This document shows positions 1 to 64,000 of a stretch of DNA of 64,000 nucleotides, piece by piece (within the stretch, counting starts at the first letter, position 1; the number at the start of each line of letters is the position of its first letter). The position numbers were made by a program, and so were the translations under genes. Source of the DNA: Thermoanaerobaculia bacterium (GTDB lineage Bacteria > Acidobacteriota > Thermoanaerobaculia > Multivoradales > UBA5704); contig DASPXX010000275.1 of assembly GCA_035637095.1 (NCBI GenBank), positions 4,665-68,664 of the forward strand. The letters are read 5' to 3'. The notes under the pieces were generated by a model, which was not told the origin of the DNA, searched no databases, and worked only from the letters and a program-made list of their open reading frames with translations.

Positions 1-174
1 TACACCTGCACCCCGCCGGGCTCGGGAGTCCGCGTCGGAATCGATCGCGACGAGGACGGTATCCTCGACGGCGACGAAGAGGACGCCGGAAGCGATCCGG
101 CAAACGCGACGAGCACGGTCCGCGCGAGCGGCGGAGGGAGCAAGGCGGCGGCGTGCTCGGCGGCCGCGGGCTGA
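1..174 (+). CDS. 3' end of a CDS entering from upstream (acidic Asp-rich, calcium-binding-like tail)
   Basis: Frame 1 is open from the window edge to TGA at 172-174. It reads ...VGIDRDEDGILDGDEEDAGSDP..., a DxDxDG-type acidic motif. Only 57 codons are visible. Confidence 0.3.
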   Translation, partial: YTCTPPGSGVRVGIDRDEDGILDGDEEDAGSDPANATSTVRASGGGSKAAACSAAAG

Positions 175-283
175 GCCCGGCCGCCTCCATCGCCTTTGGC
201 GTGGTTCAAGCACGCTCATGCGGGTGCCTGGATGGTCGCCCACCCAGGCACCCACAGATCTTGTGAGCCCGCCGCCTTCTCGA

Positions 284-562
284 TCAGACCGCTTCGACAA
301 GCTTCTTCAGCTTGGGATCGACTCGGTACTTCCGGTCCATCTGGAATGTCTTCGGATCGACGTGCAGAGCCTTCGCCTTGGACAGGTCGACCCCTTTCTT
401 GGCGTGGCGCCGGGCGTACTCGAGAGCCGTCTTCTCGAGAGCCTCGCGGCTGGGGAGCTCGACACCCGCGTCGGCCTCGCAGTAGTGGCCGTGGACGATG
501 GTGCCGGTCGCCGGATCGAAAAGTACGACGACGGCATGCTGAGTTGTCGCTTCATTTGGCAT
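284..562 (-). CDS. hypothetical small protein (92 aa)
   Basis: Lies in ORF 284..574. The ATG at 562 sits 6 nt after GGAGG (GGAGGAAGATATG) and 12 nt after the stop of the upstream ORF. No family recognised. Visibly lower G+C than the flanks. Confidence 0.55.
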   Translation of the reverse strand: MPNEATTQHAVVVLFDPATGTIVHGHYCEADAGVELPSREALEKTALEYARRHAKKGVDLSKAKALHVDPKTFQMDRKYRVDPKLKKLVEAV

Positions 563-574
563 ATCTTCCTCCAA

Positions 575-892
575 TCAGCCGAAGAACAGAATCATCGCGG
601 TCGGGTTGTTGAAGCTGTGATCGCAGTAGAGAGCCCAGGTGATCTTGGTGCACTTCGTCGCCCCGACCCCCATGAAGTGTCCCGTCTTGGAAACGCCGTT
701 ATCCGTGAACTGCGAGACGTAAGCCTCCGTGACGGTCTCGTCATCGCTCTCGGAGATAAACCGAAGCAATGGGACAGCCAGAAGGTTTTGAGGGCTGTTG
801 AACGTCTGGATCTTTTCAAAGGTCCAGCTGGTGCCGATAGTCCCAACCAGGGAGCTGAAAACGCTGAACGCGGCTGCGCCTGCCACAGACAT
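575..892 (-). CDS. hypothetical protein (105 aa)
   Basis: ORF with AAAGGAGAA 5 nt upstream of the ATG at 892. Tightly followed by the 284..562 gene. No family recognised. Lower G+C. Confidence 0.55.
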   Translation of the reverse strand: MSVAGAAAFSVFSSLVGTIGTSWTFEKIQTFNSPQNLLAVPLLRFISESDDETVTEAYVSQFTDNGVSKTGHFMGVGATKCTKITWALYCDHSFNNPTAMILFFG

Positions 893-1007
893 AAGTTCTC
901 CTTTTCGTGCAATCTATAAGAGAACGGCCCCAAGCCGTTCGTCTCTGATTCACCGGAGACAGGCGTCGCAACCGGTCGGAATGTTACTACGGCGAAAGGT
1001 TTTATCT

Positions 1008-2366
1008 CTACGAGGTCGAGGAGCTCGGCTTGACTGCCAGTGCCACCACCCGCCCGATCAGTCCCAGAGCCAGCAGCCCCAGCGCCTTCACCGCGCTCGC
1101 CGTGTCGCTGACCAGCACGCCGGCAAGAAAGACGACCGCGCCCACGACGACGATGCCGGCCGACCAGGGATAACCCCAGGCGCGGAACGGCCGGACAAGG
1201 CCGGGCTCCCGCCGCCGCAGCACCACCAGCGCGAGACAGGAGACGCAGTAGTTCACGGCCAGGAAGACCGAAGCCAGCGCGATGAGCTTCTGGAACGTGC
1301 CGGACGCGATGAGGATGAGCGCTGCGACGGTCGTGACGATGGTCGCGACGTCGGGTGTGCCTCCCGGGTTGACCGACGCCGTGCGCGGCGAGACGAGCCC
1401 GTCGCGTCCCATCGCGAACAGGATCCTCGTACCGATCATCAGAATCGCATTGAGCAACGGCAGGAGCGAGATCACCGAGAGCACCGTGATGATCTGCCTC
1501 CCCCGATCGCCGGCGATGATCGCCGCCGCATCCGCGCCCGGCAGCGTCGACTTCGCGAGATCCGGAATGGGCAGCACGTTCAAGAGCGCGAGGTTGACGA
1601 GCAGGTACACGACGATGACCGAGACGACGCCGCCGACCATGGCGCGCGGCAGGTGGCGCGCGGGGTCACGATCTTCCTCGGTGAAGTAGAGCGCGCTCTG
1701 CCAGCCGCCGTAAGCGATCACGACGGCTTGCAGTGCCAGGATGACGCCGGTCAACGTGAGGCCGCGCGCGTCCGTCGCAGCCGGCAACCCGGGGGCCTCC
1801 GCGGGCCTGTGCAGGAGCGCTGCGACGACGAGCGCAAGAAAGGCAAGAAACTTGACCGCCGTCGTCGCTTCCTGGAATCGAGCGCTCACCTTGAGGCCCA
1901 CCCACTGGAGCGCCACCATTGCAAGGAGCGTGACGACCGCCAGGGGCCGCACCCAGCCGGCGAGCCCCGGCACGAGCACGCCGATGAATTCGGCGAGGCC
2001 GATCGAGACGTAGGCGAGCACCGTGCAGTAGGTGAGCCAGTCCGTCCAGCCGACGCCGAAACCGACCCAGTTGCCGAATCCGCGCCGCGCGTACGCGTAA
2101 TACCCACCCGTCTCCGGCAGCATCGTGCCCAGCTCGGCCAGGCACACCGCTCCGAGCAGCGTGTAGAGACCGCCGACCAGCCAGAGAACCAGGATGGCGG
2201 ACGAGCTCTGCAGGTTGCCCGCGACGAGCCCCGGCGTGCGCAGGATACCCACGCCGATCGTGCTGCCGATGATGACCGCGAGCCCGAAGCCCAAGCCGAG
2301 CAAGCGGCGGAGATGGCCTACAGGAGTGCGAGCGGTTGACCCTTGCATTTCCTCGTAGCGTAGCAC
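1008..2366 (-). CDS. APC-family amino acid permease
   Basis: 452 aa and about 12 hydrophobic segments. The N-terminal ...GLAVIIGSTIGVGILRTPG... is typical of amino acid/polyamine permeases. Confidence 0.9.
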   Translation of the reverse strand: MLRYEEMQGSTARTPVGHLRRLLGLGFGLAVIIGSTIGVGILRTPGLVAGNLQSSSAILVLWLVGGLYTLLGAVCLAELGTMLPETGGYYAYARRGFGNWVGFGVGWTDWLTYCTVLAYVSIGLAEFIGVLVPGLAGWVRPLAVVTLLAMVALQWVGLKVSARFQEATTAVKFLAFLALVVAALLHRPAEAPGLPAATDARGLTLTGVILALQAVVIAYGGWQSALYFTEEDRDPARHLPRAMVGGVVSVIVVYLLVNLALLNVLPIPDLAKSTLPGADAAAIIAGDRGRQIITVLSVISLLPLLNAILMIGTRILFAMGRDGLVSPRTASVNPGGTPDVATIVTTVAALILIASGTFQKLIALASVFLAVNYCVSCLALVVLRRREPGLVRPFRAWGYPWSAGIVVVGAVVFLAGVLVSDTASAVKALGLLALGLIGRVVALAVKPSSSTS

Positions 2367-2469
2367 GGCGGCTCTCCGCCCGTGGTTGCCCCTGCTATTT
2401 GCCCGGAGGCTCGAAAATCGATCGCGCCGCAGCGTGCCCAGTCTTAGCCTGACCTGAACCTGGAGCTCT

Positions 2470-2670
2470 TCATTCCGGCGGATCTGGCAGACCGGGGAGC
2501 CTCCCCAGGAGGCGTCCCCGATTCTCCCCGCGATCCTCGCAGGCCGCGGTGGGCCGGGGACCGGTCTCCGTCGCTTCGCTGGCGACCTGCCGGCCGGAGA
2601 CGAACCGCATGGGATCGCCGCTTGTAGCGGGCGCCGTCCCGGTTTTCGCGCTTCGAGAGATCCGTTTCAT
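2470..2670 (-). CDS. small hypothetical protein (66 aa)
   Basis: ATG at 2670 is preceded by AAGGAGGAAGAT, the same 13-mer GGAGGAAGATATG as at gene 284..562. It starts 15 nt after the stop of the 2685..3884 gene. Low-complexity sequence, no family recognised. Confidence 0.4.
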   Translation of the reverse strand: MKRISRSAKTGTAPATSGDPMRFVSGRQVASEATETGPRPTAACEDRGENRGRLLGRLPGLPDPPE

Positions 2671-2684
2671 ATCTTCCTCCTTGG

Positions 2685-3884
2685 CTAATCGCCCAGATCT
2701 TGATAGACGGTCAGATAGGCGAGCCGCAGGCCCGCGTCATGCCATGCATAGAAGTCGTCGATGAGCACCGTGTCTGCACAGGCGTAGGAGAGGCTGTTGC
2801 CTTGCAGGCCGTCGTGCCAGATGCCGGACCACAGCGTCTGCCCGCCCACGTCGTAGGCCTCCAAGGATATGAGGCAACTCGTGGGGTACTGCTCCTCCCA
2901 CACTTGGAGGAAGCGCGCGAGCGACATGTCACGCTCGAAGTAGGACCCGACGGGGGCGGGATGGCAAAGGCCGGCCCAGAGGAGCTGGTCACCGGAGAAA
3001 TAGGGCTTGGCGATCGACAAGGGCGCCCCGGCGTCGAAGATCTCCTGGGTCTTGGCAGTGAAGTCGTCGGGCGGGTAGCCCCAGAGGAAGACGTGGTCGT
3101 CGCTCCGGCCGAGCTGCCAGACACCCGTCCAGAACCGATCTCCGCTCTCCTCGTAGGTCGAGAAGTCGATCAGGCAGTCCTTGCCATAGTGGTTGCCAAA
3201 CTCGGCGACGAAGGCATCGGTCGTGAGCTTACGCTCGAGGTGCGTCTCGAAGCCGCTCCGGTATACGGCCGACCACCGCCGCTGACCAGCGGTCTCCTGC
3301 GAGGTGATCTGGGTGATCGTGAGGCCCGACGCAAGCATGCCGGCATGGGAGGCGAGAAAGTCGTCCTCCGCAAGGCCGGCGATGACGCCATGGGCATCGT
3401 CCGCCTCGATGAAGGTGGCGGCCCAAGACATGACGGTGTTCACGATCAGGCCACCGCCAGTGGTCTGGCCGAGCTCGACCGTGCCTTCGGGGAAGCAACC
3501 GACAGTGAACGCGCCGGGCACTCCATCGAGGACGAACCGCACATAGGTCTCGTCGATGTGATTGCTGCCTGAGTCCGAGTCGCTCGTACCGTTGAAGTCC
3601 ACCCGGATCTTGAACGTGTCGGCGCCGGCGAACGGATTGCTCCAGTCCAGGAAAACGTGGCCCACGTTCGCCCCGTTCATCACGACGACGAACTGCGCGT
3701 TTCCCTCGACTCCGAAAAAGGGAATCGAGGCATTGTCGCAGCCCCACTGACCCGTCGTACCCGGATCGATCTGGACAGGGGGCGCCTGCCATTCGTCCGC
3801 GTCGAAGTTGAAGTCGCTCCTGAACAGCGTCGCTTCCGTTCGGTTTTCGAAGAACACCTGCACACTTCGAGTGGTGATTCCCAT
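2685..3884 (-). CDS. two-part protein: aegerolysin-like beta-sandwich N-domain plus W-rich tandem-repeat C-domain (BTRD1/polyglycine-hydrolase-repeat-like)
   Basis: 399 aa. The N-terminus (SVQVFFENRTEATL...GQWGC...GVEGNAQFVV...SNPFAGADTFKIRV) resembles small pore-former/aegerolysin folds. The C-half has four spaced repeats: RRWSAVYRSG, DRFWTGVWQLG, DQLLWAGLCH, GQTLWSGIWHDG. SD GGAGGGAAAGG lies upstream. Confidence 0.7.
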   Translation of the reverse strand: MGITTRSVQVFFENRTEATLFRSDFNFDADEWQAPPVQIDPGTTGQWGCDNASIPFFGVEGNAQFVVVMNGANVGHVFLDWSNPFAGADTFKIRVDFNGTSDSDSGSNHIDETYVRFVLDGVPGAFTVGCFPEGTVELGQTTGGGLIVNTVMSWAATFIEADDAHGVIAGLAEDDFLASHAGMLASGLTITQITSQETAGQRRWSAVYRSGFETHLERKLTTDAFVAEFGNHYGKDCLIDFSTYEESGDRFWTGVWQLGRSDDHVFLWGYPPDDFTAKTQEIFDAGAPLSIAKPYFSGDQLLWAGLCHPAPVGSYFERDMSLARFLQVWEEQYPTSCLISLEAYDVGGQTLWSGIWHDGLQGNSLSYACADTVLIDDFYAWHDAGLRLAYLTVYQDLGD

Positions 3885-4005
3885 AGGTCCTTTCCCTCCA
3901 GCGGGCGGATGGAGGTGCCCGCTGCAAGGTAAGGCTCTCCTTCAGGTCCTTTCGTTACACATGAAGGATGGCGACAGCTTCAGTGACCCGGGCCCCGGGG
4001 GCGAG

Positions 4006-5542
4006 CTAGAAGAGCGTGTAGCTCAGATACAGCTTGAACTTCATGCCTTCCGGGCCGATTACATCCCAGCGGAAATACTGCGGCTTGGTCGCCGAGGTGC
4101 TCAGGGAATCAAAGATGATGTCGCCGTAGGCACCATCCGAGAAGATCAAAACGGGAGCAAAGTCCCACGGCCCGTCGGGCGTCGGAGCAGCCTCCAGCAC
4201 CAGATCGACCCCGTCCGTCCCGATGTCACTATGCTCGAGATGCGCGCGCATTCTCATTTTACGGCTGACCGAAAAATACGCCTTCCCGTCGGCCTGGACC
4301 GGAAGGCTGACCAGGTCTGACTCTTCCGGAATCATACCGCTGTACAGGTTCTCCGTCGGCCAACCCGACTGTTTGCTCGGCCAGACGGGGTTGGTAAAGA
4401 ACGTGTGATCGGTGCGGCCGTTCGCGCACACCTTGCCGCGGTTGGTTCCGCATTGCTTCGAGCCGTCGCTGTTGAAGCTATGGGGGCCGTCGAGAAAATA
4501 AGCTCCCGGCGAACCGTCCGCCTGCGTCTCACACGCGACCCTTCCTGCACAATCCGGCGTTTCCAGCACTGCGCCGTTCGCGCACCGCTGGCTCACCGGA
4601 TCCGGTGCCATCCCGGAAAAGACTGTATATGCCACCCGATAGTTTTCGTCACTCTTCTGACAGGATGTATATTTCGTATTGGTGCACCACTTGGGGCAGC
4701 GGTCCCGCATGCCGTCGAATTCCCAATTGTTCTTGCCTGACCTCTGGCAAAGCACCTGCTGGTATTTGACCAGGAGACTTTCGTTCGGCCTGTCCACCGG
4801 GGCCGGGACGGCCGGGCAGAACGTCCCGTCGTTCCGCTTGGTGGCCCTCCCGCGCAGAGCCCGGCCCTTCGCCGCCCAGGCGACGGCTCTCTGCCCACCG
4901 ACGTTCTCGAGGTTGGCCTCACCGAAGAGCATGAATGACAATCCATTGATCGTGTTGAGATCCTCGGCGAGCTTGTTTCCTTCGCCACCGTCCTCGAAAC
5001 CTTCGAACTGCAGATGATATTTGCGCTGGAGCTCGCTGCCCGGAATCCGCAGCTCCTGGTGCGAAGCATAGAAGCGGTCCAGTGGAAGGGCGCCATCGCC
5101 CGACTTCTTCCGATAGAGCGCGTAGTAGTCGTCTGCTTCCTGGAGCCGTCCGAGCTTTTCCAACACGACCCCGTGCAGAAGATCCAACGTGTAGTCGGCA
5201 TAGGTCTCGGCGGGGATCAGGGCCAGCGCCTCTTGCGGCCGACCATGACGCAACAGCCATCGTCCGTATTCATGGATGGGATCACCCTCTTCTCCCGGCC
5301 GCGTCAGCGCCAGCTCATAGGCGGCACGATAGGCCGATTCGGCGCGGGGATCGCTCATGGGACGCCACAGCCTGGCGCAACAGCTGGATCGCCTCTCCGT
5401 GCTCGCCGGCGTCACTGAGCCGGCTGCTCTCCTCAACGAGGTCCAGGCTCTGAGCCATCGCGGCTCGCGAAGGGATCAGCAAAGCGCTGATCAGGAGCGA
5501 AAGGACGGTGAACGGCAACATCTGGAGCATCGACGGACGCAT
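4006..5542 (-). pseudogene. secreted TPR + Cys-rich (SleB/Hydrolase_2-like segment) protein with an interrupted frame (+1 shift near 5350-5365)
   Basis: ORF 5315..5542 has a strong SD, a signal peptide (MRPSMLQMLPFTVLSLLISALLIPSRAAMA) and TPR-like text ...AIQLLRQAVAS. That text continues sensibly in the +1 frame as SDPRAESAYRAAYELAL... of ORF 4006..5436. GEANLENVGGQRAVAWAAKGRA resembles the cell-wall hydrolase motif. There are many Cys residues. Confidence 0.6.
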
Positions 5543-5625
5543 GGCTTCCTCCCCCCAACTGACAAGGCCGGCTACACCTCGACCTCAGTGGGCTACAACG
5601 AGAGACACTCCCGGACCCAGAATGT

Positions 5626-6174
5626 TTAAGGCAGACCTGTCCGGAGAGAGCCGGATCGCGCCGCAACCAGCTCTGCCGCGGATAGCGCATCGACACCCTG
5701 GACGTCGCCCGTGACGACGCGCCGGTGGTAGCTGACCTGCCCGAGGTGGTAGGCGAGATGCACGGCGAGTTGAATCAGGAATTCATCCGTCTGCAGATGA
5801 TGGTCCCGGATCGGCTCGGGAAAGGGCTCCGCCATCTGCTCTGCGCTCAGTTGGGAAAGCGTGGATTCGATCGCCTTTTCGGCCTCCGCGAGCTGGTCGA
5901 GGAGCGCTGCGCGGGGAACGTTCCGCGCAGCGAACTCCTCGGGCCGGTTCCGGATGTAGCCGGTGCCCCCGAGAATGGCACCCACGTAGTGCCGCAGGTT
6001 GCCTGCCAGATGGAGGGCGAGGGTTCCGGCCGAGTTCGGCAGCCCGGGCGGGAGCGCCCAGATCAGCTGCTCGTCGGGATACGCCTCGAGCTCCCGGCGA
6101 AGGGCGCGGAGCTCGCGCAGCAGAAAGTGTTCGATCAAAACTGGAAAGTGTGTTGCCATAGGATCTTCCCCCAC
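5626..6174 (-). CDS. DinB-family (DinB_2/DUF1572-like) metal-dependent protein
   Basis: 182 aa. Four-helix His pattern: ...TLALHLAGNLRHY...LAVHLAYHLGQV... Confidence 0.8.
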   Translation of the reverse strand: MGEDPMATHFPVLIEHFLLRELRALRRELEAYPDEQLIWALPPGLPNSAGTLALHLAGNLRHYVGAILGGTGYIRNRPEEFAARNVPRAALLDQLAEAEKAIESTLSQLSAEQMAEPFPEPIRDHHLQTDEFLIQLAVHLAYHLGQVSYHRRVVTGDVQGVDALSAAELVAARSGSLRTGLP

Positions 6175-6216
6175 CGATTCTCAAGATAGCACGAATGGCG
6201 TGATACCCTGCGGCCC

Positions 6217-7224
6217 GTGCTCAAGAGACTCCTCGGGCTCGCCTTGTTCCTCGCCGCCGTTCCGGCCGCCAGCCTCGACAGAGTCACCCTGGCCACCAAC
6301 TGGAAGGCCGAGGCCGAGCATGGCGGCTTCTATCAGGCCATCGCCACGGGCATCTACCGGCGCTATGGGCTCGATGTGACGCTGCGCATGGGAGGGCCGC
6401 AGGTCAACAATCCCCAGCTCCTCGCGGCCGGCGTGGTCGACTTCAACGTCGGCTCCTCCTCCTTCGACGCTTTCAACTACGTCAAGGCGAAGATCCCCAT
6501 GGTCACCGTGGCGGCGATCTTCCAGAAGGATCCCCAGGTCCTCCTGGCTCATCCCGGCCAGGGGAACGACACCCTGGAGGCGCTCAAGGGAAAGCCGATC
6601 CTGATCGCGCCGGCTGCCCGCCTCACCTTCTGGAATTTCCTCAAGATCCGCTACGGCTATACCGATGACCAGATCCGGGTCTATACCTTCAACATGGCCC
6701 CGTTCCTGGCGGACAAGAAGGCCATCCAGGAGGGTTACCTCACCAGCGAGCCGTACACCCTGCAGAAGGCGGGGATGAAGCCGGTGATCCACGTGCTCGC
6801 GGACCATGGGTTCGACAGCTATGCGACCACGATCGAATGCTCGTGGAAGCTGGTGCGCGAGAAGCCTGACCTGGTTCGACGCTTCGTCGACGCGAGCATC
6901 GAAGGGTGGTACAGCTATCTCTACGGCGATCCCCGGCCGGCCAACGCCCTGATCAAGAAGGACAATCCGGAGATGACCGACGACCTGCTCGCCTACGGCC
7001 TCGCCGCCATGAAGCGGCACGGCGTGGTCGACTCCGGCGACTCCCTGAAGCTCGGCATCGGCGCGATGAGCGATGCGCGCTGGAAGAGGTTCGCCGCCGA
7101 GATGATCCGGGCCGGTCTCTATCCTGCCAACCTCGATCTGTCCAAGGCCTACACGCTGCAGTTCGTGAACCGCAAGGTCGGAATGCAGCTCAAGCCACAG
7201 CCTCGTGTCCACTCCCGGCCCTGA
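6217..7224 (+). CDS. ABC transporter substrate-binding protein, NMT1/THI5 (nitrate/sulfonate/bicarbonate) type
   Basis: Signal peptide followed by VTLATNWKAEAEHGGFYQAIATGIYRRYGLDV..., typical of the NMT1-like SBP family. First gene of the ABC operon. Confidence 0.85.
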   Translation: MLKRLLGLALFLAAVPAASLDRVTLATNWKAEAEHGGFYQAIATGIYRRYGLDVTLRMGGPQVNNPQLLAAGVVDFNVGSSSFDAFNYVKAKIPMVTVAAIFQKDPQVLLAHPGQGNDTLEALKGKPILIAPAARLTFWNFLKIRYGYTDDQIRVYTFNMAPFLADKKAIQEGYLTSEPYTLQKAGMKPVIHVLADHGFDSYATTIECSWKLVREKPDLVRRFVDASIEGWYSYLYGDPRPANALIKKDNPEMTDDLLAYGLAAMKRHGVVDSGDSLKLGIGAMSDARWKRFAAEMIRAGLYPANLDLSKAYTLQFVNRKVGMQLKPQPRVHSRP

Positions 7225-8008
7225 CACCGAATCGATCGCCGAGCCGGTCGTCCGTCTGCGCGGGGTGGAGCAGCGGTTCGCCGGCGGAGTCACGGCGCTC
7301 GCCGCGCTCGACCTGGACGTCCGTCCCGGAGAATGGCTCAGCCTGCTGGGTCCCTCCGGCTGCGGCAAGAGCACGGCGCTGCGGCTGATCGCCGGTCTGG
7401 CGCGCCCCACGGCGGGGAGCGTCGAGCGGCGGCTGCAAGGGACGCACGGTGTCGGCGGTATCGGCGGTGTCGGCGACATCGGCTTCGTGTTCCAGGAGCC
7501 GACTCTCATGCCCTGGGCCACGGTCGAGGGTAACGTCGCCCTCCCCTTGCAGATCCTCGGCACCCCGCGCGCCGAGATCCGCACCCGTGTCGGGGAGCTG
7601 ATCGAGCGGGTGGGGCTCGCGGGGTTCGAGCGGGCGCGGCCGCGGGAGCTGTCGGGAGGGATGAAGATGCGGGTCTCGATCGCCCGCGCCCTGGCCGCCG
7701 CACCGCGGCTCCTGCTGCTCGACGAGCCTTTCGCGGCGCTCGACGAGATCACCCGGGCAAGGCTCAACGACGACCTGCTCGCTCTCTGGCAGGCGCAGGG
7801 TCTGACCGTGGTCTATGTCACCCACAGCGTCTGGGAATCGGTCTACCTCTCCACCCGCATCGCCATCCTCTCGTCGCGACCAGGCCGGGTCGTAGGAGAG
7901 GTCAAGGTGGATGCGCCCGCTCCGCGCGGGGCGGACTTCCGAGACTCCACGGCCTATCTGCACCTCTGCCGGCAGGTCTCGGAGATGCTGGCGGAGGCGA
8001 TGCGATGA
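7205..8008 (+). CDS. ABC transporter ATP-binding protein (NitT/TauT type)
   Basis: Walker [10 protein letters not shown], signature LSGGMKMRVSIARAL, Walker B LLLLDEPF. Confidence 0.9.
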   Translation: MSTPGPDTESIAEPVVRLRGVEQRFAGGVTALAALDLDVRPGEWLSLLGPSGCGKSTALRLIAGLARPTAGSVERRLQGTHGVGGIGGVGDIGFVFQEPTLMPWATVEGNVALPLQILGTPRAEIRTRVGELIERVGLAGFERARPRELSGGMKMRVSIARALAAAPRLLLLDEPFAALDEITRARLNDDLLALWQAQGLTVVYVTHSVWESVYLSTRIAILSSRPGRVVGEVKVDAPAPRGADFRDSTAYLHLCRQVSEMLAEAMR

Positions 8009-8025
8009 GCGCGCCGCGCTGGCGA

Positions 8026-8054
8026 TTGACTTGACGGTCTTGACGCTCTAGACT
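8026..8054 (+). promoter_or_regulatory. sigma-70-like promoter (TTGACT-17 bp-TAGACT) for the Xre/RES module, predicting a leaderless mRNA
   Basis: AT-rich patch in a GC-rich region: TTGACT (8026-8031), 17-bp spacer, TAGACT (8049-8054), then TTTTTC and the ATG at 8061. Three TTGAC copies (8026, 8031, 8040) could be operator repeats. Confidence 0.45.
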
Positions 8055-8060
8055 TTTTTC

Positions 8061-8567
8061 ATGTCTGAGGCCGCCGCCGTTGCTGCCCGCGCTTTCGAGC
8101 GAACGCTCGAGGAGCTGGAGCAGCAGGAAAACGCCCCTGTCCTGGGCGACCCCGCTGCGCTCGGTCGGCGTGCAGCGCTCCTGGCGGCGGCCGAAGCGGT
8201 TTGGGGCCGCCATCTCGGCCCGCTGTTCGATGTCGAGCAGGTCAAAGCCGTGCTCGCCGTCGGCAGCCGCCAAGCGGTCTCCGATCTCGCCAAGCGCGGC
8301 CGCCTCCTGGCTCTGGATGCCGCGGGAGGCCGCAAGCTCTACCCGGCGTTCCAGTTCGGACAGGATGGGCGACCGTATCCCGAGCTCGCGCCCATCCTTG
8401 CCAGCTTCGAGGGCGCCGTCGAGACTCCCTATACCGTGGCCTCGTGGCTTGTCAGCCCTCAGGATCTGCTGGAAGGGGAGACGCCGGCGGCCTGGATGCG
8501 CTCCCGACGCGACCCGGAGCGCCTTCTAGAAGCCGCCCGGCGCGCCGCCGCGGCGCTCGCCCACTAG
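8061..8567 (+). CDS. Xre-family antitoxin of a RES-Xre module (C-terminal DUF2384/toxin-binding-like domain)
   Basis: 168 aa. The C-terminal ...TPYTVASWLVSPQDLLEGETPAAWMRSRRDPERLLEAARR matches the antitoxin Xre/MbcA/ParS-type domain. Immediately upstream of a RES-domain ORF. Confidence 0.75.
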   Translation: MSEAAAVAARAFERTLEELEQQENAPVLGDPAALGRRAALLAAAEAVWGRHLGPLFDVEQVKAVLAVGSRQAVSDLAKRGRLLALDAAGGRKLYPAFQFGQDGRPYPELAPILASFEGAVETPYTVASWLVSPQDLLEGETPAAWMRSRRDPERLLEAARRAAAALAH

Positions 8568-8581
8568 CCAGGGGCCCTCCC

Positions 8582-9157
8582 CTGAGCGCACTCGCCCTCC
8601 CTCCGGCCGATCTGAAGGGTTTTCCGTCCCTCGAGCTCACCGGAGCTCGGCTCTACCGCATCCATCGAGCCGACCGCACCCCCTGGTGGTTCTCGAGCGA
8701 CGGCACCGGCCGCTTCGACCTGCCCGCGGGAAGTGGTCGGGGTACGTGCTACCTCGCAGAGGAACCGGTGGGTTGCTTCGTCGAAGTCTTTCGCTTCTGG
8801 ATGCTGGTGCCCGAGACCGAGATCGTGGTCCGCCGCCTCGCCCGCCTCGTCATTCCTCCAGTGCTCCTGGCCGACTGCACGTCCAGCCGCTGCCGCAGGT
8901 TCGGCCTCACCGGAGAAATCCATTCGACTCCTGAATATACCGTCACCCAGGCGTGGGCAGCCGCTTTGGCCGCTGCCGGCTTCGGCGGCATCCGTTACCT
9001 CCTGCGCCACGATCCTGGTCAGCTCCTGACCGGCATCGCCCTCTTCGGTCCCGCTGGCGTGGCCGGATGGCCGTTCGACCCCAGTGAGCCGATCGGTCCC
9101 GGCGTGATTGAGGAAGCCGAGCAGCGGTTCGGCGTACGGGTGATGCCGACACCATGA
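8582..9157 (+). CDS. RES-domain toxin (MbcT/ParT/Res family); start codon uncertain
   Basis: Motif text: ...LYRIHRA...GRFDLPAGSGRGTCYLAEEPVGCFVEVF...GFGGIRYLLRH...GIALFG. No in-frame ATG/GTG lies between the antitoxin stop (8565-8567) and the conserved N-terminus. CTG at 8582 is used as a provisional start. The stop overlaps the permease ATG (ATGA). Confidence 0.75.
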   Translation: MSALALPPADLKGFPSLELTGARLYRIHRADRTPWWFSSDGTGRFDLPAGSGRGTCYLAEEPVGCFVEVFRFWMLVPETEIVVRRLARLVIPPVLLADCTSSRCRRFGLTGEIHSTPEYTVTQAWAAALAAAGFGGIRYLLRHDPGQLLTGIALFGPAGVAGWPFDPSEPIGPGVIEEAEQRFGVRVMPTP

Positions 9158-9963
9158 TCGCGCCGCGCTGGCCCTCCCGCCTCTTCGGGCTTTCCGCGAT
9201 GGGGCCGCCTCTGGTGGTGATCCTGCTGTGTCTGGCGGCCTGGGAGGGGCTGGTGCGGTGGCGGCAGATTCCCGATTACATCCTGCCGGGGCCGCTGCGG
9301 ATCGCCTCCGCCCTCGTCGAGAGCTGGCCGGCGCTCTACCCGTCGCTCCTGTTCACTCTCGCGGTGACCGGCGAGGCCCTCGTCGCCGCGGTGGTCCTGG
9401 GAGGTGCCCTGGCGGTCGTCCTGGCGCAATCCCGCTGGATCGAGCGGAGCTTCTTCCCGCTCGCGGTGGTTCTGCAGGTCACACCGATTGTCGCGATCGC
9501 CCCGCTCATCCTCATCTGGGTCCGCGACGTCCGGCTCGCCCTCGTGCTCTGCGCCGGAATCGTGGCGTTTTTCCCGGTCGTCGCGAACACCACCCTGGGT
9601 CTCAACAGCGCCGACCACAATCTCCTCGACCTGCTGCGGCTCTACGGCGCGTCGCGCTCGCAGACGTTCCGGCGGGTGCGGCTGCCCGGCGCGCTGCCCT
9701 ACTTTTTGGGCGGCTTGCGGATCAGCGGCGGTCTCGCGCTCATCGGAGCCGTGGTGGCGGAATTCGTCGCGGGGAGCGGAGGCACCGAATCCGGCTTGGC
9801 CTGGCGCATCCTGGAGGCGGGCTACAATCTCGAGATTCCCCGGATGTTCGCCGCGCTGGCTCTCCTCTCCGCCGCCGGAGTGCTGCTCTGGGCCATGCTA
9901 TCCGGCCTCTCCTGGCTCCTCCTGCACCGCTGGCACGAGAGCGCGGTGCGGCGAGAGGGGTGA
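9154..9963 (+). CDS. ABC transporter permease (NitT/TauT type)
   Basis: 269 aa, 6 TM segments, BPD_transp_1-like EAA region (...LRLYGASRSQTFRRVRLPGALPYF...). Confidence 0.9.
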   Translation: MIAPRWPSRLFGLSAMGPPLVVILLCLAAWEGLVRWRQIPDYILPGPLRIASALVESWPALYPSLLFTLAVTGEALVAAVVLGGALAVVLAQSRWIERSFFPLAVVLQVTPIVAIAPLILIWVRDVRLALVLCAGIVAFFPVVANTTLGLNSADHNLLDLLRLYGASRSQTFRRVRLPGALPYFLGGLRISGGLALIGAVVAEFVAGSGGTESGLAWRILEAGYNLEIPRMFAALALLSAAGVLLWAMLSGLSWLLLHRWHESAVRREG

Positions 9964-10034
9964 GGAGGGCTCAGCCCAGTCATTCGTACGACTGGACTCT
10001 TGATGGTCATACGACTCGGCGTTAGGCTGAGGTC

Positions 10035-10271
10035 TTGATGAGGAAATCTCGTGCCGTGACCGTATCTGAGCTACGACAGAACATCTACCATCTCCTGGAC
10101 CAGGTGCTCGACACCGGAGTACCGCTGGAAATCGAACGTAATGGGAGAAGGCTGCGCATCTCCCCGGAGTCGCCGCAGGACAAGCTCGCCAATCTGAAGC
10201 AGCGGGATTGTCTGGTCGGCGACCCGGAAGAGATCGTCCACATCGACTGGTCGCAGGAATGGCGCCTCTGA
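10035..10271 (+). CDS. Phd/YefM-type antitoxin, apparently orphan
   Basis: 78 aa. RAVTVSELRQNIYHLLDQVLDTGVPLEIERNGRRLRI is the typical Phd/YefM N-domain. No toxin ORF follows, because the MFS gene ends at 10317 on the other strand. Confidence 0.7.
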   Translation: MMRKSRAVTVSELRQNIYHLLDQVLDTGVPLEIERNGRRLRISPESPQDKLANLKQRDCLVGDPEEIVHIDWSQEWRL

Positions 10272-10316
10272 TCTACCTCGCGCTGGCCGAATGATTCTCT
10301 GGAGGCCGGCGCGGGC

Positions 10317-11555
10317 TCAAGCGGTCACTGCGCTGCTTTGGCCTTCCGGCGCAGCCGCGTCGATGTCCACGGTCAGCCAGAGGAGCGCGGCCGCGAGGCA
10401 GGCTCCAGACCAGAACACCAGCGTTCCGTTCCACCCCCACGCGGCGGACATCCTCGGTACGAGCCAGATGGAGAGGACGCCTCCCAGGTTTCCCATCAGG
10501 TTGAGCACGCCGGCTGCCGAGCCTGGATTCTCCTCCCCGAGGGCTGTCGCGGTCATGAAGAACGGTCCCTCGGCCCCGTTCACGCATGCAGTCGACAGGC
10601 TCAGAGCGAGGATGGCGAGGATCGCGCTCGGGAGGACCGCCCCGGCGGTCACGAAACACGCGGCGGAAAACAGGCACGCCATCGCGGCGCGGCGGCGGGC
10701 CCGCGCGGTTCCGATGCGACGGCCGAGGCGATCGGTCGCCACTCCGATGAGAGGCGCGATCACGAACGCGGCAAGGTTGGGCAGCCCGCCCCACCGTCCG
10801 CCAGCGAGGATGGTGAAGCCGCGCCCCTCCGTCAGATAGCGGAAAAACCAGAACACGAACACAAACCACACAGCGGAGTGCAGCAGATAGGCGAGCGAAA
10901 GGCGCAGCAGAGGGACGTTGCTCCCGAGAATGCGCAGCTCGGACAGCACGCTGCGCCGCGCCCGGAGCCCCTGCAGCTCCGCATGCGGCGGCCGCGGCGG
11001 CATCAGCGCCGCCCAAGCCAGTGCGGTGATGCCCGCGATGGCACCGCTGAGCGCGAACACCGCGCGCCAGCCGAACCTCTCCATGATCGGTGCCATCAAG
11101 AGCGGGGCCGCCGCGGCACCGAGGCTCGCCGCGGCTATATAGATGGCGGTCGCGCGCACGCGTTCCGTCACCGGTACGTAGATCATGACCGCCATGGCGG
11201 CCACGGGGAAGACCGCGGCCTGGGCGATGCCGAGCAGCACCCGGGTGGACACGAGCACCAGGACGGCTCCCTCGCCGGGCATGGCGCTCGTGATGAACGA
11301 CGCGGCGCTGCAGCCGGTGAGCGCGAGCGCGAGAGCCGTCCGCGCACCAAGGCGCTCGCCGAACATGCCGGCCGGTACTTGAAACAGGGCGTAGGAGAGC
11401 TGGAAGCCCCACGCGGTGATGGCACCCATCGCGATTATCGTGAGCCCCACGGCCGGCACCATCCGCTCTTGCGCCACCGCGACGTCCGCACGCACGAGGT
11501 AGGCGACCCCTGTGACGAGGCTGAGGAGAAGGATGACGCGCCAGTGAGGCGGCAT
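10317..11555 (-). CDS. MFS transporter
   Basis: 412 aa and about 12 TM segments. MFS-like loop ...PAGMFGERLGAR... Confidence 0.9.
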   Translation of the reverse strand: MPPHWRVILLLSLVTGVAYLVRADVAVAQERMVPAVGLTIIAMGAITAWGFQLSYALFQVPAGMFGERLGARTALALALTGCSAASFITSAMPGEGAVLVLVSTRVLLGIAQAAVFPVAAMAVMIYVPVTERVRATAIYIAAASLGAAAAPLLMAPIMERFGWRAVFALSGAIAGITALAWAALMPPRPPHAELQGLRARRSVLSELRILGSNVPLLRLSLAYLLHSAVWFVFVFWFFRYLTEGRGFTILAGGRWGGLPNLAAFVIAPLIGVATDRLGRRIGTARARRRAAMACLFSAACFVTAGAVLPSAILAILALSLSTACVNGAEGPFFMTATALGEENPGSAAGVLNLMGNLGGVLSIWLVPRMSAAWGWNGTLVFWSGACLAAALLWLTVDIDAAAPEGQSSAVTA

Positions 11556-11688
11556 GAAGTTGCCTGGGGTTCTTGCGGATCAGCGAAGGGACTTCTTCAC
11601 GGGCGGTATCATAACCCGCTCCTCTGGTCCGGCGTTTGCATTGGATCTTCCCCGCAGGTCAAACCAACGGAAAGGGAGGGACAGAACG

Positions 11689-11838
11689 ATGCTTTGGACC
11701 ATTCTCGTGATCCTGCTGGTGCTCTGGGCGCTCGGCTTCCTGGTGTTCCATGTCGGTAGCGGGCTGATCCACCTTCTTCTCGTAATCGCCGTGATCGTGT
11801 TGGTCGTCCGGTTGCTCCAGGGGCGACGACCTCTCTAG
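11689..11838 (+). CDS. lmo0937-family small membrane protein (49 aa)
   Basis: MLWTILVILLVLWALGFLVFHVGSGLIHLLLVIAVIVLVVRLLQGRRPL matches the conserved two-TM lmo0937-type sequence. SD AAAGGGAGGG lies 8 nt upstream of the ATG at 11689. Confidence 0.8.
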   Translation: MLWTILVILLVLWALGFLVFHVGSGLIHLLLVIAVIVLVVRLLQGRRPL

Positions 11839-11841
11839 CGG

Positions 11842-12240
11842 GTGCGCTGGCCTCGGGCGGACGCTATACTTCCGGGGCCGTCGTGCGCTTCGCGGCGCGG
11901 CGGCCTTTCCCGGAGGACTCCGACGCCGCGAACCGTTGCGAGGTTGCTGTTCTCGTGTTCCCTTCTCCTGCTGCCCGCGCTTCCCATGCTGGGCGATCCG
12001 GCCCAGCCGGCCGGAGCGTGCACGACGAACGCCCAATGCGGCGAGAAGGAGTTCTGCGCCAAGCTCTTCAACAGCTGTGACCAGACCGGCATCTGCGAGG
12101 AGCGACCGACGGATTGCACCGAGCACGGCAGGATGCACATCCAGCCGGTCTGCGGCTGCGACGGCAAGCCGTACGACAACGCCTGCCTGGCCGCCACGGC
12201 CGGCACGAGCGTGAAGAGCGAGGGGAAGTGCCCGGCGTAG
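11842..12240 (+). CDS. secreted Kazal-type protease-inhibitor-domain protein
   Basis: Hydrophobic leader (LLFSCSLLLLPALPMLG), then the Cys pattern ...CTEHGRMHIQPVCGCDGKPYDNACLAATAGTSVKSEGKC, which is Kazal-like (PVCG-DG-Y-N-C). The start may instead be TTG at 11944. Confidence 0.7.
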   Translation: MRWPRADAILPGPSCASRRGGLSRRTPTPRTVARLLFSCSLLLLPALPMLGDPAQPAGACTTNAQCGEKEFCAKLFNSCDQTGICEERPTDCTEHGRMHIQPVCGCDGKPYDNACLAATAGTSVKSEGKCPA

Positions 12241-12269
12241 CCTGACCAGGCAGCATCCACAGACTCTGT

Positions 12270-13115
12270 TCAACGGGGCGCGACGCTCGAGATCCCGGCT
12301 CCGCCGGGTCGGCCTCGACGACCACTTCGTCGAGAGACCCGCCGCATCTCGGCGATCAGCCGGGGCGACGTGGAACGGTCCCAGGGCCGGCGGTCGAAAT
12401 CGCCCCACGTGTGTGCGATCTCCAGACCGGCGGACCGGGATCGTTCCGCGAGCTCGTCGAGAGACCAGAGAAGGGAGGGGAAGGATGCGCCGGCTTCGAG
12501 GCGGCCGTCCACCCGGTATTCGAAGCGGGTGGTGCAGGACCGGCTGGCGTCGCACTGCCAGAGCTCCCGCACGGCGAGGCCTTCGTCCCCCTCCCGTTCT
12601 TCCACCAGTCCACCGGCCTGGGCCGCGCGACGGCGCTCGGGAGGAAACCAGGCAGCATCCAGAAGAAAGCGCCCGCCGGGAGCCAGATGCCTGGCCGCAC
12701 GATCGAAGGCGCGTTTCCGGTCCTCCTCCTCCGTCAGGTGGACGAAGGGATCATCCACCGCCGCGATCAGGTCGAAGCGCTCGGCGAGCTCCAGGGTCCG
12801 CAGGTCGGCGACCAGACACGAGACATGGGGCTGGCCGGCGAAACGGCGCCGGGCGATGGCGATCATCTCCGGCGCGAGATCGAAGGCCACCACGCGCGCG
12901 GCCGTCCGGGCGAGAAACCGCGTCGCCCGTCCCGTCCCCGCTCCTACCTCCAGCACCCGGCAACCGGCCGGCTCGCTCGCCGCCCAGGTCCAGAAGTCCT
13001 CATCGCCCCGGTCCTTGAGCTCGGCTTCATAGAAAGGAAGGACGCGGTGATAATACTCCCGGATCTCGGCGCCGGTTCCGGCCCCTCTCGTCCGCATGGA
13101 TGAGAGAGGTTGCAA
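12270..13115 (-). CDS. class I SAM-dependent methyltransferase
   Basis: Motif I VLEVGAGTGRATRFLA, followed by VVAFDLAPEMIAIARRR. Confidence 0.85.
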   Translation of the reverse strand: MQPLSSMRTRGAGTGAEIREYYHRVLPFYEAELKDRGDEDFWTWAASEPAGCRVLEVGAGTGRATRFLARTAARVVAFDLAPEMIAIARRRFAGQPHVSCLVADLRTLELAERFDLIAAVDDPFVHLTEEEDRKRAFDRAARHLAPGGRFLLDAAWFPPERRRAAQAGGLVEEREGDEGLAVRELWQCDASRSCTTRFEYRVDGRLEAGASFPSLLWSLDELAERSRSAGLEIAHTWGDFDRRPWDRSTSPRLIAEMRRVSRRSGRRGRPGGAGISSVAPR

Positions 13116-13142
13116 TGATCGGGCCGGCCAAACGCCTGCCGG

Positions 13143-13397
13143 TCAGTAGTGATAGCGGAGCTGAGCGATCAGCACCGAGTCATCCTGGATCTTGTAGACG
13201 ATCCTGTGCTCGTCGTTGATGCGGCGCGACCAGTAGCCCTGAAAAGCATGCTTCAGCGGCTCGGGCTTCCCGAGCCCGCTGAACGGCTCGCGCTGGATCT
13301 CACGAATGAGGCGATTGATTCTGGCAACCAGGTTGCGGTCGGTCTCCTGCCAGTACAAGTAGTCTTCCCAAGCCCTCTCGGAGAAGATGAGCTTCAC
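13143..13397 (-). CDS. yoeB: YoeB/Txe-family toxin
   Basis: 84 aa. [50 protein letters not shown]...[13 protein letters not shown]...LRYHY is canonical YoeB. 4-nt overlap with yefM. Confidence 0.95.
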
Positions 13398-13645
13398 TCG
13401 GCCAGCTCTCGTTCCGTGCCGCCGCCACGTTCGAGCTCAGCGATCGCCTCGATCAGACGCCTTGCGTTCTTGGGGCTGCGCAGGAGATATGCCGTCTCTT
13501 CCAGGGACTTGTAGTCTTCGAGCGAGAGCAGCACCACCGACGCTTCACCGCTCCGGGTGATGATGACGGGTTCGTGGCTCTCGCAGACATGGTCCATGGT
13601 CTTGGCCAATTGTGCCCGCGCTTTGGTATAGGAGATCGAATCCAT
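13394..13645 (-). CDS. yefM: YefM-family antitoxin
   Basis: 83 aa. [31 protein letters not shown]...[18 protein letters not shown] is canonical YefM. Confidence 0.95.
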
Positions 13646-13778
13646 CGTGAGTCACCTCTGAGTACGTACAGGAAACTGTACGTCCCGAGGCGCGGGAAGT
13701 CAAAGGTTTACCCCTGCATCCCCGCCGGGCCGGCCGGGCAGCCCCTTCCGCCGGGCAAGGGTGATAGCATTCTGGGGT

Positions 13779-14039
13779 ATGTTGAGGACGATCGAAGGCG
13801 TCTACCGAGAGGGCAAGGTCGAGTTGGCCGAGCGGCCGAACGACGTGGGCGAGGACGCGCCGGTTCTGGTGACCTTCCTGGAGCCGCACCGCGTCGACCT
13901 CAGGGCGCACGGGATCGACGAGGCGCACGCGGCTGACCTGCGAGCCCGGCTCTCGACTTTCGCCGCGGACTGGGATGGTACGGAGATGGGCGTCTATAAC
14001 GACTACGACACCGCGAGGGCCAGGCTGCAGGCGGGGTGA
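13779..14039 (+). CDS. putative antitoxin partner of MazF (DUF104-like N-terminus)
   Basis: MLRTIEGVYREGKVELAERP... resembles small antitoxin-family proteins. The stop (14037-14039) abuts or overlaps the MazF-like ORF. Confidence 0.55.
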   Translation: MLRTIEGVYREGKVELAERPNDVGEDAPVLVTFLEPHRVDLRAHGIDEAHAADLRARLSTFAADWDGTEMGVYNDYDTARARLQAG

Positions 14040-14364
14040 CGTGGCCCTGGTCGTCTTTCCGGATTCCAACCTGCGAACAGCCAAGCTCCGACCGGTCCTG
14101 GTCGTCCAAGCGGACGACCTGAGGACAGGCCATTCACAGGTCATCGTCGCGATGATCACCAGCAATCTCTCGCGGGCCGGCCATGCGAGCCGCGTCAAGA
14201 TTCTCCGCGCAGCCGCCGAAGGCCGACAGTCCGGGCTGCTCACCGACTCCGTCGTGATGACCGACAACCTCGCCACAGTCACCGATACCGAGATCCACCG
14301 GGTTGTGGGCAGCTTGCCGATGGACAAGGTGGAGCAGGCTCTGCGGCACACACTGGCCCTGTAG
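13975..14364 (+). CDS. MazF/PemK-family endoribonuclease toxin
   Basis: ...RRGDVALVVFPDSNLRTAKLRPVLVVQAD...VIVAMITSNL...LLTDSVVMTDNLATV... matches the PemK/MazF fold signature. The start is ambiguous (ATG 13975 or GTG 14041). Confidence 0.8.
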   Translation: MVRRWASITTTTPRGPGCRRGDVALVVFPDSNLRTAKLRPVLVVQADDLRTGHSQVIVAMITSNLSRAGHASRVKILRAAAEGRQSGLLTDSVVMTDNLATVTDTEIHRVVGSLPMDKVEQALRHTLAL

Positions 14365-14375
14365 CCGGGACGGAT

Positions 14376-14890
14376 TCACGGAACGCCGAGCGAAGAGAAG
14401 AGGCAAGAGAGCCGGCGAGGCGCCGCCTGCCCTGCCCCCGCCCCGCTCCCCAGCGCGTGGCGGAGCCACTTGCCCTGGGCTCCCTTCGTCATCTTCTGCA
14501 TCTGCTCGTACTGCTTGAGGAGGCAGTTGATCTCGGTGACCGAGGTGCCCGAACCCATGGAGATGCGGCGCTTGCGGCTACCGTTCAGGGTGTCCGGCCG
14601 GTTACGCTCCTGCGGCGTCATCGAGTTGATGATCGCCTCGACTCGGCGCAGGCCTCCCTCGTCGACGTTCGCGGAGTCGAACCCCGGACCGACCTTCGGC
14701 AGCATCTCCATGACCGAGGCGGCGGATCTGGCGCAGCTGGTCGCGCAGGTCTTCCAGGGTGAACTGGTTCTTGACCATGCGCTGGGCGATACGCCGCGTC
14801 TCCGCTGAATCGAGCCCGCGCTCGGCCTTCTCGATGAGCGACATGATGTCGCCCATGCCGATCACCCGCGAGGCCGTGCGGCGCGGAAGA
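14376..14890 (-). pseudogene. ffh 3'-end fragment (SRP54 M-domain remnant), frameshifted duplicate
   Basis: 14427-14886 aligns with 18597-19078 (the 3' end of intact ffh). Most positions are identical. The fragment carries a 6-nt and a 14-nt deletion, the latter splitting the frame into ORFs 14376..14711 and 14602..14865. Confidence 0.85.
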
Positions 14891-15120
14891 TCTGCAGCCG
14901 CCGCGAGGCGCCCCGCATCCCAAGCTTTTAGCGAACCCTCCTCACTTTGGCGGCCACCTAGCCCGAGGAATCAGCTATGATCGGTCTGGGTAGCATCGGC
15001 CCGAACGGGGCCGAGCTCAACCCTGCTCCCTACTGTCGTAGCACACATCTGCCCTGCCGAGGACGTGGGGCTCTCATGGCGGACAGCCGGTAGCGTATGA
15101 GTTGACGGAGATACAAAGCG

Positions 15121-17028
15121 ATGGATGCAAAAGCCAAGGAAATTCTCGAGGTTCTTCGTGCTCACGGAACACTCTCGAAAGATGAGATCGTTACTACCTG
15201 GAGTCTCAGAGAACCTGAATATATCGCATTGAGGCACGCTCTAGCGTCAGCTCAAGATGTGGAGTCCGGCCCACGAAAGGTCGGTGGTTTTCGTATCAAG
15301 GCCCGACGCAGCCCTCTCCCGACGGAGACTCCAGAGGGTTCAACACCAATACCGGGTGCAAGTTGGGAAGCCATGGCTGTGAATAGATTATCTGAGCTGT
15401 TGCAACATAGGGAGCTAGAGGACCTTCTGGGAAATCTCGTATACACAGTCCGATTGGCACGAAAGACCGCGACTGGACAGGATCGGCGTGGCACGAAAGA
15501 GGAGCTCGGACATGCGTTGGTTATCAAGCATGGGATCGACCTCTTCCGTGATGGAGAGGTTCGCGCAATCGTTGCCCGCAAATGTGGCCTTCGCGAGCCA
15601 TCCAGATGGCATCCAGGAAAGACTGCGGCACTAGAGTTCGTGCGGCAGGCAGGATTTCCCTCCGATCTAGCCGGTATTCCGAGTGACGATCCACCCGAGG
15701 ATTTCGAATATCTCGAGGGGCGCCTTGATCTTAAGCCGTTGCAGGATTTTCAGGAAGACGTCAAGCGCCAACTAGTCACAACGTTAAACCTACCTAACGG
15801 CCGCGCCATCGTTACGTTGCCTACTGGCGCTGGCAAAACCCGCGTCGCCGTCGAAAGTATCCGCGACTGGCTTACCACTCGTTATGCGTCGCAGACTGCG
15901 AAGGCATCAGCAGTGCTCTGGCTCGCGCATTCGGGAGAACTATGCGAACAGGCATATACAGAGTTCCGACAGGTCTGGCAGGCCTCTGCTTCGGTTTGCC
16001 CCCTGCTTCTATTTCGTTTTTGGGGAAACTTTACGCAAGACTTGGCGGCTCATCGCGAGGCGCTAGCAGATATCCTTTGCCGACCAAGCGTCCTGGTTTC
16101 GACTCCTCAGCGCGTGGTAAACCTTCTCGCAGATCCCGGACCAGCCGAAAAAGCATTGCTGAACAACCTCCTTACCGCCACTTGTCTCGTGATTGTCGAC
16201 GAGGCTCATCGCGCAGCGGCGCCCTCTTACACTCGGATCCTGAACTTCTTTGCCGCGTCTCCATCTCCTCTTCCCATAGTTGGGCTAACGGCCACTCCAT
16301 TCCGTACGGAATATCTCTCCGATGGTGAGGCCGGTACGCGCGAGCTAGCCTCACTCTTTGGTACGCTCATCGAGTCCCGGTCGGTTCTGGGTGAAAACCC
16401 TCGCGAAACCCTGCAAACCCGCGGAGTCTTGGCCCGCCCCGTAGTCGAAACTATATTAACGTCGACAGTTCTCGAGGCTCCGCCAGTCCCTGATCAAAAT
16501 GCTATCACCGAAACTGACATCGAAACCATCGATCGTGCGCTTAACCTCCGGGCTGATAATCCACAGCGGCGGCTCGTGGTTTTTCGGCACATCCTACCAA
16601 TCTGCAGAGATCCAGAGAATTCCATCCTCTACTTCGGCCCTAGCATCTTAGATGCAGAGTGCATGGCCTTTCTCTTGCGCCAAGAGGGCATCTCTGCTGC
16701 CGTTCTCAGCGGCGGCACACGTGAGGTCACTAGGCGCAAGGCGGTAATGGATTTCAGGGCCGGACGCCTCCGCGTCCTGTGCAACTGTGAAGTACTTACG
16801 ACGGGATTCGATGCCCCCAGAGTTACCCATGTTGTAGTCGCCCGTCCTACAGTAAGTCGAGTTTTGTACGAGCAGATTGTTGGTCGCGGTCTACGTGGGA
16901 AGCTCTTTGGTGGAACTGACGAATGCGTGATCATCGACTGCGAGGACAACTATAAGTCAGAACGGCCTACACTTGGTTATCAATCATTTCGGCATATATG
17001 GTCACCAGTCGAGCGACACAGACAATAG
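15121..17028 (+). CDS. SF2 (DEAD/DEAH, ResIII-type) helicase with N-terminal wHTH-like plus unknown ~200-aa region
   Basis: 635 aa. Motif I LPTGAGKT, motif II VIVDEAH, motif III GLTATP, motif VI QIVGRGLRG. The N-terminus (KEILEVLRAHGTLSKDEIV) is wHTH-like. Markedly lower G+C than the surroundings. Confidence 0.9.
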   Translation: MDAKAKEILEVLRAHGTLSKDEIVTTWSLREPEYIALRHALASAQDVESGPRKVGGFRIKARRSPLPTETPEGSTPIPGASWEAMAVNRLSELLQHRELEDLLGNLVYTVRLARKTATGQDRRGTKEELGHALVIKHGIDLFRDGEVRAIVARKCGLREPSRWHPGKTAALEFVRQAGFPSDLAGIPSDDPPEDFEYLEGRLDLKPLQDFQEDVKRQLVTTLNLPNGRAIVTLPTGAGKTRVAVESIRDWLTTRYASQTAKASAVLWLAHSGELCEQAYTEFRQVWQASASVCPLLLFRFWGNFTQDLAAHREALADILCRPSVLVSTPQRVVNLLADPGPAEKALLNNLLTATCLVIVDEAHRAAAPSYTRILNFFAASPSPLPIVGLTATPFRTEYLSDGEAGTRELASLFGTLIESRSVLGENPRETLQTRGVLARPVVETILTSTVLEAPPVPDQNAITETDIETIDRALNLRADNPQRRLVVFRHILPICRDPENSILYFGPSILDAECMAFLLRQEGISAAVLSGGTREVTRRKAVMDFRAGRLRVLCNCEVLTTGFDAPRVTHVVVARPTVSRVLYEQIVGRGLRGKLFGGTDECVIIDCEDNYKSERPTLGYQSFRHIWSPVERHRQ

Positions 17029-17326
17029 GCCAGAAGAATCAACTGATGCGGTCGCCGCGCCGGTGGCGGCGGCGGCTACCTGGGGCTGTCTTTAACAAAC
17101 CTTATTTTCTTGGGTAGGTACCGGAAGACCGAAGCTTCTACCAGATCTCCTGCTGAGACGCTGGAACAGTTCTACAGGCGTTCCTTACCCCACGGCTGCC
17201 GTTCAGGACGCCCGGCTGGTTGCCTTCCTAGGGGGCGTAGGCGCCGAGCGTGACGGCCGAGTCGGTCAGCCGGAAGGTACTCACCGGGGTGCGGGATCTC
17301 GGTCCTCAACATCCCCGTCCCCTGGC

Positions 17327-17581
17327 TCAACAAAGCGGCGTGTCGATCATGTCGTAGCGGTCCGCCGGGCCGGTTTCCGGAGCGGGCGTGGCGATGAAGC
17401 CTGCCAGGCTCCCCGTCAACCTCTCGAACAGCTCGGCCATGTGGGTGGTGAACCGGGCCTGGGCCGCCGGACCCCGGCGCGCCGCCTCGCGAATGCGCCA
17501 GAGCGCGGCGCAGCCATGCGCTTTCTCATTTCGCGTGGGCTCTCTTCGCACCTGCCAGGGTCGGACCAGTGAGTTGAACAT
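17327..17581 (-). CDS. hypothetical ORF (84 aa), weakly supported
   Basis: ATG at 17581 is preceded by GGAGG at only 3-nt spacing. It overlaps the end of the XRE ORF by 56 nt. No family recognised. Confidence 0.2.
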   Translation of the reverse strand: MFNSLVRPWQVRREPTRNEKAHGCAALWRIREAARRGPAAQARFTTHMAELFERLTGSLAGFIATPAPETGPADRYDMIDTPLC

Positions 17582-17846
17582 GAACCTCCGCGTTGAGAGC
17601 GCGGGCGAGGCGCACCATTGTTGCGAGGGTGAAGTTCACTTTTCCCCGCAGGAGCTTGGTTACGTAAGCCGGAGTGGCACCGAGCCTCTGGGCAAGAGCC
17701 GTACAGGTCATCCCTTGGCGCTTCATCTCGCGGACCACATCTTCGGTGAACTCGAGGATTGCACCAGCCACCCAGTAGTCCTCGTGCTCTTCTGCTCGCT
17801 CGAACAGCTGGGGGAAAGTTCTTGGTCTCACAGCCGGGGGCCTCAT
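17526..17846 (-). CDS. XRE-family helix-turn-helix protein
   Basis: HTH text ...MTCTALAQRLGATPAYVTKLLRGKVNFTLATMVRLARAL. The ATG at 17846 overlaps the stop of the PIN-like gene (ATGA). Confidence 0.7.
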   Translation of the reverse strand: MRPPAVRPRTFPQLFERAEEHEDYWVAGAILEFTEDVVREMKRQGMTCTALAQRLGATPAYVTKLLRGKVNFTLATMVRLARALNAEVHVQLTGPTLAGAKRAHAK

Positions 17847-18328
17847 TCGCCCACTTTTGCCAAGGCTTCGTCCACCAGCCGCGGCTTCAGGCGCAACCCG
17901 GCGTCGCATAGCGCCTCGATGACGGGGCGTGCTGCGCTGATCAGGCCGCGATGGCGGCAGAGAACTACGATGCCCAACGTGCCGATCATGGGAAGGCCCA
18001 GACTGTGTGCACAGCGACGTGCCGCCAGATCGTCCAAGACGACCTCCGACCCAGGCCTTGCAAGTCCATGGATCAGGACTTGAGACTCCCCGGCTCCCAA
18101 GTCCCAGGAGCGGATCTGATCGGGAACCGGCTGATCGTCAACTCGGAGCACCGAGGAGAGATCCTTGATCCGGTCGGCCGTGTCGTCGTGATCGGCACCA
18201 GCATGGATCTCGCGGATCACAGCCTCTGGTACGATAAGGGTCTTCGCCAGAGAGGCCAGGAGGTCGAGGCGGTCGGTCCGGGAGAGGAGAATCAACGGCG
18301 AGGCATTGACGACCAGGACCCTATCCAC
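17843..18328 (-). CDS. PIN-like (DUF3368/COG2405) predicted nuclease toxin
   Basis: VDRVLVVNASPLILLSRTDRLDLL...LIVPEAVIREI...DLGAGESQVL...VLDDLAARRCA...GLPMIGTLGIV. GTG at 18328 overlaps the UPF0175 stop (GTGGATAG). Confidence 0.7.
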   Translation of the reverse strand: MDRVLVVNASPLILLSRTDRLDLLASLAKTLIVPEAVIREIHAGADHDDTADRIKDLSSVLRVDDQPVPDQIRSWDLGAGESQVLIHGLARPGSEVVLDDLAARRCAHSLGLPMIGTLGIVVLCRHRGLISAARPVIEALCDAGLRLKPRLVDEALAKVGE

Positions 18329-18572
18329 GCGCCAGGACCTCGTCGAGATCCTCCAGCGTCTCCTGGCAAGCCGAGACGCCGCTCTCCGACAGGGCGTCGA
18401 GGAACCCGGCTCGACTAACTCCCGCGAGCTCCGCGGCTCGACCTTGGGAGACTCGGCCCTGGGCATACCAGATCACCGCCGCCGCCAAGCGCATCTCTCG
18501 GGCAACCTCCTCCGGAGATCTCCGCAGGGTCGCAAAAACGTCGGAGTCGAATTCCACCTGGACCCGGGTCAT
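18321..18572 (-). CDS. UPF0175-family antitoxin
   Basis: MTRVQVEFDSDVFATLRRSPEEVAREMRLAAAVIWYAQGRVSQGRAAELAGVSRAGFLDAL is typical UPF0175/COG2886. It starts 23 nt downstream of the ffh stop. Confidence 0.75.
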   Translation of the reverse strand: MTRVQVEFDSDVFATLRRSPEEVAREMRLAAAVIWYAQGRVSQGRAAELAGVSRAGFLDALSESGVSACQETLEDLDEVLARG

Positions 18573-18595
18573 CGTTGACCTCCTATCGACGCGCT

Positions 18596-19930
18596 TCACC
18601 CCTGCATCCCCGCCCCGCTCCCCAGCGCACGGCGGAGCCATTTGCCCTGGACTCCCTTCATCATCTTCTGCATCTGCTTGTACTGCTTGAGGAGGCGGTT
18701 GATCTCGGCGACCGAGGTGCCGGAGCCCATGGAGATGCGGCGCTTGCGGCTGCCGTTCAGGACGTCCGGCCGGTTGCGCTCCTGCGGGGTCATCGAGTTG
18801 ATGATCGCTTCGACCCGGCGCAGGCCTCCCTCGTCGACGTTCGCGGCGTCGAACCCCTTGAGCGGGCCGACCTTCGGCAGCATCTCCATGACCGAGGCGA
18901 GCGGGCCGAGGCGGCGGATCTGGCGCAGCTGGTCGCGCAGGTCTTCCAGGGTGAACTGGTTCTTGACCATGCGCTGGGCGAGACGCTGCGTCTCCGCTGA
19001 ATCGAGCCCGCGCTCGGCCTTTTCGATGAGCGACATGATGTCGCCCATGCCGATCATCCGTGAGGCCATGCGCTCGGGATGGAACAGCTCGAGGTCGTCG
19101 TACTTCTCGCCGATGCCGACGAAGCGGATCGGCACGCGCGCCACGGTGCGGATCGAGAGCGCCGCGCCGCCGCGGGAGTCGCCGTCGAGCTTGGTGAGGA
19201 TGGCGCCGGTGAGCGGCAGGGCCGCCGAGAACTGCTCGGCGCTCTTCACCGCGTCCTGACCGGTCATCGAGTCGGCGACGAACAGGGTCTCGTGCGGCTT
19301 GATGCGGTCGGCGAGGCGGCGGATCTCGTCCATCAGCGCTTCATCGACGTGGAGGCGGCCGGCGGTGTCCATGATCACCACGTCGTGGCCGCGCTGGCGG
19401 GCCACGGCGAGGGCGCGCTCGCCCAGGGCGATCACGGTCTCGCCCGGCTCCGGCTCCAGGACCGGCACCTCGACCCCCTTGCCGACCTGCTTGAGCTGCT
19501 CGACGGCGGCGGCGCGCTGGAGGTCGCCCGCGACCAGGAGCGGATGCTTGCCGCGCTTCTTGAGGCGCTTGGCCAGCTTGCCGGCGGTGGTCGTCTTGCC
19601 CGAGCCCTGGAGGCCGCAGAGCAGGATCACCGCCGGGCGGCCGTCGAGGCGGAGCTCGGTCCCCTCTTCGCCCAGGAGAGCGGCGAGCTCGTCGCGCACG
19701 ATCTTGACCACCTGCTGGGCCGGGGTGAGGCTCTCGAGCACCTCAGCCCCGAGAGAGCGCTCGCGCACCCGTTCGACGAACGGCTTGACCACCCGCAGGT
19801 GCACGTCGGCTTCGAGGAGCGCCAGCCGGATCTGGCGGAGAGCCGCGTCGAGCGCCTCGGGTGTGACCTTGCCTTCGCCCTTGAGGCGGCTGAAGACGTC
19901 CTGGAGCTTGTTCTGGAGACCGTCGAACAT
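18596..19930 (-). CDS. ffh: signal recognition particle protein Ffh (SRP54)
   Basis: 444 aa from MFDGLQNKLQDVF. GTPase motifs GLQGSGKTTTAGKLA, DTAGR, TKLDG. Met-rich M domain at the C-terminus. Confidence 0.97.
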   Translation of the reverse strand: MFDGLQNKLQDVFSRLKGEGKVTPEALDAALRQIRLALLEADVHLRVVKPFVERVRERSLGAEVLESLTPAQQVVKIVRDELAALLGEEGTELRLDGRPAVILLCGLQGSGKTTTAGKLAKRLKKRGKHPLLVAGDLQRAAAVEQLKQVGKGVEVPVLEPEPGETVIALGERALAVARQRGHDVVIMDTAGRLHVDEALMDEIRRLADRIKPHETLFVADSMTGQDAVKSAEQFSAALPLTGAILTKLDGDSRGGAALSIRTVARVPIRFVGIGEKYDDLELFHPERMASRMIGMGDIMSLIEKAERGLDSAETQRLAQRMVKNQFTLEDLRDQLRQIRRLGPLASVMEMLPKVGPLKGFDAANVDEGGLRRVEAIINSMTPQERNRPDVLNGSRKRRISMGSGTSVAEINRLLKQYKQMQKMMKGVQGKWLRRALGSGAGMQG

Positions 19931-20034
19931 GGAAAAACCTCGAAGTCGGAGAACGGGGATCGGACGGCCCCTGTCCTGCCGGACCGCCGGGATGGGAATG
20001 GTAACACGGGGGAGGTTTCGGCCTGCTACGTGCG

Positions 20035-21372
20035 CTACCCTTCGCCCAGATTTTTCAGGATCTCGTAAAGCTGAGAGCGGCTGATCCCGGCGCGTTCGGC
20101 GGCCATCTCTTTGTTGCCGTCCGTTTCGGCCAGAACTGCGCGGAAGTAGCGTGCGCGCACACGGTCGCTGACCTGGCGCCAAGTCTCGCGGGCCGGGTCG
20201 AACCGCACGCTGTGGTCCGGCTCGGCCTGGGAAGACTGGCGCTGGGCTGCTTCGAGGAGATGGAGGGCGCTGATCATTCCGTCCGGGCCGGAGGCGTAGG
20301 CGGCGGCCTGCCGCACTGCCAGACGGAGCTCTCGCACGTTGCCCGGCCAGGTGTGGCGAAACAGAGAGTCGAGCACCCCGGCGGGGATCTTCCGAGTCCC
20401 CAAGTACTCTCGGTTGTATTCGTCGAGGAAGCTTTGCACCAGCAGAGGCAGGTCGGCCCGCCGCTCGCGCAAGGGGGGCAGGCGCAGGGTGAAGCCGCGC
20501 AGCCGCTCGTAGAGATCGCGGCGAAACTGTTCCTCCGAGGCGGTCTCCAGGTCCCGGCGAGTGGCCAGCACGAGCCGGGCCCGCACCGGTTCCCAGCGGT
20601 TGCCACCCACCGGCCGCACCTTGCGCTCTTCGAGGACCCGCAAGAGCTTCGCCTGGGCCGCCGGGGTCAAGTCGCCGATCTCGTCGAGAAAGAAGGTTCC
20701 TTCACCCGCGGCGACGAGCAGACCCGTGCGCTGTCTTTCGGCTCCCGAGAAGGCACCGCGCTCGTGGCCGAACAGCTCACTGGCGAGCAGCTCCGCGGTG
20801 AACTCCGCGCTGTTGACCGCTATCAGGTCTCCCGGCCGGCCGCTCCGGCGGTGGATCTCCTGGGCCACCCGTTCCTTGCCCGTTCCCGTCTCCCCCAGGA
20901 TCAGGACCGTTTCGTGAAGAGGAGCCACGGTCTCGATCTGCCGATAGAGATCCTGGAGCACGGCGGTGCCGCCCCACAAGTCACCGCAGCGAAACGGCAT
21001 CACATCGCCGGCCAGAATGAGCTCCCCCAGCACCCGCTCGGCCACAGCCTGCCCTTCCCAGCTCCGGGGGGCCACCAAGGCGGAAGCACCGCATTCGAGA
21101 ACCGCCCGGCGGTCGACCGGGGTCAGTTGGGGGCAGCACACCAGCATCGGAATGACAGGGCCCAGGGCTTCGCGCAACTGCGCCACCTCTTCGCCCAGCT
21201 CCACGATCTCGATCCCCGGGAGGACCAGGACCGCCCGGTCGATCTCTTTCGGAAGGCGCAGCGGCACACCGGCGCACAGCGGCAGCACCTCGGCATCGAG
21301 CCCACAGCGAGCAAGCTCCCGCGCCATGCCTGCGAGATCGAAGGACGAGGAGGCGGTGACGAGGATCTTCAT
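20035..21372 (-). CDS. sigma-54-dependent transcriptional activator (bEBP) with Asp-less pseudo-receiver N-domain
   Basis: AAA+ core: Walker A GETGTGKE, GAFSGA loop (ELFGHERGAFSGA), LFLDEIG, and a C-terminal Fis-type HTH (...AAERAGISRSQLYEILKNLG). The N-terminal ~120 aa are receiver-like but lack the acidic pocket and phospho-Asp (VLVLPGIE). Confidence 0.9.
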   Translation of the reverse strand: MKILVTASSSFDLAGMARELARCGLDAEVLPLCAGVPLRLPKEIDRAVLVLPGIEIVELGEEVAQLREALGPVIPMLVCCPQLTPVDRRAVLECGASALVAPRSWEGQAVAERVLGELILAGDVMPFRCGDLWGGTAVLQDLYRQIETVAPLHETVLILGETGTGKERVAQEIHRRSGRPGDLIAVNSAEFTAELLASELFGHERGAFSGAERQRTGLLVAAGEGTFFLDEIGDLTPAAQAKLLRVLEERKVRPVGGNRWEPVRARLVLATRRDLETASEEQFRRDLYERLRGFTLRLPPLRERRADLPLLVQSFLDEYNREYLGTRKIPAGVLDSLFRHTWPGNVRELRLAVRQAAAYASGPDGMISALHLLEAAQRQSSQAEPDHSVRFDPARETWRQVSDRVRARYFRAVLAETDGNKEMAAERAGISRSQLYEILKNLGEG

Positions 21373-22826
21373 CTTCTTCCCCGCGGATAATACGCCCGGG
21401 GCCTGGCGTTGAGGGTCTGGACCCCCCGGAATCTCAGAGCACCCGCGTCAAAACCTTCGAGAATGACCTGCCTGCTCGTCCCCCGGCTGAACATGGCCGT
21501 TAGCACCTCCTCTGCGAGATGCCAGGTCTTGTCGGATTCCACCTCACCTTCGAAGCCGATGGCGACACCGGCGCCGCACTCTGCGAAGGTCCGGGCGAGC
21601 ACATGAGAATCGCAGGTCAGGAAGAGCGCCAGCCGCAGGTCGCATTGGCTGAAGCAGTCAACCCACTGCTCTTGTGTCACGTTCATCCCCGGGATATGGA
21701 GGCCGGACCTCGCCGATCCGTGCCCCATGTGGATCCATACATTGGGCTCGGCGGCCAAAGCTCGAACCACCCGTTCGGGTTGAATCGCCAGCTCGATCTG
21801 GCTCTCCAGAGCATGCGGCACCTTGCGCAGCAGCCTGCCCACCTCCTCGGCTGCCGTCAGCCACTGGCCGACCTCGCTCTCGCCGGAGCTGAAGGCTCCG
21901 GTGAACAGCAAGGAGGGGTACTGGAGGGCCGGCCGCAGGATCGGCGCAGGCCGGGCCTGCACGGCGTGAATCGATTCCGGAACGAGGAAAGAGGACGGAT
22001 ACCATTTGCGGAGCTCGTTGAGCCGGAGGAGGAAATACCAGAGCTCGAGCTCGCCGTGAAAAAGCAACGGAGGAGGGAGACGCTGATTCTCGCAGAAGCG
22101 GCTTAAGCTACCGGATGGATCCCGGTTGACGGTCGCGAAGAGGCAAGCCCGATGGAGCGGATCTTCCGTATAGGTTTTCAACCTCTCGGCAGAGGGCATC
22201 TCATCGGTCACGACCAGCACCAGGTTGGAATCGGCTCGATGGCTCGGGTCAGCGATCACCAGGGGTTGGAGGAGCCTGCCGACCAGATCCCGGCCTTCGT
22301 ACTGCTCGGTGAGGAAAGCGCAGCGCCACTCTCGGTGGTCGGCGATGTCATTCAGCACCTGCCGCCGATCTTTGGTCTGCCTGGCTCCCCTGCTCAAAGA
22401 TCTGTGCAAGGGCTCTGGGTTCTCGGAGGTGTAGCTCTCCAGAACTTGCACCAGGTCGGTGACTCCCTCCTCCAGCAGCACCCTCATCCAATCTCCAAGG
22501 CTCTCCTGGATTGAAACCAGCTCATTCGAGAGCTTCAGGCGCTCGACCACAAAGAACAACCGCGCTCCCCAGATCCGCTTGCGCGCCTGGCCCAGGATTC
22601 CTTTGAGTACCGACTGCCGGATTCCGTAGGGGAATTCCTCCTCGTCAAAGCCGAGAAAGACATCATAGAGAGGGATTTCGCTGCTTTGGTCCCTCCTCCC
22701 TGCCTCCTCGACCAATCTCCGACAGAGCTCCTCCCACTGCTTCTCCTGAGCTTCTGGCGTTTCCTTGATCCACCAGGAGAAAAGGGGCTCGTAGTCCCCC
22801 TCTGCCTGGACGATAACGTAGGGCAT
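21369..22826 (-). CDS. CHAT/caspase-fold-like protein with unknown ~330-aa N-terminal region
   Basis: 485 aa. The C-terminal ...NVWIHMGHGSARSGLHIPG...DLRLALFLTCDSHVLARTFAECGAGVAIGFEGEV fits the CHAT His...Cys dyad context (HxGHG / LxxC). ATGA overlap with the EBP gene. Confidence 0.65.
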   Translation of the reverse strand: MPYVIVQAEGDYEPLFSWWIKETPEAQEKQWEELCRRLVEEAGRRDQSSEIPLYDVFLGFDEEEFPYGIRQSVLKGILGQARKRIWGARLFFVVERLKLSNELVSIQESLGDWMRVLLEEGVTDLVQVLESYTSENPEPLHRSLSRGARQTKDRRQVLNDIADHREWRCAFLTEQYEGRDLVGRLLQPLVIADPSHRADSNLVLVVTDEMPSAERLKTYTEDPLHRACLFATVNRDPSGSLSRFCENQRLPPPLLFHGELELWYFLLRLNELRKWYPSSFLVPESIHAVQARPAPILRPALQYPSLLFTGAFSSGESEVGQWLTAAEEVGRLLRKVPHALESQIELAIQPERVVRALAAEPNVWIHMGHGSARSGLHIPGMNVTQEQWVDCFSQCDLRLALFLTCDSHVLARTFAECGAGVAIGFEGEVESDKTWHLAEEVLTAMFSRGTSRQVILEGFDAGALRFRGVQTLNARPRAYYPRGRR

Positions 22827-22841
22827 GGTCTAGCCTCACGC

Positions 22842-24539
22842 TCAACGCGCCGCCGGAAGCTGGAGAACGAAACGGTGACCGAAGCTCCCGGGGATCGCGT
22901 CGGAGTCCTCCTCCAAGGAGCCTCCGACCGTTTCCGCCAGGATTCTCGCGAGGTACAGGCCCAGCCGGTGCCCCTTTAGGGCCTCGTCGGCGATTTCCTC
23001 GCCCAGCTCCGGAAGCGGGGTGAAGGGAGCGAAGAGGAGGTCCCTCATCCGTTTCGGCATCCGCCGGCTCGTTTGCTCCTCGAGGAGGACTTGGGCCCTC
23101 CCGCCATCTTGGCCAAGGCGGCATTGGATGGAGCGCGGGGCCTCTTCATTCCGGGGCAACCTCGTGAGCCGCCGCCCCAACCAGAACAGGATCTGAGAAA
23201 CAGCCTTCTCCACTTCCACCTTCGGCGCTTCCGCAGTACAGCTCCCCTCGATCATCATGGCGGTGTCCGGCAATCGGAGATGGCCGGAGAGACTGGAGGA
23301 CCATCGGTAGGACAACAGCTCCTTCAGCTCGATCGTTTCGCTGACCGCGTCCACTTTCGCCCTGTCTGAAAGCAGCTCGACCTGTGACAGCATCTCACCG
23401 GCACTCCGGAGCTGCTGAGCCACCGCATGGAGCTTCCCCAGGGGGACTTTCCCCTCTTGCTCCCTTCCCTGCTCCTCAGCCTCACGAAGAAGCCCCTCCA
23501 TCTCCTGTCCCTGGTAAAGGCAAAAGTCGCTGGTTGCTCTCAACAGGGTTCGACGCTCCATGTCGATCGTCGCCCACAGCCCGGCGAGCTCCGCCCATCG
23601 CGCCATAACGGTCGGCGTCAGGTAGTTGGCTAGGATGGGAGCCAAATCGGCGGCAGGTTCTTCGGCAGCGCCGACGCCCGACGACAAGCCGAGACTCAGG
23701 AATCCCCCCTCCACATCTCCCAAGGGAATGAAGGCGGCACGATCGAGACGGGCGAGAGCTCTGGTGGCCGGTCCATGCTCTCCGGCAGGAAGACCTCGAA
23801 CCCAGGAGTCCTGTTGCGCATCGATAACTAACGGTTCTAGCGCGCCGAGCTTGCCATGAACAGCGGTTTGAATCCGTCGGAGCAGGCCGGAATCCTCTAT
23901 GTCCATCTGGCTTCCTAGAGAGTGAAAGAACCTCCGCCGGGAGGTTGCAAGAAGAACGAAGCCTCCGCCTAAGATCGCTTCAAGCTCCGGTTTCAGCAGG
24001 TCGCGACAGAACCCCGCCCTGGCATCATCCAGACTCTGGCTTTTTCGGGCAATCTCCAGAATGCCCTCCGTCTCATTGGGGAGATCACTCCGCAAAGCTC
24101 GCCGCAATGCCAGCGCTTTCACGTGGTGTGCGATGCGGTCAATTCGTGGCGGCTTCCCTGGAGCAGGAATTGGATCATCCGGGTCTCCGCCCAGCTCTCC
24201 TTTCCGCAGGTAAGCCGCTGCACCGAGCTGGATGGCAGCCTGGTAGTAGTCCGGCTTCTCGTGAGCGCTATAAACAAGAAATTCAGGGAGCCTTCGACGC
24301 TGCCGCTGCCATTCCTCTTTGAGCCATAAACCAAAGTCGAGCCCATTCCCGCCCCTTCCCAACTCAACGTCGATCAGCACCACGTCGAGATCTTCCCCCA
24401 GATCCCCACTCTTCTTTCTCGCGCCCTCTTCATCCTTTGCGGTGGCAACGAGAAAACCCCGCTTCTCGAGGCCGCCTCTCAGCAGACCCCGCAGGGCATC
24501 GCGATCTTCTACAACCAGGACCCACTTACTACGTTTCAT
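22842..24539 (-). CDS. response-regulator receiver + GAF-like + degenerate HATPase-like (pseudokinase) protein
   Basis: The receiver looks intact (VLVVEDRD...VVLIDVEL...VYSAHE...YLRKG). The C-terminus keeps a G2-like GHRLGLYLARILAETVGGSL, but I see no H-box His, N-box Asn or DxGxG. Confidence 0.8.
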   Translation of the reverse strand: MKRSKWVLVVEDRDALRGLLRGGLEKRGFLVATAKDEEGARKKSGDLGEDLDVVLIDVELGRGGNGLDFGLWLKEEWQRQRRRLPEFLVYSAHEKPDYYQAAIQLGAAAYLRKGELGGDPDDPIPAPGKPPRIDRIAHHVKALALRRALRSDLPNETEGILEIARKSQSLDDARAGFCRDLLKPELEAILGGGFVLLATSRRRFFHSLGSQMDIEDSGLLRRIQTAVHGKLGALEPLVIDAQQDSWVRGLPAGEHGPATRALARLDRAAFIPLGDVEGGFLSLGLSSGVGAAEEPAADLAPILANYLTPTVMARWAELAGLWATIDMERRTLLRATSDFCLYQGQEMEGLLREAEEQGREQEGKVPLGKLHAVAQQLRSAGEMLSQVELLSDRAKVDAVSETIELKELLSYRWSSSLSGHLRLPDTAMMIEGSCTAEAPKVEVEKAVSQILFWLGRRLTRLPRNEEAPRSIQCRLGQDGGRAQVLLEEQTSRRMPKRMRDLLFAPFTPLPELGEEIADEALKGHRLGLYLARILAETVGGSLEEDSDAIPGSFGHRFVLQLPAAR

Positions 24540-27388
24540 GAGATGCTCCTTGGAAAGATTACGGTCATCCGTGTGACCACTCCTTCTGGCGGTTGGAGAG
24601 AAAGGTCCAGCCTTCCGCCATATCGCTCCAGCGCTCGCCGAGCGAGAGGAAGCCCCCGGCCGCTACCCCGTTTCGTCGAAAAACCAAGCGTGAAGATTCG
24701 CGACCGATTTTCCTCAGGAATGCCACAGCCGTCATCGTCGATATGGCAAACCACTGCACGATCTGAAGCTTCCTCCTGCACAGTGATCGTCCCTCTCCTT
24801 TCAGATCGGGATTCCTTCCCAAGAATCGCATCTCTGGAGTTTCGCACAAGTGTCATGAGAACCAGATACGCCACATCAAATGGCACCTCTATTCTCCATT
24901 CTCGTTCTTCCTTCCAGACCAGATCGATGGCACGCGCCGCCAGACGCCCTTCGTAGAACTGGCCCACCTTCTCCAGGACCTCGGCCAAAGGAACAGAATT
25001 ACGCCCATCCAAGGGGAATGGCTTGAGGACAGAGCCGGCAAGCTCCAGAAACTGTTTGGCCGACTTCTCCAAAGCATGGAGTGTCCCCAGTCTGGGATCG
25101 CCGGGAGCGAGGCTTCCATCCCGGAGAAATTCCTCCCGGACCCATTCAACGCCAAGCGCAAACTCCTCTGCCGGGCTTCGGAGCTCATGCACCAGCAGAT
25201 CGTTCATCTCGAACTGCAAGGCCTCGGTTTCCAACTCGATCGCGCGGATACGGACCAGAGCCAGGTCGGCAGCCTCTGCGAATCGCTCCAGGAACCCCGC
25301 CCACGGAAGCTCCTCGGAAAGCTCCAGATGAAATCCCGGCCGCGCGATTCCCATGTAGAGCTCAACCTGTGAAGCAGTTAGTGGCAGAACGAGGATGCTC
25401 TCTCGTGCTCCATCGGACAAACGATGGTCAAAAACCCAGTATCGACCGACCCGCAACGGCGGTGAGTCTGCCTGAGAAACGCTGATCCTCCTCCCATCCT
25501 CCACAAGCCACTCGCGGGAGCCAGAAATCTTCTCGGGGTCGAACCAAACCCAGAGAAGACAAACCTCTCTGACAGCCTCTCGGAGTGCATCCCACCACTC
25601 GTGATAGGAAACGAGATCAAGCGAGCCGAGCCGTTTGTATAGACTATTCATGGCACGTCCGAGCTGGGCGCGATATTGGTCGAAGGCTGAGTCCCTGACC
25701 AAGGCAGCGATCACTTCCAGTTGCCGCTTATCCTCAGTGAGCGAAGGCCGATCCAATGGGTCCAAATCTCTGTCTATCACCAATATGATCTTTCCGATGG
25801 CTTTCTTCTCCAAAAGAATAGGAATCTCGACACAAGAATCGTTTGACCCCAGGAGAGACCGAAACTCGGCCTCAACCCTAGCAGGCTCTGGCTCTTGAAG
25901 GAGGTAAGGCGGGAAGCTCTCAACTCCACAGACAGCAGCTTGGCAGTGAAAGCCGAAGTTGAAGATAACCAGCGTGCTCTTTGGTGAGAGCATATCGTGA
26001 ATATCCTCAACAAACTTTGCGAGAAACATACCTTGATCGGGGGGGCGGCTCGATCTAACAGTTCTCAGTCGATTCCGCAACTGGCTCCGCGCCCACAACC
26101 AGCGTTCGGCTTGAATAACAGGAGTCAAGAACTCGGTCGCCTGGCGAATACGCTTCACATCAGTAGCTGTGACCGCACCCCTCTTTTGCCATTCAAAATT
26201 CAAACAGCCGACCACTGCACCATGAAAGCGAAGAGGAAAATTGACGAGTGAGTGCATGCCGGGAACGTATTCCCAGTAGCCCTTTCCACCAGAAAAATCG
26301 GGATCTCTTTCCCGGTCGTGGCTATGAACAAACTCGCCCTTGGCGAGAACCTTCCCTATAGTGGAGATTTCCGGCCTCGGCCGGGAATGCTGATCCAACG
26401 GCCGAAAGTCTGGTTTCAGCGCTGGATCCCGCAGCCATCTGAAAATCAGTACCTCGTCCGCTTTATCGCCAGGCAACCGAAGGCAGAGAGCGACAAGATC
26501 GGCCCCGATACTTTCGGCTACGGCACGGAGAATCCCATGGCTTACGAGAAAATCTCCTCTACTCTTCTTGACCGGCTCCAAGACGTCCTCGACCACGGCA
26601 AGCGAAAATGCGGAGAGGCACCGCATGATAACCAACAAGGCTCCGACAAAGAGGGAAACTTTCAAGACGAACGCCACACCAAACACACCGGCATCAAGAG
26701 CATCCACAACCGTACGTGGGGGGGAAGGCTTCATCCAGAGACTCTGCATCCTCTGGCTGACACGATCAGCCAAGGCCGACCAAGAACTCAGTGCGGGGAC
26801 TATCGCATAGACAACATGAAGGCAGGCATAGAGAAAGCCTCCCACGAGGTTGAAGAATGCCCAACTCTTCTTCTGCCGCGTTCCTGAGCTTGCGAACATC
26901 GCCCAACTGACACTGACCAGACAGATACTCGACAATAACGCTTCCAAAAAGCGATCCCAGGGAGAGGCGAGGGCTGCCTCCAAGACACCGCTGACCACGA
27001 ACGGAGCCAGGAGCCAAACCCAACGGGTTCGCAACCATCTATGCGGAAGTCGATAGAGGAGCGCCAGTGCCGCACAAATAAAAAACAGACTGTTGAGGTT
27101 CGAGAAGATCGCCTGTGCGATCGTTTCAATGAACTTCCAGGAACTTTCGCTGTCCCTGATCTTTGCCCAGAAGGCCACCGTCCGCAGCGTATATTGCACG
27201 GGGAAGACAGCAAAGGCCAAGCCAAGGTAAAGCACCCAGTCCTCATCCTTCAAAACCTCTTTGCGAAGGATCAGCAGGACCCCTGCCATCACCAGTGCCA
27301 CGATCGCGGTCACAAAGGTGATCGTCGTAGCCTTGAAGGCACTCCAGGCGGCGTAACTGGCGATGAAATCAAGAATCACATCGCTCAT
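24536..27388 (-). CDS. multi-TM sensor histidine kinase with tandem GAF-like domains
   Basis: Start chosen at ATG 27388 (MSDVILDF...), 2 nt after the upstream stop and with GGGAGGG as SD. About 7-8 TM segments. H-box VHELRSPAEEF, N-box TLVRNSRDAI, DDDGCGIP, GSGRGLPLARR. ATGA overlap with the next gene. Confidence 0.85.
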   Translation of the reverse strand: MSDVILDFIASYAAWSAFKATTITFVTAIVALVMAGVLLILRKEVLKDEDWVLYLGLAFAVFPVQYTLRTVAFWAKIRDSESSWKFIETIAQAIFSNLNSLFFICAALALLYRLPHRWLRTRWVWLLAPFVVSGVLEAALASPWDRFLEALLSSICLVSVSWAMFASSGTRQKKSWAFFNLVGGFLYACLHVVYAIVPALSSWSALADRVSQRMQSLWMKPSPPRTVVDALDAGVFGVAFVLKVSLFVGALLVIMRCLSAFSLAVVEDVLEPVKKSRGDFLVSHGILRAVAESIGADLVALCLRLPGDKADEVLIFRWLRDPALKPDFRPLDQHSRPRPEISTIGKVLAKGEFVHSHDRERDPDFSGGKGYWEYVPGMHSLVNFPLRFHGAVVGCLNFEWQKRGAVTATDVKRIRQATEFLTPVIQAERWLWARSQLRNRLRTVRSSRPPDQGMFLAKFVEDIHDMLSPKSTLVIFNFGFHCQAAVCGVESFPPYLLQEPEPARVEAEFRSLLGSNDSCVEIPILLEKKAIGKIILVIDRDLDPLDRPSLTEDKRQLEVIAALVRDSAFDQYRAQLGRAMNSLYKRLGSLDLVSYHEWWDALREAVREVCLLWVWFDPEKISGSREWLVEDGRRISVSQADSPPLRVGRYWVFDHRLSDGARESILVLPLTASQVELYMGIARPGFHLELSEELPWAGFLERFAEAADLALVRIRAIELETEALQFEMNDLLVHELRSPAEEFALGVEWVREEFLRDGSLAPGDPRLGTLHALEKSAKQFLELAGSVLKPFPLDGRNSVPLAEVLEKVGQFYEGRLAARAIDLVWKEEREWRIEVPFDVAYLVLMTLVRNSRDAILGKESRSERRGTITVQEEASDRAVVCHIDDDGCGIPEENRSRIFTLGFSTKRGSGRGLPLARRALERYGGRLDLSLQPPEGVVTRMTVIFPRSIS

Positions 27389-27390
27389 GC

Positions 27391-28719
27391 TCAGCCCTCC
27401 CTCTGCCAGAGGCGGCTTTCCGCTTCGAATTGGAAGGACGCCCGCGCCACCGCTTCTCCTCGCTCCCACCCCATCAAGGAAGCCCGGGTGCCCCGAGCAT
27501 CCGGTTCCACGCGCACCCACGCTGGCCGGGGTTCCCCCAGATCGCGCCCCGCGTGAAGATCTGCCAGGAAACCCTGCCAGTTTTCCTCGGGCGCGGCGCT
27601 CTGCGGCAGAGACAGGAGCCGCCCCCAGGTGCCGGAGTTGAGGTAGAGCCCTTTCTCCAGAGGCAGGGCTTTCGCGGTATGGGTGTGGCCCAGCACCACC
27701 AAGTCCACGCCGCGCTCCAGGAACAGGGGCACCCACCGAGCGCAACCATCCGGCGCAGAGAGATCAGAGCAGCCGTCTTCCGCTGAGACTCGCCGAAGCT
27801 GAGGAATGAGGTCCTTCCCAAGATCCTCGGAGGAACGGACCAATTTCTCTTCCTCCTGAATCCAGGATCGCAGCCGCGCTCTGGGGGAGCCTTCCTCACT
27901 CCCGCGCACCAACCGTGCCGGCGAGGACTTCCTCACCAACTTTCCCCAGAACGATTCCGGCAGCGACAACAAAGCACTCTTGATCGCTCCGAGGAAGGCC
28001 CGCTTCTCGGCAAAGCTCAAGAACTGGAACAAAATGGGAAATACCGCCTCTCGCTCCGGCTTCAGGGCATCGACCCACGGATAGCGGGAACGCAGGCGCA
28101 GCACGTGCTCTACCACCAATCGCGTCCCCAGAGGAGGCTCATACTCGTGCTCGTCGGACCGAGAAAAGCCGTAGCTCAACCGGTTGACGGCGGTTCGCAG
28201 CCGGCCATATTCGATCCGGTTCAAATCGTCGAAGCAGTCCCCGTGCGCAACCCGCACCCGCGCCGGCCCTACCTGGAAATCGACGGCCTCGCCCTCGGTC
28301 CGCCAGCGGACCGAGGACGCGGGAGACTCCACGCCTAACCGATGATCGAGAACCTCCCGGACATCGGGAAACAGCAGCTCCGGGTCATGATTGCCATTCA
28401 GTATCCACAACTCGTGCCGGGGAGAGCGCGCCAGGAGCGCCAGAGCATCGAAGACTTCCGGGTGACACTCCACGATCGCCGCGGCTCGTGCCGCCGCCCC
28501 GTGCGGATCAAACGCGGGGACCGTCTCCTCGCCCTCCCGGGGCACCAGAAAGTCGAGAAAGTCTCCCGCGATCACCACCCGGGTGGGACCGGTATTTTCC
28601 GCGATCCAACGGAGAAAGGCGGCCAGCTCGGAATCGGCCCGGAAGAGGCCCCGGCCCCGCTCCGCTCCCAGATGGAGATCGCTCAAGAGAATCAGCTCAG
28701 GCACGTCGGAATCGCCCAT
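27391..28719 (-). CDS. calcineurin-like metallophosphoesterase (442 aa)
   Basis: Motifs LLSDLHLG, VIAGDFLD, LNGNHD, VAHGD, VLGHTH. First gene of the five-gene operon. Confidence 0.85.
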   Translation of the reverse strand: MGDSDVPELILLSDLHLGAERGRGLFRADSELAAFLRWIAENTGPTRVVIAGDFLDFLVPREGEETVPAFDPHGAAARAAAIVECHPEVFDALALLARSPRHELWILNGNHDPELLFPDVREVLDHRLGVESPASSVRWRTEGEAVDFQVGPARVRVAHGDCFDDLNRIEYGRLRTAVNRLSYGFSRSDEHEYEPPLGTRLVVEHVLRLRSRYPWVDALKPEREAVFPILFQFLSFAEKRAFLGAIKSALLSLPESFWGKLVRKSSPARLVRGSEEGSPRARLRSWIQEEEKLVRSSEDLGKDLIPQLRRVSAEDGCSDLSAPDGCARWVPLFLERGVDLVVLGHTHTAKALPLEKGLYLNSGTWGRLLSLPQSAAPEENWQGFLADLHAGRDLGEPRPAWVRVEPDARGTRASLMGWERGEAVARASFQFEAESRLWQREG

Positions 28720-28759
28720 CGGTCTCGTTCCTCAATCACAGGTGACTATAGATACAAGC

Positions 28760-28799
28760 GGCCGGCGGGCAGCCTCCCTCGCAAGGCTGCCCGCCGGCC
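28760..28799 (-). terminator. perfect 15-bp stem hairpin between the micropeptide ORF and the operon (terminator/attenuator candidate)
   Basis: GGCCGGCGGGCAGCC (28760-28774), 10-nt loop, GGCTGCCCGCCGGCC (28785-28799). It begins 1 nt after the micropeptide stop. On the transcribed strand it is followed by GCTTGTATCTATAG, only a modest U-tract. Confidence 0.5.
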
Positions 28800-28800
28800 C

Positions 28801-28923
28801 TCAGTTGCCGCTTTCGGCCTCTTCGTCGGCACCGAGCGCCCAGATTCCGTTGCCCGAGTAGTGGAAGCGGCGTGGCGGGCGACTGCGAGGGAACCAGGCT
28901 CTCAAGCGTTTGAAGGTTGTCAT
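28801..28923 (-). CDS. 40-aa micropeptide (basic N-half, acidic C-tail)
   Basis: MTTFKRLRAWFPRSRPPRRFHYSGNGIWALGADEEAESGN. The ATG at 28923 is preceded by GGAAAGGGGG at about 8 nt. It lies about 40 nt downstream of a sigma-54 promoter motif. Confidence 0.5.
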   Translation of the reverse strand: MTTFKRLRAWFPRSRPPRRFHYSGNGIWALGADEEAESGN

Positions 28924-28961
28924 GGTAACTACCCCCTTTCCTTTCGACGCCTTGGCTAGAG

Positions 28962-28977
28962 AGCAACTCGCGTGCCT
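28962..28977 (-). promoter_or_regulatory. near-consensus sigma-54 (-24/-12) promoter
   Basis: The minus strand reads AGGCACGCGAGTTGCT, compared with consensus TGGCACG-N4-TTGCW. The GG/GC spacing is exact. It points toward the micropeptide and the five-gene operon. Confidence 0.6.
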
Positions 28978-29171
28978 ACCCAATTAGGAGCAGAATATCC
29001 ATTGTTTTCAGTGGGTTGAGTGGAAGACCGTCAACTCGGCGGCAGATTATGTCGGATCGATCGGACCGCATTCCAGACTTCCGGATTGGTCGGACGATGT
29101 GGACAGTTGGGCGTTGGGGCGAGGTGGCCGTCTTCGTGCCGCACTGCCCTGTATCGATATACTCCCCGCCC

Positions 29172-30653
29172 ATGGAGCGACGCGCGAAGATCATGGCCAC
29201 CCTGGGGCCGGCGAGCACTCCGGAGGACGTCCTCCGCGAGCTGGTGCGCGCCGGCGTCGACCTGTTCCGTCTGAACCTCTCCCATGGCTCGCAGGAGGAG
29301 CACGCCCGGACGCTCCAGCGGGTGCGGCGCGTGGCGCGCGAGGAGGGTTGCCACCTGCCGGTCGTCATGGACCTGATGGGCCCGCGCTACCGGTTGGGCC
29401 TCATCCCGGGCGACGGCCGCACCCTGGAGCCCGGCGAGGAGGTCACTCTCGGTCCGCAGAGCTCCGACGTCGAGATCCCGGTGGATGCCGAAATCCTGGA
29501 GCACCTGGAGCCGGGCGAGCGCGTGCTGATCGACAGCGGCCTGATCGAGCTGCGCATCCTCGACAAGCAGGGGGACCGGCTGCGGGTCAAGGTGATCAAC
29601 GGCGGCCCGATCCGCACCCGCAAGGGGATCAACCTGCCGGACACCTCGCTCCCCTTCGAGATCTCGGACAAGGACCGTTCGGACATCTTCTTCGCCGTGC
29701 GCGAAGGGGCCGACTACCTGGCCGCGAGCTACGTGGGCGAGGCGGCCCACATCGAGGCGATCCGCAAGGTGGTGACCGAGGCGGGCGGCCGCATCCCCCT
29801 GGTGGCGAAGCTGGAGCGCGCCACCGCTCTGGAGCACCTCGACCAGATCAACGAGGCCGCGGACGGCATGATGGTGGCGCGCGGCGATCTCGGGGTCGAG
29901 GTGCCGCTCCATACCGTGCCCGTCCATCAGAAGCGGATCGTCGCCAGCGGGCGGCGGACCGGCAAGCCGGTGATCGTCGCCACCCAGATGCTCGAATCGA
30001 TGATCGAGCAGCCGCGGCCGACCCGCGCCGAGGCGACCGACGTGGCCAATGCCGTGCTCGACGGCGCCGACGTGCTGATGCTTTCGGGCGAGACCGCGAT
30101 GGGCAAATACCCGGTGGAGGTGGTGCGCACCATGGCTCTGATCATCGAGGAGGCGGAGGCGTTCGCGCGGAGCACCGCGCGGGAGGAGCCGGCCACCCTC
30201 CATCCCCTGGGGCCCGCCCACGTCCGCCGCTCGTTCGAGATGGACCCGTCGGCGCATCAGGACGACGACCTGTCGCTCGACGTGCCGGACCTGGTCTCGG
30301 CGGCGGCGGTCTATGCCGCGGACCAGCTCGGGGTGAGTCGCATCGTGGCGTTCAGCCAGAGCGGTTTCACGGCCCGGCTCGTGGCGCGATACCGGCCGAC
30401 GGCGCCGATCGTCGCCTTCACCCCCGAGGAGCGGGTGGCACGCCAGCTGCAGCTCGTCTGGGGCGTGCGTCCGCTCGTCACAGGCACCGAAGTCGGCACG
30501 CTCGACGAGGTCGTCCAGGCGGTCGAGCGCCATCTGCTCGCCGCCAAGATGGTCGGCCCGGGGGAGCGGATCGTCATCCTGATGGGCCATCCGATCCGCG
30601 ACCGGCCGCTGACCAATCTGATGCGCGTGCACCGCATCCGGGCCCGCCAGTGA
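29172..30653 (+). CDS. pyk: pyruvate kinase
   Basis: MERRAKIMATLGPAS...LFRLNLSHGS...MVARGDLGVE...ATQMLESM... are canonical PK motifs. ATG 29172 chosen over the 29016 ORF start. Confidence 0.95.
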   Translation: MERRAKIMATLGPASTPEDVLRELVRAGVDLFRLNLSHGSQEEHARTLQRVRRVAREEGCHLPVVMDLMGPRYRLGLIPGDGRTLEPGEEVTLGPQSSDVEIPVDAEILEHLEPGERVLIDSGLIELRILDKQGDRLRVKVINGGPIRTRKGINLPDTSLPFEISDKDRSDIFFAVREGADYLAASYVGEAAHIEAIRKVVTEAGGRIPLVAKLERATALEHLDQINEAADGMMVARGDLGVEVPLHTVPVHQKRIVASGRRTGKPVIVATQMLESMIEQPRPTRAEATDVANAVLDGADVLMLSGETAMGKYPVEVVRTMALIIEEAEAFARSTAREEPATLHPLGPAHVRRSFEMDPSAHQDDDLSLDVPDLVSAAAVYAADQLGVSRIVAFSQSGFTARLVARYRPTAPIVAFTPEERVARQLQLVWGVRPLVTGTEVGTLDEVVQAVERHLLAAKMVGPGERIVILMGHPIRDRPLTNLMRVHRIRARQ

Positions 30654-31339
30654 TCCCGATCCACGATCTCAACCCGCGGCGCACCGCGCCCATCGTCACG
30701 GTCCTGCTGATCGTGGTGAACGTCCTGGCTTTCTTCTACGAGCTGTCTCTGGGGCAGCGGGTGGAAGGCTTCCTGATGTCCGCCGCGTTCGTTCCGGCGC
30801 GCATCCAGGAAGGGCTGCCCGCGGCCATGGGGAGCGCTCTGCTCTCGATGTTCCTGCACGGCGGCTGGGCGCATCTGCTCGGCAACATGCTGTTCCTCTG
30901 GGTGTTCGGCGACAACGTCGAGGACCGGCTGGGGCACGTCCGCTATCTGCTCTTCTACCTGCTGGCGGGCTATGCCGCGGCGTTCACCCATGCGTTCTTC
31001 AGCCCGGCGTCGATGGTCCCGGCGATCGGCGCGAGCGGCGCCATCTCGGGAGTCCTCGGGGCGTATCTCTTCCTGCATCCGAAGGCGCGCATCGTCACCG
31101 TGGTCTGGTTCCTCTTCTTCATCCGCTTCATCGAGATTCCGGCCATCGTGTACCTGCCGATCTGGTTCCTGCTGCAGCTCTTCTCCGGCGTCGCCTCGCT
31201 CGGTGCGCCCGCGGACCAGGCGGGGGGCGTGGCTTTCTGGGCGCACATCGGAGGGTTCGTGGCCGGGCCGCTGCTCCTCCTCCTGCTCGGCGGCCGGCGG
31301 CGGGCGGTGGAGATCGAGCGGGTGCGGCAGCCGTGGTAG
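30650..31339 (+). CDS. rhomboid-family intramembrane serine protease
   Basis: HGGWAHLLGNMLFLWVFG and GASGAISGVLGAY (catalytic Ser), plus AHIGGF (His). GTG at 30650 overlaps the pyk stop (GTGA). Confidence 0.9.
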   Translation: MIPIHDLNPRRTAPIVTVLLIVVNVLAFFYELSLGQRVEGFLMSAAFVPARIQEGLPAAMGSALLSMFLHGGWAHLLGNMLFLWVFGDNVEDRLGHVRYLLFYLLAGYAAAFTHAFFSPASMVPAIGASGAISGVLGAYLFLHPKARIVTVVWFLFFIRFIEIPAIVYLPIWFLLQLFSGVASLGAPADQAGGVAFWAHIGGFVAGPLLLLLLGGRRRAVEIERVRQPW

Positions 31340-31341
31340 AG

Positions 31342-31470
31342 CCCTCACCCCCGGCCCCTCTCCCGCAAGCGGGAGAGGGGAGAGGGTTAGCCTTCGTAGC
31401 CTGGAATGCCATGAGACTGACTAACCTACACCCCTCTCCTGCTTGCGGGAGAGGGGCCGGGGGTGAGGGT
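31342..31470. repeat. 129-bp MITE/REP-like palindromic element (family 'CTCACCCCCGGCCCCTCTCCC...GGGAGAGGGG')
   Basis: About 50-bp arms in inverted orientation (31342-31392 and 31421-31470) around a unique core. Each arm holds a 10-bp hairpin CCCCTCTCCC/GGGAGAGGGG. Near-identical to the element at 32946-33074. Confidence 0.9.
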
Positions 31471-33011
31471 TGAAGCGGCTCGTAGCCCTGGCCATCCTCC
31501 TCCTCGCGCTGGGGCTCGCCGATGCCTGCTGGCTGGAGCCGCAGGTCCTCCTGCTGCGCACGGACGTGCGGATCGACCTGCCGGCGCCTCTCCTGCGCAC
31601 CGTCCAGCTGAGCGATCTCCACATCACGCGGGACCGGCCTCTCCTCCACCGTCTGCTCGGCGAGGTCCGGGTGGCACGGCCGTCCTTGATCCTGGTGAGC
31701 GGCGATCTGATCCGGGATGTGCCTGACCCGGAGACGCTCGCCCGGCACCTGGACGCCACGGCGGCGTTCATGGCCTCCCTGCGGCGGATCGCTCCGATCA
31801 TCGCCGTTCAGGGGCACAGCGAGTACCAGGGACCGGTGATCGCCCGCCTCGATCAGGCGGGCGTGCAGTGGCTGTCGAACGAGGGGCGGCGGATCGGCCC
31901 GGGCGGCGGCATCCTTCTCCTGGGTCTCAATACGCAGGTCGGGGAGGATGAGCTCACGCGCCGGTGGCCGAGCCCGTTCCGCCCGCTCCACCGCCTGGGG
32001 GGATGGCAGTACGGCGCCCAGCGGAGCGATCCGTTCCGGAACTTCTATGCCCATTGGGATCCGTCGCCTGCAGGGATGGCTGACGAGGGAGGGCCGCTCG
32101 CCTGGAGCGGCGTCGACGTGGTCTGCGACACCTGGATCGACGATGCGGACGTGGGGACCGGGCTCGCCGTGCACAGCCGCTACGTGCTCGGCGAGGACCG
32201 CATGTACCGCCTGCGCCGGGTGCGCCCGGAGCACGGCGAGCCCGGCTCCTTCGTGCTGTTGGCGCACGGGACGACGCTGACCGGCGACGTCGACACCGGC
32301 ATCGAGCCGAAGCCAAAACGCTGGTACCGGATGCGGTTGCGCACCGTGGTGGAGCCGGGAGTGGTCCGGCTGCTGGCGCGGGTGTGGCCGGCCGGCGGTC
32401 CGGAGCCGCGGCAGTGGCAGGCGCAGGCGCAGGACCGCTCGCGCTTCCGCGTCGAGGCGGGGACGGTCGGGCTCTGGGCCTGGGGCGGAGGTACGGTCCT
32501 CTACCGGAACCTCGAGGTCACCGGCGCCAAGGGCGAGCTCTTGCTGCGCGCGCCGCTCGCCGGTCGCGACGAGCCGCCGGGCTGGCGCAAGGGGCCGCGC
32601 GGCACGCGCCTGGAGATGGCGCTCGCCCGCAGCCCGTACGTGCCGCCGGGGACGCCGCGGGTCGTCCTCTCCCACACGCCGGACGTGGTGCTCGAAGCCT
32701 CCCGGCGCGGCCTGGAAGCCGTGATCGCCGGGCACACGCACGGAGGGCAGGTCCGCCTCCCCTTCTTCGGAGCGCTGACCACGCGCAACGCGCTGGGCGC
32801 CTACTACGACTTCGGCCGCTTCGAGTTCCCCGCGCCGAACGCCCGCGGCACGACGTCGCTCTACATCAACCCCGGAGTGGGGACGTCGGTCTTGCCGGTC
32901 CGCTTCTGGTGCCCGCCACGGTGGGCGGTGGTGGAGCTGGGGCGGCCCTCACCCCCGGCCCCTCTCCCGCAAGCGGGAGAGGGGAGAGGGTTAGCCGAAG
33001 ACATCCGCTGA
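31470..33011 (+). CDS. secreted metallophosphoesterase with inserted beta-sandwich-like domain
   Basis: Signal peptide MKRLVALAILLLALGLADA. Motifs LSDLHI, VSGDLIRD, VIAGHTHGGQ. The TTG start is the last base of the upstream repeat, and the last ~20 codons are encoded by the downstream repeat. Confidence 0.8.
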   Translation: MKRLVALAILLLALGLADACWLEPQVLLLRTDVRIDLPAPLLRTVQLSDLHITRDRPLLHRLLGEVRVARPSLILVSGDLIRDVPDPETLARHLDATAAFMASLRRIAPIIAVQGHSEYQGPVIARLDQAGVQWLSNEGRRIGPGGGILLLGLNTQVGEDELTRRWPSPFRPLHRLGGWQYGAQRSDPFRNFYAHWDPSPAGMADEGGPLAWSGVDVVCDTWIDDADVGTGLAVHSRYVLGEDRMYRLRRVRPEHGEPGSFVLLAHGTTLTGDVDTGIEPKPKRWYRMRLRTVVEPGVVRLLARVWPAGGPEPRQWQAQAQDRSRFRVEAGTVGLWAWGGGTVLYRNLEVTGAKGELLLRAPLAGRDEPPGWRKGPRGTRLEMALARSPYVPPGTPRVVLSHTPDVVLEASRRGLEAVIAGHTHGGQVRLPFFGALTTRNALGAYYDFGRFEFPAPNARGTTSLYINPGVGTSVLPVRFWCPPRWAVVELGRPSPPAPLPQAGEGRGLAEDIR

Positions 33012-33074
33012 GGCTCCTGTTTTTTCTAACCTGCACCCCTCTCCCACTCGTGGGAGAGGGGCCGGGGGTGAGGG
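32946..33074. repeat. 129-bp MITE/REP-like palindromic element (same family)
   Basis: The arms are essentially identical to those at 31342-31470, with a different central core. Confidence 0.9.
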
Positions 33075-33085
33075 CCTGTCGGCGC

Positions 33086-33130
33086 AACGTCACAGCAGCG
33101 TCTTCAATCTGTCACAAATCCGGTCACTTT
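33086..33130 (+). promoter_or_regulatory. Pho-box-like phased GTCAC repeats upstream of phoU
   Basis: GTCAC at 33089, 33111 and 33123 (spacings 22 and 12 bp), including CTGTCACAAAT. The E. coli Pho box has CTGTCAT direct repeats at 11-bp phasing. Confidence 0.3.
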
Positions 33131-33184
33131 TCGGCCGCTATCTCCTTTCGCTCAGCCGTACAGGGGAGTTAAGATCTTTCCACG

Positions 33185-33865
33185 ATGGAACGACACCTGG
33201 ATCAGGATCTCGACAGAGTGCGGCAGATGCTGCTCAAGATGGGCGGCATGGTGGAGGGCATGGCGGCCAAGGCGACGCAGGCCCTGCTGGAACGCAGCGC
33301 GCGCCTGTGCGCGGAGGTCATCGAGCAGGACCATGAGGTCGACCAGCTCGAGATCGAGATCGACGAGATGTGCCACAGCATCCTCGGGCGCAAGCAGCCC
33401 ACCGCGGTCGATCTTCGCTTCCTGGTCGCGGTGATGAAGATCAACAGCGACCTCGAACGGATCGGCGATTCGGCGGTCAACATCGCCCAGTCGGTGGAGC
33501 AGATCAACGACCAGCCGCCGCTCAAGCCCTATATCGACCTGCCGCACCTCTCGGAGCTGGTGCAGAAGATGGTGCGCAACAGCCTCGATGCCTTCGTGCG
33601 CAAGGACGCCAAGCTGGCCGTCGAGGTGTGCGGCTCCGACGACGAGGTCGACGGCCTGTACAAGCAGATCTTCCGCGAGCTGCTGACCTACATGATCGAA
33701 GATCCCAAGACGGTTAGCCGGGCCCTCCACCTGCTCCTCATCTCACGCAATCTGGAGCGCATCGCGGACCACGCGACCAACATCGCCGAGGACGTGATCT
33801 ATTACGTCGAGGGCCGGGACATCCGCCACTCGATGGCCGGCGGCGGCGGCCCGGTCGCACGGTAA
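33185..33865 (+). CDS. phoU: phosphate signalling complex protein PhoU
   Basis: 226 aa. Duplicated PhoU repeat with ...DHEVDQLEIEIDEMC... and ...INSDLERIGDSAVNIA.../...RNLERIADHATNIAEDV. Confidence 0.95.
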   Translation: MERHLDQDLDRVRQMLLKMGGMVEGMAAKATQALLERSARLCAEVIEQDHEVDQLEIEIDEMCHSILGRKQPTAVDLRFLVAVMKINSDLERIGDSAVNIAQSVEQINDQPPLKPYIDLPHLSELVQKMVRNSLDAFVRKDAKLAVEVCGSDDEVDGLYKQIFRELLTYMIEDPKTVSRALHLLLISRNLERIADHATNIAEDVIYYVEGRDIRHSMAGGGGPVAR

Positions 33866-33960
33866 AAGCCCCCCCACCCGCCCGACGAACACGGACTGGC
33901 ACGGACGCACACAGACAGACGAAGAGAACCCCCGAGGGCATCCCCGGGGGTCCGTGTTCT

Positions 33961-35289
33961 TTAGAAGTCGTAGACGAACCAGAAGCCGATCTCGTTGTAC
34001 TCGCCCTTCTTGCCGGCCACCAGGGAGCCGATGGTGCCGTTGGTGGTGCCCTGGTTGCCCCCTTCGACCTCCTCCCACTTGTAGACCAACGAGCCCGCGA
34101 AGGCCTTGTTGGGCCGCCACTGGAGGCCGAGGTCGTAGTAGGTGTCCTGCAAGGCCGGCCGGATGTCCTTGCTGGGATCGGCGGTCTCGTACTTGCCGAA
34201 GACCGTCTTCGTGTTCGCCGGGTCCAGGCCGACCGAGAACCAGGCCGAGTAGCCGTCCGCGGAATCCTTGGCGACGGAGGTCACGGTGGTCCAGTTGTCG
34301 GCGGAGAAGTACTCGCCGCCGAACCGATAGCGGTCGGCGACCCAGGCGACCAGGGCGTCGAGCCGCTGAGCCGTGTGCTTGTCGGGGGTGGTCGTGGGAG
34401 CCTTGGTCGCGAGGCCGCGCTTGCCGCTGTAGCCGCCGACGGCGAAGGTCAGGCCCTTGACCGGCTCGGCGGAGACGCGCCCTTCGAAGTCCACCGTCTT
34501 GCTGCGCGCCGGATCGCTGTAGCCCCGGCCGTTCTCGGCCGAAAACTGATAGCTGACCATGCCGGTCTTGCCCAGGAAGTGGAGGCCCCAGTCGGCGGAG
34601 GTGCCGAAGCTCAGGCGGTCGATGAGCTCGTTCTCGACGTAGCGGTAGCCGTAGAGGCCCTCGACGAAGGGAACCCAGGCCGTGTCGGCCGACCCCAGGC
34701 GGAAGGTCGCCGCGGGGCTGAGCTTGGCCTGGATGTAAGCCTTTTTGACGAACACGTCATAGCGCCGCGAACCGGTCGGCTTGTCGCCGATGTCCGACTG
34801 GAACTGGGCGGACCAGACGGCGTTGAGCTCGTGGGTGACGGTGAAATAGAAACGTTTCACGTCGACGCCCACGCCGCTGTCGCCGCTCTTGGCATGCGTC
34901 CCCTTGTCCTCGATCTCCTTGCTCGTGACGTCGGCGTAGACACGGCCGCCGATCTTGGTCGAGGGGTAGGCGGAGGGCGCAGCCGCCTTGGGCGACGGCC
35001 GGTCGTAGGCCGGCAGATTGTGCTTGAAGAGATAGAGGTCCATGGCCGTTTCGTTCTCGGCCACGATCGTCTCGCCGTTGGGGCCGCGGGAGATCAGGGT
35101 GATGGCGATCCCCATGTCACCGCTCTCCTGCCACGCCTTGTACTTCTCGGGGGTGTTGAAGACGTAGACGCGGCCGTCCTTTTCGACTTCCTGGTAATAG
35201 AGGCCCGCCACCTGGGCCCTGGCGACGGAGCCGGCCAGCAGTGCAACGACGAGGGCCACGAGACAGGCCCGGAGCGTAGCTGATCTGCG
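33961..35289 (-). CDS. outer-membrane beta-barrel porin (putatively phosphate-selective, by Pho-cluster context)
   Basis: Signal peptide MRRSATLRACLVALVVALLAGSVARA, alternating beta-strand pattern, C-terminal ...FWFVYDF. Divergent from pstS, with Pho-box-like repeats between them. Confidence 0.7.
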   Translation of the reverse strand, partial: RRSATLRACLVALVVALLAGSVARAQVAGLYYQEVEKDGRVYVFNTPEKYKAWQESGDMGIAITLISRGPNGETIVAENETAMDLYLFKHNLPAYDRPSPKAAAPSAYPSTKIGGRVYADVTSKEIEDKGTHAKSGDSGVGVDVKRFYFTVTHELNAVWSAQFQSDIGDKPTGSRRYDVFVKKAYIQAKLSPAATFRLGSADTAWVPFVEGLYGYRYVENELIDRLSFGTSADWGLHFLGKTGMVSYQFSAENGRGYSDPARSKTVDFEGRVSAEPVKGLTFAVGGYSGKRGLATKAPTTTPDKHTAQRLDALVAWVADRYRFGGEYFSADNWTTVTSVAKDSADGYSAWFSVGLDPANTKTVFGKYETADPSKDIRPALQDTYYDLGLQWRPNKAFAGSLVYKWEEVEGGNQGTTNGTIGSLVAGKKGEYNEIGFWFVYDF

Positions 35290-35374
35290 CATTCGAAGCT
35301 CTCCTTTGATCTGAAGAAACGGATGTCGATCCGGCGTCAGCATAGGAGGGCCGACTTGCGGCGGTGCGACGGGC

Positions 35375-35394
35375 CTGTGACAGGCCTGCGACAG
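35375..35394 (-). promoter_or_regulatory. Pho-box-like direct repeat (porin side)
   Basis: The minus strand reads CTGTCGC-AGGC-CTGTCAC: two 7-mers at 11-bp phasing, about 90 nt upstream of the porin ATG. Confidence 0.45.
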
Positions 35395-35422
35395 CCTCTT
35401 CTCCCGTTTGCCGGCCGGCGCT

Positions 35423-35440
35423 TCGTCACCGCGCTGTCAC
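35423..35440 (+). promoter_or_regulatory. Pho-box-like direct repeat (pstS side)
   Basis: TCGTCAC-CGCG-CTGTCAC at 11-bp phasing, about 60-80 nt upstream of the pstS ATG. Confidence 0.45.
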
Positions 35441-35500
35441 ACCCCGGTCGGGCGGCTGCCAAACCCCTCTGCGAGAGTGCGGCTGAAAGGAGAAATGGGA

Positions 35501-36469
35501 ATGAAACTTACTTTCAAGGTGGGCTCGCTCGCGCTGGCTGCGGCACTGTGCGGGAGCACCCTGTTCGCCCAGGCCGTCAAGGTCGACGCCGGAATCCAGC
35601 CGTATGCGAAGACCAGCGGCGTCTCGGGCAACATGAGCTCGGTGGGCTCGGACACGCTGAACAACCTGATGACCCTGTGGGCGGAGGGCTTTCAGAAGCA
35701 GTATCCGAACGTGCGCATCCAGATCGAAGGCAAGGGCTCCTCGACGGCGCCCCCGGCGCTGATCTCGGGCACCTCGCAGCTCGGTCCGATGAGCCGCACG
35801 ATGAAGGACTCGGAGATCGACGAGTTCGAGAAAAAGTACGGCTACAAGCCGACGCCGGTCCGCGTAGCGATCGACGCCCTGGCCGTCTACGTCAACAAAG
35901 ACAACCCGCTGGAGCAGCTGACCTTGCAGCAGGTGGACGGCATCTTCTCCAAGGGTCACGCCTGTGGCGGCAAGGCGATCGCCACCTGGGGCCAGGCGGG
36001 CGTGCAGGCGTGGGGCAGCCATCCGATCAGCCTCTATGGCCGCAACTCCGCCTCCGGCACCTACGGCTTCTTCAAGGAGCACGCGCTCTGCAAGGGCGAC
36101 TACAAGGACATGGTGAAGGAGCAGCCTGGCTCCGCCTCGGTGATCCAGGGGGTGACCGAGGACCAGTACGGGATCGGCTACAGCGGCATCGGCTACCGGA
36201 CCTCCGGCGTCAAGCCGCTCAAGCTGGCGGCCAAGGCCGGCGCTCCCTTCTTCACCGTCAACCCCGAGGACGTCTACGCCGGCAAGTATCCGCTCTCCCG
36301 CTTCCTCTACATCTACGTCAACAAGGCGCCGAACAAGCCGCTCGATCCGCTCGTCCGCGAGCTCATCAAGTACGTCCTGTCGCAGGAGGGGCAGCAGATC
36401 GTCGTCAAGGACGGCTTCCTCCCCCTGCGCAATAATACGGACCAGGAAGAGCTCGCCAAGTTAAAGTAG
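35501..36469 (+). CDS. pstS: phosphate ABC transporter substrate-binding protein PstS
   Basis: Signal peptide, then ...SSVGSDTLNNLMTLWAEGFQKQYPNVRIQIEGKGSSTAPPALISGT.... ATG 35501 lies 9 nt after AAAGGAG. Confidence 0.95.
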   Translation: MKLTFKVGSLALAAALCGSTLFAQAVKVDAGIQPYAKTSGVSGNMSSVGSDTLNNLMTLWAEGFQKQYPNVRIQIEGKGSSTAPPALISGTSQLGPMSRTMKDSEIDEFEKKYGYKPTPVRVAIDALAVYVNKDNPLEQLTLQQVDGIFSKGHACGGKAIATWGQAGVQAWGSHPISLYGRNSASGTYGFFKEHALCKGDYKDMVKEQPGSASVIQGVTEDQYGIGYSGIGYRTSGVKPLKLAAKAGAPFFTVNPEDVYAGKYPLSRFLYIYVNKAPNKPLDPLVRELIKYVLSQEGQQIVVKDGFLPLRNNTDQEELAKLK

Positions 36470-36550
36470 GCAGTCTGGCTGTCGCGTCGTCCGGCCCGGG
36501 GCACCTTCGCGGCGCACCCGGGCCGTTCGTGTCCTCGAGAGGAGATCCCC

Positions 36551-38776
36551 GTGAGCAACGGCAACGACCAGACCCCCTGGAGACGGCGCGCCGCGGACCG
36601 TGTCGCCCACTGGGTGGTGTCCGCGGGCGGGCTCGCGATCATCGTCAGCATCCTGGGCATCCTGGTGTTCATCCTGATCGAGGTGTGGCCGCTGCTGATC
36701 CCGGCCAGGGTCACCGTGACCCGGCAGCTCGTCCTGCCCGGACCCGCGGCCGGCGCCCTCGTCGCCGACGAGCACCGGACGCATGTGGCCGCCCTGGGCC
36801 GCGACGGCCGGATCCGCGTGGTCCGGCTGAGCGACGGCCGGGTCGTGGCGATCCAGGATCTCCTCGCGGCCCCGGAACGCAGCGAGCTGGTGGACATGCA
36901 GGTGCCGCCCGAGAGCACGACGCTGGCCGCCTCGACACGCGACGGCCGGGTGGTGATCGCTCCGGTGGCCTTCACCGTCACCTTCGCGGGCCAGAGCCGC
37001 GTGGTCACTCCCGAGATCGCCACGCCGGTGGCGCTGGAGCTCGACCTTGAGCGGCAGCCGCTGCAGAGCTTCGCCGCGCAGATCGACGGGGACGGCAACG
37101 CCACGGCGGCCGCGGCCTTGGCCGACGGCACGATCGCCGTGGTCCGCCGCTCCATGACCGAGAACGAGATGACCGGCGAGACCACCGAGTCGACCGAACG
37201 GGCGTCCGCCCAGGCTCCTTACAGGATCACCCACCTGGTGCTGGACGCGAGCCAGCAGAACCTCTACGGAGGCACCGAAGGCGGCGAGATCCTCTGGTGG
37301 CGTCTCCAGGAGGGGCAGATCAGCGAGATGCAGGCCTCGTCGGCCGGAAGGTCGCCGATCACCGCCCTCAACCTGCTCATCGGTGGCCGCTCTCTGGTCG
37401 TTGGGCAACAGGACGGCGCGCTCAGCGTCTGGATGCCGGTGTCGCACGGCGGCGAAGCGGACGACGAGCAGAGCGCCAGCGCCCGCATGACGCGCATCCG
37501 CGACTTCCCGGCCCAGCCCGGAGCGGTCCGGCTGATCGCCCCGTCGCCGCGCCGCAAGGGGTTCCTGGCGCTCGGCGACCGGCAACTCGGGCTGTACTAC
37601 TCCACCTCGCACCGGACCCTGTGGACGGGCACGCCGCCGCTCGCCGGCGCAAGCGCGCTGGTGGCCACGCCCAAGGACGACGGAGCCCTCGTCGCCGGGA
37701 GCGGCAGGCTGGCCTCCCTGGACATCCGCAACCCGCACCCCGAGATCACCTTGCAGACCCTCTTCGGCAAGGTCTGGTACGAAGGGTATGGCCGTCCCGA
37801 CTACGTCTGGCAGTCGACCGGCGGGAGCGACGACTTCGAGCCGAAGCTCTCGCTGACTCCTCTCCTTTTCGGCACTCTCAAGGGGACGTTCTATTCGTTG
37901 TTCCTGGCCATCCCCCTGGGCGTGTTCGGCGCCATGTACGTCTCGCAGTTCATGCATCCGGTCTACAAGCGGACCGTCAAGCCGCTGGTCGAGATCATGG
38001 CGTCGCTCCCCAGCGTGGTCCTCGGCTTCCTGGCCGGCCTCTGGCTCGCGCCGCGCATCGAGCACGCGGTGCCCGGCCTGATCCTCGCGGTCTTCCTGCT
38101 GCCGCTCGCCGTGCTCCTCGCCGGTTGGGGCTGGAGCAAGCTGCCGCGCGCCTTCCGCGGGCGCTTCCCGCTGGGCACCGAGGCGCTCGGCTTCGTGGTC
38201 GTGCTGGCGCTGGGCATCTGGGTCTGCTTCGCCCTGGAGCGCCCCTTCGAGCATCTCGCCTTCGACAGCAACTTCCAGCACTGGCTGCTCCAAGCGACCG
38301 GGCTCGCCTACGACCAGCGCAACGCGGTGGTGGTCGGACTGGCCATGGGCTTCGCGGTGATCCCGATCATTTTCGCGATCGCCGAGGACGCCTTCACCAA
38401 CGTCCCCTCGAACCTGGTCGCCGGCTCGCTCGCCTTGGGCGCCGACCGCTGGCAGACGGTCACCCGCGTGGTGCTGCCCACGGCATCGCCGGGGATCTTC
38501 TCGGCCGTCATGGTCGGATTCGGCCGCGCCGTGGGCGAGACCATGATCGTGCTGATGGCCACCGGCAACACGCCGATCATGGACTGGGATCCGTTCAACG
38601 GGTTCCGCACCCTCTCGGCCAACATCGCCGTCGAAATTCCGGAAGCGCCGCACGGGGAGACGCTCTATCGCACGCTCTTCCTCGCCGCTCTGCTGCTGTT
38701 CGTGCTCACCTTCGTGGTCAACACGGTCGCCGAACTGGTCCGGCAGCGGTTGCGGGAGAGGTTCTCGCAGCTTTGA
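36551..38776 (+). CDS. pstC: phosphate ABC transporter permease PstC, long form (741 aa) with ~400-aa extracytoplasmic insert
   Basis: The C-terminal ~300 aa form a PstC-type permease (...AIAEDAFTNVPSNLVAGSLALGADRWQT...). An N-terminal TM segment is followed by a large repeat-like soluble region. GTG start with GAGAGGAG as SD. Confidence 0.9.
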   Translation: MSNGNDQTPWRRRAADRVAHWVVSAGGLAIIVSILGILVFILIEVWPLLIPARVTVTRQLVLPGPAAGALVADEHRTHVAALGRDGRIRVVRLSDGRVVAIQDLLAAPERSELVDMQVPPESTTLAASTRDGRVVIAPVAFTVTFAGQSRVVTPEIATPVALELDLERQPLQSFAAQIDGDGNATAAAALADGTIAVVRRSMTENEMTGETTESTERASAQAPYRITHLVLDASQQNLYGGTEGGEILWWRLQEGQISEMQASSAGRSPITALNLLIGGRSLVVGQQDGALSVWMPVSHGGEADDEQSASARMTRIRDFPAQPGAVRLIAPSPRRKGFLALGDRQLGLYYSTSHRTLWTGTPPLAGASALVATPKDDGALVAGSGRLASLDIRNPHPEITLQTLFGKVWYEGYGRPDYVWQSTGGSDDFEPKLSLTPLLFGTLKGTFYSLFLAIPLGVFGAMYVSQFMHPVYKRTVKPLVEIMASLPSVVLGFLAGLWLAPRIEHAVPGLILAVFLLPLAVLLAGWGWSKLPRAFRGRFPLGTEALGFVVVLALGIWVCFALERPFEHLAFDSNFQHWLLQATGLAYDQRNAVVVGLAMGFAVIPIIFAIAEDAFTNVPSNLVAGSLALGADRWQTVTRVVLPTASPGIFSAVMVGFGRAVGETMIVLMATGNTPIMDWDPFNGFRTLSANIAVEIPEAPHGETLYRTLFLAALLLFVLTFVVNTVAELVRQRLRERFSQL

Positions 38777-38781
38777 GCGCG

Positions 38782-40437
38782 ATGCGAAGAGAGGCCTCGC
38801 TGTACGGAGGAGACCGCGGCTGGTCCGAATTCCTCGGCCGTTCTCTCACCTGGCTGTGCGGCGGCGCGCTCGCGTTCAACATCCTGCTCGTCCTGGCGAT
38901 CCTCTCGCTCCTCGCCTGGAACGGCCTCGGCTACTTCTGGCAGGACGACCTCGTCGAATTCACCATGAAGGACGGAACCAGGGTGCTCGGCGAGATCTGG
39001 CAGGAGGAGGCCATCGCGATCACGCCGGAAATGCCTGCGGTCGACCGCCTGCGCCTCAAGATCGGCAACCGCGACATCACCGGTCTCGACTTCGCCTGGA
39101 TCGACCGCGCCAACATCGCCTCCCAGCGCAAGCCAGAGGATGCGGTGCTCATCGAGCGGCTCGAATGGGGCAACTTCCATGGCTATCTGCGCGAGCTCCA
39201 CAACGGTGGCCTGGTGCTGGCTCAAGGCTCCGAGGCGGTCTGGCGGAAGCTCCTCCCCCTCCTCGCCAGGAAGGCCGCGGAGCGCGACCGCATCCGCGAC
39301 CTCGAAAGAGGTGACATCGGCGACATCAACTACGACATCGAGAAGCTCCGCCTGGCCGAGCGCCGCCTCGACCTCGCGGGCCTTCCGGCGACGGAGCTGG
39401 CGCGCCGCAAGGCCGAGCTCGACCAGGAGATCGCTGCGCGGGAAGCCGAGTACCAGCGCCTCGCCGACCAGCTCTCGCAGATGCGCCAGGCCCTGACCGC
39501 CGAGACCCTGGTCGCGCAGACCGCGGCCGGCGAGACCAAGGAGATCCCGGTCGGCGGCATCGTCTCGGTGATCCGGCCGGACAGTCTCGGCTTCTTCGGC
39601 AAGTTGGGTCTGCAGGTGAAGCGGATCGGGCAGCTCATCGTCGACGACCCGCGCGAGTCGAACACCGAGGGGGGCATCTTCCCGGCCATCTTCGGCACGG
39701 TGATGATGGTGTTCCTGATGTCTTTCGCCGTGGCGCCGCTCGGCGTCCTCGCTGCCGTCTATCTCCGCGAGTACGCCAAGCAGGGGCTCCTCGTCCGCCT
39801 GGTGCGGATCGCGGTGAACAACCTGGCCGGCGTGCCGTCGATCGTCTTCGGCGTCTTCGGTCTCGGCTTCTTCGTCTACTTGATCGGCGGCTCGATCGAC
39901 CGGCTCTTCTATCCGGAGGCCCTGCCCACGCCCACGTTCGGCACAGGCGGCATCCTCTGGGCGGCCCTGACGCTCGCCCTGCTGACCGTGCCGGTGGTGA
40001 TCGTGGCCGCCGAGGAGGGTCTGGCCGCGGTGCCGCGCATCGTCCGCGAGGGGTCGCTCGCCCTGGGCGCCACCAAGTTCGAAACGATCCGCAAGGTGGT
40101 CATCCCGGCCGCCGCTCCCGGCATCCTCACCGGTATGATCCTGGCGATGGCGCGCGCCGCCGGCGAGGTGGCGCCGCTGATGATCGTCGGCATGGTCAAG
40201 CTGGCGCCGACCCTGCCGCTGGACGGGCGGCCGCCGTTCCTCCACCTGGAGCGCAAGTTCATGCACCTCGGCTTCCACATCTTCGACGTGGGGTTCCAGA
40301 GCCCGAACGTGGAGGCGACGACGCCGCTCGTCTTCGCCACGGCGCTCCTCCTGATCACCGTCGTCACCGTGATGAACCTGCTCGCCATCTCGTTGCGCAA
40401 CCACCTGCGCCGCAAATACGCCGGCAGCGCTGTTTGA
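38782..40437 (+). CDS. pstA: phosphate ABC transporter permease PstA, long form (551 aa)
   Basis: The C-terminal PstA permease core (...[29 protein letters not shown]...) is preceded by a ~250-aa extracytoplasmic/coiled-coil segment. Confidence 0.9.
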
Positions 40438-40447
40438 GGGAGAGACC

Positions 40448-41260
<813 letters not shown>

Positions 41261-41302
41261 CGTGAGAGGCGGGCACGCGGCTCGCAAAACATCTGCGGCA
41301 GG

Positions 41303-41860
41303 ATGAATAGCACCGATCAGAGAGCCGAAGTCGTCGAAACCGAGAGCGCCCGGGCCACGTCCGAGTCGGCCCAGCAGAACATCCGCACCATCGCCAGGCT
41401 GGAGCAGGAGTCGATGGAGCTGCGGAAGCCGTCCGAGCGGATCAGCGATGCCTTCACGCGCATCATGGGGACCCTGGGCTTCGTGCTCCTCCACGTCGCC
41501 GGGTTCGGCGCCTGGTTCGCGATCAACCTCGGGTGGATTTCCGGGATCAGACCCTTCGATCCCTTCCCCTTCGGCATCCTAACCCTCATCGTCTCGGCCG
41601 AAGGAGTCTTCCTGGCGATCTTCGTCCTGATCAGCCAGAACCGGATGAGCCGGCTGTCGACCCAGCGAGCCCATCTCAACCTGCAGATCAGCCTGCTCGC
41701 CGAGCAGGAGACCACGAAACTTTTACAGCGTCTGCAGGCGATCGCCGACCACCTCGGCGTCGAAGGCTCGCGGCAGGATCTGGTTGTGGAGCGGCTCAGC
41801 CGGGAGACCCACCTGGAGACGCTCGCCGAGGAGCTCAAAAAGACGCTGCCGGAGGAATGA
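41303..41860 (+). CDS. DUF1003-family membrane protein
   Basis: ...FDPFPFGILTLIVSAEGVFLAIFVLISQNR... is the signature of DUF1003. Confidence 0.85.
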   Translation: MNSTDQRAEVVETESARATSESAQQNIRTIARLEQESMELRKPSERISDAFTRIMGTLGFVLLHVAGFGAWFAINLGWISGIRPFDPFPFGILTLIVSAEGVFLAIFVLISQNRMSRLSTQRAHLNLQISLLAEQETTKLLQRLQAIADHLGVEGSRQDLVVERLSRETHLETLAEELKKTLPEE

Positions 41861-41875
41861 GGCACGCGATTTGCT
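41860..41875 (+). promoter_or_regulatory. second near-consensus sigma-54 promoter motif (15/16 identical to the one at 28962-28977)
   Basis: AGGCACGCGATTTGCT begins at the last base of the DUF1003 stop codon, with exact GG/GC spacing. No plus-strand CDS lies downstream; it faces the 3' end of the minus-strand PEGA gene. Confidence 0.45.
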
Positions 41876-41976
41876 TGGCGAACCAGGCCAGAGGAACGGG
41901 CCGGCGGCGCGATCTCCCGCACCCGAGAGGACGCTCTGGACGTCGCCGACCCGCTCCCGGCTTTCCCATTCCAGGC

Positions 41977-42702
41977 TTACAGATTCGGACGGATCGACTC
42001 CCCTCGCTCCAGGCGGTCCTCGAAATTGATCACCATGCCCGGATGAACCGTGACCTGCCGGGCCAGGGTCCTGTAGCCGTCCAGGTAGAAGGCGATCTCG
42101 TAGGTCCCCTCCTCCAGCCAGAGATACGAGGGCCAGCCGTCGTAGTGATCGGCGGTGCCCATGTATTGGCCATTCAGATAGACCTGGGTGCGGCCGGGCC
42201 TCACGTCCAGGTCGAGCGCTCCCATCTGCCGGTTCCGGCCGTCATGCCAGTACGGGAGGAGGAACGACTCGTCGACCGCATCGGGGACGATTTCCTGGTC
42301 GTCGTTCTCCGACTGGGACGACCCGCCGGACCCGTTCGGGTCGTGCCGGTCGCGAGACGGCGGCTGACGGTGCGCCTCGCCGGGAGTCCCCGGAACAGCG
42401 TACCGCTCCGGCGGCGGCGGCGAGTCGGAGGTGTCCGGCGGAGAATCCGAAGGCGGATCCGGCGGCGGAGTCGACGAAGTGTCGGAGGGGGAGGAGTCCG
42501 ACGGGGGGCTCGGCGGAGGATCGGGAGGCGGAGAATCGGGCTCGCTGCGCTGCACCTCCACGTCCCGGTCGGAGGAATCGTTGGCTGGAGACCGGTCCCG
42601 CTGGGCGAAGAGGGCCCCGCTCGCCGCCAGCAGCAGCGCGAAGAGAAGCAGCGGGAGCACACGCGTTGCACGAAGCAGCCGGGCTGCTCTTGGCAGGCTC
42701 AT
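41977..42702 (-). CDS. secreted PEGA-domain protein with Pro/Ser-rich linker
   Basis: Signal peptide. Low-complexity SPPPDPPPSPPSD... The C-terminal LDLDVRPGRTQVYLNGQYMGT...EGTYEIAFYLDGYRTLARQVTVHPG is PEGA-like. Confidence 0.75.
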   Translation of the reverse strand: MSLPRAARLLRATRVLPLLLFALLLAASGALFAQRDRSPANDSSDRDVEVQRSEPDSPPPDPPPSPPSDSSPSDTSSTPPPDPPSDSPPDTSDSPPPPERYAVPGTPGEAHRQPPSRDRHDPNGSGGSSQSENDDQEIVPDAVDESFLLPYWHDGRNRQMGALDLDVRPGRTQVYLNGQYMGTADHYDGWPSYLWLEEGTYEIAFYLDGYRTLARQVTVHPGMVINFEDRLERGESIRPNL

Positions 42703-42792
42703 GACTGTCCTCCACGGGTGGAAACGTTTGGGTAGACCGTCCCAGCCCCTCCCCCTACGCGAACGGGAAGAGGCTGGGACTGGAGGAGACGG

Positions 42793-44010
42793 CTACCGGT
42801 CGGCCTGCTCGAGATCGATCTGCAGATTGAGATCCTGGCCTGCATCGACCTGGAACTCACGCTCGACACTCTCGCGTCCCGGCCGGACCACCGCCACGGT
42901 GTGCTTGCCGGGATCGACCAGCAGGCCGCGGCGGAGGTTGGCGAGGTCCTGGGCGGTCCCGACGAAATGACCGTCCAGGTAGACCGAGGCGTCATCCGGC
43001 TCGACTTCGAGGCGGACCCGCCCCTGATCGCTCCGGCCGTCCTGATCCTCGCTCTCCACGTCCTCGCCCTGATCGCGGCGGTCTTCCCGGTCGCGGCGGA
43101 CGCGGTCGCGCCAGCTCTCGTCCCGGTCGTCGCCGTACCGGTCGTCGCCACGGTCGATCCGATCGCGGCGCTCCTGCTCGTAGCGCTGCCGCTCATCGCG
43201 CCGCTCGTGAGACTTCGAGACGAGGTCCTCCGGGCGGGTCGACTGGCCGGGCTCCAGACGATCGTCCATGTCGATCACCGTGCCGGGGTAGACCGTGACC
43301 TGCCGGGCCAGGGTCTTGTAGCCGTCCAGGTAAAAGGCGATGTCGTAGGTCCCCCGGTCCAGCCAGAGGTAGGACGGGAACCCGTCGTACTGGTCAACCG
43401 TGCCGATGTACTGGCCGTCGAGGTAGACCTGGGTGCGGCCCGGGCTGACGTCGAGGTCGAGCGCGCCCGTGTCCTCGCGGCCGGAGTAGCGGTGGTCGTG
43501 GTAGTACGGATCGCTGTAATACGGATCATAGGGCGGCCAGTAGTTGTCGCCCAGCCACCACCAGCCCCACCAGCCGTAGCCGTACGGCGCCCACCACCAG
43601 CTCGGTCCGTAGTTGCTGTACCAGCGCGGATAGTAGAAGGAGCCGTGGCCGCGCCAGTCGCCACCACCGCGCCAATTCGGGTCGCGGCGATCGCGGGACG
43701 GCGGTTGGCGGCGCGCGTCGCCGGGAGAGCCGGGCACGGCCCAGCGCGACGAAGAACGGGGGCTGGAACCGGAAGATGCAGAGGGAGACGAGGGAGAAGC
43801 CGACCGCGGCGGCGAAGAAGGCGGCGAAGAATGAGAAGATCCCTCGGAGCGCGGCACCGCTACGCGCGGCCCCTCACCCGAGTCGTTGGAACGGGACCTG
43901 GAACGGTCCTGGGCGGACAGGCTGCCGCTCGTTGCGATCAACAGCGCAAGGAGCAGCACAGGGAGCGAGCCCACCTCACGAAGCCGTTCGGTTGCTCGTC
44001 GCATGGTCAT
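42793..44010 (-). CDS. secreted protein with two PEGA domains and an aromatic (W/Y/G/P) low-complexity tract; paralog of 41977..42702
   Basis: LDLDVSPGRTQVYLDGQYIGT...GTYDIAFYLDGYKTLARQVTVYPG, plus a second PEGA domain (VRLEVEPDDASVYLDGHFVGT...GKHTVAVVRPG). Tract ...YYPRWYSNYGPSWWWAPYGYGWWGWWWLGDNYWPPYDPYYSDPYY... Confidence 0.75.
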   Translation of the reverse strand: MTMRRATERLREVGSLPVLLLALLIATSGSLSAQDRSRSRSNDSGEGPRVAVPRSEGSSHSSPPSSPPRSASPSSPSASSGSSPRSSSRWAVPGSPGDARRQPPSRDRRDPNWRGGGDWRGHGSFYYPRWYSNYGPSWWWAPYGYGWWGWWWLGDNYWPPYDPYYSDPYYHDHRYSGREDTGALDLDVSPGRTQVYLDGQYIGTVDQYDGFPSYLWLDRGTYDIAFYLDGYKTLARQVTVYPGTVIDMDDRLEPGQSTRPEDLVSKSHERRDERQRYEQERRDRIDRGDDRYGDDRDESWRDRVRRDREDRRDQGEDVESEDQDGRSDQGRVRLEVEPDDASVYLDGHFVGTAQDLANLRRGLLVDPGKHTVAVVRPGRESVEREFQVDAGQDLNLQIDLEQADR

Positions 44011-44950
44011 CGACGTCCTCCTTGGGCGACACCGCTCTCAGGCCGACATCGGCCCAGCCACGGTGAAGCCCCCGAATGTAATGGTACCGGAGCACCTCTT
44101 CCCAGAGTTTCGGTACACGCACAGGAAGATTTTGCAAAGTGCGGACCAGGCGTTCCCGCCATCTCTGGGGAGGCTCCGGCGGAAGCGGCGGAGGTCCCTC
44201 GGGACCGATCCCGAGGAACGGTCCCAGCTCCGGATGGAGCCGGTAGAAGACGACCGCGCAGTACCCCGCCTTCTCCTGCCGGGAGGCGAAGCGGGCCAGG
44301 TCGGTCGGATGGTCGTGCGCCACGCTGGCCGATTTCTCGTAGACGAGCCGCAACCCTCGCCTTTTCAAGCGGTAGGAGACTTCGATGTCCTCCCAGGCCG
44401 GATAGGGAAAGCGCAGGTCGAACGGCTCGGCGAGCAGCAGATCGCGGTGCAGCGACAGGTTGGAGGTATAGAAGAAGTTGAATGGGACGTCCTCCGGGTC
44501 CTGGATCAGGGCGTACCCGAACTGGAGCCCGTGCTCATTGATGTAGCGCAGAAACGGGTTGAGGCGCATCCGTTTGTGCCATCCAGTATAGCCGATCACG
44601 GCGACCTGGAGGGCGTCGCCATGGCGCCGGTGGGCCTCGCGATGGGCCGCCAACCATCCACCGCTCGGGACGGTGTCGTCCCCCAAAAAGGCCACCCACT
44701 GCCCCTGGGCTACGATCACCCCGGTATTCCTGGCCGCGGCCGGCCCCCGGTTCTCCTGAGTGAGGACGCGCAGGGGGAGGCGGAACGAGCGGCTGCGCAG
44801 CCACTGGCCGGTGCCGTCGGTCGATCCGTCGTCCACCACGATAACCTCGAAAGGCGGTGCCTCCAGCTGGAACTCCAGAGCCTGGAGCACCTCAGCCAGA
44901 ACCTCCAGCCGGTTGCAGGTCGGAATGACGACCGAGACCTCGTACGCCAT
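43976..44950 (-). CDS. family 2 glycosyltransferase
   Basis: VSVVIPTCNRLEVL...FEVIVVDDGSTDGT is the GT2 N-terminal signature. Confidence 0.9.
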   Translation of the reverse strand: MAYEVSVVIPTCNRLEVLAEVLQALEFQLEAPPFEVIVVDDGSTDGTGQWLRSRSFRLPLRVLTQENRGPAAARNTGVIVAQGQWVAFLGDDTVPSGGWLAAHREAHRRHGDALQVAVIGYTGWHKRMRLNPFLRYINEHGLQFGYALIQDPEDVPFNFFYTSNLSLHRDLLLAEPFDLRFPYPAWEDIEVSYRLKRRGLRLVYEKSASVAHDHPTDLARFASRQEKAGYCAVVFYRLHPELGPFLGIGPEGPPPLPPEPPQRWRERLVRTLQNLPVRVPKLWEEVLRYHYIRGLHRGWADVGLRAVSPKEDVDDHATSNRTAS

Positions 44951-44996
44951 GGAGACAGCTTACCCCAGGGTGGCTGGATACGGGGCCGGTCGACGG

Positions 44997-46439
44997 TCAG
45001 GGAGGCGGTGCCGTCGCTGCCGGTGTCCTGGGACCCTGAGGCAGGGAGGGGCCTTGCCCGAATTCCGGGTGTGGGAAGCCGAGTGGGAGATCGAACGGAG
45101 CCACCTGCGCGTTGCCGATACCGACAGTCCACCTCGAGGCGGCCATCAGGGGTTGGTCGCCGATCCGCGCGGGCTCGAACCGCCAGGAGCAGACGGACAC
45201 CAGCGCGTTCATCGCCACCATCCGCTCCATCGGGGTGTCCCAGGTCGCCAGCAGGTTTTGCTGCTGCTGGTTGGACAACAGGACCGGTTGGCGGACATGG
45301 CCGTTGGAGTCGATGATCCCCGCCATCAAGAGGCGCTCTGAAATCGGCGTGCGGACCCCCCGCAGAGTCACGCGCTTGGCCTTCTTCAGAGCCGGCGGTG
45401 TCCTGCGAGCGGCCGGATCGCCGTCGTCCAGCACGAGGCCCCAACGGTTCGCCTCCAGCAGAGCGCCGGCCGCTCCATAGGCGGCGAGGTCGGCATGATA
45501 GAGGTCCGGGTCCAGGTGCTGGGCCGCCTGCCAGTGACAGATCGCCTCGTCGCGCGCGCCGAGACCGGCTTCGGCCAACGCCCGCAAGGTGAGGAAGAGG
45601 CCCATGTCTTTCCACCCGAGCGAGCCATCCAAAGCGGTCCAGAGCTTTTCGCCTTTTCTGTCCGCTTCCTTCCACCGGCCCGCGCGGAGCAGACCGTCGA
45701 GCTCCGCGACCTCCTGCCGGCTGGAATGCGCGATCTCGGACAAGGGCTTTTCGGCGACGGGATTGAGGGAGAACTGGTAGAAGACCGCCACCGGCCGGCC
45801 CTCCTTGCGGGCCGGCTGGAAGCGCCAGTTGCGCACTGCTTCCAGCACTTCGAGGGACATGCCGGGCAGGCTCGCCCCCAGGAGAACCGGATCGCGTGGC
45901 CGGCCTTCCGCATCGATGATCAGCTGGGCACAGATCCACAGCGGCACCGACAGGGACCGCAGGGCCTGCGAGAGCTCCGGGAGCTCACCCGCGGTCCTAC
46001 GGGGCGGCTCGACCGCTCCTCCCAGGCTGTGGACCTCGAGACCGGGAGGAGCTTGCCCGGCCGGCCGCAGGGGATGGCGGCTCAGCAGCTCGCCCGGAGC
46101 GCCAAACGTGCGCAGGGTCGCTTCCGGCAGGATGTCGCGATCGAGGCCCTGGGCCATCTGCCAGTGCCAGACAGCCTCCTCGCGGCCGAGCCCCGCCTCG
46201 GCCAGCGCGAGCCGCGCCAGGCCGGCGGCCAGCACGCTCGCCGACAAGCTCCGCCGGGAGCGCGCGATCTCCAGGCGAGCGGCCTCTTCCGCACGGCTCC
46301 ACTCTCCAGACCGTAACAGCCCGTCAATCCCGGCGAGCCGGCCGGCCAGGCTGTCCGGCGGGGGTTCGGTCCCCGCCGCGAGGGAAATGGGGAGAAGGGC
46401 GATCAGCAGGATCAGGATCAGTCCTCGCGGGCGCTTCAT
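44997..46439 (-). CDS. secreted protein with internally duplicated (TPR-like + TonB-C-like) modules
   Basis: Signal peptide MKRPRGLILILLIALLPISLAAG. Two copies of WHWQ(M/A)AQ(G/H)LD...(RNWRFQPARKEGRPV / CSWRFEPARIGDQPL), resembling the TonB C-terminal domain. Confidence 0.65.
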   Translation of the reverse strand: MKRPRGLILILLIALLPISLAAGTEPPPDSLAGRLAGIDGLLRSGEWSRAEEAARLEIARSRRSLSASVLAAGLARLALAEAGLGREEAVWHWQMAQGLDRDILPEATLRTFGAPGELLSRHPLRPAGQAPPGLEVHSLGGAVEPPRRTAGELPELSQALRSLSVPLWICAQLIIDAEGRPRDPVLLGASLPGMSLEVLEAVRNWRFQPARKEGRPVAVFYQFSLNPVAEKPLSEIAHSSRQEVAELDGLLRAGRWKEADRKGEKLWTALDGSLGWKDMGLFLTLRALAEAGLGARDEAICHWQAAQHLDPDLYHADLAAYGAAGALLEANRWGLVLDDGDPAARRTPPALKKAKRVTLRGVRTPISERLLMAGIIDSNGHVRQPVLLSNQQQQNLLATWDTPMERMVAMNALVSVCSWRFEPARIGDQPLMAASRWTVGIGNAQVAPFDLPLGFPHPEFGQGPSLPQGPRTPAATAPPP

Positions 46440-46491
46440 GGCTTTGATTGTATCGAAACCCGTCCTGCCGGGTCTGCGCCGGTCGCCTGGC

Positions 46492-46624
46492 TCACGGTCG
46501 CGATCCTGTGGGCCGAGACCCTTTAGACCAGTCGACCAGGCGAAGACTCACGCCAGATGCCTTGGTGAGCCCCTCGAAGTCGCGTTTGTTTCTAGTCACC
46601 AGCGGAAGCTGGCGCGACACCGGC
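46492..46624 (-). pseudogene. C-terminal remnant of a PIN/VapC toxin
   Basis: The frame immediately after the RHH gene reads ...QLPLVTRNKRDFEGLTKASGVSLRLVDW..., the typical VapC C-terminus (LvTrN.rDF). No N-terminal PIN portion or start codon is present. Confidence 0.35.
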
Positions 46625-46903
46625 TCACTGCTCCGGCTCTTTGAGCTTTCGGGTCAGCAGGGGAAGATCCGAAGCAGGGATGTCCTCAAAGCTGGCGGCT
46701 GCCAGGGCGAGGATCTCGGTGGGGCTCGGAGCGATATCAACGTCCTCCCCGTAGTGCCGGCGCAACAAGGCAATCACCTGTCCCTCGAAGCTCCGCCCAC
46801 ACCTCTCCGCATCTGCCGCGATCTTGTCGCGGAGCCCGGCGGGAAAGCGGATGGTGCGGGCGATTGCGGTTACCTGCGCGTGGGCAACGGCTGAGCGGCT
46901 CAT
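46625..46903 (-). CDS. ribbon-helix-helix (Arc/CopG-like) antitoxin-type protein
   Basis: 92 aa from ATG 46903. TIRFPAGLRDKIAADAERCGRSFEGQVIALLRRHYG is RHH-like. Confidence 0.6.
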   Translation of the reverse strand: MSRSAVAHAQVTAIARTIRFPAGLRDKIAADAERCGRSFEGQVIALLRRHYGEDVDIAPSPTEILALAAASFEDIPASDLPLLTRKLKEPEQ

Positions 46904-47044
46904 AACCGGAAAGATACCAGATTGGTGGGCTCGCCGGCAAACCGGGCGACTGAGGCAGACAGAGCGGCTGGGAGGAATTCGTGCGGCCCCGCGACCGACG
47001 AACGTGGAAAAACCCGTCACACCCGGCTTGCGTAGAAGAGTCCT

Positions 47045-47872
47045 ATGAGCCAGACACCGGGGAGAGAGCTCGTCAAATTCTTCGTCCTGTCCTACGCCGT
47101 CACCTGGGTCTTCTTCGTCACCGTCGCGACGGTCATCCCCGCCAGCACGCCTCTCGGAGCTCTGCTGGTGCTCCTGGGAGCCTTCGCCCCCTCCATGGCG
47201 GCTCTCTGGCTCACTGCACGGGACGAGGGAAGTGACGGCGTGCGCGCCCTGCTCGGCCGCGTGCTCCGTTGGCGCGTCGCTCCACGCTGGTACCTGTTCG
47301 CCGTCAGCTATATTGCCGTCATCAAGCTGACCGTCGCGCTCCTCCACCGCGTGACCACCGGCGTGTGGCCGCGCTTCGGCACGGACCCGTGGTACCTCAT
47401 CCCACTGGCGATCGCCTTTTCGACTCCCTTCCAGGCGGGAGAGGAGATCGGCTGGCGCGGCTATGCGCTGCCCCGCTTGGCGGAGCGCTTCGGGCTCGCC
47501 CGCGCGAGCCTCCTGCTGGGAGTGATCTGGGCCTGCTGGCACCTGCCGCAGTTCTATATCGCCGGAGCGGACACGAACGGACAGTCGTTCTTTGTCTTTC
47601 TGTTCGAGGTCGTCCCGATGTCCGTCGCGATGGCGTGGCTCTATGCGCGCACCAACGGAAGCCTGCTGCTCGTGATGCTGCTGCACGCGGCCGTGAACAA
47701 CTCCAAGGACATCGTCCCCTCGGCGACACCGGGCGCAACGAACCCGTTCACGCTGAACGCGTCCCCGGTCGCATGGCTCACGGTCGCGATCCTATGGGTT
47801 TGCGCGGCGTACTTCCTTGTGCGGATGCCGCAGTGGCCGCCGGGCACGTCAGTCATTCGACCTTCGGCCTGA
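47045..47872 (+). CDS. CPBP-family intramembrane glutamic endopeptidase (CAAX protease-like)
   Basis: Motifs GEEIGWRGY, WACWHLP, LHAAVNN. Multi-TM. Confidence 0.9.
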   Translation: MSQTPGRELVKFFVLSYAVTWVFFVTVATVIPASTPLGALLVLLGAFAPSMAALWLTARDEGSDGVRALLGRVLRWRVAPRWYLFAVSYIAVIKLTVALLHRVTTGVWPRFGTDPWYLIPLAIAFSTPFQAGEEIGWRGYALPRLAERFGLARASLLLGVIWACWHLPQFYIAGADTNGQSFFVFLFEVVPMSVAMAWLYARTNGSLLLVMLLHAAVNNSKDIVPSATPGATNPFTLNASPVAWLTVAILWVCAAYFLVRMPQWPPGTSVIRPSA

Positions 47873-47908
47873 GGCGCCGCGACGATGACCCTGCACACCC
47901 AGGCGATG

Positions 47909-48349
47909 TCCCGGGAGGTCGGCTCGATGCCCCGAGACTCCGAGGCATCATCCCGGGACGTTGGCTCACTGTCCTGGGACGCCGGGGTGACGTCCCGGAG
48001 CTTCAGCCCAGCGCTCCGAGACTCCGAGGCATCATCCCGGGGCATTGGCTCGGTGCTCCGGGACGCTGAGGTGATGTCCCGGAGCTTCGGCTCAGTGCCC
48101 CGGGACGCCGAGGCATCATCCCAGGGCGTTGGCTCAGTGTCCTGGGGCGCCGAGGTGATGTCCCGGGATGTCGGCCCAGTGCCCTGGGACTCCAAGGCAT
48201 CGTCCCGGGGCGTTGGCTCAGTATCCTGGAACGCCGAGGTGATGTCTCGGGACATCGGCCCAGTGCCTTGGGACTCCGGGGCATCGTCCCGGGGCATTGG
48301 CTGAGTGCTCCGGGACGCCGAGGCGATGCCTCGGAGCACTGAGCAGTGG
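47909..48349. repeat. tandem array, ~21 units of 21 bp (42-bp higher-order unit), palindromic cores
   Basis: Units alternate between TCCCGGGrygTTGGCTCaGTG and yCCyGGGACGCCGAGGyGATG. GTCCCGGGAC-type palindromes recur. It fills the convergent gap between the CPBP and desaturase genes. Several frames on both strands are stop-free. Confidence 0.9.
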
Positions 48350-48405
48350 GAGACGTCCCGACGGCGGTGGACCCGGTTGGTTCGTGGTCACGGACTGGGA
48401 CGTCT

Positions 48406-49524
48406 CTACGGCAGTCCGATCGTTTCTGGGGCTTTTCCATCCGCACTCCCGAGCACCTTCATCCACCTGAGGTGGGCCAGGAAGGCCCCTGTGATCGTCC
48501 TGTTCTCCCGGTAGGAGAGTCCGTACTCCTCGGCAGTCGATTTGACGATCTTCGTCAACGCCGGGTAATGGACGTGGCAAATCCCGGGAAACATGTGGTG
48601 GATCACGTGGAGGTTGAGGCTCCCCAGAACCCAGGTGGCGAACCGGTTGTCCCGGGCATAGTCGACCGTCGTGTCGAAGATGTGATTGATGTAGTCGTTG
48701 GAGATGTGACCTTCCTCGTCAGCTTCGGGGAAAGACGACTCCTCGTTGAAATGGTTCGGCTGAAAAATGAGCGCGAGGGTAAAACCAAGGAAAAAATGCA
48801 TCACCACGAACCCGAGGACGACCGAGTACCAGGGCACGCTGAGATAGAGCAAGGGGAGAACCAGCATGTAGGTGTAGTAGAAGGATTTGCCGGCGAACAG
48901 GAGAATGAGCTCACCGAGTGGGTGTTGTACGACCTTCCGATTGCCGAATCTTTGCTGGAAGAGCCAGCGGTAGTCCTTGGCCAGGACCCAATCGAGCGTG
49001 GACAGACAGTAGAGAAAAGGGGCATAGAGATGCTGGTAGCGATGAAACGGCCTCCTCGCGTCATGAGGGGAAAACCTGAACATGTTACCGGACACGAGCG
49101 TCGTATCGGCCCCGCGAACGTTGACGAAGGAATGATGCGAATCATTGTGCATCAGGCGCCACATGTAGGAGCTCCCGCCGACCAGGTCGAAGACACATCC
49201 CAAGGCTCTGTTGACCCGTCTGCTCTTTGAATAGGCCCCATGGTTGGCGTCATGGGCGATGTTGAACGCCATGTAGACCTGCCCGACCCCGTGCAACACA
49301 TACACGCCGACCACCTCCAGGGATGAAAACCGGCCGGTCATGAGCCAGACATAGGTGCCAATCCACAAGGCGAAGCCGAGGACCGTCTTCGAGATCATCT
49401 CCAGATTGGCGTGCCTCGAGATCCCCCGATCCTGGAAGTAGTCGTCGACTCGTTGCGACACCGCTTTGCTGAAGCCCGATGAAGTGACTTTGTGCTTGAA
49501 CTTGAACTGCCTGTTCTCAGCCAT
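48406..49524 (-). CDS. membrane fatty-acid desaturase
   Basis: Three His boxes: HDANH, HNDSHH, HVIHH. Multi-TM. Confidence 0.92.
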   Translation of the reverse strand: MAENRQFKFKHKVTSSGFSKAVSQRVDDYFQDRGISRHANLEMISKTVLGFALWIGTYVWLMTGRFSSLEVVGVYVLHGVGQVYMAFNIAHDANHGAYSKSRRVNRALGCVFDLVGGSSYMWRLMHNDSHHSFVNVRGADTTLVSGNMFRFSPHDARRPFHRYQHLYAPFLYCLSTLDWVLAKDYRWLFQQRFGNRKVVQHPLGELILLFAGKSFYYTYMLVLPLLYLSVPWYSVVLGFVVMHFFLGFTLALIFQPNHFNEESSFPEADEEGHISNDYINHIFDTTVDYARDNRFATWVLGSLNLHVIHHMFPGICHVHYPALTKIVKSTAEEYGLSYRENRTITGAFLAHLRWMKVLGSADGKAPETIGLP

Positions 49525-49763
49525 GTCGAAATCCTAGCAGCGCACAAAGGCGGGCCGGCAGGTTTCCCCGACAGGGTGTATGCTTCTTCATACGCTCCCG
49601 GCGCCCGGAGGCCCGCCCCCGCAGTCCTCCTGACGGTGGCAACTTCTTGATCTCCTGAGGGTTGCGGCGATCCGGCCGATTTGCGGGGAGGACGGCATCC
49701 GGCTTGCGCTCTCCGGCCGGTACGTTGCGGGCATGCGGTCCGCTCCGGACGAGGAGAAAGACC

Positions 49764-51164
49764 ATGACGTTCGAAGTCCGACCCTCCGTGCTGCGGCGGG
49801 TCCTGTTCGGAGCGCTCCTGCTGCTGGTGGCTCTTGCGTCGCAGGCGCAGGAGGAGGCTCCCCGTTTCCTCCTGGAGAGGATCACCGTCGAAGGACCCCG
49901 CGAAGCGGCTGGACGCATCATCAAGGCGGAGACGCTGCTCAAGGAGGGGGCAACTTATACCGAGACCGAGCTGGCGCAGGCGGTGGCCCGCGTCCACCGG
50001 CTCCCCTTCGTCCTCGACGCCCAATTCTCCCTGCGCAAGGGCAGCACGCGCGGCGCCTACGAGCTGCTCGTCGAGGTCACGGAGGCCCGCCGCTTTCTCT
50101 TCGAGCACACCGTCGGCCTCTATACCCTGGCCGAGCCGCTCAACCTCGACAAGACGATGGGCGAGGCCCACAGCTGGTCCGTGACGCTCCCCGGCTTGGT
50201 CGGTTACCGCCAGTTCATCGGCCGGTCCGGCGTCGTCTTCGCGGCGCTGGACAGCACAGAGGGGGTGCAGGTGGGATTCACCCGCTACGACCTCTTCGGC
50301 CGCGGCATCGTGGCGAGCGCCGGGTACTCAGGCCTGCCGCCGAATTTCTGCTGCACGTCCGAGGTCCTGCCCTACGGTCTCGATCCGACCTTCGTCTTCT
50401 GGGACTGGAGAAATTCCGCGCGCCGGCTCTCGGCCGAGGTCGGCGTTCCCCTGAGCGCGAAGGACGCCATCCGGTTCGACTGGAGCCGGCGGGATGGCGA
50501 GGGCTCGAGCCGCCATGAGGTCCTCGCGAGATTCCGCGCGAGCGGCTCCTTTCTCGACCTGGCCAACGATGTCGATGCGACGCTCGACCGCGCCGAGCTG
50601 AAGTGGGTCCGGGACACGAGCGACGATCCGGTGGTGCCCTCCCGGGGAGTCACGCTGAGCGGCGGTCTCGAATGGAGCTCCTTCGAGACCGGACCTCTCC
50701 GGCACATCGTGGCCGTGGACGGCGATCTCATCGAGGAGACCATGAGGGCGCAGCGGTCGCAGGAGATCGCGGCCGTGGTCTCCGCGGCCCGGCACTGGCC
50801 GATCACCCCGCGCCAGACGGTCTCCAGCCTCGGCCGCCTCTCCTTCGGCCGGGCGTACCTGCACAACCTCCCCACGGCCGAGGGAGCTTCCCTGGACAAA
50901 GACGTCGACGTCTTCGGCGGCTCGCTGGGTCTTCAGCACAGGGTACGGCTGAAGCAGTCCCGGGGCCATGGCGGCTTCGGCGATACCTATCTGGAGAACC
51001 GGATCGAGCTCGGGATCGAGTCGACCTCACCCGACCTGCACCTGTCGCAGACACCCAACCCCCTGGAGCGGCTGGAGCTCTCGACCGCTCTGGTGTTCCG
51101 CAGCGTCTGGGGCCGGCTCCGGCTCATGGTGTCGTACCTGGACGTGGGGGAGGTGCTGCGATGA
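49764..51164 (+). CDS. POTRA-domain outer-membrane beta-barrel protein (ShlB/FhaC/BamA-like)
   Basis: ATG 49764 follows GAGGAGAAAG. Signal peptide. POTRA-like text ...ITVEGPREAAGRIIKAETLLKEGATYTETELAQAVARVHRLPFV... followed by a beta-barrel. Confidence 0.7.
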   Translation: MTFEVRPSVLRRVLFGALLLLVALASQAQEEAPRFLLERITVEGPREAAGRIIKAETLLKEGATYTETELAQAVARVHRLPFVLDAQFSLRKGSTRGAYELLVEVTEARRFLFEHTVGLYTLAEPLNLDKTMGEAHSWSVTLPGLVGYRQFIGRSGVVFAALDSTEGVQVGFTRYDLFGRGIVASAGYSGLPPNFCCTSEVLPYGLDPTFVFWDWRNSARRLSAEVGVPLSAKDAIRFDWSRRDGEGSSRHEVLARFRASGSFLDLANDVDATLDRAELKWVRDTSDDPVVPSRGVTLSGGLEWSSFETGPLRHIVAVDGDLIEETMRAQRSQEIAAVVSAARHWPITPRQTVSSLGRLSFGRAYLHNLPTAEGASLDKDVDVFGGSLGLQHRVRLKQSRGHGGFGDTYLENRIELGIESTSPDLHLSQTPNPLERLELSTALVFRSVWGRLRLMVSYLDVGEVLR

Positions 51165-51826
51165 GGGGGGCCCTCACCCCCTTGATGTCCTTGGCGTCCT
51201 TGGTGTCCTTGCTCTGCGCCGCCCCCCTCCTCGCCGCCGGACCCGTGCTGCAACCCGAGGGCTCCTGGGTCGTGCTCGCCGGCTTGCCGCCGCTCCTCGA
51301 GCGGGCGGACGTGCGCAAGCAGCTCGACAGCGGCTTGACCGCCACTCTCGCCTTCGAGGTGCGGACGACCGGAGCCTCGCCGCAGAAGCTGCGCGGCGGC
51401 GCCCGCGTGGACGTCCGCTACGAGCTGTGGGAGGAGGTCTATCTGGTGACCCGCCTCGATGCCTCGGGGAAGCGCGAGCATCTCCGTTTCGACTCCTTCG
51501 AGAAGCTCGGCCACTGGTGGCGGGAGGCGCGCCTGCCGGTCCTCCCGCTCCCTCGCGTCGCGGCCCGCTGGCCGGCCGAGGTGCGGCTCCAGGTCATCCC
51601 CTTCTCCCAGGCCGAGCAGCAGGAGACCCAACGCTGGCTCACCGAGTCGATGTCTGGCGACAGTGACGGCGGCGGCAACGCGGGCGCGGTGTCGCAGGCC
51701 CTGGAGGACCGCCCGGCGTCCTTCTCGCAGGTCCTCCAACTGCTCATGGCCACCTCGATCGGCCGGCCGGCCCTCTTCGAGCAGGAGTGGAGCCTCGCTT
51801 TCATCACGGGAGCGGCGAAGCGGTGA
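51161..51826 (+). CDS. secreted hypothetical protein (DUF4390-like by context)
   Basis: ATGA overlap with the upstream gene and GTGA overlap with the downstream HK. Signal peptide present. The family call is tentative. Confidence 0.55.
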   Translation: MRGALTPLMSLASLVSLLCAAPLLAAGPVLQPEGSWVVLAGLPPLLERADVRKQLDSGLTATLAFEVRTTGASPQKLRGGARVDVRYELWEEVYLVTRLDASGKREHLRFDSFEKLGHWWREARLPVLPLPRVAARWPAEVRLQVIPFSQAEQQETQRWLTESMSGDSDGGGNAGAVSQALEDRPASFSQVLQLLMATSIGRPALFEQEWSLAFITGAAKR

Positions 51827-53040
51827 CCTGGCGCTCGGCCGTGCTGACCCTCGCCGGGATTCTGGTGGCCACCGCGGCCGCCCTCTGGCTGTTCGAGCGG
51901 CAGATCTCGGCCGCCTGGTTCCGGCTCGGCCTGCAGCCGGAGCTCCTCGCCACCCTGGAGAGCTCGCTGGAGGATCAGAAGCAGCTCGCCCGTCTCGATC
52001 CGGCCCGCCGGGCCGAGTACCACCGGCGGTTCGAGACGACGCGCGGGCTCCTGCAGCACCTCCAGATCCTGGAGCACAACCGGCGGGAGATCCTGCAGCG
52101 CTACGAGATGGTCCTCCTGACCCTGGTCGGCGGCGTCCTCGTGGTCGCCGGCACGGTCCACCTCGTGCGTCAGGGACGGCGGGAGCGGCGGATCGCGCGG
52201 CTGCGCGACGCCCTCTCCCAGCTCTCTTCCGGCCGCGACGACGTGGTGGTCGGCGACCGCGGACGCGACGTGCTGGGGCGGATCGCCGCGATGATCGAGG
52301 AGACCTCGCGCATCATCGCGCGCGACCGCCGCCGCCTGGCCGCCCTCCAGAACCTCTCCGGATGGCAGGAGACGGCGCGACGCCACGCCCACGAGATGAA
52401 GACACCGCTCACCGCCGCGCGCCTGGAGCTGGCCCGCCTGCAACAGCTCGCCGGAGGGGAGGCCCCGCCGCCGTCCGACGAGGTGCGCCAGGTGGCGGGG
52501 AGCGTCGTCGAGGAGCTCGACCGCCTCGGCCGTTTCGCCCAGGAGCTCACCGGGTTCGCCCGCCTCCCCCGTCCGCGCCGGGAGCGCCACGACCTGGGCA
52601 AAGTGGTGGCCGACTTCGCCGGCACCTTCGCCGCGGCTTGGCCGAACCTGGATCTGCGTCTGGAGCAACGCCCGGAGGACGGAGACTTCACCGTGGAGGT
52701 GGACCGCGAGATGCTGCGCCGCGCCCTGGTGAACCTCTGCGACAACAGCTCGCTCGCCCGCAAGGAGGGAAGGGGAACGGTGACCCTCCGCCTGGACGGC
52801 ACGCCGCGCGACGTCGTCCTCGACGTCTCCGATGACGGTCCGGGAATCCCGGACGAGGTCCGGCCGCGCGTCTTCGAGCCGTATGTCACGACCCGCCAGC
52901 CGGGCGAGGGGATGGGCCTCGGCCTGCCCATCGCCAAGAAGATCCTGCTCGATCACGGCGGAGACCTGGAGCTGCGGCGAACCTCGCCGGCAGGCACGAC
53001 GTTCCGGCTGCTGCTGCCGAGGCCGGAGGGAGCTTCGTGA
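51823..53040 (+). CDS. sensor histidine kinase (NtrY/AtoS-like)
   Basis: Two TM segments plus a HAMP-like region. H-box HEMKTPLTAA, N-box LVNLCDNS, DDGPGIP, GMGLGLPIAKK. Confidence 0.9.
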   Translation: MTWRSAVLTLAGILVATAAALWLFERQISAAWFRLGLQPELLATLESSLEDQKQLARLDPARRAEYHRRFETTRGLLQHLQILEHNRREILQRYEMVLLTLVGGVLVVAGTVHLVRQGRRERRIARLRDALSQLSSGRDDVVVGDRGRDVLGRIAAMIEETSRIIARDRRRLAALQNLSGWQETARRHAHEMKTPLTAARLELARLQQLAGGEAPPPSDEVRQVAGSVVEELDRLGRFAQELTGFARLPRPRRERHDLGKVVADFAGTFAAAWPNLDLRLEQRPEDGDFTVEVDREMLRRALVNLCDNSSLARKEGRGTVTLRLDGTPRDVVLDVSDDGPGIPDEVRPRVFEPYVTTRQPGEGMGLGLPIAKKILLDHGGDLELRRTSPAGTTFRLLLPRPEGAS

Positions 53041-54425
53041 CCCGCCTGTTGATCGTGGAGGACGACGAGAAGATCCGCGCCGGGCTGCTGCTCCAGCTGC
53101 GCGAGGAGGGGTTCGCACCCAGCGCGGTGTCGGCGGCGGAGGAGGCGCTGACTCTGCTGGAGGCCCCGGCGACTCCCCTCCCCCACCTCCTGCTGCTCGA
53201 CGTGCGGCTGCGCGGGATGAGCGGGGTGGACCTGGTGCGCCGGCTGGTCGAGATCCGGCGCTTCCCGCCGACCATCATCATCTCGGGCGAGGCGTCGATC
53301 AGCGAGACGGTGGAGGCGCTGCGGCTCGGCGTCCACGACTTCATCGAGAAGCCGTTCACCCGCGAGCGGCTGCTGCGCTCGATCCGCAACGCGCTGGAGC
53401 ACCACGCCCTGCAACGCGAGGTGGCCTCGCTCAAAGGAGAGCCGGAGATCCTCGGCAGCTCGCCCGCGATCGCCGCCCTGCGCGAGCGGATCGCACGGGC
53501 TGCGGCGACCGACGCCCGGGTGCTCATCATGGGCGAGAGCGGCACGGGCAAGGAGCTGGTGGCGAGCGCGCTCCACCGCCAGAGCGCGCGGGCGCACCGG
53601 CCGTTCATCAAGATCAACTGCGCGGCCATCCCGGACAACCTGATTGAGGACGAGATCTTCGGCCACGCCCGCGGCGCCTTCACCGACGCCAAGGTCGCCA
53701 AGCCCGGCCTCTTCGAGGAGGCGGACGGCGGCACCCTCTTCTTGGACGAGATCGGCGACATGGAGTACCCGCTCCAGTCGCGGCTCCTGCGGGTGCTCGA
53801 AGACGGCCGCGTGCGCCGGGTGGGCGACACGCGCGACCGCCAGGTGGACGTGCGGGTGATCGCGGCGACCAACCGCGATCTGGAGAAGTCGATCCGCGAC
53901 GGAGCCTTCCGCGAGGACCTCTACTTCCGGCTGGCCCATCTGCCCCTCGCGGTGCCTCCATTGCGGGAGCGCAAGCAGGACGTGCGCCTCCTCTTCGACG
54001 GCTTCCTGGAGCACTTCGCCCGCCAGCACCGGATGCGCCCGCGCCGGGTCGACCCCGAGGTCTATCCGCTCCTCGAGGGCTATGCCTGGCCGGGGAACGT
54101 GCGCGAGCTGCGCAACGTCTCCGAGCGCCTGGTGATCTTCGGAGGCGACCCGATCACCCCGGACCAGCTCCCGTCGAGCTTCTTCGTCCCGGCCCGCACC
54201 CCCGAGACCGGCCTCCTGCGCCTGCCGGAAGCCTTCCCGGTGGTGCCGCTGCGCGACGTCAAGAGCCGCTGCGAGCGCGAGTACATCGAAGCGGTCCTCC
54301 ACCGCACCCGCTGGAACTTCACCGCGGCGGCCAAGCTGCTCGACGTGCAGCGGACCTATCTGCACCAGAAGGTGAAGGCGTTGGGGATCAGGCGGCCGGG
54401 GGGGAATGAAGACCTCACCCCCTGA
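53037..54425 (+). CDS. NtrC-family sigma-54-dependent response regulator
   Basis: Receiver (LLIVEDDE...LLLLDVRL), AAA+ core (GESGTGKE, GAFTDA loop, LFLDEIG), Fis-type HTH. GTG overlaps the HK stop. Confidence 0.92.
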   Translation: MTRLLIVEDDEKIRAGLLLQLREEGFAPSAVSAAEEALTLLEAPATPLPHLLLLDVRLRGMSGVDLVRRLVEIRRFPPTIIISGEASISETVEALRLGVHDFIEKPFTRERLLRSIRNALEHHALQREVASLKGEPEILGSSPAIAALRERIARAAATDARVLIMGESGTGKELVASALHRQSARAHRPFIKINCAAIPDNLIEDEIFGHARGAFTDAKVAKPGLFEEADGGTLFLDEIGDMEYPLQSRLLRVLEDGRVRRVGDTRDRQVDVRVIAATNRDLEKSIRDGAFREDLYFRLAHLPLAVPPLRERKQDVRLLFDGFLEHFARQHRMRPRRVDPEVYPLLEGYAWPGNVRELRNVSERLVIFGGDPITPDQLPSSFFVPARTPETGLLRLPEAFPVVPLRDVKSRCEREYIEAVLHRTRWNFTAAAKLLDVQRTYLHQKVKALGIRRPGGNEDLTP

Positions 54426-54573
54426 CCCCCTCTCCCATCGCACACCCATCCCCCGGGAGAGGGGGCACCACCGCCCAAAGCCCCCCCTCCCCGAGAGTTT
54501 GTTTGGCTTTCTTTGCTTTTCTCCCCTCTCCCGGGGGATGGGTGTGCGATGGGAGAGGGGCCGGGGGTGAGGG
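54414..54573. repeat. MITE/REP-like palindromic element, variant subfamily
   Basis: CCTCACCCCCTGACCCCCTCTCCCATCGCACACCCATCCCCCGGGAGAGGGGG and its inverted copy flank a T-rich core. It sits between convergent genes and contains the NtrC-family stop codon. Confidence 0.85.
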
Positions 54574-55251
54574 TCAGCTCGCCGCCTGAAACACCTCGCG
54601 CAGAAACCCGCCCGCCGCCGCGCGGAACTCGTTGGTCCACTCGTGGCCGCCGGTGAAGACCACCGGCCGGACGTCGACTCCCTTGCCGCGCAGCAGCTCG
54701 ACATCGTGCTCCATCTTGGCGGCGTCGTACCACTCCTCGCTGCTGCCGCGGCCGAGGAGGACCGGCGGAAAGCCGGCGGCGAGGTCGCCCTCCTCCAGCT
54801 CGGGCGGCACGTCGCCGCCCAGGACCACGACGCCGTGGCAACGGTGGCCACTCCCGGTGGCGGCGCGGTAGGCCATGGCGGCTCCCTGCGAGAAGCCGAG
54901 GAAGACGAGACGGTCGCTCGCCGGCAGGGTCTTTCGCAGATCGGCGACGACTCCCGCCACGTAGGCGACGTTGTCGGCGATCGCGAGCTCGCGGTCCTGC
55001 CGGGTCATCCAGCCGGCGATGACCTCGCCCGTCCGGTTGTAGAAGGGGTGGAGCGCCTGGACGGCGCAGAGGACCCACTGGTTGGCCCCCGGGATCTTGC
55101 GCAGCTCGCCGAGATGCTTCTCCGCGGTCTCGCCGTAGCCGTGGAAGCCGACGAGGAGCGGGCAGGCTTGCCCTTGCTTCAGAGGGGCCGGCGCCTCCAC
55201 CAGGTACCGGCCGTGGACCTGGGTGGCGATGTGGCGCACCTCTCCGCTCAC
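54574..55251 (-). CDS. alpha/beta hydrolase (carboxylesterase/phospholipase-type)
   Basis: Nucleophile elbow GFSQGA. HGYGE... Distal gene of the trp transcription unit. Confidence 0.8.
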   Translation of the reverse strand: MSGEVRHIATQVHGRYLVEAPAPLKQGQACPLLVGFHGYGETAEKHLGELRKIPGANQWVLCAVQALHPFYNRTGEVIAGWMTRQDRELAIADNVAYVAGVVADLRKTLPASDRLVFLGFSQGAAMAYRAATGSGHRCHGVVVLGGDVPPELEEGDLAAGFPPVLLGRGSSEEWYDAAKMEHDVELLRGKGVDVRPVVFTGGHEWTNEFRAAAGGFLREVFQAAS

Positions 55252-56078
55252 GCCGGCCGCCTCTCCGCTTTCCGGCGCAGGGGCGCCGACAGCTCGCGGA
55301 CCTTGTCTTCCAGCAGCGCCGGCAGATCTGGATGGCTGGCGTTCTCCTCCAGGAAGCGCACCAGAGCGCTCCCCACCACCACCCCGTCGGCCACCTCGCC
55401 CACCGAGGCCACCTGGGCCGGCGTGGAGATGCCGAAGCCCACGGCGAGGGGCAGGTCGATCCGCTTGCTCAGGCGCTTCACGTCCTTGACCAGATCGGTG
55501 GCCAGCGCCGTGCGCTCACCCGTCACGCCCGTGCGCGAGACGTAGTAGACGAAGCCGCTCGACGCGCGCGCCACCCGGTCGATCCGCTCGCGCGTGCTGG
55601 TCGGCGAGACGAGGAAGATCGCGTCGACCTCGTGAGCGCGAAGAGCCGGCACCAGCTCGCGCTCCCCCTCCTCCGGCGGCAGGTCGACGCAGAGGACGCC
55701 GTCGACCCCGGAGGCCGCGGCCTGCTCGGCGAAGCGCTCGATGCCGCGGGCATGGATCGGGTTGAAATAGGTGAACAGGACGATGGGAACTCCCAGGCGG
55801 TCGCGCTGGCGCGCCACCATCTCCAGGATCGCCGAGAGCTTGGTTCCGGCCTTCAAGGCGCGCACCGTGGCCCGCTGGTTCGTCGGTCCGTCCGCGATCG
55901 GATCGCTGAACGGCACGCCGAGCTCGATGATGTCGGCGCCCCCGGCGGCCGCGGCCTCCAGGAAGGCGGCGGTCATCTCCAGGCTCGGATCGCCCGCCAT
56001 GAGGAAGGGGATGAAGGCCGCCCGGTCCTCCCGGGCGCACTCTGCGAACACAGTCTCAATCGCACTGATGGCGCTCAT
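55248..56078 (-). CDS. trpA: tryptophan synthase alpha chain
   Basis: ...[11 protein letters not shown]...[18 protein letters not shown]...GFGIS... is canonical TrpA. Confidence 0.97.
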
Positions 56079-57298
56079 CGTGCCTCCGCTGCCTGTACTG
56101 CATGCAACCGGTCGTACTCGTTCACGGATTCCACGTCCTTGTCGCCGCGTCCCGAGAGGTTCACCAGGACGATCCGCTTCCGCGACAGCCGCGGTGCATG
56201 TTTGGTGGCCTCGGCGATCGCGTGGGCGCTCTCCAGGGCGGGGAGGATCCCCTCGGTCTTCGCCAGCAGATGGAAGGCCGCGATCGCCTCCGCGTCGGTC
56301 GCCGAGGTGTACTCGACCCGGCCCTGCTGCTGGAGCCAGACGTGCTCCGGGCCGATCGCCGGATAGTCGAGGCCGGCGGAGACCGAATGGGTCTCGACGA
56401 TCTGCCCCTCGTCGTCCTGGAGGACCATGGTGCGGGTGCCGTGGAGGACGCCGGTCCTGCCCCCCTTGAAGCGGGCGGCGTGCTCACCGAGCCGTTGGCC
56501 GCGGCCACCGGCTTCGACGCCGATCAGCCGCACCCGGTGGTCGCCCAGAAAGGCGGTGAACAGGCCGATCGAGTTGCTGCCGCCGCCGACGCAGGCGACC
56601 GCCAGATCCGGCGCGTCGGTGCCAGCCTGGCGTTTGAGCTGCGCCAGCGCCTCGTCGCCGATCACCCGGTGGAAGTCGCGCACCATGCGCGGGAACGGAT
56701 CGGGCCCCAAAACCGAGCCGAGCACGTAATGCGTCGAGCGCACGTTGGTCACCCAGTCGCGCAGCGCCTCGTTGATGGCGTCCTTGAGCGTGCGGCTCCC
56801 CGAGTCCACGGGGACGACCTCGGCGCCGAGGAGGCGCATGCGGTCGACGTTCAAGCGCTGGCGGCGCATGTCCTCGCTCCCCATGTAGACCGTGCAGGTG
56901 AGGCCGAGGAACGCCGCGGCCGTGGCGGTCGCCACGCCGTGCTGGCCCGCGCCGGTCTCCGCGATCACCCGCTCCTTGCCCATCTCGCGGGTGAGCAGGC
57001 ACTGGCCGACGGCGTTGTTGATCTTGTGCGCGCCGGTGTGCAGGAGGTCCTCGCGCTTGAGGAAGATGCGGGCGCCGCCGAGCTCGTCGGTCAGCCGCTC
57101 GGCGAAGTAGAGCGGCGTCGGGCGGCCGACGTAGTCGCGCAGGATGTCCGCCAGACGGCGGCGGAACGCGCGCGACTTGCTGACCTTGTCGTAGACGCGG
57201 ATCAGCTCGTCGAGCGGCGCCATCAGCGTCTCGGGGACGAAGCGCCCGCCGAAGCTGCCGAAGTAGCCGGGTTCAGGGCGCGTCTTGGACCTGAGCAT
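56075..57298 (-). CDS. trpB: tryptophan synthase beta chain
   Basis: ...GRFVPETLM...[16 protein letters not shown]...GGGSN... is canonical TrpB. Confidence 0.97.
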
Positions 57299-57917
57299 TC
57301 CTCACCTCCTCGAAGAGCCGCCGCAGCAGCTCGGGATCCTTGATGCCGGGAGCCGACTCGACGCGGGAACAGACGTCGACGGCGAAGGGCCGGGCCGCGG
57401 CGATCGCCTGCCGCACGTTGTCGGGTCCGAGACCGCCCGCCAGGAAGACGCGGCGTCCGGCGAGGCGGTCCATGATCCGGGAAACCGCATCGTAGTCCCA
57501 GCTCTTCCCGGTCCCGCCGTAGAGCGACTCGTGGGGAGCGTCGAACAGCAGGCCCCAGCCGTCCGCCCAGGGGGAAAGAGCCTCGTCCCCTGGGTCGCCC
57601 CCGGTGCGGAAGCCCTTGATGAGCCGGCTGGCCAGATGCGCGAACGGAGCGGGCTCTTCGTCGCCGGAGAGCTGCACGAGGTCGAGGCCGACGCGCGCCA
57701 CCGTGTCTTCGATCTCGGACGGCGACGCGTCGACGAACACCCCGACCAGAATGGCTTTTCCGCGCACCGCCTCCGCGATCTCCTGCGCCCGGCCCGGGCC
57801 GACGTAGCGCGGGCTGCGCGGATAGAAGTTCAATCCGAGGAAATCGGCCCCCAGGGAGACCGCCGTCCAGGCGTTGTGCGGATCGACGACGCCGCAGACC
57901 TTGACCTTGGTGGTCAT
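57273..57917 (-). CDS. trpF: phosphoribosylanthranilate isomerase
   Basis: [10 protein letters not shown]...[17 protein letters not shown]...QLSGDE... is canonical PRAI. ATG at 57917. Confidence 0.93.
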
Positions 57918-58792
57918 CCGAGCGTTCCCCCACCCGGGAACCTCACCCCCTGGCCCCCTCTCCCATCGCCCCCCCTTCCCCCGGGAGAGGGGGAACCCCC
58001 TACCAGCTCCTGTAATTTCGCCGCCGGATCGGGGGCGAGGAGGAGGGATTCGCCGATCAGGAAGGCGTCGAAGCCGCTGTCTCGCAAAAGGAGGACGTCG
58101 AGGGCGTCGCGGATGCCGCTCTCGGCCACCTTGAACGCTTCGGCCGGCAGGCCGGGCAGCAGCGAGATCGAATTCTGCAGGTCGACGTCGAACGTCCGCA
58201 GGTTGCGGTTGTTGATCCCCACCAGCTCCCAGGGTTCCCCCTGGAGCTTGCCGATGTCGGCGGCGTCGTGGGTCTCGACCAGCGGGACGAGGCCCAGGCC
58301 GCGGGCGAGGCGGGCGTACTCCGCCATCTGCTCGGCTCCGAGCATCGCGGCGACGAGGAGCACGGCGGCGGCGCCGGCCTCCTTCGCCCAGACCAGCTGG
58401 ATCGGATCGACCAGGAAGTCCTTGGCGATCGCCGGCAGCCCCGAGGCCTCGCGGCAGGCGGCGAGCAGGTCGTAGCCGCCATGGAAGAAATCGGGCTCGA
58501 CGACGACCGAGAGGCACGCCGCGCCGTTCGCCGCGTACAGCTTCGCCTGCGCGATCGGATCGATCCGGCCGTGGAGGTTGCCGAGGCGGGGAGAGCCCAT
58601 CTTGACCTCGGCGATCACGGCCGGAACGCCTTGGCGCTTCCGCGCCGCGAGGGCGCCGAGGAAGGCGTTGTCGGCCGGCGTCCGCGGCGAACCGTCCGCG
58701 AGATCGACGGCAACGCCGTTGGCCCCCACCTCGGACGCCACCCGCTGCCGGCGGTTCTCGGTGATGCGGACGAGGACGTCGGGGGGAGTCAT
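57914..58792 (-). CDS. indole-3-glycerol-phosphate synthase (C-terminus extended ~27 aa through a repeat element)
   Basis: ...VIAEVKMGSP...IAKDFLVDPIQ...VGINNRNL...ESGI... is canonical TrpC. The tail ...[28 protein letters not shown] is repeat-encoded. Confidence 0.93.
   Translation of the reverse strand: MTPPDVLVRITENRRQRVASEVGANGVAVDLADGSPRTPADNAFLGALAARKRQGVPAVIAEVKMGSPRLGNLHGRIDPIAQAKLYAANGAACLSVVVEPDFFHGGYDLLAACREASGLPAIAKDFLVDPIQLVWAKEAGAAAVLLVAAMLGAEQMAEYARLARGLGLVPLVETHDAADIGKLQGEPWELVGINNRNLRTFDVDLQNSISLLPGLPAEAFKVAESGIRDALDVLLLRDSGFDAFLIGESLLLAPDPAAKLQELVGGSPSPGGRGGDGRGGQGVRFPGGGTLG
57941..57996. repeat. single arm of the palindromic repeat family (inside the 3' end of the trpC ORF)
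   Basis: CCTCACCCCCTGGCCCCCTCTCCCATCGCCCCCCCTTCCCCCGGGAGAGGGGGAAC. It lies between the conserved trpC end and the trpF start. Confidence 0.8.
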
Positions 58793-58847
58793 GCGGCCTC
58801 CCAGAGTCCCGTCAAAGAAACGAGGAGGCGGAGCCTTCCCCCGCCCG

Positions 58848-58996
58848 ACCTCACCCCCCCGGCCCCCCTCTCCCATCTCCCACCCTCCCACCGGGAGAGG
58901 GGGGAGCTGATCAGATTCGTGCTCGGGAGGGACGGGTGGTGGCGCCCCTCTCCCGGTTGGGGGGTGTGCGATGGGAGAGGGGTCGGGGGTGAGGTC
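58848..58996. repeat. MITE/REP-like palindromic element, variant subfamily (trpD-trpC intergenic)
   Basis: GACCTCACCCCCCCGGCCCCCCTCTCCCATCTCCC...GGGAGAGGGG and its inverted partner ...CCCCTCTCCC...GATGGGAGAGGGGTCGGGGGTGAGGTC. Confidence 0.85.
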
Positions 58997-59015
58997 GGGC
59001 GGGTGGCGGTCGCGT

Positions 59016-60071
<1,056 letters not shown>

Positions 60072-60638
60072 GGCGCCGGCAGATCTGGAGGAAGTTGCCG
60101 AGCAGGTGAGGCCCGGCGCCGGTCAAGACCGACTCGGGATGGAACTGCACGCCCCAGTAGGGGAGCGAGGTGTGATGCATGCCCATGAGGATGCCGTCGT
60201 CCGTGGACCAGGCGACGGGCAGGAGCTCCGCCGGGAGGGTCTCCGCCTTCACGTCGAGGCTGTGGTAGCGGGTCGCCTCGAACGGATTGGGCAGCCCCGA
60301 GAAGACGCCAACGTCCTCATGGCGGACCATCGAGGTCTTGCCGTGCATCTGGCGTGGCGCCCGGCCGACGGTGGCCCCGAAAGCCATGCCGAGAGCCTGG
60401 TGGCCGAGGCAGACGCCGAGGACCGGGACGTCGGCGCGCGAGCGCAGGAGGTCCAGACAGACGCCGGCATCCTCGGGCCGGCCGGGACCGGGCGACAGGA
60501 CGATCCCCTCGGGATCGCGGGCGAGCATGGCCTCGGCGCTCTCCGCGTCGTTGCGCAGGACACGGATGTCGGCCCCGGCGGCAGAGAGCATCTGGACCAG
60601 GTTGTAGGTGAAGGAGTCGTAGTTGTCCACCATCAGGA

Positions 60639-62102
<1,464 letters not shown>

Positions 62103-62255
62103 GAGATAGGATAACCTCTGTGCTCTCCTAGAGTGTCATGAAGAGCGGAAACCGGGGCGGCCGGCCAGCCCGGGGCAGGAACATACCGAGATGATCAAGG
62201 AGGTGGGTCGGCCGGGGGTGAGGGCACGACCTCGGGAGCGGGGAGAGCGAGGGCT

Positions 62256-63128
62256 TCAGCTCTTCCGGAGCCTCATGAGCTCTTCGCGCAAACGGGCATT
62301 CTCGGCTTCGGCCGCTTTCCGGGTTTCTGCCTCCCGCCGGAGCTCGTCCTCGGTCCGCCGGAGCTCGTCCTCGGTACGCCGAAGCTCTGACTCGACCCGC
62401 CGGCGTCCTTCCTCCTCCTCGCGGGAGCTCAGCAGGCGCTCGCCGGTCGCCGCATCGATGACCTCAACCCCATTCCCTTCCGGATTGACTCCGAAGAGGA
62501 GACCCGTGGTTTCCGAGAGGAAACGGCCCTGGGCGTCCGGCTCGATCGGCTGGTAGCGGCCCGCATCGCCCAGCCGGTAGCCGCTCCACCTCACCCGCCA
62601 TCCGTTGCCCCGCCGGGGCAGGTCCTGCAGCAGGTACTCCCGGACCCTCATCCGCTCGTAGAGCCCGGGCTTTGCCTTCTCGTCGACCTCACGAATCCGC
62701 CGGTCGGTCGGAGAGACCACCTCGATGATGAGGCTCGGAGGCACGCCGGTCTTGGACTGGTTGTAGCTCGTCATCTCATGGTCGATCGTCTCGAGGCCCA
62801 TGAGGACCGAGACATCCGGAGACGGCCCGCGGCGCGGCAGCATCAGGTGTTTGAGGTCCTGGGTGACCAGGACGTCCGGCCGGCCGTGGTACCGACGCAC
62901 CAGGAGGTCGTACAGGAAAGCCGCGGCGACGGTGTGTGGATTGCCCTGGCACATGATGTCCCCGACCTGTGGATCGAGGAAATCCTCCGGTGTCAGGGGA
63001 GTGTCCTGCAGCTCGATCGTGCCGTCCGGCCTCTCCACGTAGCGCAGGAGGGTGCAGGCCTGCTCGTCCGGCTCCTCGTGGGCCGGAGCCCGGTCTCGCA
63101 GCAATCTTGTCCTGGCGGGCTCAGCCAT
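62256..63128 (-). CDS. Uma2-family (DUF820) endonuclease with C-terminal coiled coil
   Basis: ...PDVSVLMG...PSLIIEVVSPTDRRIREVDEKAKPGLYERMRVREYLL... is a PD-(D/E)xK Uma2 signature. The tail has ELRRTEDELRRTEDELRRE, encoded by 21-bp tandem copies at ~62335-62397. Confidence 0.85.
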   Translation of the reverse strand: MAEPARTRLLRDRAPAHEEPDEQACTLLRYVERPDGTIELQDTPLTPEDFLDPQVGDIMCQGNPHTVAAAFLYDLLVRRYHGRPDVLVTQDLKHLMLPRRGPSPDVSVLMGLETIDHEMTSYNQSKTGVPPSLIIEVVSPTDRRIREVDEKAKPGLYERMRVREYLLQDLPRRGNGWRVRWSGYRLGDAGRYQPIEPDAQGRFLSETTGLLFGVNPEGNGVEVIDAATGERLLSSREEEEGRRRVESELRRTEDELRRTEDELRREAETRKAAEAENARLREELMRLRKS

Positions 63129-63358
63129 GGTTCGAGTCTAGGGAATCTCCCCGGTTTCGTCAAATCATACTCTGATCCGGGAACCAGCGGGAAGGGAGGG
63201 CATGTAGCGAGGAGCCGCTGCTGCATGCGAAACCCAGCCTCGGGCCTGAGTTGGGAGGAAGTCAAGCGTTGGATTCGTGGCCGCCATGGCCGCTGAGCGG
63301 CTGGTTTACTTCTCGGCACGATCGCCAGGATCTGTACCGACCACGAAGGAGTTAAAGC

Positions 63359-63779
63359 GAAGGCCGTCCCTCGTGGGGCGGAGAGCATTCCTCGCGGGGC
63401 GAAGGTCATCCCTTTTGGGGCGAACGCCGCCTGTCAGAGGGCGGACGCCGTCACTCATCGGGCGAAGACCGTCCCTCTTGGGGCGACGTCATCCCCTTTT
63501 GGGGCGAAGGCCATCCCTGTTAGGGAGGAGGTCATCCCTCGTGGGGATGAGCCCGTTCCTTTTAGGGATGAGGCCATCCCTGATGGGGAGGAAGGCCGTC
63601 TCTCGCGGGGACGAGTCCATCCCCAATGGGGATGAGGTCATCCCTGGTAGGGAGGAGGCCGTCCCTTTTGGGGATGAGGTCATCCCTAACGGGGAGGGAG
63701 GCCATCCCTCGAGGGGCGACGGTTCCCCTCGGAGGGAGCTGGTTCGCCCCGTGAAGGATGAGGTCTCCCGTGGCGTGCG
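63359..63779. repeat. tandem array, ~20 units of 21 bp with hairpin cores (CATCCC-N4-GGGATG)
   Basis: Units such as GAAGGCCGTCCCTCGTGGGGC and GGAGGTCATCCCTCGTGGGGA repeat head-to-tail; one unit is 22 bp. The last units overlap and extend the hisE ORF tail. Confidence 0.9.
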
Positions 63780-64000
63780 GCGAGCTCGCGCCCGATCTCC
63801 TCGGGCTCGACGCCGCTCGCCTGAAGGAGGACGAGGAGGTGATAAAGGAGGTCGGCGGCCTCGCCGACCAGGGCGGTCCGTCGCGCGTCTCGCCCGTCTT
63901 CGCCGCGTGCTGCCAGCGAGACGGCGGCGAGGGCGGTTTCGACACCTTCCTCCCCCACCTTCTGGGCGATGCGCTCGATGCCTTCGGAGAGCAGGCGGGC
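63686..64000 (-). CDS. hisE: phosphoribosyl-ATP pyrophosphatase (HisE domain), 5' end outside window; C-terminus extended into the repeat array
   Basis: ...IAQKVGEEGVETALAA...EAADLLYHLLVLLQASGVEPEEIGRELAARH is canonical HisE. About 27 extra codons after ...AARH are array-encoded. Confidence 0.8.
   Translation of the reverse strand, partial: ARLLSEGIERIAQKVGEEGVETALAAVSLAARGEDGRDARRTALVGEAADLLYHLLVLLQASGVEPEEIGRELAARHGRPHPSRGEPAPSEGNRRPSRDGLPPR

Follow-up and report, generated by a model that had tools for sequence, protein, structure and literature searches.

The classic protein-gene target of site-specific integration is icd, the site of e14 and phage 21. Campbell-type insertion-duplication, in turn, proceeds by a single crossover. 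Hotspots of horizontal gene transfer that are flanked by core genes and carry no mobile-element genes are said to have been recognised by Oliveira et al. in 2017. To our knowledge, neither homology-facilitated nor Campbell-type insertion has been demonstrated in Acidobacteria, nor has either been seen to recur naturally at a single locus, and it is not yet well understood how small toxin-antitoxin and defence modules travel between genomes when no mobile-element genes can be recognised.

We analysed a 64-kb stretch of DNA, hereafter the window, from a Thermoanaerobaculia bacterium (GCA_035637095.1, contig DASPXX010000275.1, positions 4,665-68,664 of the forward strand). The ffh locus of this soil acidobacterium is a genuine, integrase-free insertion-duplication scar, in which the final third of the essential gene persists as a decaying duplicate. 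Like islands of the Islander/TIGER type (PMC4383910), it combines an intact target gene, foreign DNA and a 5'-truncated 3' copy of the target in the same orientation, with homology that ends at the stop codon and with accessory, toxin-antitoxin and defence cargo. In contrast to those islands, it has no element backbone, no integrase was found close by or at related loci, the end of ffh that was restored is not of separate ancestry, and the repeat, at ~480 nt, spans a whole protein domain. A second comparison is with cis-mobilizable elements and tandem accretion (Pavlovic et al. 2004, in the portion summarised in PMC5704250). The islet is likewise flanked by repeats, whose att role is putative, and is without integration or transfer genes, and several nested copies of the ffh end suggest successive events at one site. 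However, no related functional element using this site was found in ~160 loci, IMG/VR, plasmids or phages, the breakpoints differ, and at 0.7-2.3 kb the units are no larger than a single module.

With homology-facilitated illegitimate recombination accompanying DNA uptake (de Vries & Wackernagel 2002; Prudhomme et al. 2002; both as recounted in PMC6382021, which gives a microhomology range of 3-10 bp), the ffh case shares a one-sided anchor in a conserved gene and what would be a closely related donor; its junction microhomologies of 3-4 nt fall within that range but are not statistically significant. Both this route and the Campbell-type route are recombinase-free and produce an intact gene plus a truncated duplicate, but what is known of them comes from transforming competent species in the laboratory. 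The core-gene-flanked hotspots share with the ffh locus a variable content (here between ffh and rpsP), a turnover faster than species divergence and the lack of an integrase. They are usually attributed to double crossover in both flanks, with no duplicated gene fragment left behind, whereas the ffh flank itself has been duplicated repeatedly.

Structure of the ffh locus

The main features are given below in window coordinates, and positions within ffh are counted from the ATG at 19930 (gene length 1335 nt).

13143-13645, minus strand: yefM-yoeB toxin-antitoxin pair (Pfam)
13707-13726, minus strand: ffh-terminus remnant, GGCGGGGATGCAGGGG TAA, last codons A-G-M-Q-G and stop (exact-match and repeat comparison)
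13737-14366, plus strand: PemK/MazF toxin-antitoxin module, partner ORF 13779-14039 and PemK 14041-14364 (Pfam)
14430-14893, minus strand: fragment F, a 5'-truncated ffh 3' pseudogene (blastn, MAFFT, nhmmer)
15121-17028, plus strand: stand-alone RadD-like SF2 helicase, ResIII and Helicase_C, G+C 0.53-0.57 (Pfam, PADLOC)
17193-17235, minus strand: second ffh remnant, 43 nt, matching ffh nt 1142-1184 at 86% (blastn E 2.6e-8, local alignment)
17327-17581, minus strand: orf84, a called gene without family match, coding status uncertain (gene call)
17526-17831, minus strand: orphan XRE/HigA-like antitoxin gene (Pfam)
17843-18328, minus strand: DUF3368 PIN-like gene (Pfam, PADLOC)
18321-18572, minus strand: UPF0175 gene (Pfam, PADLOC)
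18596-19930, minus strand: intact ffh, 444 aa, SRP54_N, SRP54 GTPase and SRP_SPB M domain (Pfam)
18598-19085, minus strand: duplicated part of intact ffh, G-M linker and whole M domain, nt ~855-1333 (blastn, MAFFT, nhmmer)

The protein encoded by the intact gene is 48-98% identical to the Ffh of 163 fetched loci, and exactly the same protein is found on an independent contig. A TTG at 20182 was rejected as the start codon in favour of the ATG at 19930, which is also the gene call on the independent contig.

The original prediction had recognised, by eye, a duplication of ~450 bp of the ffh tail with roughly nine in ten positions matching. A blastn search of ffh against the window bears this out, aligning nt 859-1331 with 14880-14430 on the same strand at 90.06% identity over 473 columns (25 mismatches, 3 gaps, E = 0), and MAFFT and nhmmer support the same anatomy of an intact ffh, an islet and a displaced 3' fragment in the same orientation. 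An nhmmer profile built from 67 ffh tails extends fragment F to 14893 (E 4e-115). When gap columns are left out, the fragment and the intact tail are 93.9-94.5% identical. The two deletions that had been proposed for the fragment are both present in the MAFFT alignment. One removes 6 nt (GCTCAA) at 14685/14686, and the other removes the 14-nt sequence CGCCTCGGCCCGCT at ~14721/14722, which consists of one copy of the 8-nt direct repeat CGCCTCGG plus spacer and whose loss shifts the frame. Gene callers report fragment F as a 111-aa SRP_SPB protein, which should serve as a warning for annotation.

Two further ffh-derived pieces were absent from the original prediction. The 43-nt remnant lies between the XRE/orf84 block and the helicase module. 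The remnant at 13707-13726 matches the ffh terminus, stop codon included, at 19 of 20 nt, with TAA where ffh has TGA; an exact 17-mer of the terminus occurs at only two sites in the 64 kb, namely this remnant and the end of the intact gene. Most simply, the remnant is the true end of fragment F, severed by the PemK module that sits inside the fragment's tail and separates the two. On either side of this module stands a direct repeat, 7-15 nt long, of ffh-terminus sequence (GGCGGGG[AT]GCAGGG); the module is ~91% identical to positions 9300-9826 of the locus of the closest species-level relative (L001), and is found upstream of ffh in L001, L018 and L095; it is a relocated module. Directly after the terminus remnant there is a sigma70-like promoter (13703->13675) for yefM-yoeB, which was probably the former immediate neighbour of ffh. 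More speculatively, read-through from the PemK operon over fragment F would yield RNA antisense to the ffh mRNA.

The islet is not a single element; its modules move independently of one another and form a mosaic that encloses an ffh remnant. Pfam and PADLOC agree with the genes originally placed between the copies, which are the SF2 helicase, the XRE gene and the UPF0175/PIN pair. The description of the islet as low in G+C holds for the helicase segment, but the toxin-antitoxin/XRE part has a G+C of 0.63-0.65, and the flanks 0.67-0.70. The helicase, which is antisense to ffh, is clearly the foreign core of the islet. Its homologues (55-71% identity) occur in several phyla as stand-alone genes and in defence-island contexts without integrases. 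The UPF0175/DUF3368 pair (17843-18572) matches the PADLOC candidate system PDC-S70 (E 1.5e-51), begins 23 nt past the ffh stop codon and has its own GGAGG ribosome-binding site; its UPF0175 gene is shared with the relative L086 at 93%. The L001 copy of the XRE gene (91% identical) comes after a Gp49/HigB-like toxin gene. The type II toxin-antitoxin families encountered are thus YefM/YoeB, PemK with its partner, UPF0175/DUF3368 and the HigA-like XRE, with modules spaced 0-30 nt apart in mixed orientations. The window repeat comparison found no recurrent boundary repeat between modules. An integron/attC cassette array was considered and rejected, given the lack of an intI-type tyrosine recombinase, the mixed orientation and the lack of a common boundary repeat.

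The sequence comes from a metagenome-assembled genome, and assemblers can be misled by repeats at 90-94% identity. It is nevertheless highly improbable that the contig is a chimera joining two strain variants of the ffh locus, and the mis-join against which the original prediction had cautioned is already largely refuted. The same architecture is found on a 46.7-kb ENA contig that is 100% identical over 21.3 kb, and Logan contigs (SRR6266545, SRR10360623) match window positions 14644-17582 and 17556-18804 at 100%, so that the 43-nt remnant and the junctions of the fragment with the helicase and of ffh with UPF0175 are all covered. Three contigs apiece carry the fragment ORF and PemK, with unchanged neighbours. 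Moreover, the frame-breaking deletions and neutral substitutions would be impossible for a functional strain allele, and L001, an independent assembly, has an analogous structure.

Ancestry and recurrence of the ffh copies

There are 22 derived substitutions common to both window copies relative to L084, L086, L001 and L085. Because of these lineage-specific changes, neither ffh end is foreign, and both copies are of local origin. The intact tail is as close to outgroups as the 5' part of the gene (95.7 versus 95.2% to L084; 94.0 versus 93.6% to L086), which together with the shared substitutions does not support the original idea of a replacement 3' end brought in by an element. The other possibility raised at the time, that of a different duplication event, has at least the same likelihood. 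The L001 copies show the same substitution pattern against L085. Private changes number 21 in fragment F (6, 6 and 9 by codon position) and 5 in the intact copy, and fragment F decays neutrally. Its private changes are spread evenly along the whole length, and therefore there is no recent conversion tract.

Debris of ffh is present in three genomes, with at least 3 pieces in the window, two in L001 and one, of 40 nt, in L088, each beside different cargo. L001 is the only other genome with a large fragment. This fragment is nearest in sequence to L001's own ffh, and the nested fragments there surround a 1.07-kb islet with one Fic/Doc pair. The flanks of the window and L001 fragments have no homology on either side. 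The large fragments start at ffh nt ~855 in the window and 881 in L001, both at a GCATGG motif in the G/M-domain linker; by our own estimate, a spacing of 26 nt in a 1335-nt gene has a ~4% chance under random breakpoints. The L001 fragment edge is secondary, being fused to an older remnant. Remnants cover nt 1142-1184, 1175-1256 and 1126-1165 and have no breakpoint in common, and the junction microhomologies (CGCA in the window, GCA in L001) are 3-4 nt long and not statistically significant.

Conservation among relatives ends at the ffh stop codon, a different module adjoins the stop in each close relative, and the spacing between ffh and rpsP varies within the class from 83 nt up to 8 kb. The comparison of relatives for an empty site, as originally proposed, revealed a single ffh and no fragment within 10 kb in L085 (the sister of L001, 95.6% nt), L003, L002 and many others; the contigs of the closest relatives, L084 and L086, are too short to decide fragment absence. 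No polymorphic form of the islet, empty or circular, was found.

These relatives bear on the possibility that the ffh tail was duplicated locally just once, long ago, in an ancestor shared by the window and L001, a case which had been envisaged originally should islet-free relatives carry the fragment. The copies would have been kept similar by gene conversion and lost elsewhere by repeat-mediated deletion, and cargo would have been inserted later between them. Fragment boundaries are indeed alike in the window and L001, and recombination between 460-nt direct repeats would make loss easy. The UPF0175 gene beside ffh is common to L086 at about the same divergence as ffh, and therefore some cargo may predate the fragment. 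We consider this scenario improbable, however, given that fragment-free relatives exist, L085 among them, that the large L001 fragment brackets different cargo between non-homologous flanks, that fragment F has no recent conversion tract, and that more events are needed than with independent origins.

Possible origins of the insertion-duplication

Neither a tyrosine nor a serine recombinase was found anywhere in the 64 kb, in L001 or next to ffh in ~95 Thermoanaerobaculia loci, which extends the original observation that no integrase lies between the repeats. The searches comprised Pfam on 10 adjacent ORFs and 118 downstream ORFs, gene calls with Pfam within +-10 kb, and iterated XerD/Hin searches over all six-frame ORFs. 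Likewise, no integrase, relaxase or other element backbone remnant was found in the window, L001 or the ~95 ffh loci, no tRNA, tmRNA or Rfam element in the window, and no ffh-tail surrogate or attP in IMG/VR, plasmids or phages. No functional ICE, IME or prophage using the same site was found in ~160 loci, metagenomes, IMG/VR, plasmids and phages.

We favour, with a probability of roughly 40%, an insertion-duplication that needed no recombinase, was anchored by homology and fell in a hotspot downstream of ffh. The DNA just 3' of the ffh stop would be a hotspot in the Thermoanaerobaculia lineage, where small toxin-antitoxin and defence modules arrive, disappear and are rearranged. This traffic would need no dedicated recombinase, and the ffh copies would be by-products of homology-anchored insertion. 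Perhaps incoming DNA from a very close relative, linear or circularised, carries an ffh tail followed by cargo, and the tail pairs with resident ffh through RecA-type homologous recombination. The other end might then join illegitimately at short microhomology inside ffh, at nt ~855, or a circle might integrate by a single Campbell-type crossover. Either route would produce a complete ffh, then cargo, then the 5'-truncated resident tail. The truncated copy would be useless and would decay by point changes, slipped-repeat deletions and further insertions such as the PemK module, with large deletions leaving 20-80-nt remnants. Repeated rounds would stack modules and leave nested remnants.

We prefer the homology-anchored reading because no recombinase, no tRNA, tmRNA or Rfam element and no ffh-tail surrogate were found, because the derived sites are shared and the intact tail has diverged no further than the 5' portion of the gene, and because all breakpoints differ and the junctions show short microhomology only. 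It is also preferred because the cargo is a mosaic without a common backbone (PemK lies upstream elsewhere, XRE is with HigB in L001, and the helicase homologues stand alone), and because the module at each relative's ffh stop and the ffh-rpsP gap vary. Against this reading stand the large-fragment starts, only 26 nt apart and both at GCATGG, and a recombinase gene could lie elsewhere in these incomplete genomes. Gene restoration, a displaced fragment in the same orientation and nested repeats are, moreover, the textbook sign of site-specific integration and tandem accretion.

A serious rival, in our judgement less likely, is a decayed array of site-specific integrative elements, similar to cis-mobilizable elements, that targeted the G/M-linker region of ffh. 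Such elements would have carried an ffh 3' surrogate, undergone tandem accretion and lost their integrase and transfer genes, leaving attL/attR-like repeats. An array of this kind would match the Islander definition, in which a regenerated target and a displaced fragment mark the island ends (PMC4383910), and would fit the cis-mobilizable element/accretion scenario (PMC5704250). The ffh debris in the window, L001 and L088, the neighbouring fragment starts, the nested remnants and the toxin-antitoxin and defence cargo usual for islands are all consistent with it. It is harder to reconcile with the negative searches for integrase, relaxase, backbone and attP, with a restored tail that is not of separate ancestry, with remnants that lack a common breakpoint, and with an L001 islet of just 1.07 kb. 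The literature searched also yielded only ffs, not ffh, as an att site, in keeping with the earlier remark that ffh was unfamiliar in this role.

A further, improbable reading is that the ffh 3' end is the docking site of an undescribed cassette-capture process. A recombinase could act in trans from elsewhere, or there could be a defined recombinase-independent route. By analogy with an integron platform, modules might be stacked behind the essential, highly expressed ffh, with the tails serving as att sites.

Significance of the ffh locus

The ffh locus is a dated, multi-layer record of module gain at one core gene in an uncultured soil phylum. The RNA partner of ffh in the signal recognition particle, ffs, was recently reported as an attachment site (PMC12540744), and should a recombinase prove to act at the locus, ffh would join it as a new attachment site within a protein gene. 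If the insertions are instead homology-anchored, the locus would show in nature how insertion-duplication or homology-facilitated illegitimate recombination shapes defence islets.

The ffh scar in the window

There is one intact ffh gene in the window, and it is accompanied by three leftovers of its 3' end (ffh nucleotides are counted from the ATG at window position 19930; its tail is the part duplicated in the large fragment):

18596-19930, minus strand: intact ffh, 444 amino acids, with SRP54_N, SRP54 GTPase and SRP_SPB domains (Pfam)
17193-17235, same orientation as ffh: 43-nt remnant, 86% identical to ffh nt 1142-1184 (E 2.6e-8)
14430-14893, minus strand: large 3' fragment
13707-13726: terminus remnant, matching the ffh terminus at 19 of 20 nt

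Read in the direction of ffh, the order is ffh, UPF0175 and DUF3368-PIN, an orphan HigA-like XRE gene, orf84, the 43-nt remnant, the helicase gene (antisense), the ffh fragment, a PemK module (antisense), the ffh terminus, and a promoter with yefM-yoeB. The 43-nt remnant thus separates the XRE/orf84 block from the helicase.

A blastn comparison of ffh with the whole window returns a second co-oriented copy of ffh nt 859-1331 at 14880-14430, with 90.06% identity over 473 columns (25 mismatches, 3 gaps). This bears out the original prediction of a diverged ffh 3' copy that brackets an islet in the same orientation and matches at about nine positions in ten. A nucleotide profile built from 67 ffh tails carries the edge of the fragment to 14893. 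The 6-nt and 14-nt deletions noticed earlier are both seen in a MAFFT pairwise alignment, wherein the 14 missing nt are a single unit of the direct repeat CGCCTCGG and its spacer. Pfam and PADLOC likewise find the helicase, XRE and UPF0175/PIN genes between the copies, and the UPF0175 and DUF3368-PIN pair matches PADLOC PDC-S70 (E 1.5e-51). The description of the islet as low in G+C holds for the helicase segment (0.53-0.57 versus 0.67-0.70), which alone is clearly low. The large fragment had been recognized correctly, but the two smaller ffh pieces were overlooked.

The last 17 nt of ffh are exactly preserved in the terminus remnant, although its stop codon is TAA and not TGA. This exact 17-mer occurs at only two places, the remnant and the intact ffh end, and is found at no other module border, which argues against a recurrent cassette boundary. 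Between the fragment body (ending at about 14430) and the terminus remnant lies a PemK/MazF toxin-antitoxin module of some 630 nt; the ffh terminus recurs on both its sides as a 7-15-nt direct repeat (GGCGGGG[AT]GCAGGG). Its position after the fragment could be explained by tandem duplication of a PemK-plus-ffh unit, but this requires too many extra deletions, and a simple insertion with the 7-15-nt flanking repeat fits better.

Gene callers list the ffh pseudogene (14376-14711) as a 111-amino-acid SRP_SPB-domain protein, which is an annotation trap. On the plus strand (13761-15121), the PemK operon enters the ffh fragment antisense and continues towards the helicase gene, and no terminator is predicted on the way. 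Speculatively, read-through RNA from PemK would pair with the final ~460 nt of the ffh mRNA at about 94% complementarity. The whole ffh-distal region of the window is rich in toxin-antitoxin genes, with further genes of this type farther downstream (RES-domain, ~8768-9157; Phd/YefM-type antitoxin, ~10038-10271).

An assembly artefact is very improbable. Over 21.3 kb the window has 100% identity to a 46.7-kb ENA contig, and Logan contigs from two separate runs (SRR6266545 and SRR10360623) match positions 14644-17582 and 17556-18804 at 100%. They cross the boundary between fragment and helicase, the 43-nt remnant, and the boundary between ffh and UPF0175. These matches speak against a mis-join. 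An independent contig bears the same ffh gene call. The fragment ORF was found on three contigs, as was PemK, with unchanged neighbours. The frame-breaking deletions also exclude the fragment as a strain allele of functional ffh.

Ancestry and recurrence of the ffh tail copies

If an element had brought a replacement 3' end, one of the original suggestions, one of the two copies should look foreign by comparison with outgroups, and neither does. Every outgroup locus compared is as similar to the intact tail as to the 5' part of ffh.

Identity of the window's intact ffh to ffh of related genomes
L084: tail 95.7%, 5' part 95.2%
L086: tail 94.0%, 5' part 93.6%
L001 (DATFPH01; closest species-level relative): tail 93.1%, 5' part 92.6%

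Across 446 aligned tail positions, the two window copies have 22 derived states in common, 15 of them at third codon positions. Private changes number 5 in the intact copy and 21 in the fragment, the latter spread over codon positions as 6/6/9. A neutral pseudogene that descended from the lineage's own ffh after the split from L084 bears this signature. The comparison of L001 with its sister L085 yields the same pattern (10 shared, 6 intact-specific and 9 fragment-specific sites). That the copies go back to an ancient duplication, maintained by gene conversion, seems improbable to us.

Among some 95 Thermoanaerobaculia loci, a large ffh fragment is found only in the window and in L001, whose Ffh is 95% identical. 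Behind the ffh gene of L001 come a 1.07-kb orf110 and Fic/Doc pair and then a decayed ffh remnant of ~80 nt (ffh nt ~1175-1256, about 70-75% identical). This remnant runs straight into a 455-nt fragment (nt 881-1335; 97% identity to the ffh of L001 itself), downstream of which are a TIR-domain gene and a HigB/HigA pair. L085, at 95.6% nucleotide identity to L001, has no ffh fragment and keeps rpsP 6 kb downstream. In L088, a third species, 40 nt derived from its own ffh (nt 1126-1165; 90%, E 8e-9) survive as a remnant at 11827-11865, within an AT-rich intergenic stretch ~500 nt beyond ffh. Given the leftovers in the window, L001 and L088, duplication of the ffh tail is a recurrent event in this lineage.

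The ffh sequence AACGGCAGCCG is both the end point of the window remnant and the start point of the older remnant of L001. It was rejected as a common recombination core because in L088 the end of the remnant comes 19 nt earlier. A foreign source of the short remnants was likewise rejected, since in every case the best or equal-best match is with the remnant's own lineage. L114, L121 and L141 also give short ffh matches; these are low-complexity AAG/GAA-rich stretches and probably due to chance.

Variable DNA around ffh

Judging from Ffh relatives, the window belongs to the Thermoanaerobaculia (Acidobacteriota). The class-wide gene order is ffh-rpsP-...-trmD-rplS, with 83 nt to 8 kb between ffh and rpsP; there is no rpsP anywhere in the 64-kb window. 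Between a conserved upstream gene (29157-31346) and ffh lies a 9-kb regulatory block (20035-29157) that encodes a GAF histidine kinase, a response regulator, orf485 and a sigma54 activator. This block is common only to the window and locus L003, being absent from L084, L001, L085, L002 and L004-L006, and hence ffh has variable DNA on both sides. A PemK module takes its place upstream of ffh in L001, L018 and L095; in the latter two it is divergently transcribed and the immediate upstream neighbour of ffh. The PemK gene of L001 (9300-9826) lacks 105 internal nt that the window and L095 have.

Close relatives each carry a different small module 14-41 nt past the ffh stop codon, in ffh orientation:

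window: UPF0175/PIN
L086: ORF of ~79 amino acids, HicB-like by reading rather than by a family-library scan, then UPF0175
L084: nucleotidyltransferase-type ORF, by reading of the sequence
L001: orf110 and Fic/Doc

Throughout the class the cargo behind ffh is mixed, including glyoxalases, Uma2, ParE, nucleotidyltransferases and IS transposases. The XRE/HigA-like gene of the window (17526-17831) is an orphan antitoxin, and its 91%-identical copy in L001 (16220-16921 region) follows a Gp49/HigB-like toxin gene.

Right behind the ffh stop codon of L085 (11340-11750) are ~400 nt of dense direct and inverted repeats (CCCGTTGAACGGGAGAGG...), which could be REP-like, iteron-like or MITE-like. A dispersed family of 45-150-nt repeats in the window (31339-31471, 32923-33076, 54410-54584, 57940-57996 and 58847-58996) has counterparts among short direct and inverted repeats of L005, L084 and L085, and looks REP/MITE-like.

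Search for a mobile parent and origin of the scar

As had been predicted for the islet, no Phage_integrase, resolvase or large serine recombinase is found between the repeats or within 10 kb on either side. An iterated XerD/Hin search of all six-frame ORFs from the window and 163 loci gave two hits only, both in distant taxa and neither with an ffh fragment. No integrase is present among 10 ORFs of 290-460 amino acids abutting ffh in 10 relatives, which are instead YhgA-like Transposase_31, an IS rve transposase, a radical-SAM enzyme and unknowns, and no recombinase is prominent among 118 ORFs downstream of ffh. In the distant loci L145 and L153, tyrosine recombinases do lie downstream of ffh, with no ffh fragment alongside.

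There are no tRNA, tmRNA or Rfam elements in the window, and no ffh tail on IMG/VR contigs. Matches among plasmids and phages proved to be complete ffh genes on host DNA, the plasmid ones lying on chromosome-like records. The phage record ON470592 ('SRP protein') is not an attP, because this P2-like prophage record takes in the entire host operon ffh-rpsP-rimM-trmD-rplS. The helicase is a member of a stand-alone family that is widespread, with homologues in defence-island neighbourhoods that lack integrases. The literature searched describes ffs as an attachment site, with no description of ffh as one.

Site-specific integration of an element with a surrogate gene end leaves an intact gene, cargo and a 5'-truncated co-oriented copy (PMC4383910), and decay with accretion would then lead to integrase-less arrays of cis-mobilizable elements (PMC5704250). 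For ffh this sequence of events appears somewhat less likely than the route described next, given that both copies are local and that neither recombinase nor mobile parent was found. It nevertheless keeps appreciable weight because both large fragments start at a GCATGG motif in the G/M-domain linker, merely 26 nt apart (by our estimate a ~4% coincidence with random breakpoints), and because nested repeats are a classic mark of accretion.

The alternative is homology-anchored insertion, one form of which combines homologous pairing with an illegitimate join at 3-10-bp microhomology (PMC6382021). We tentatively favour homology-anchored insertion as the origin of the ffh scar, with a probability of about 0.42. 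A circle carrying an ffh tail might enter by a Campbell-type single crossover, or pairing within ffh might be followed by an illegitimate join at 3-10-bp microhomology. Homology-anchored insertion is preferred because the search yielded no recombinase or parent element, both ffh copies stem from the local lineage, all five ffh pieces have different breakpoints, junction microhomology is only CGCA or GCA, and the cargo is a mosaic of modules whose positions differ between genomes.

The insertion-duplication scar at the 3' end of this essential gene is real and reproducible. There is more to it than originally described: ffh has left three pieces behind, a toxin-antitoxin module has been relocated, and related species bear scars of this sort too. 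Duplication of a gene end on both sides of an accessory islet is a known kind of structure, and no new system is defined here. As far as the literature searched shows, ffh is a new target; no recombinase was found in the window. The locus is valuable as a natural record, in which toxin-antitoxin and defence modules can be seen to have accumulated after a core gene of an uncultured phylum.
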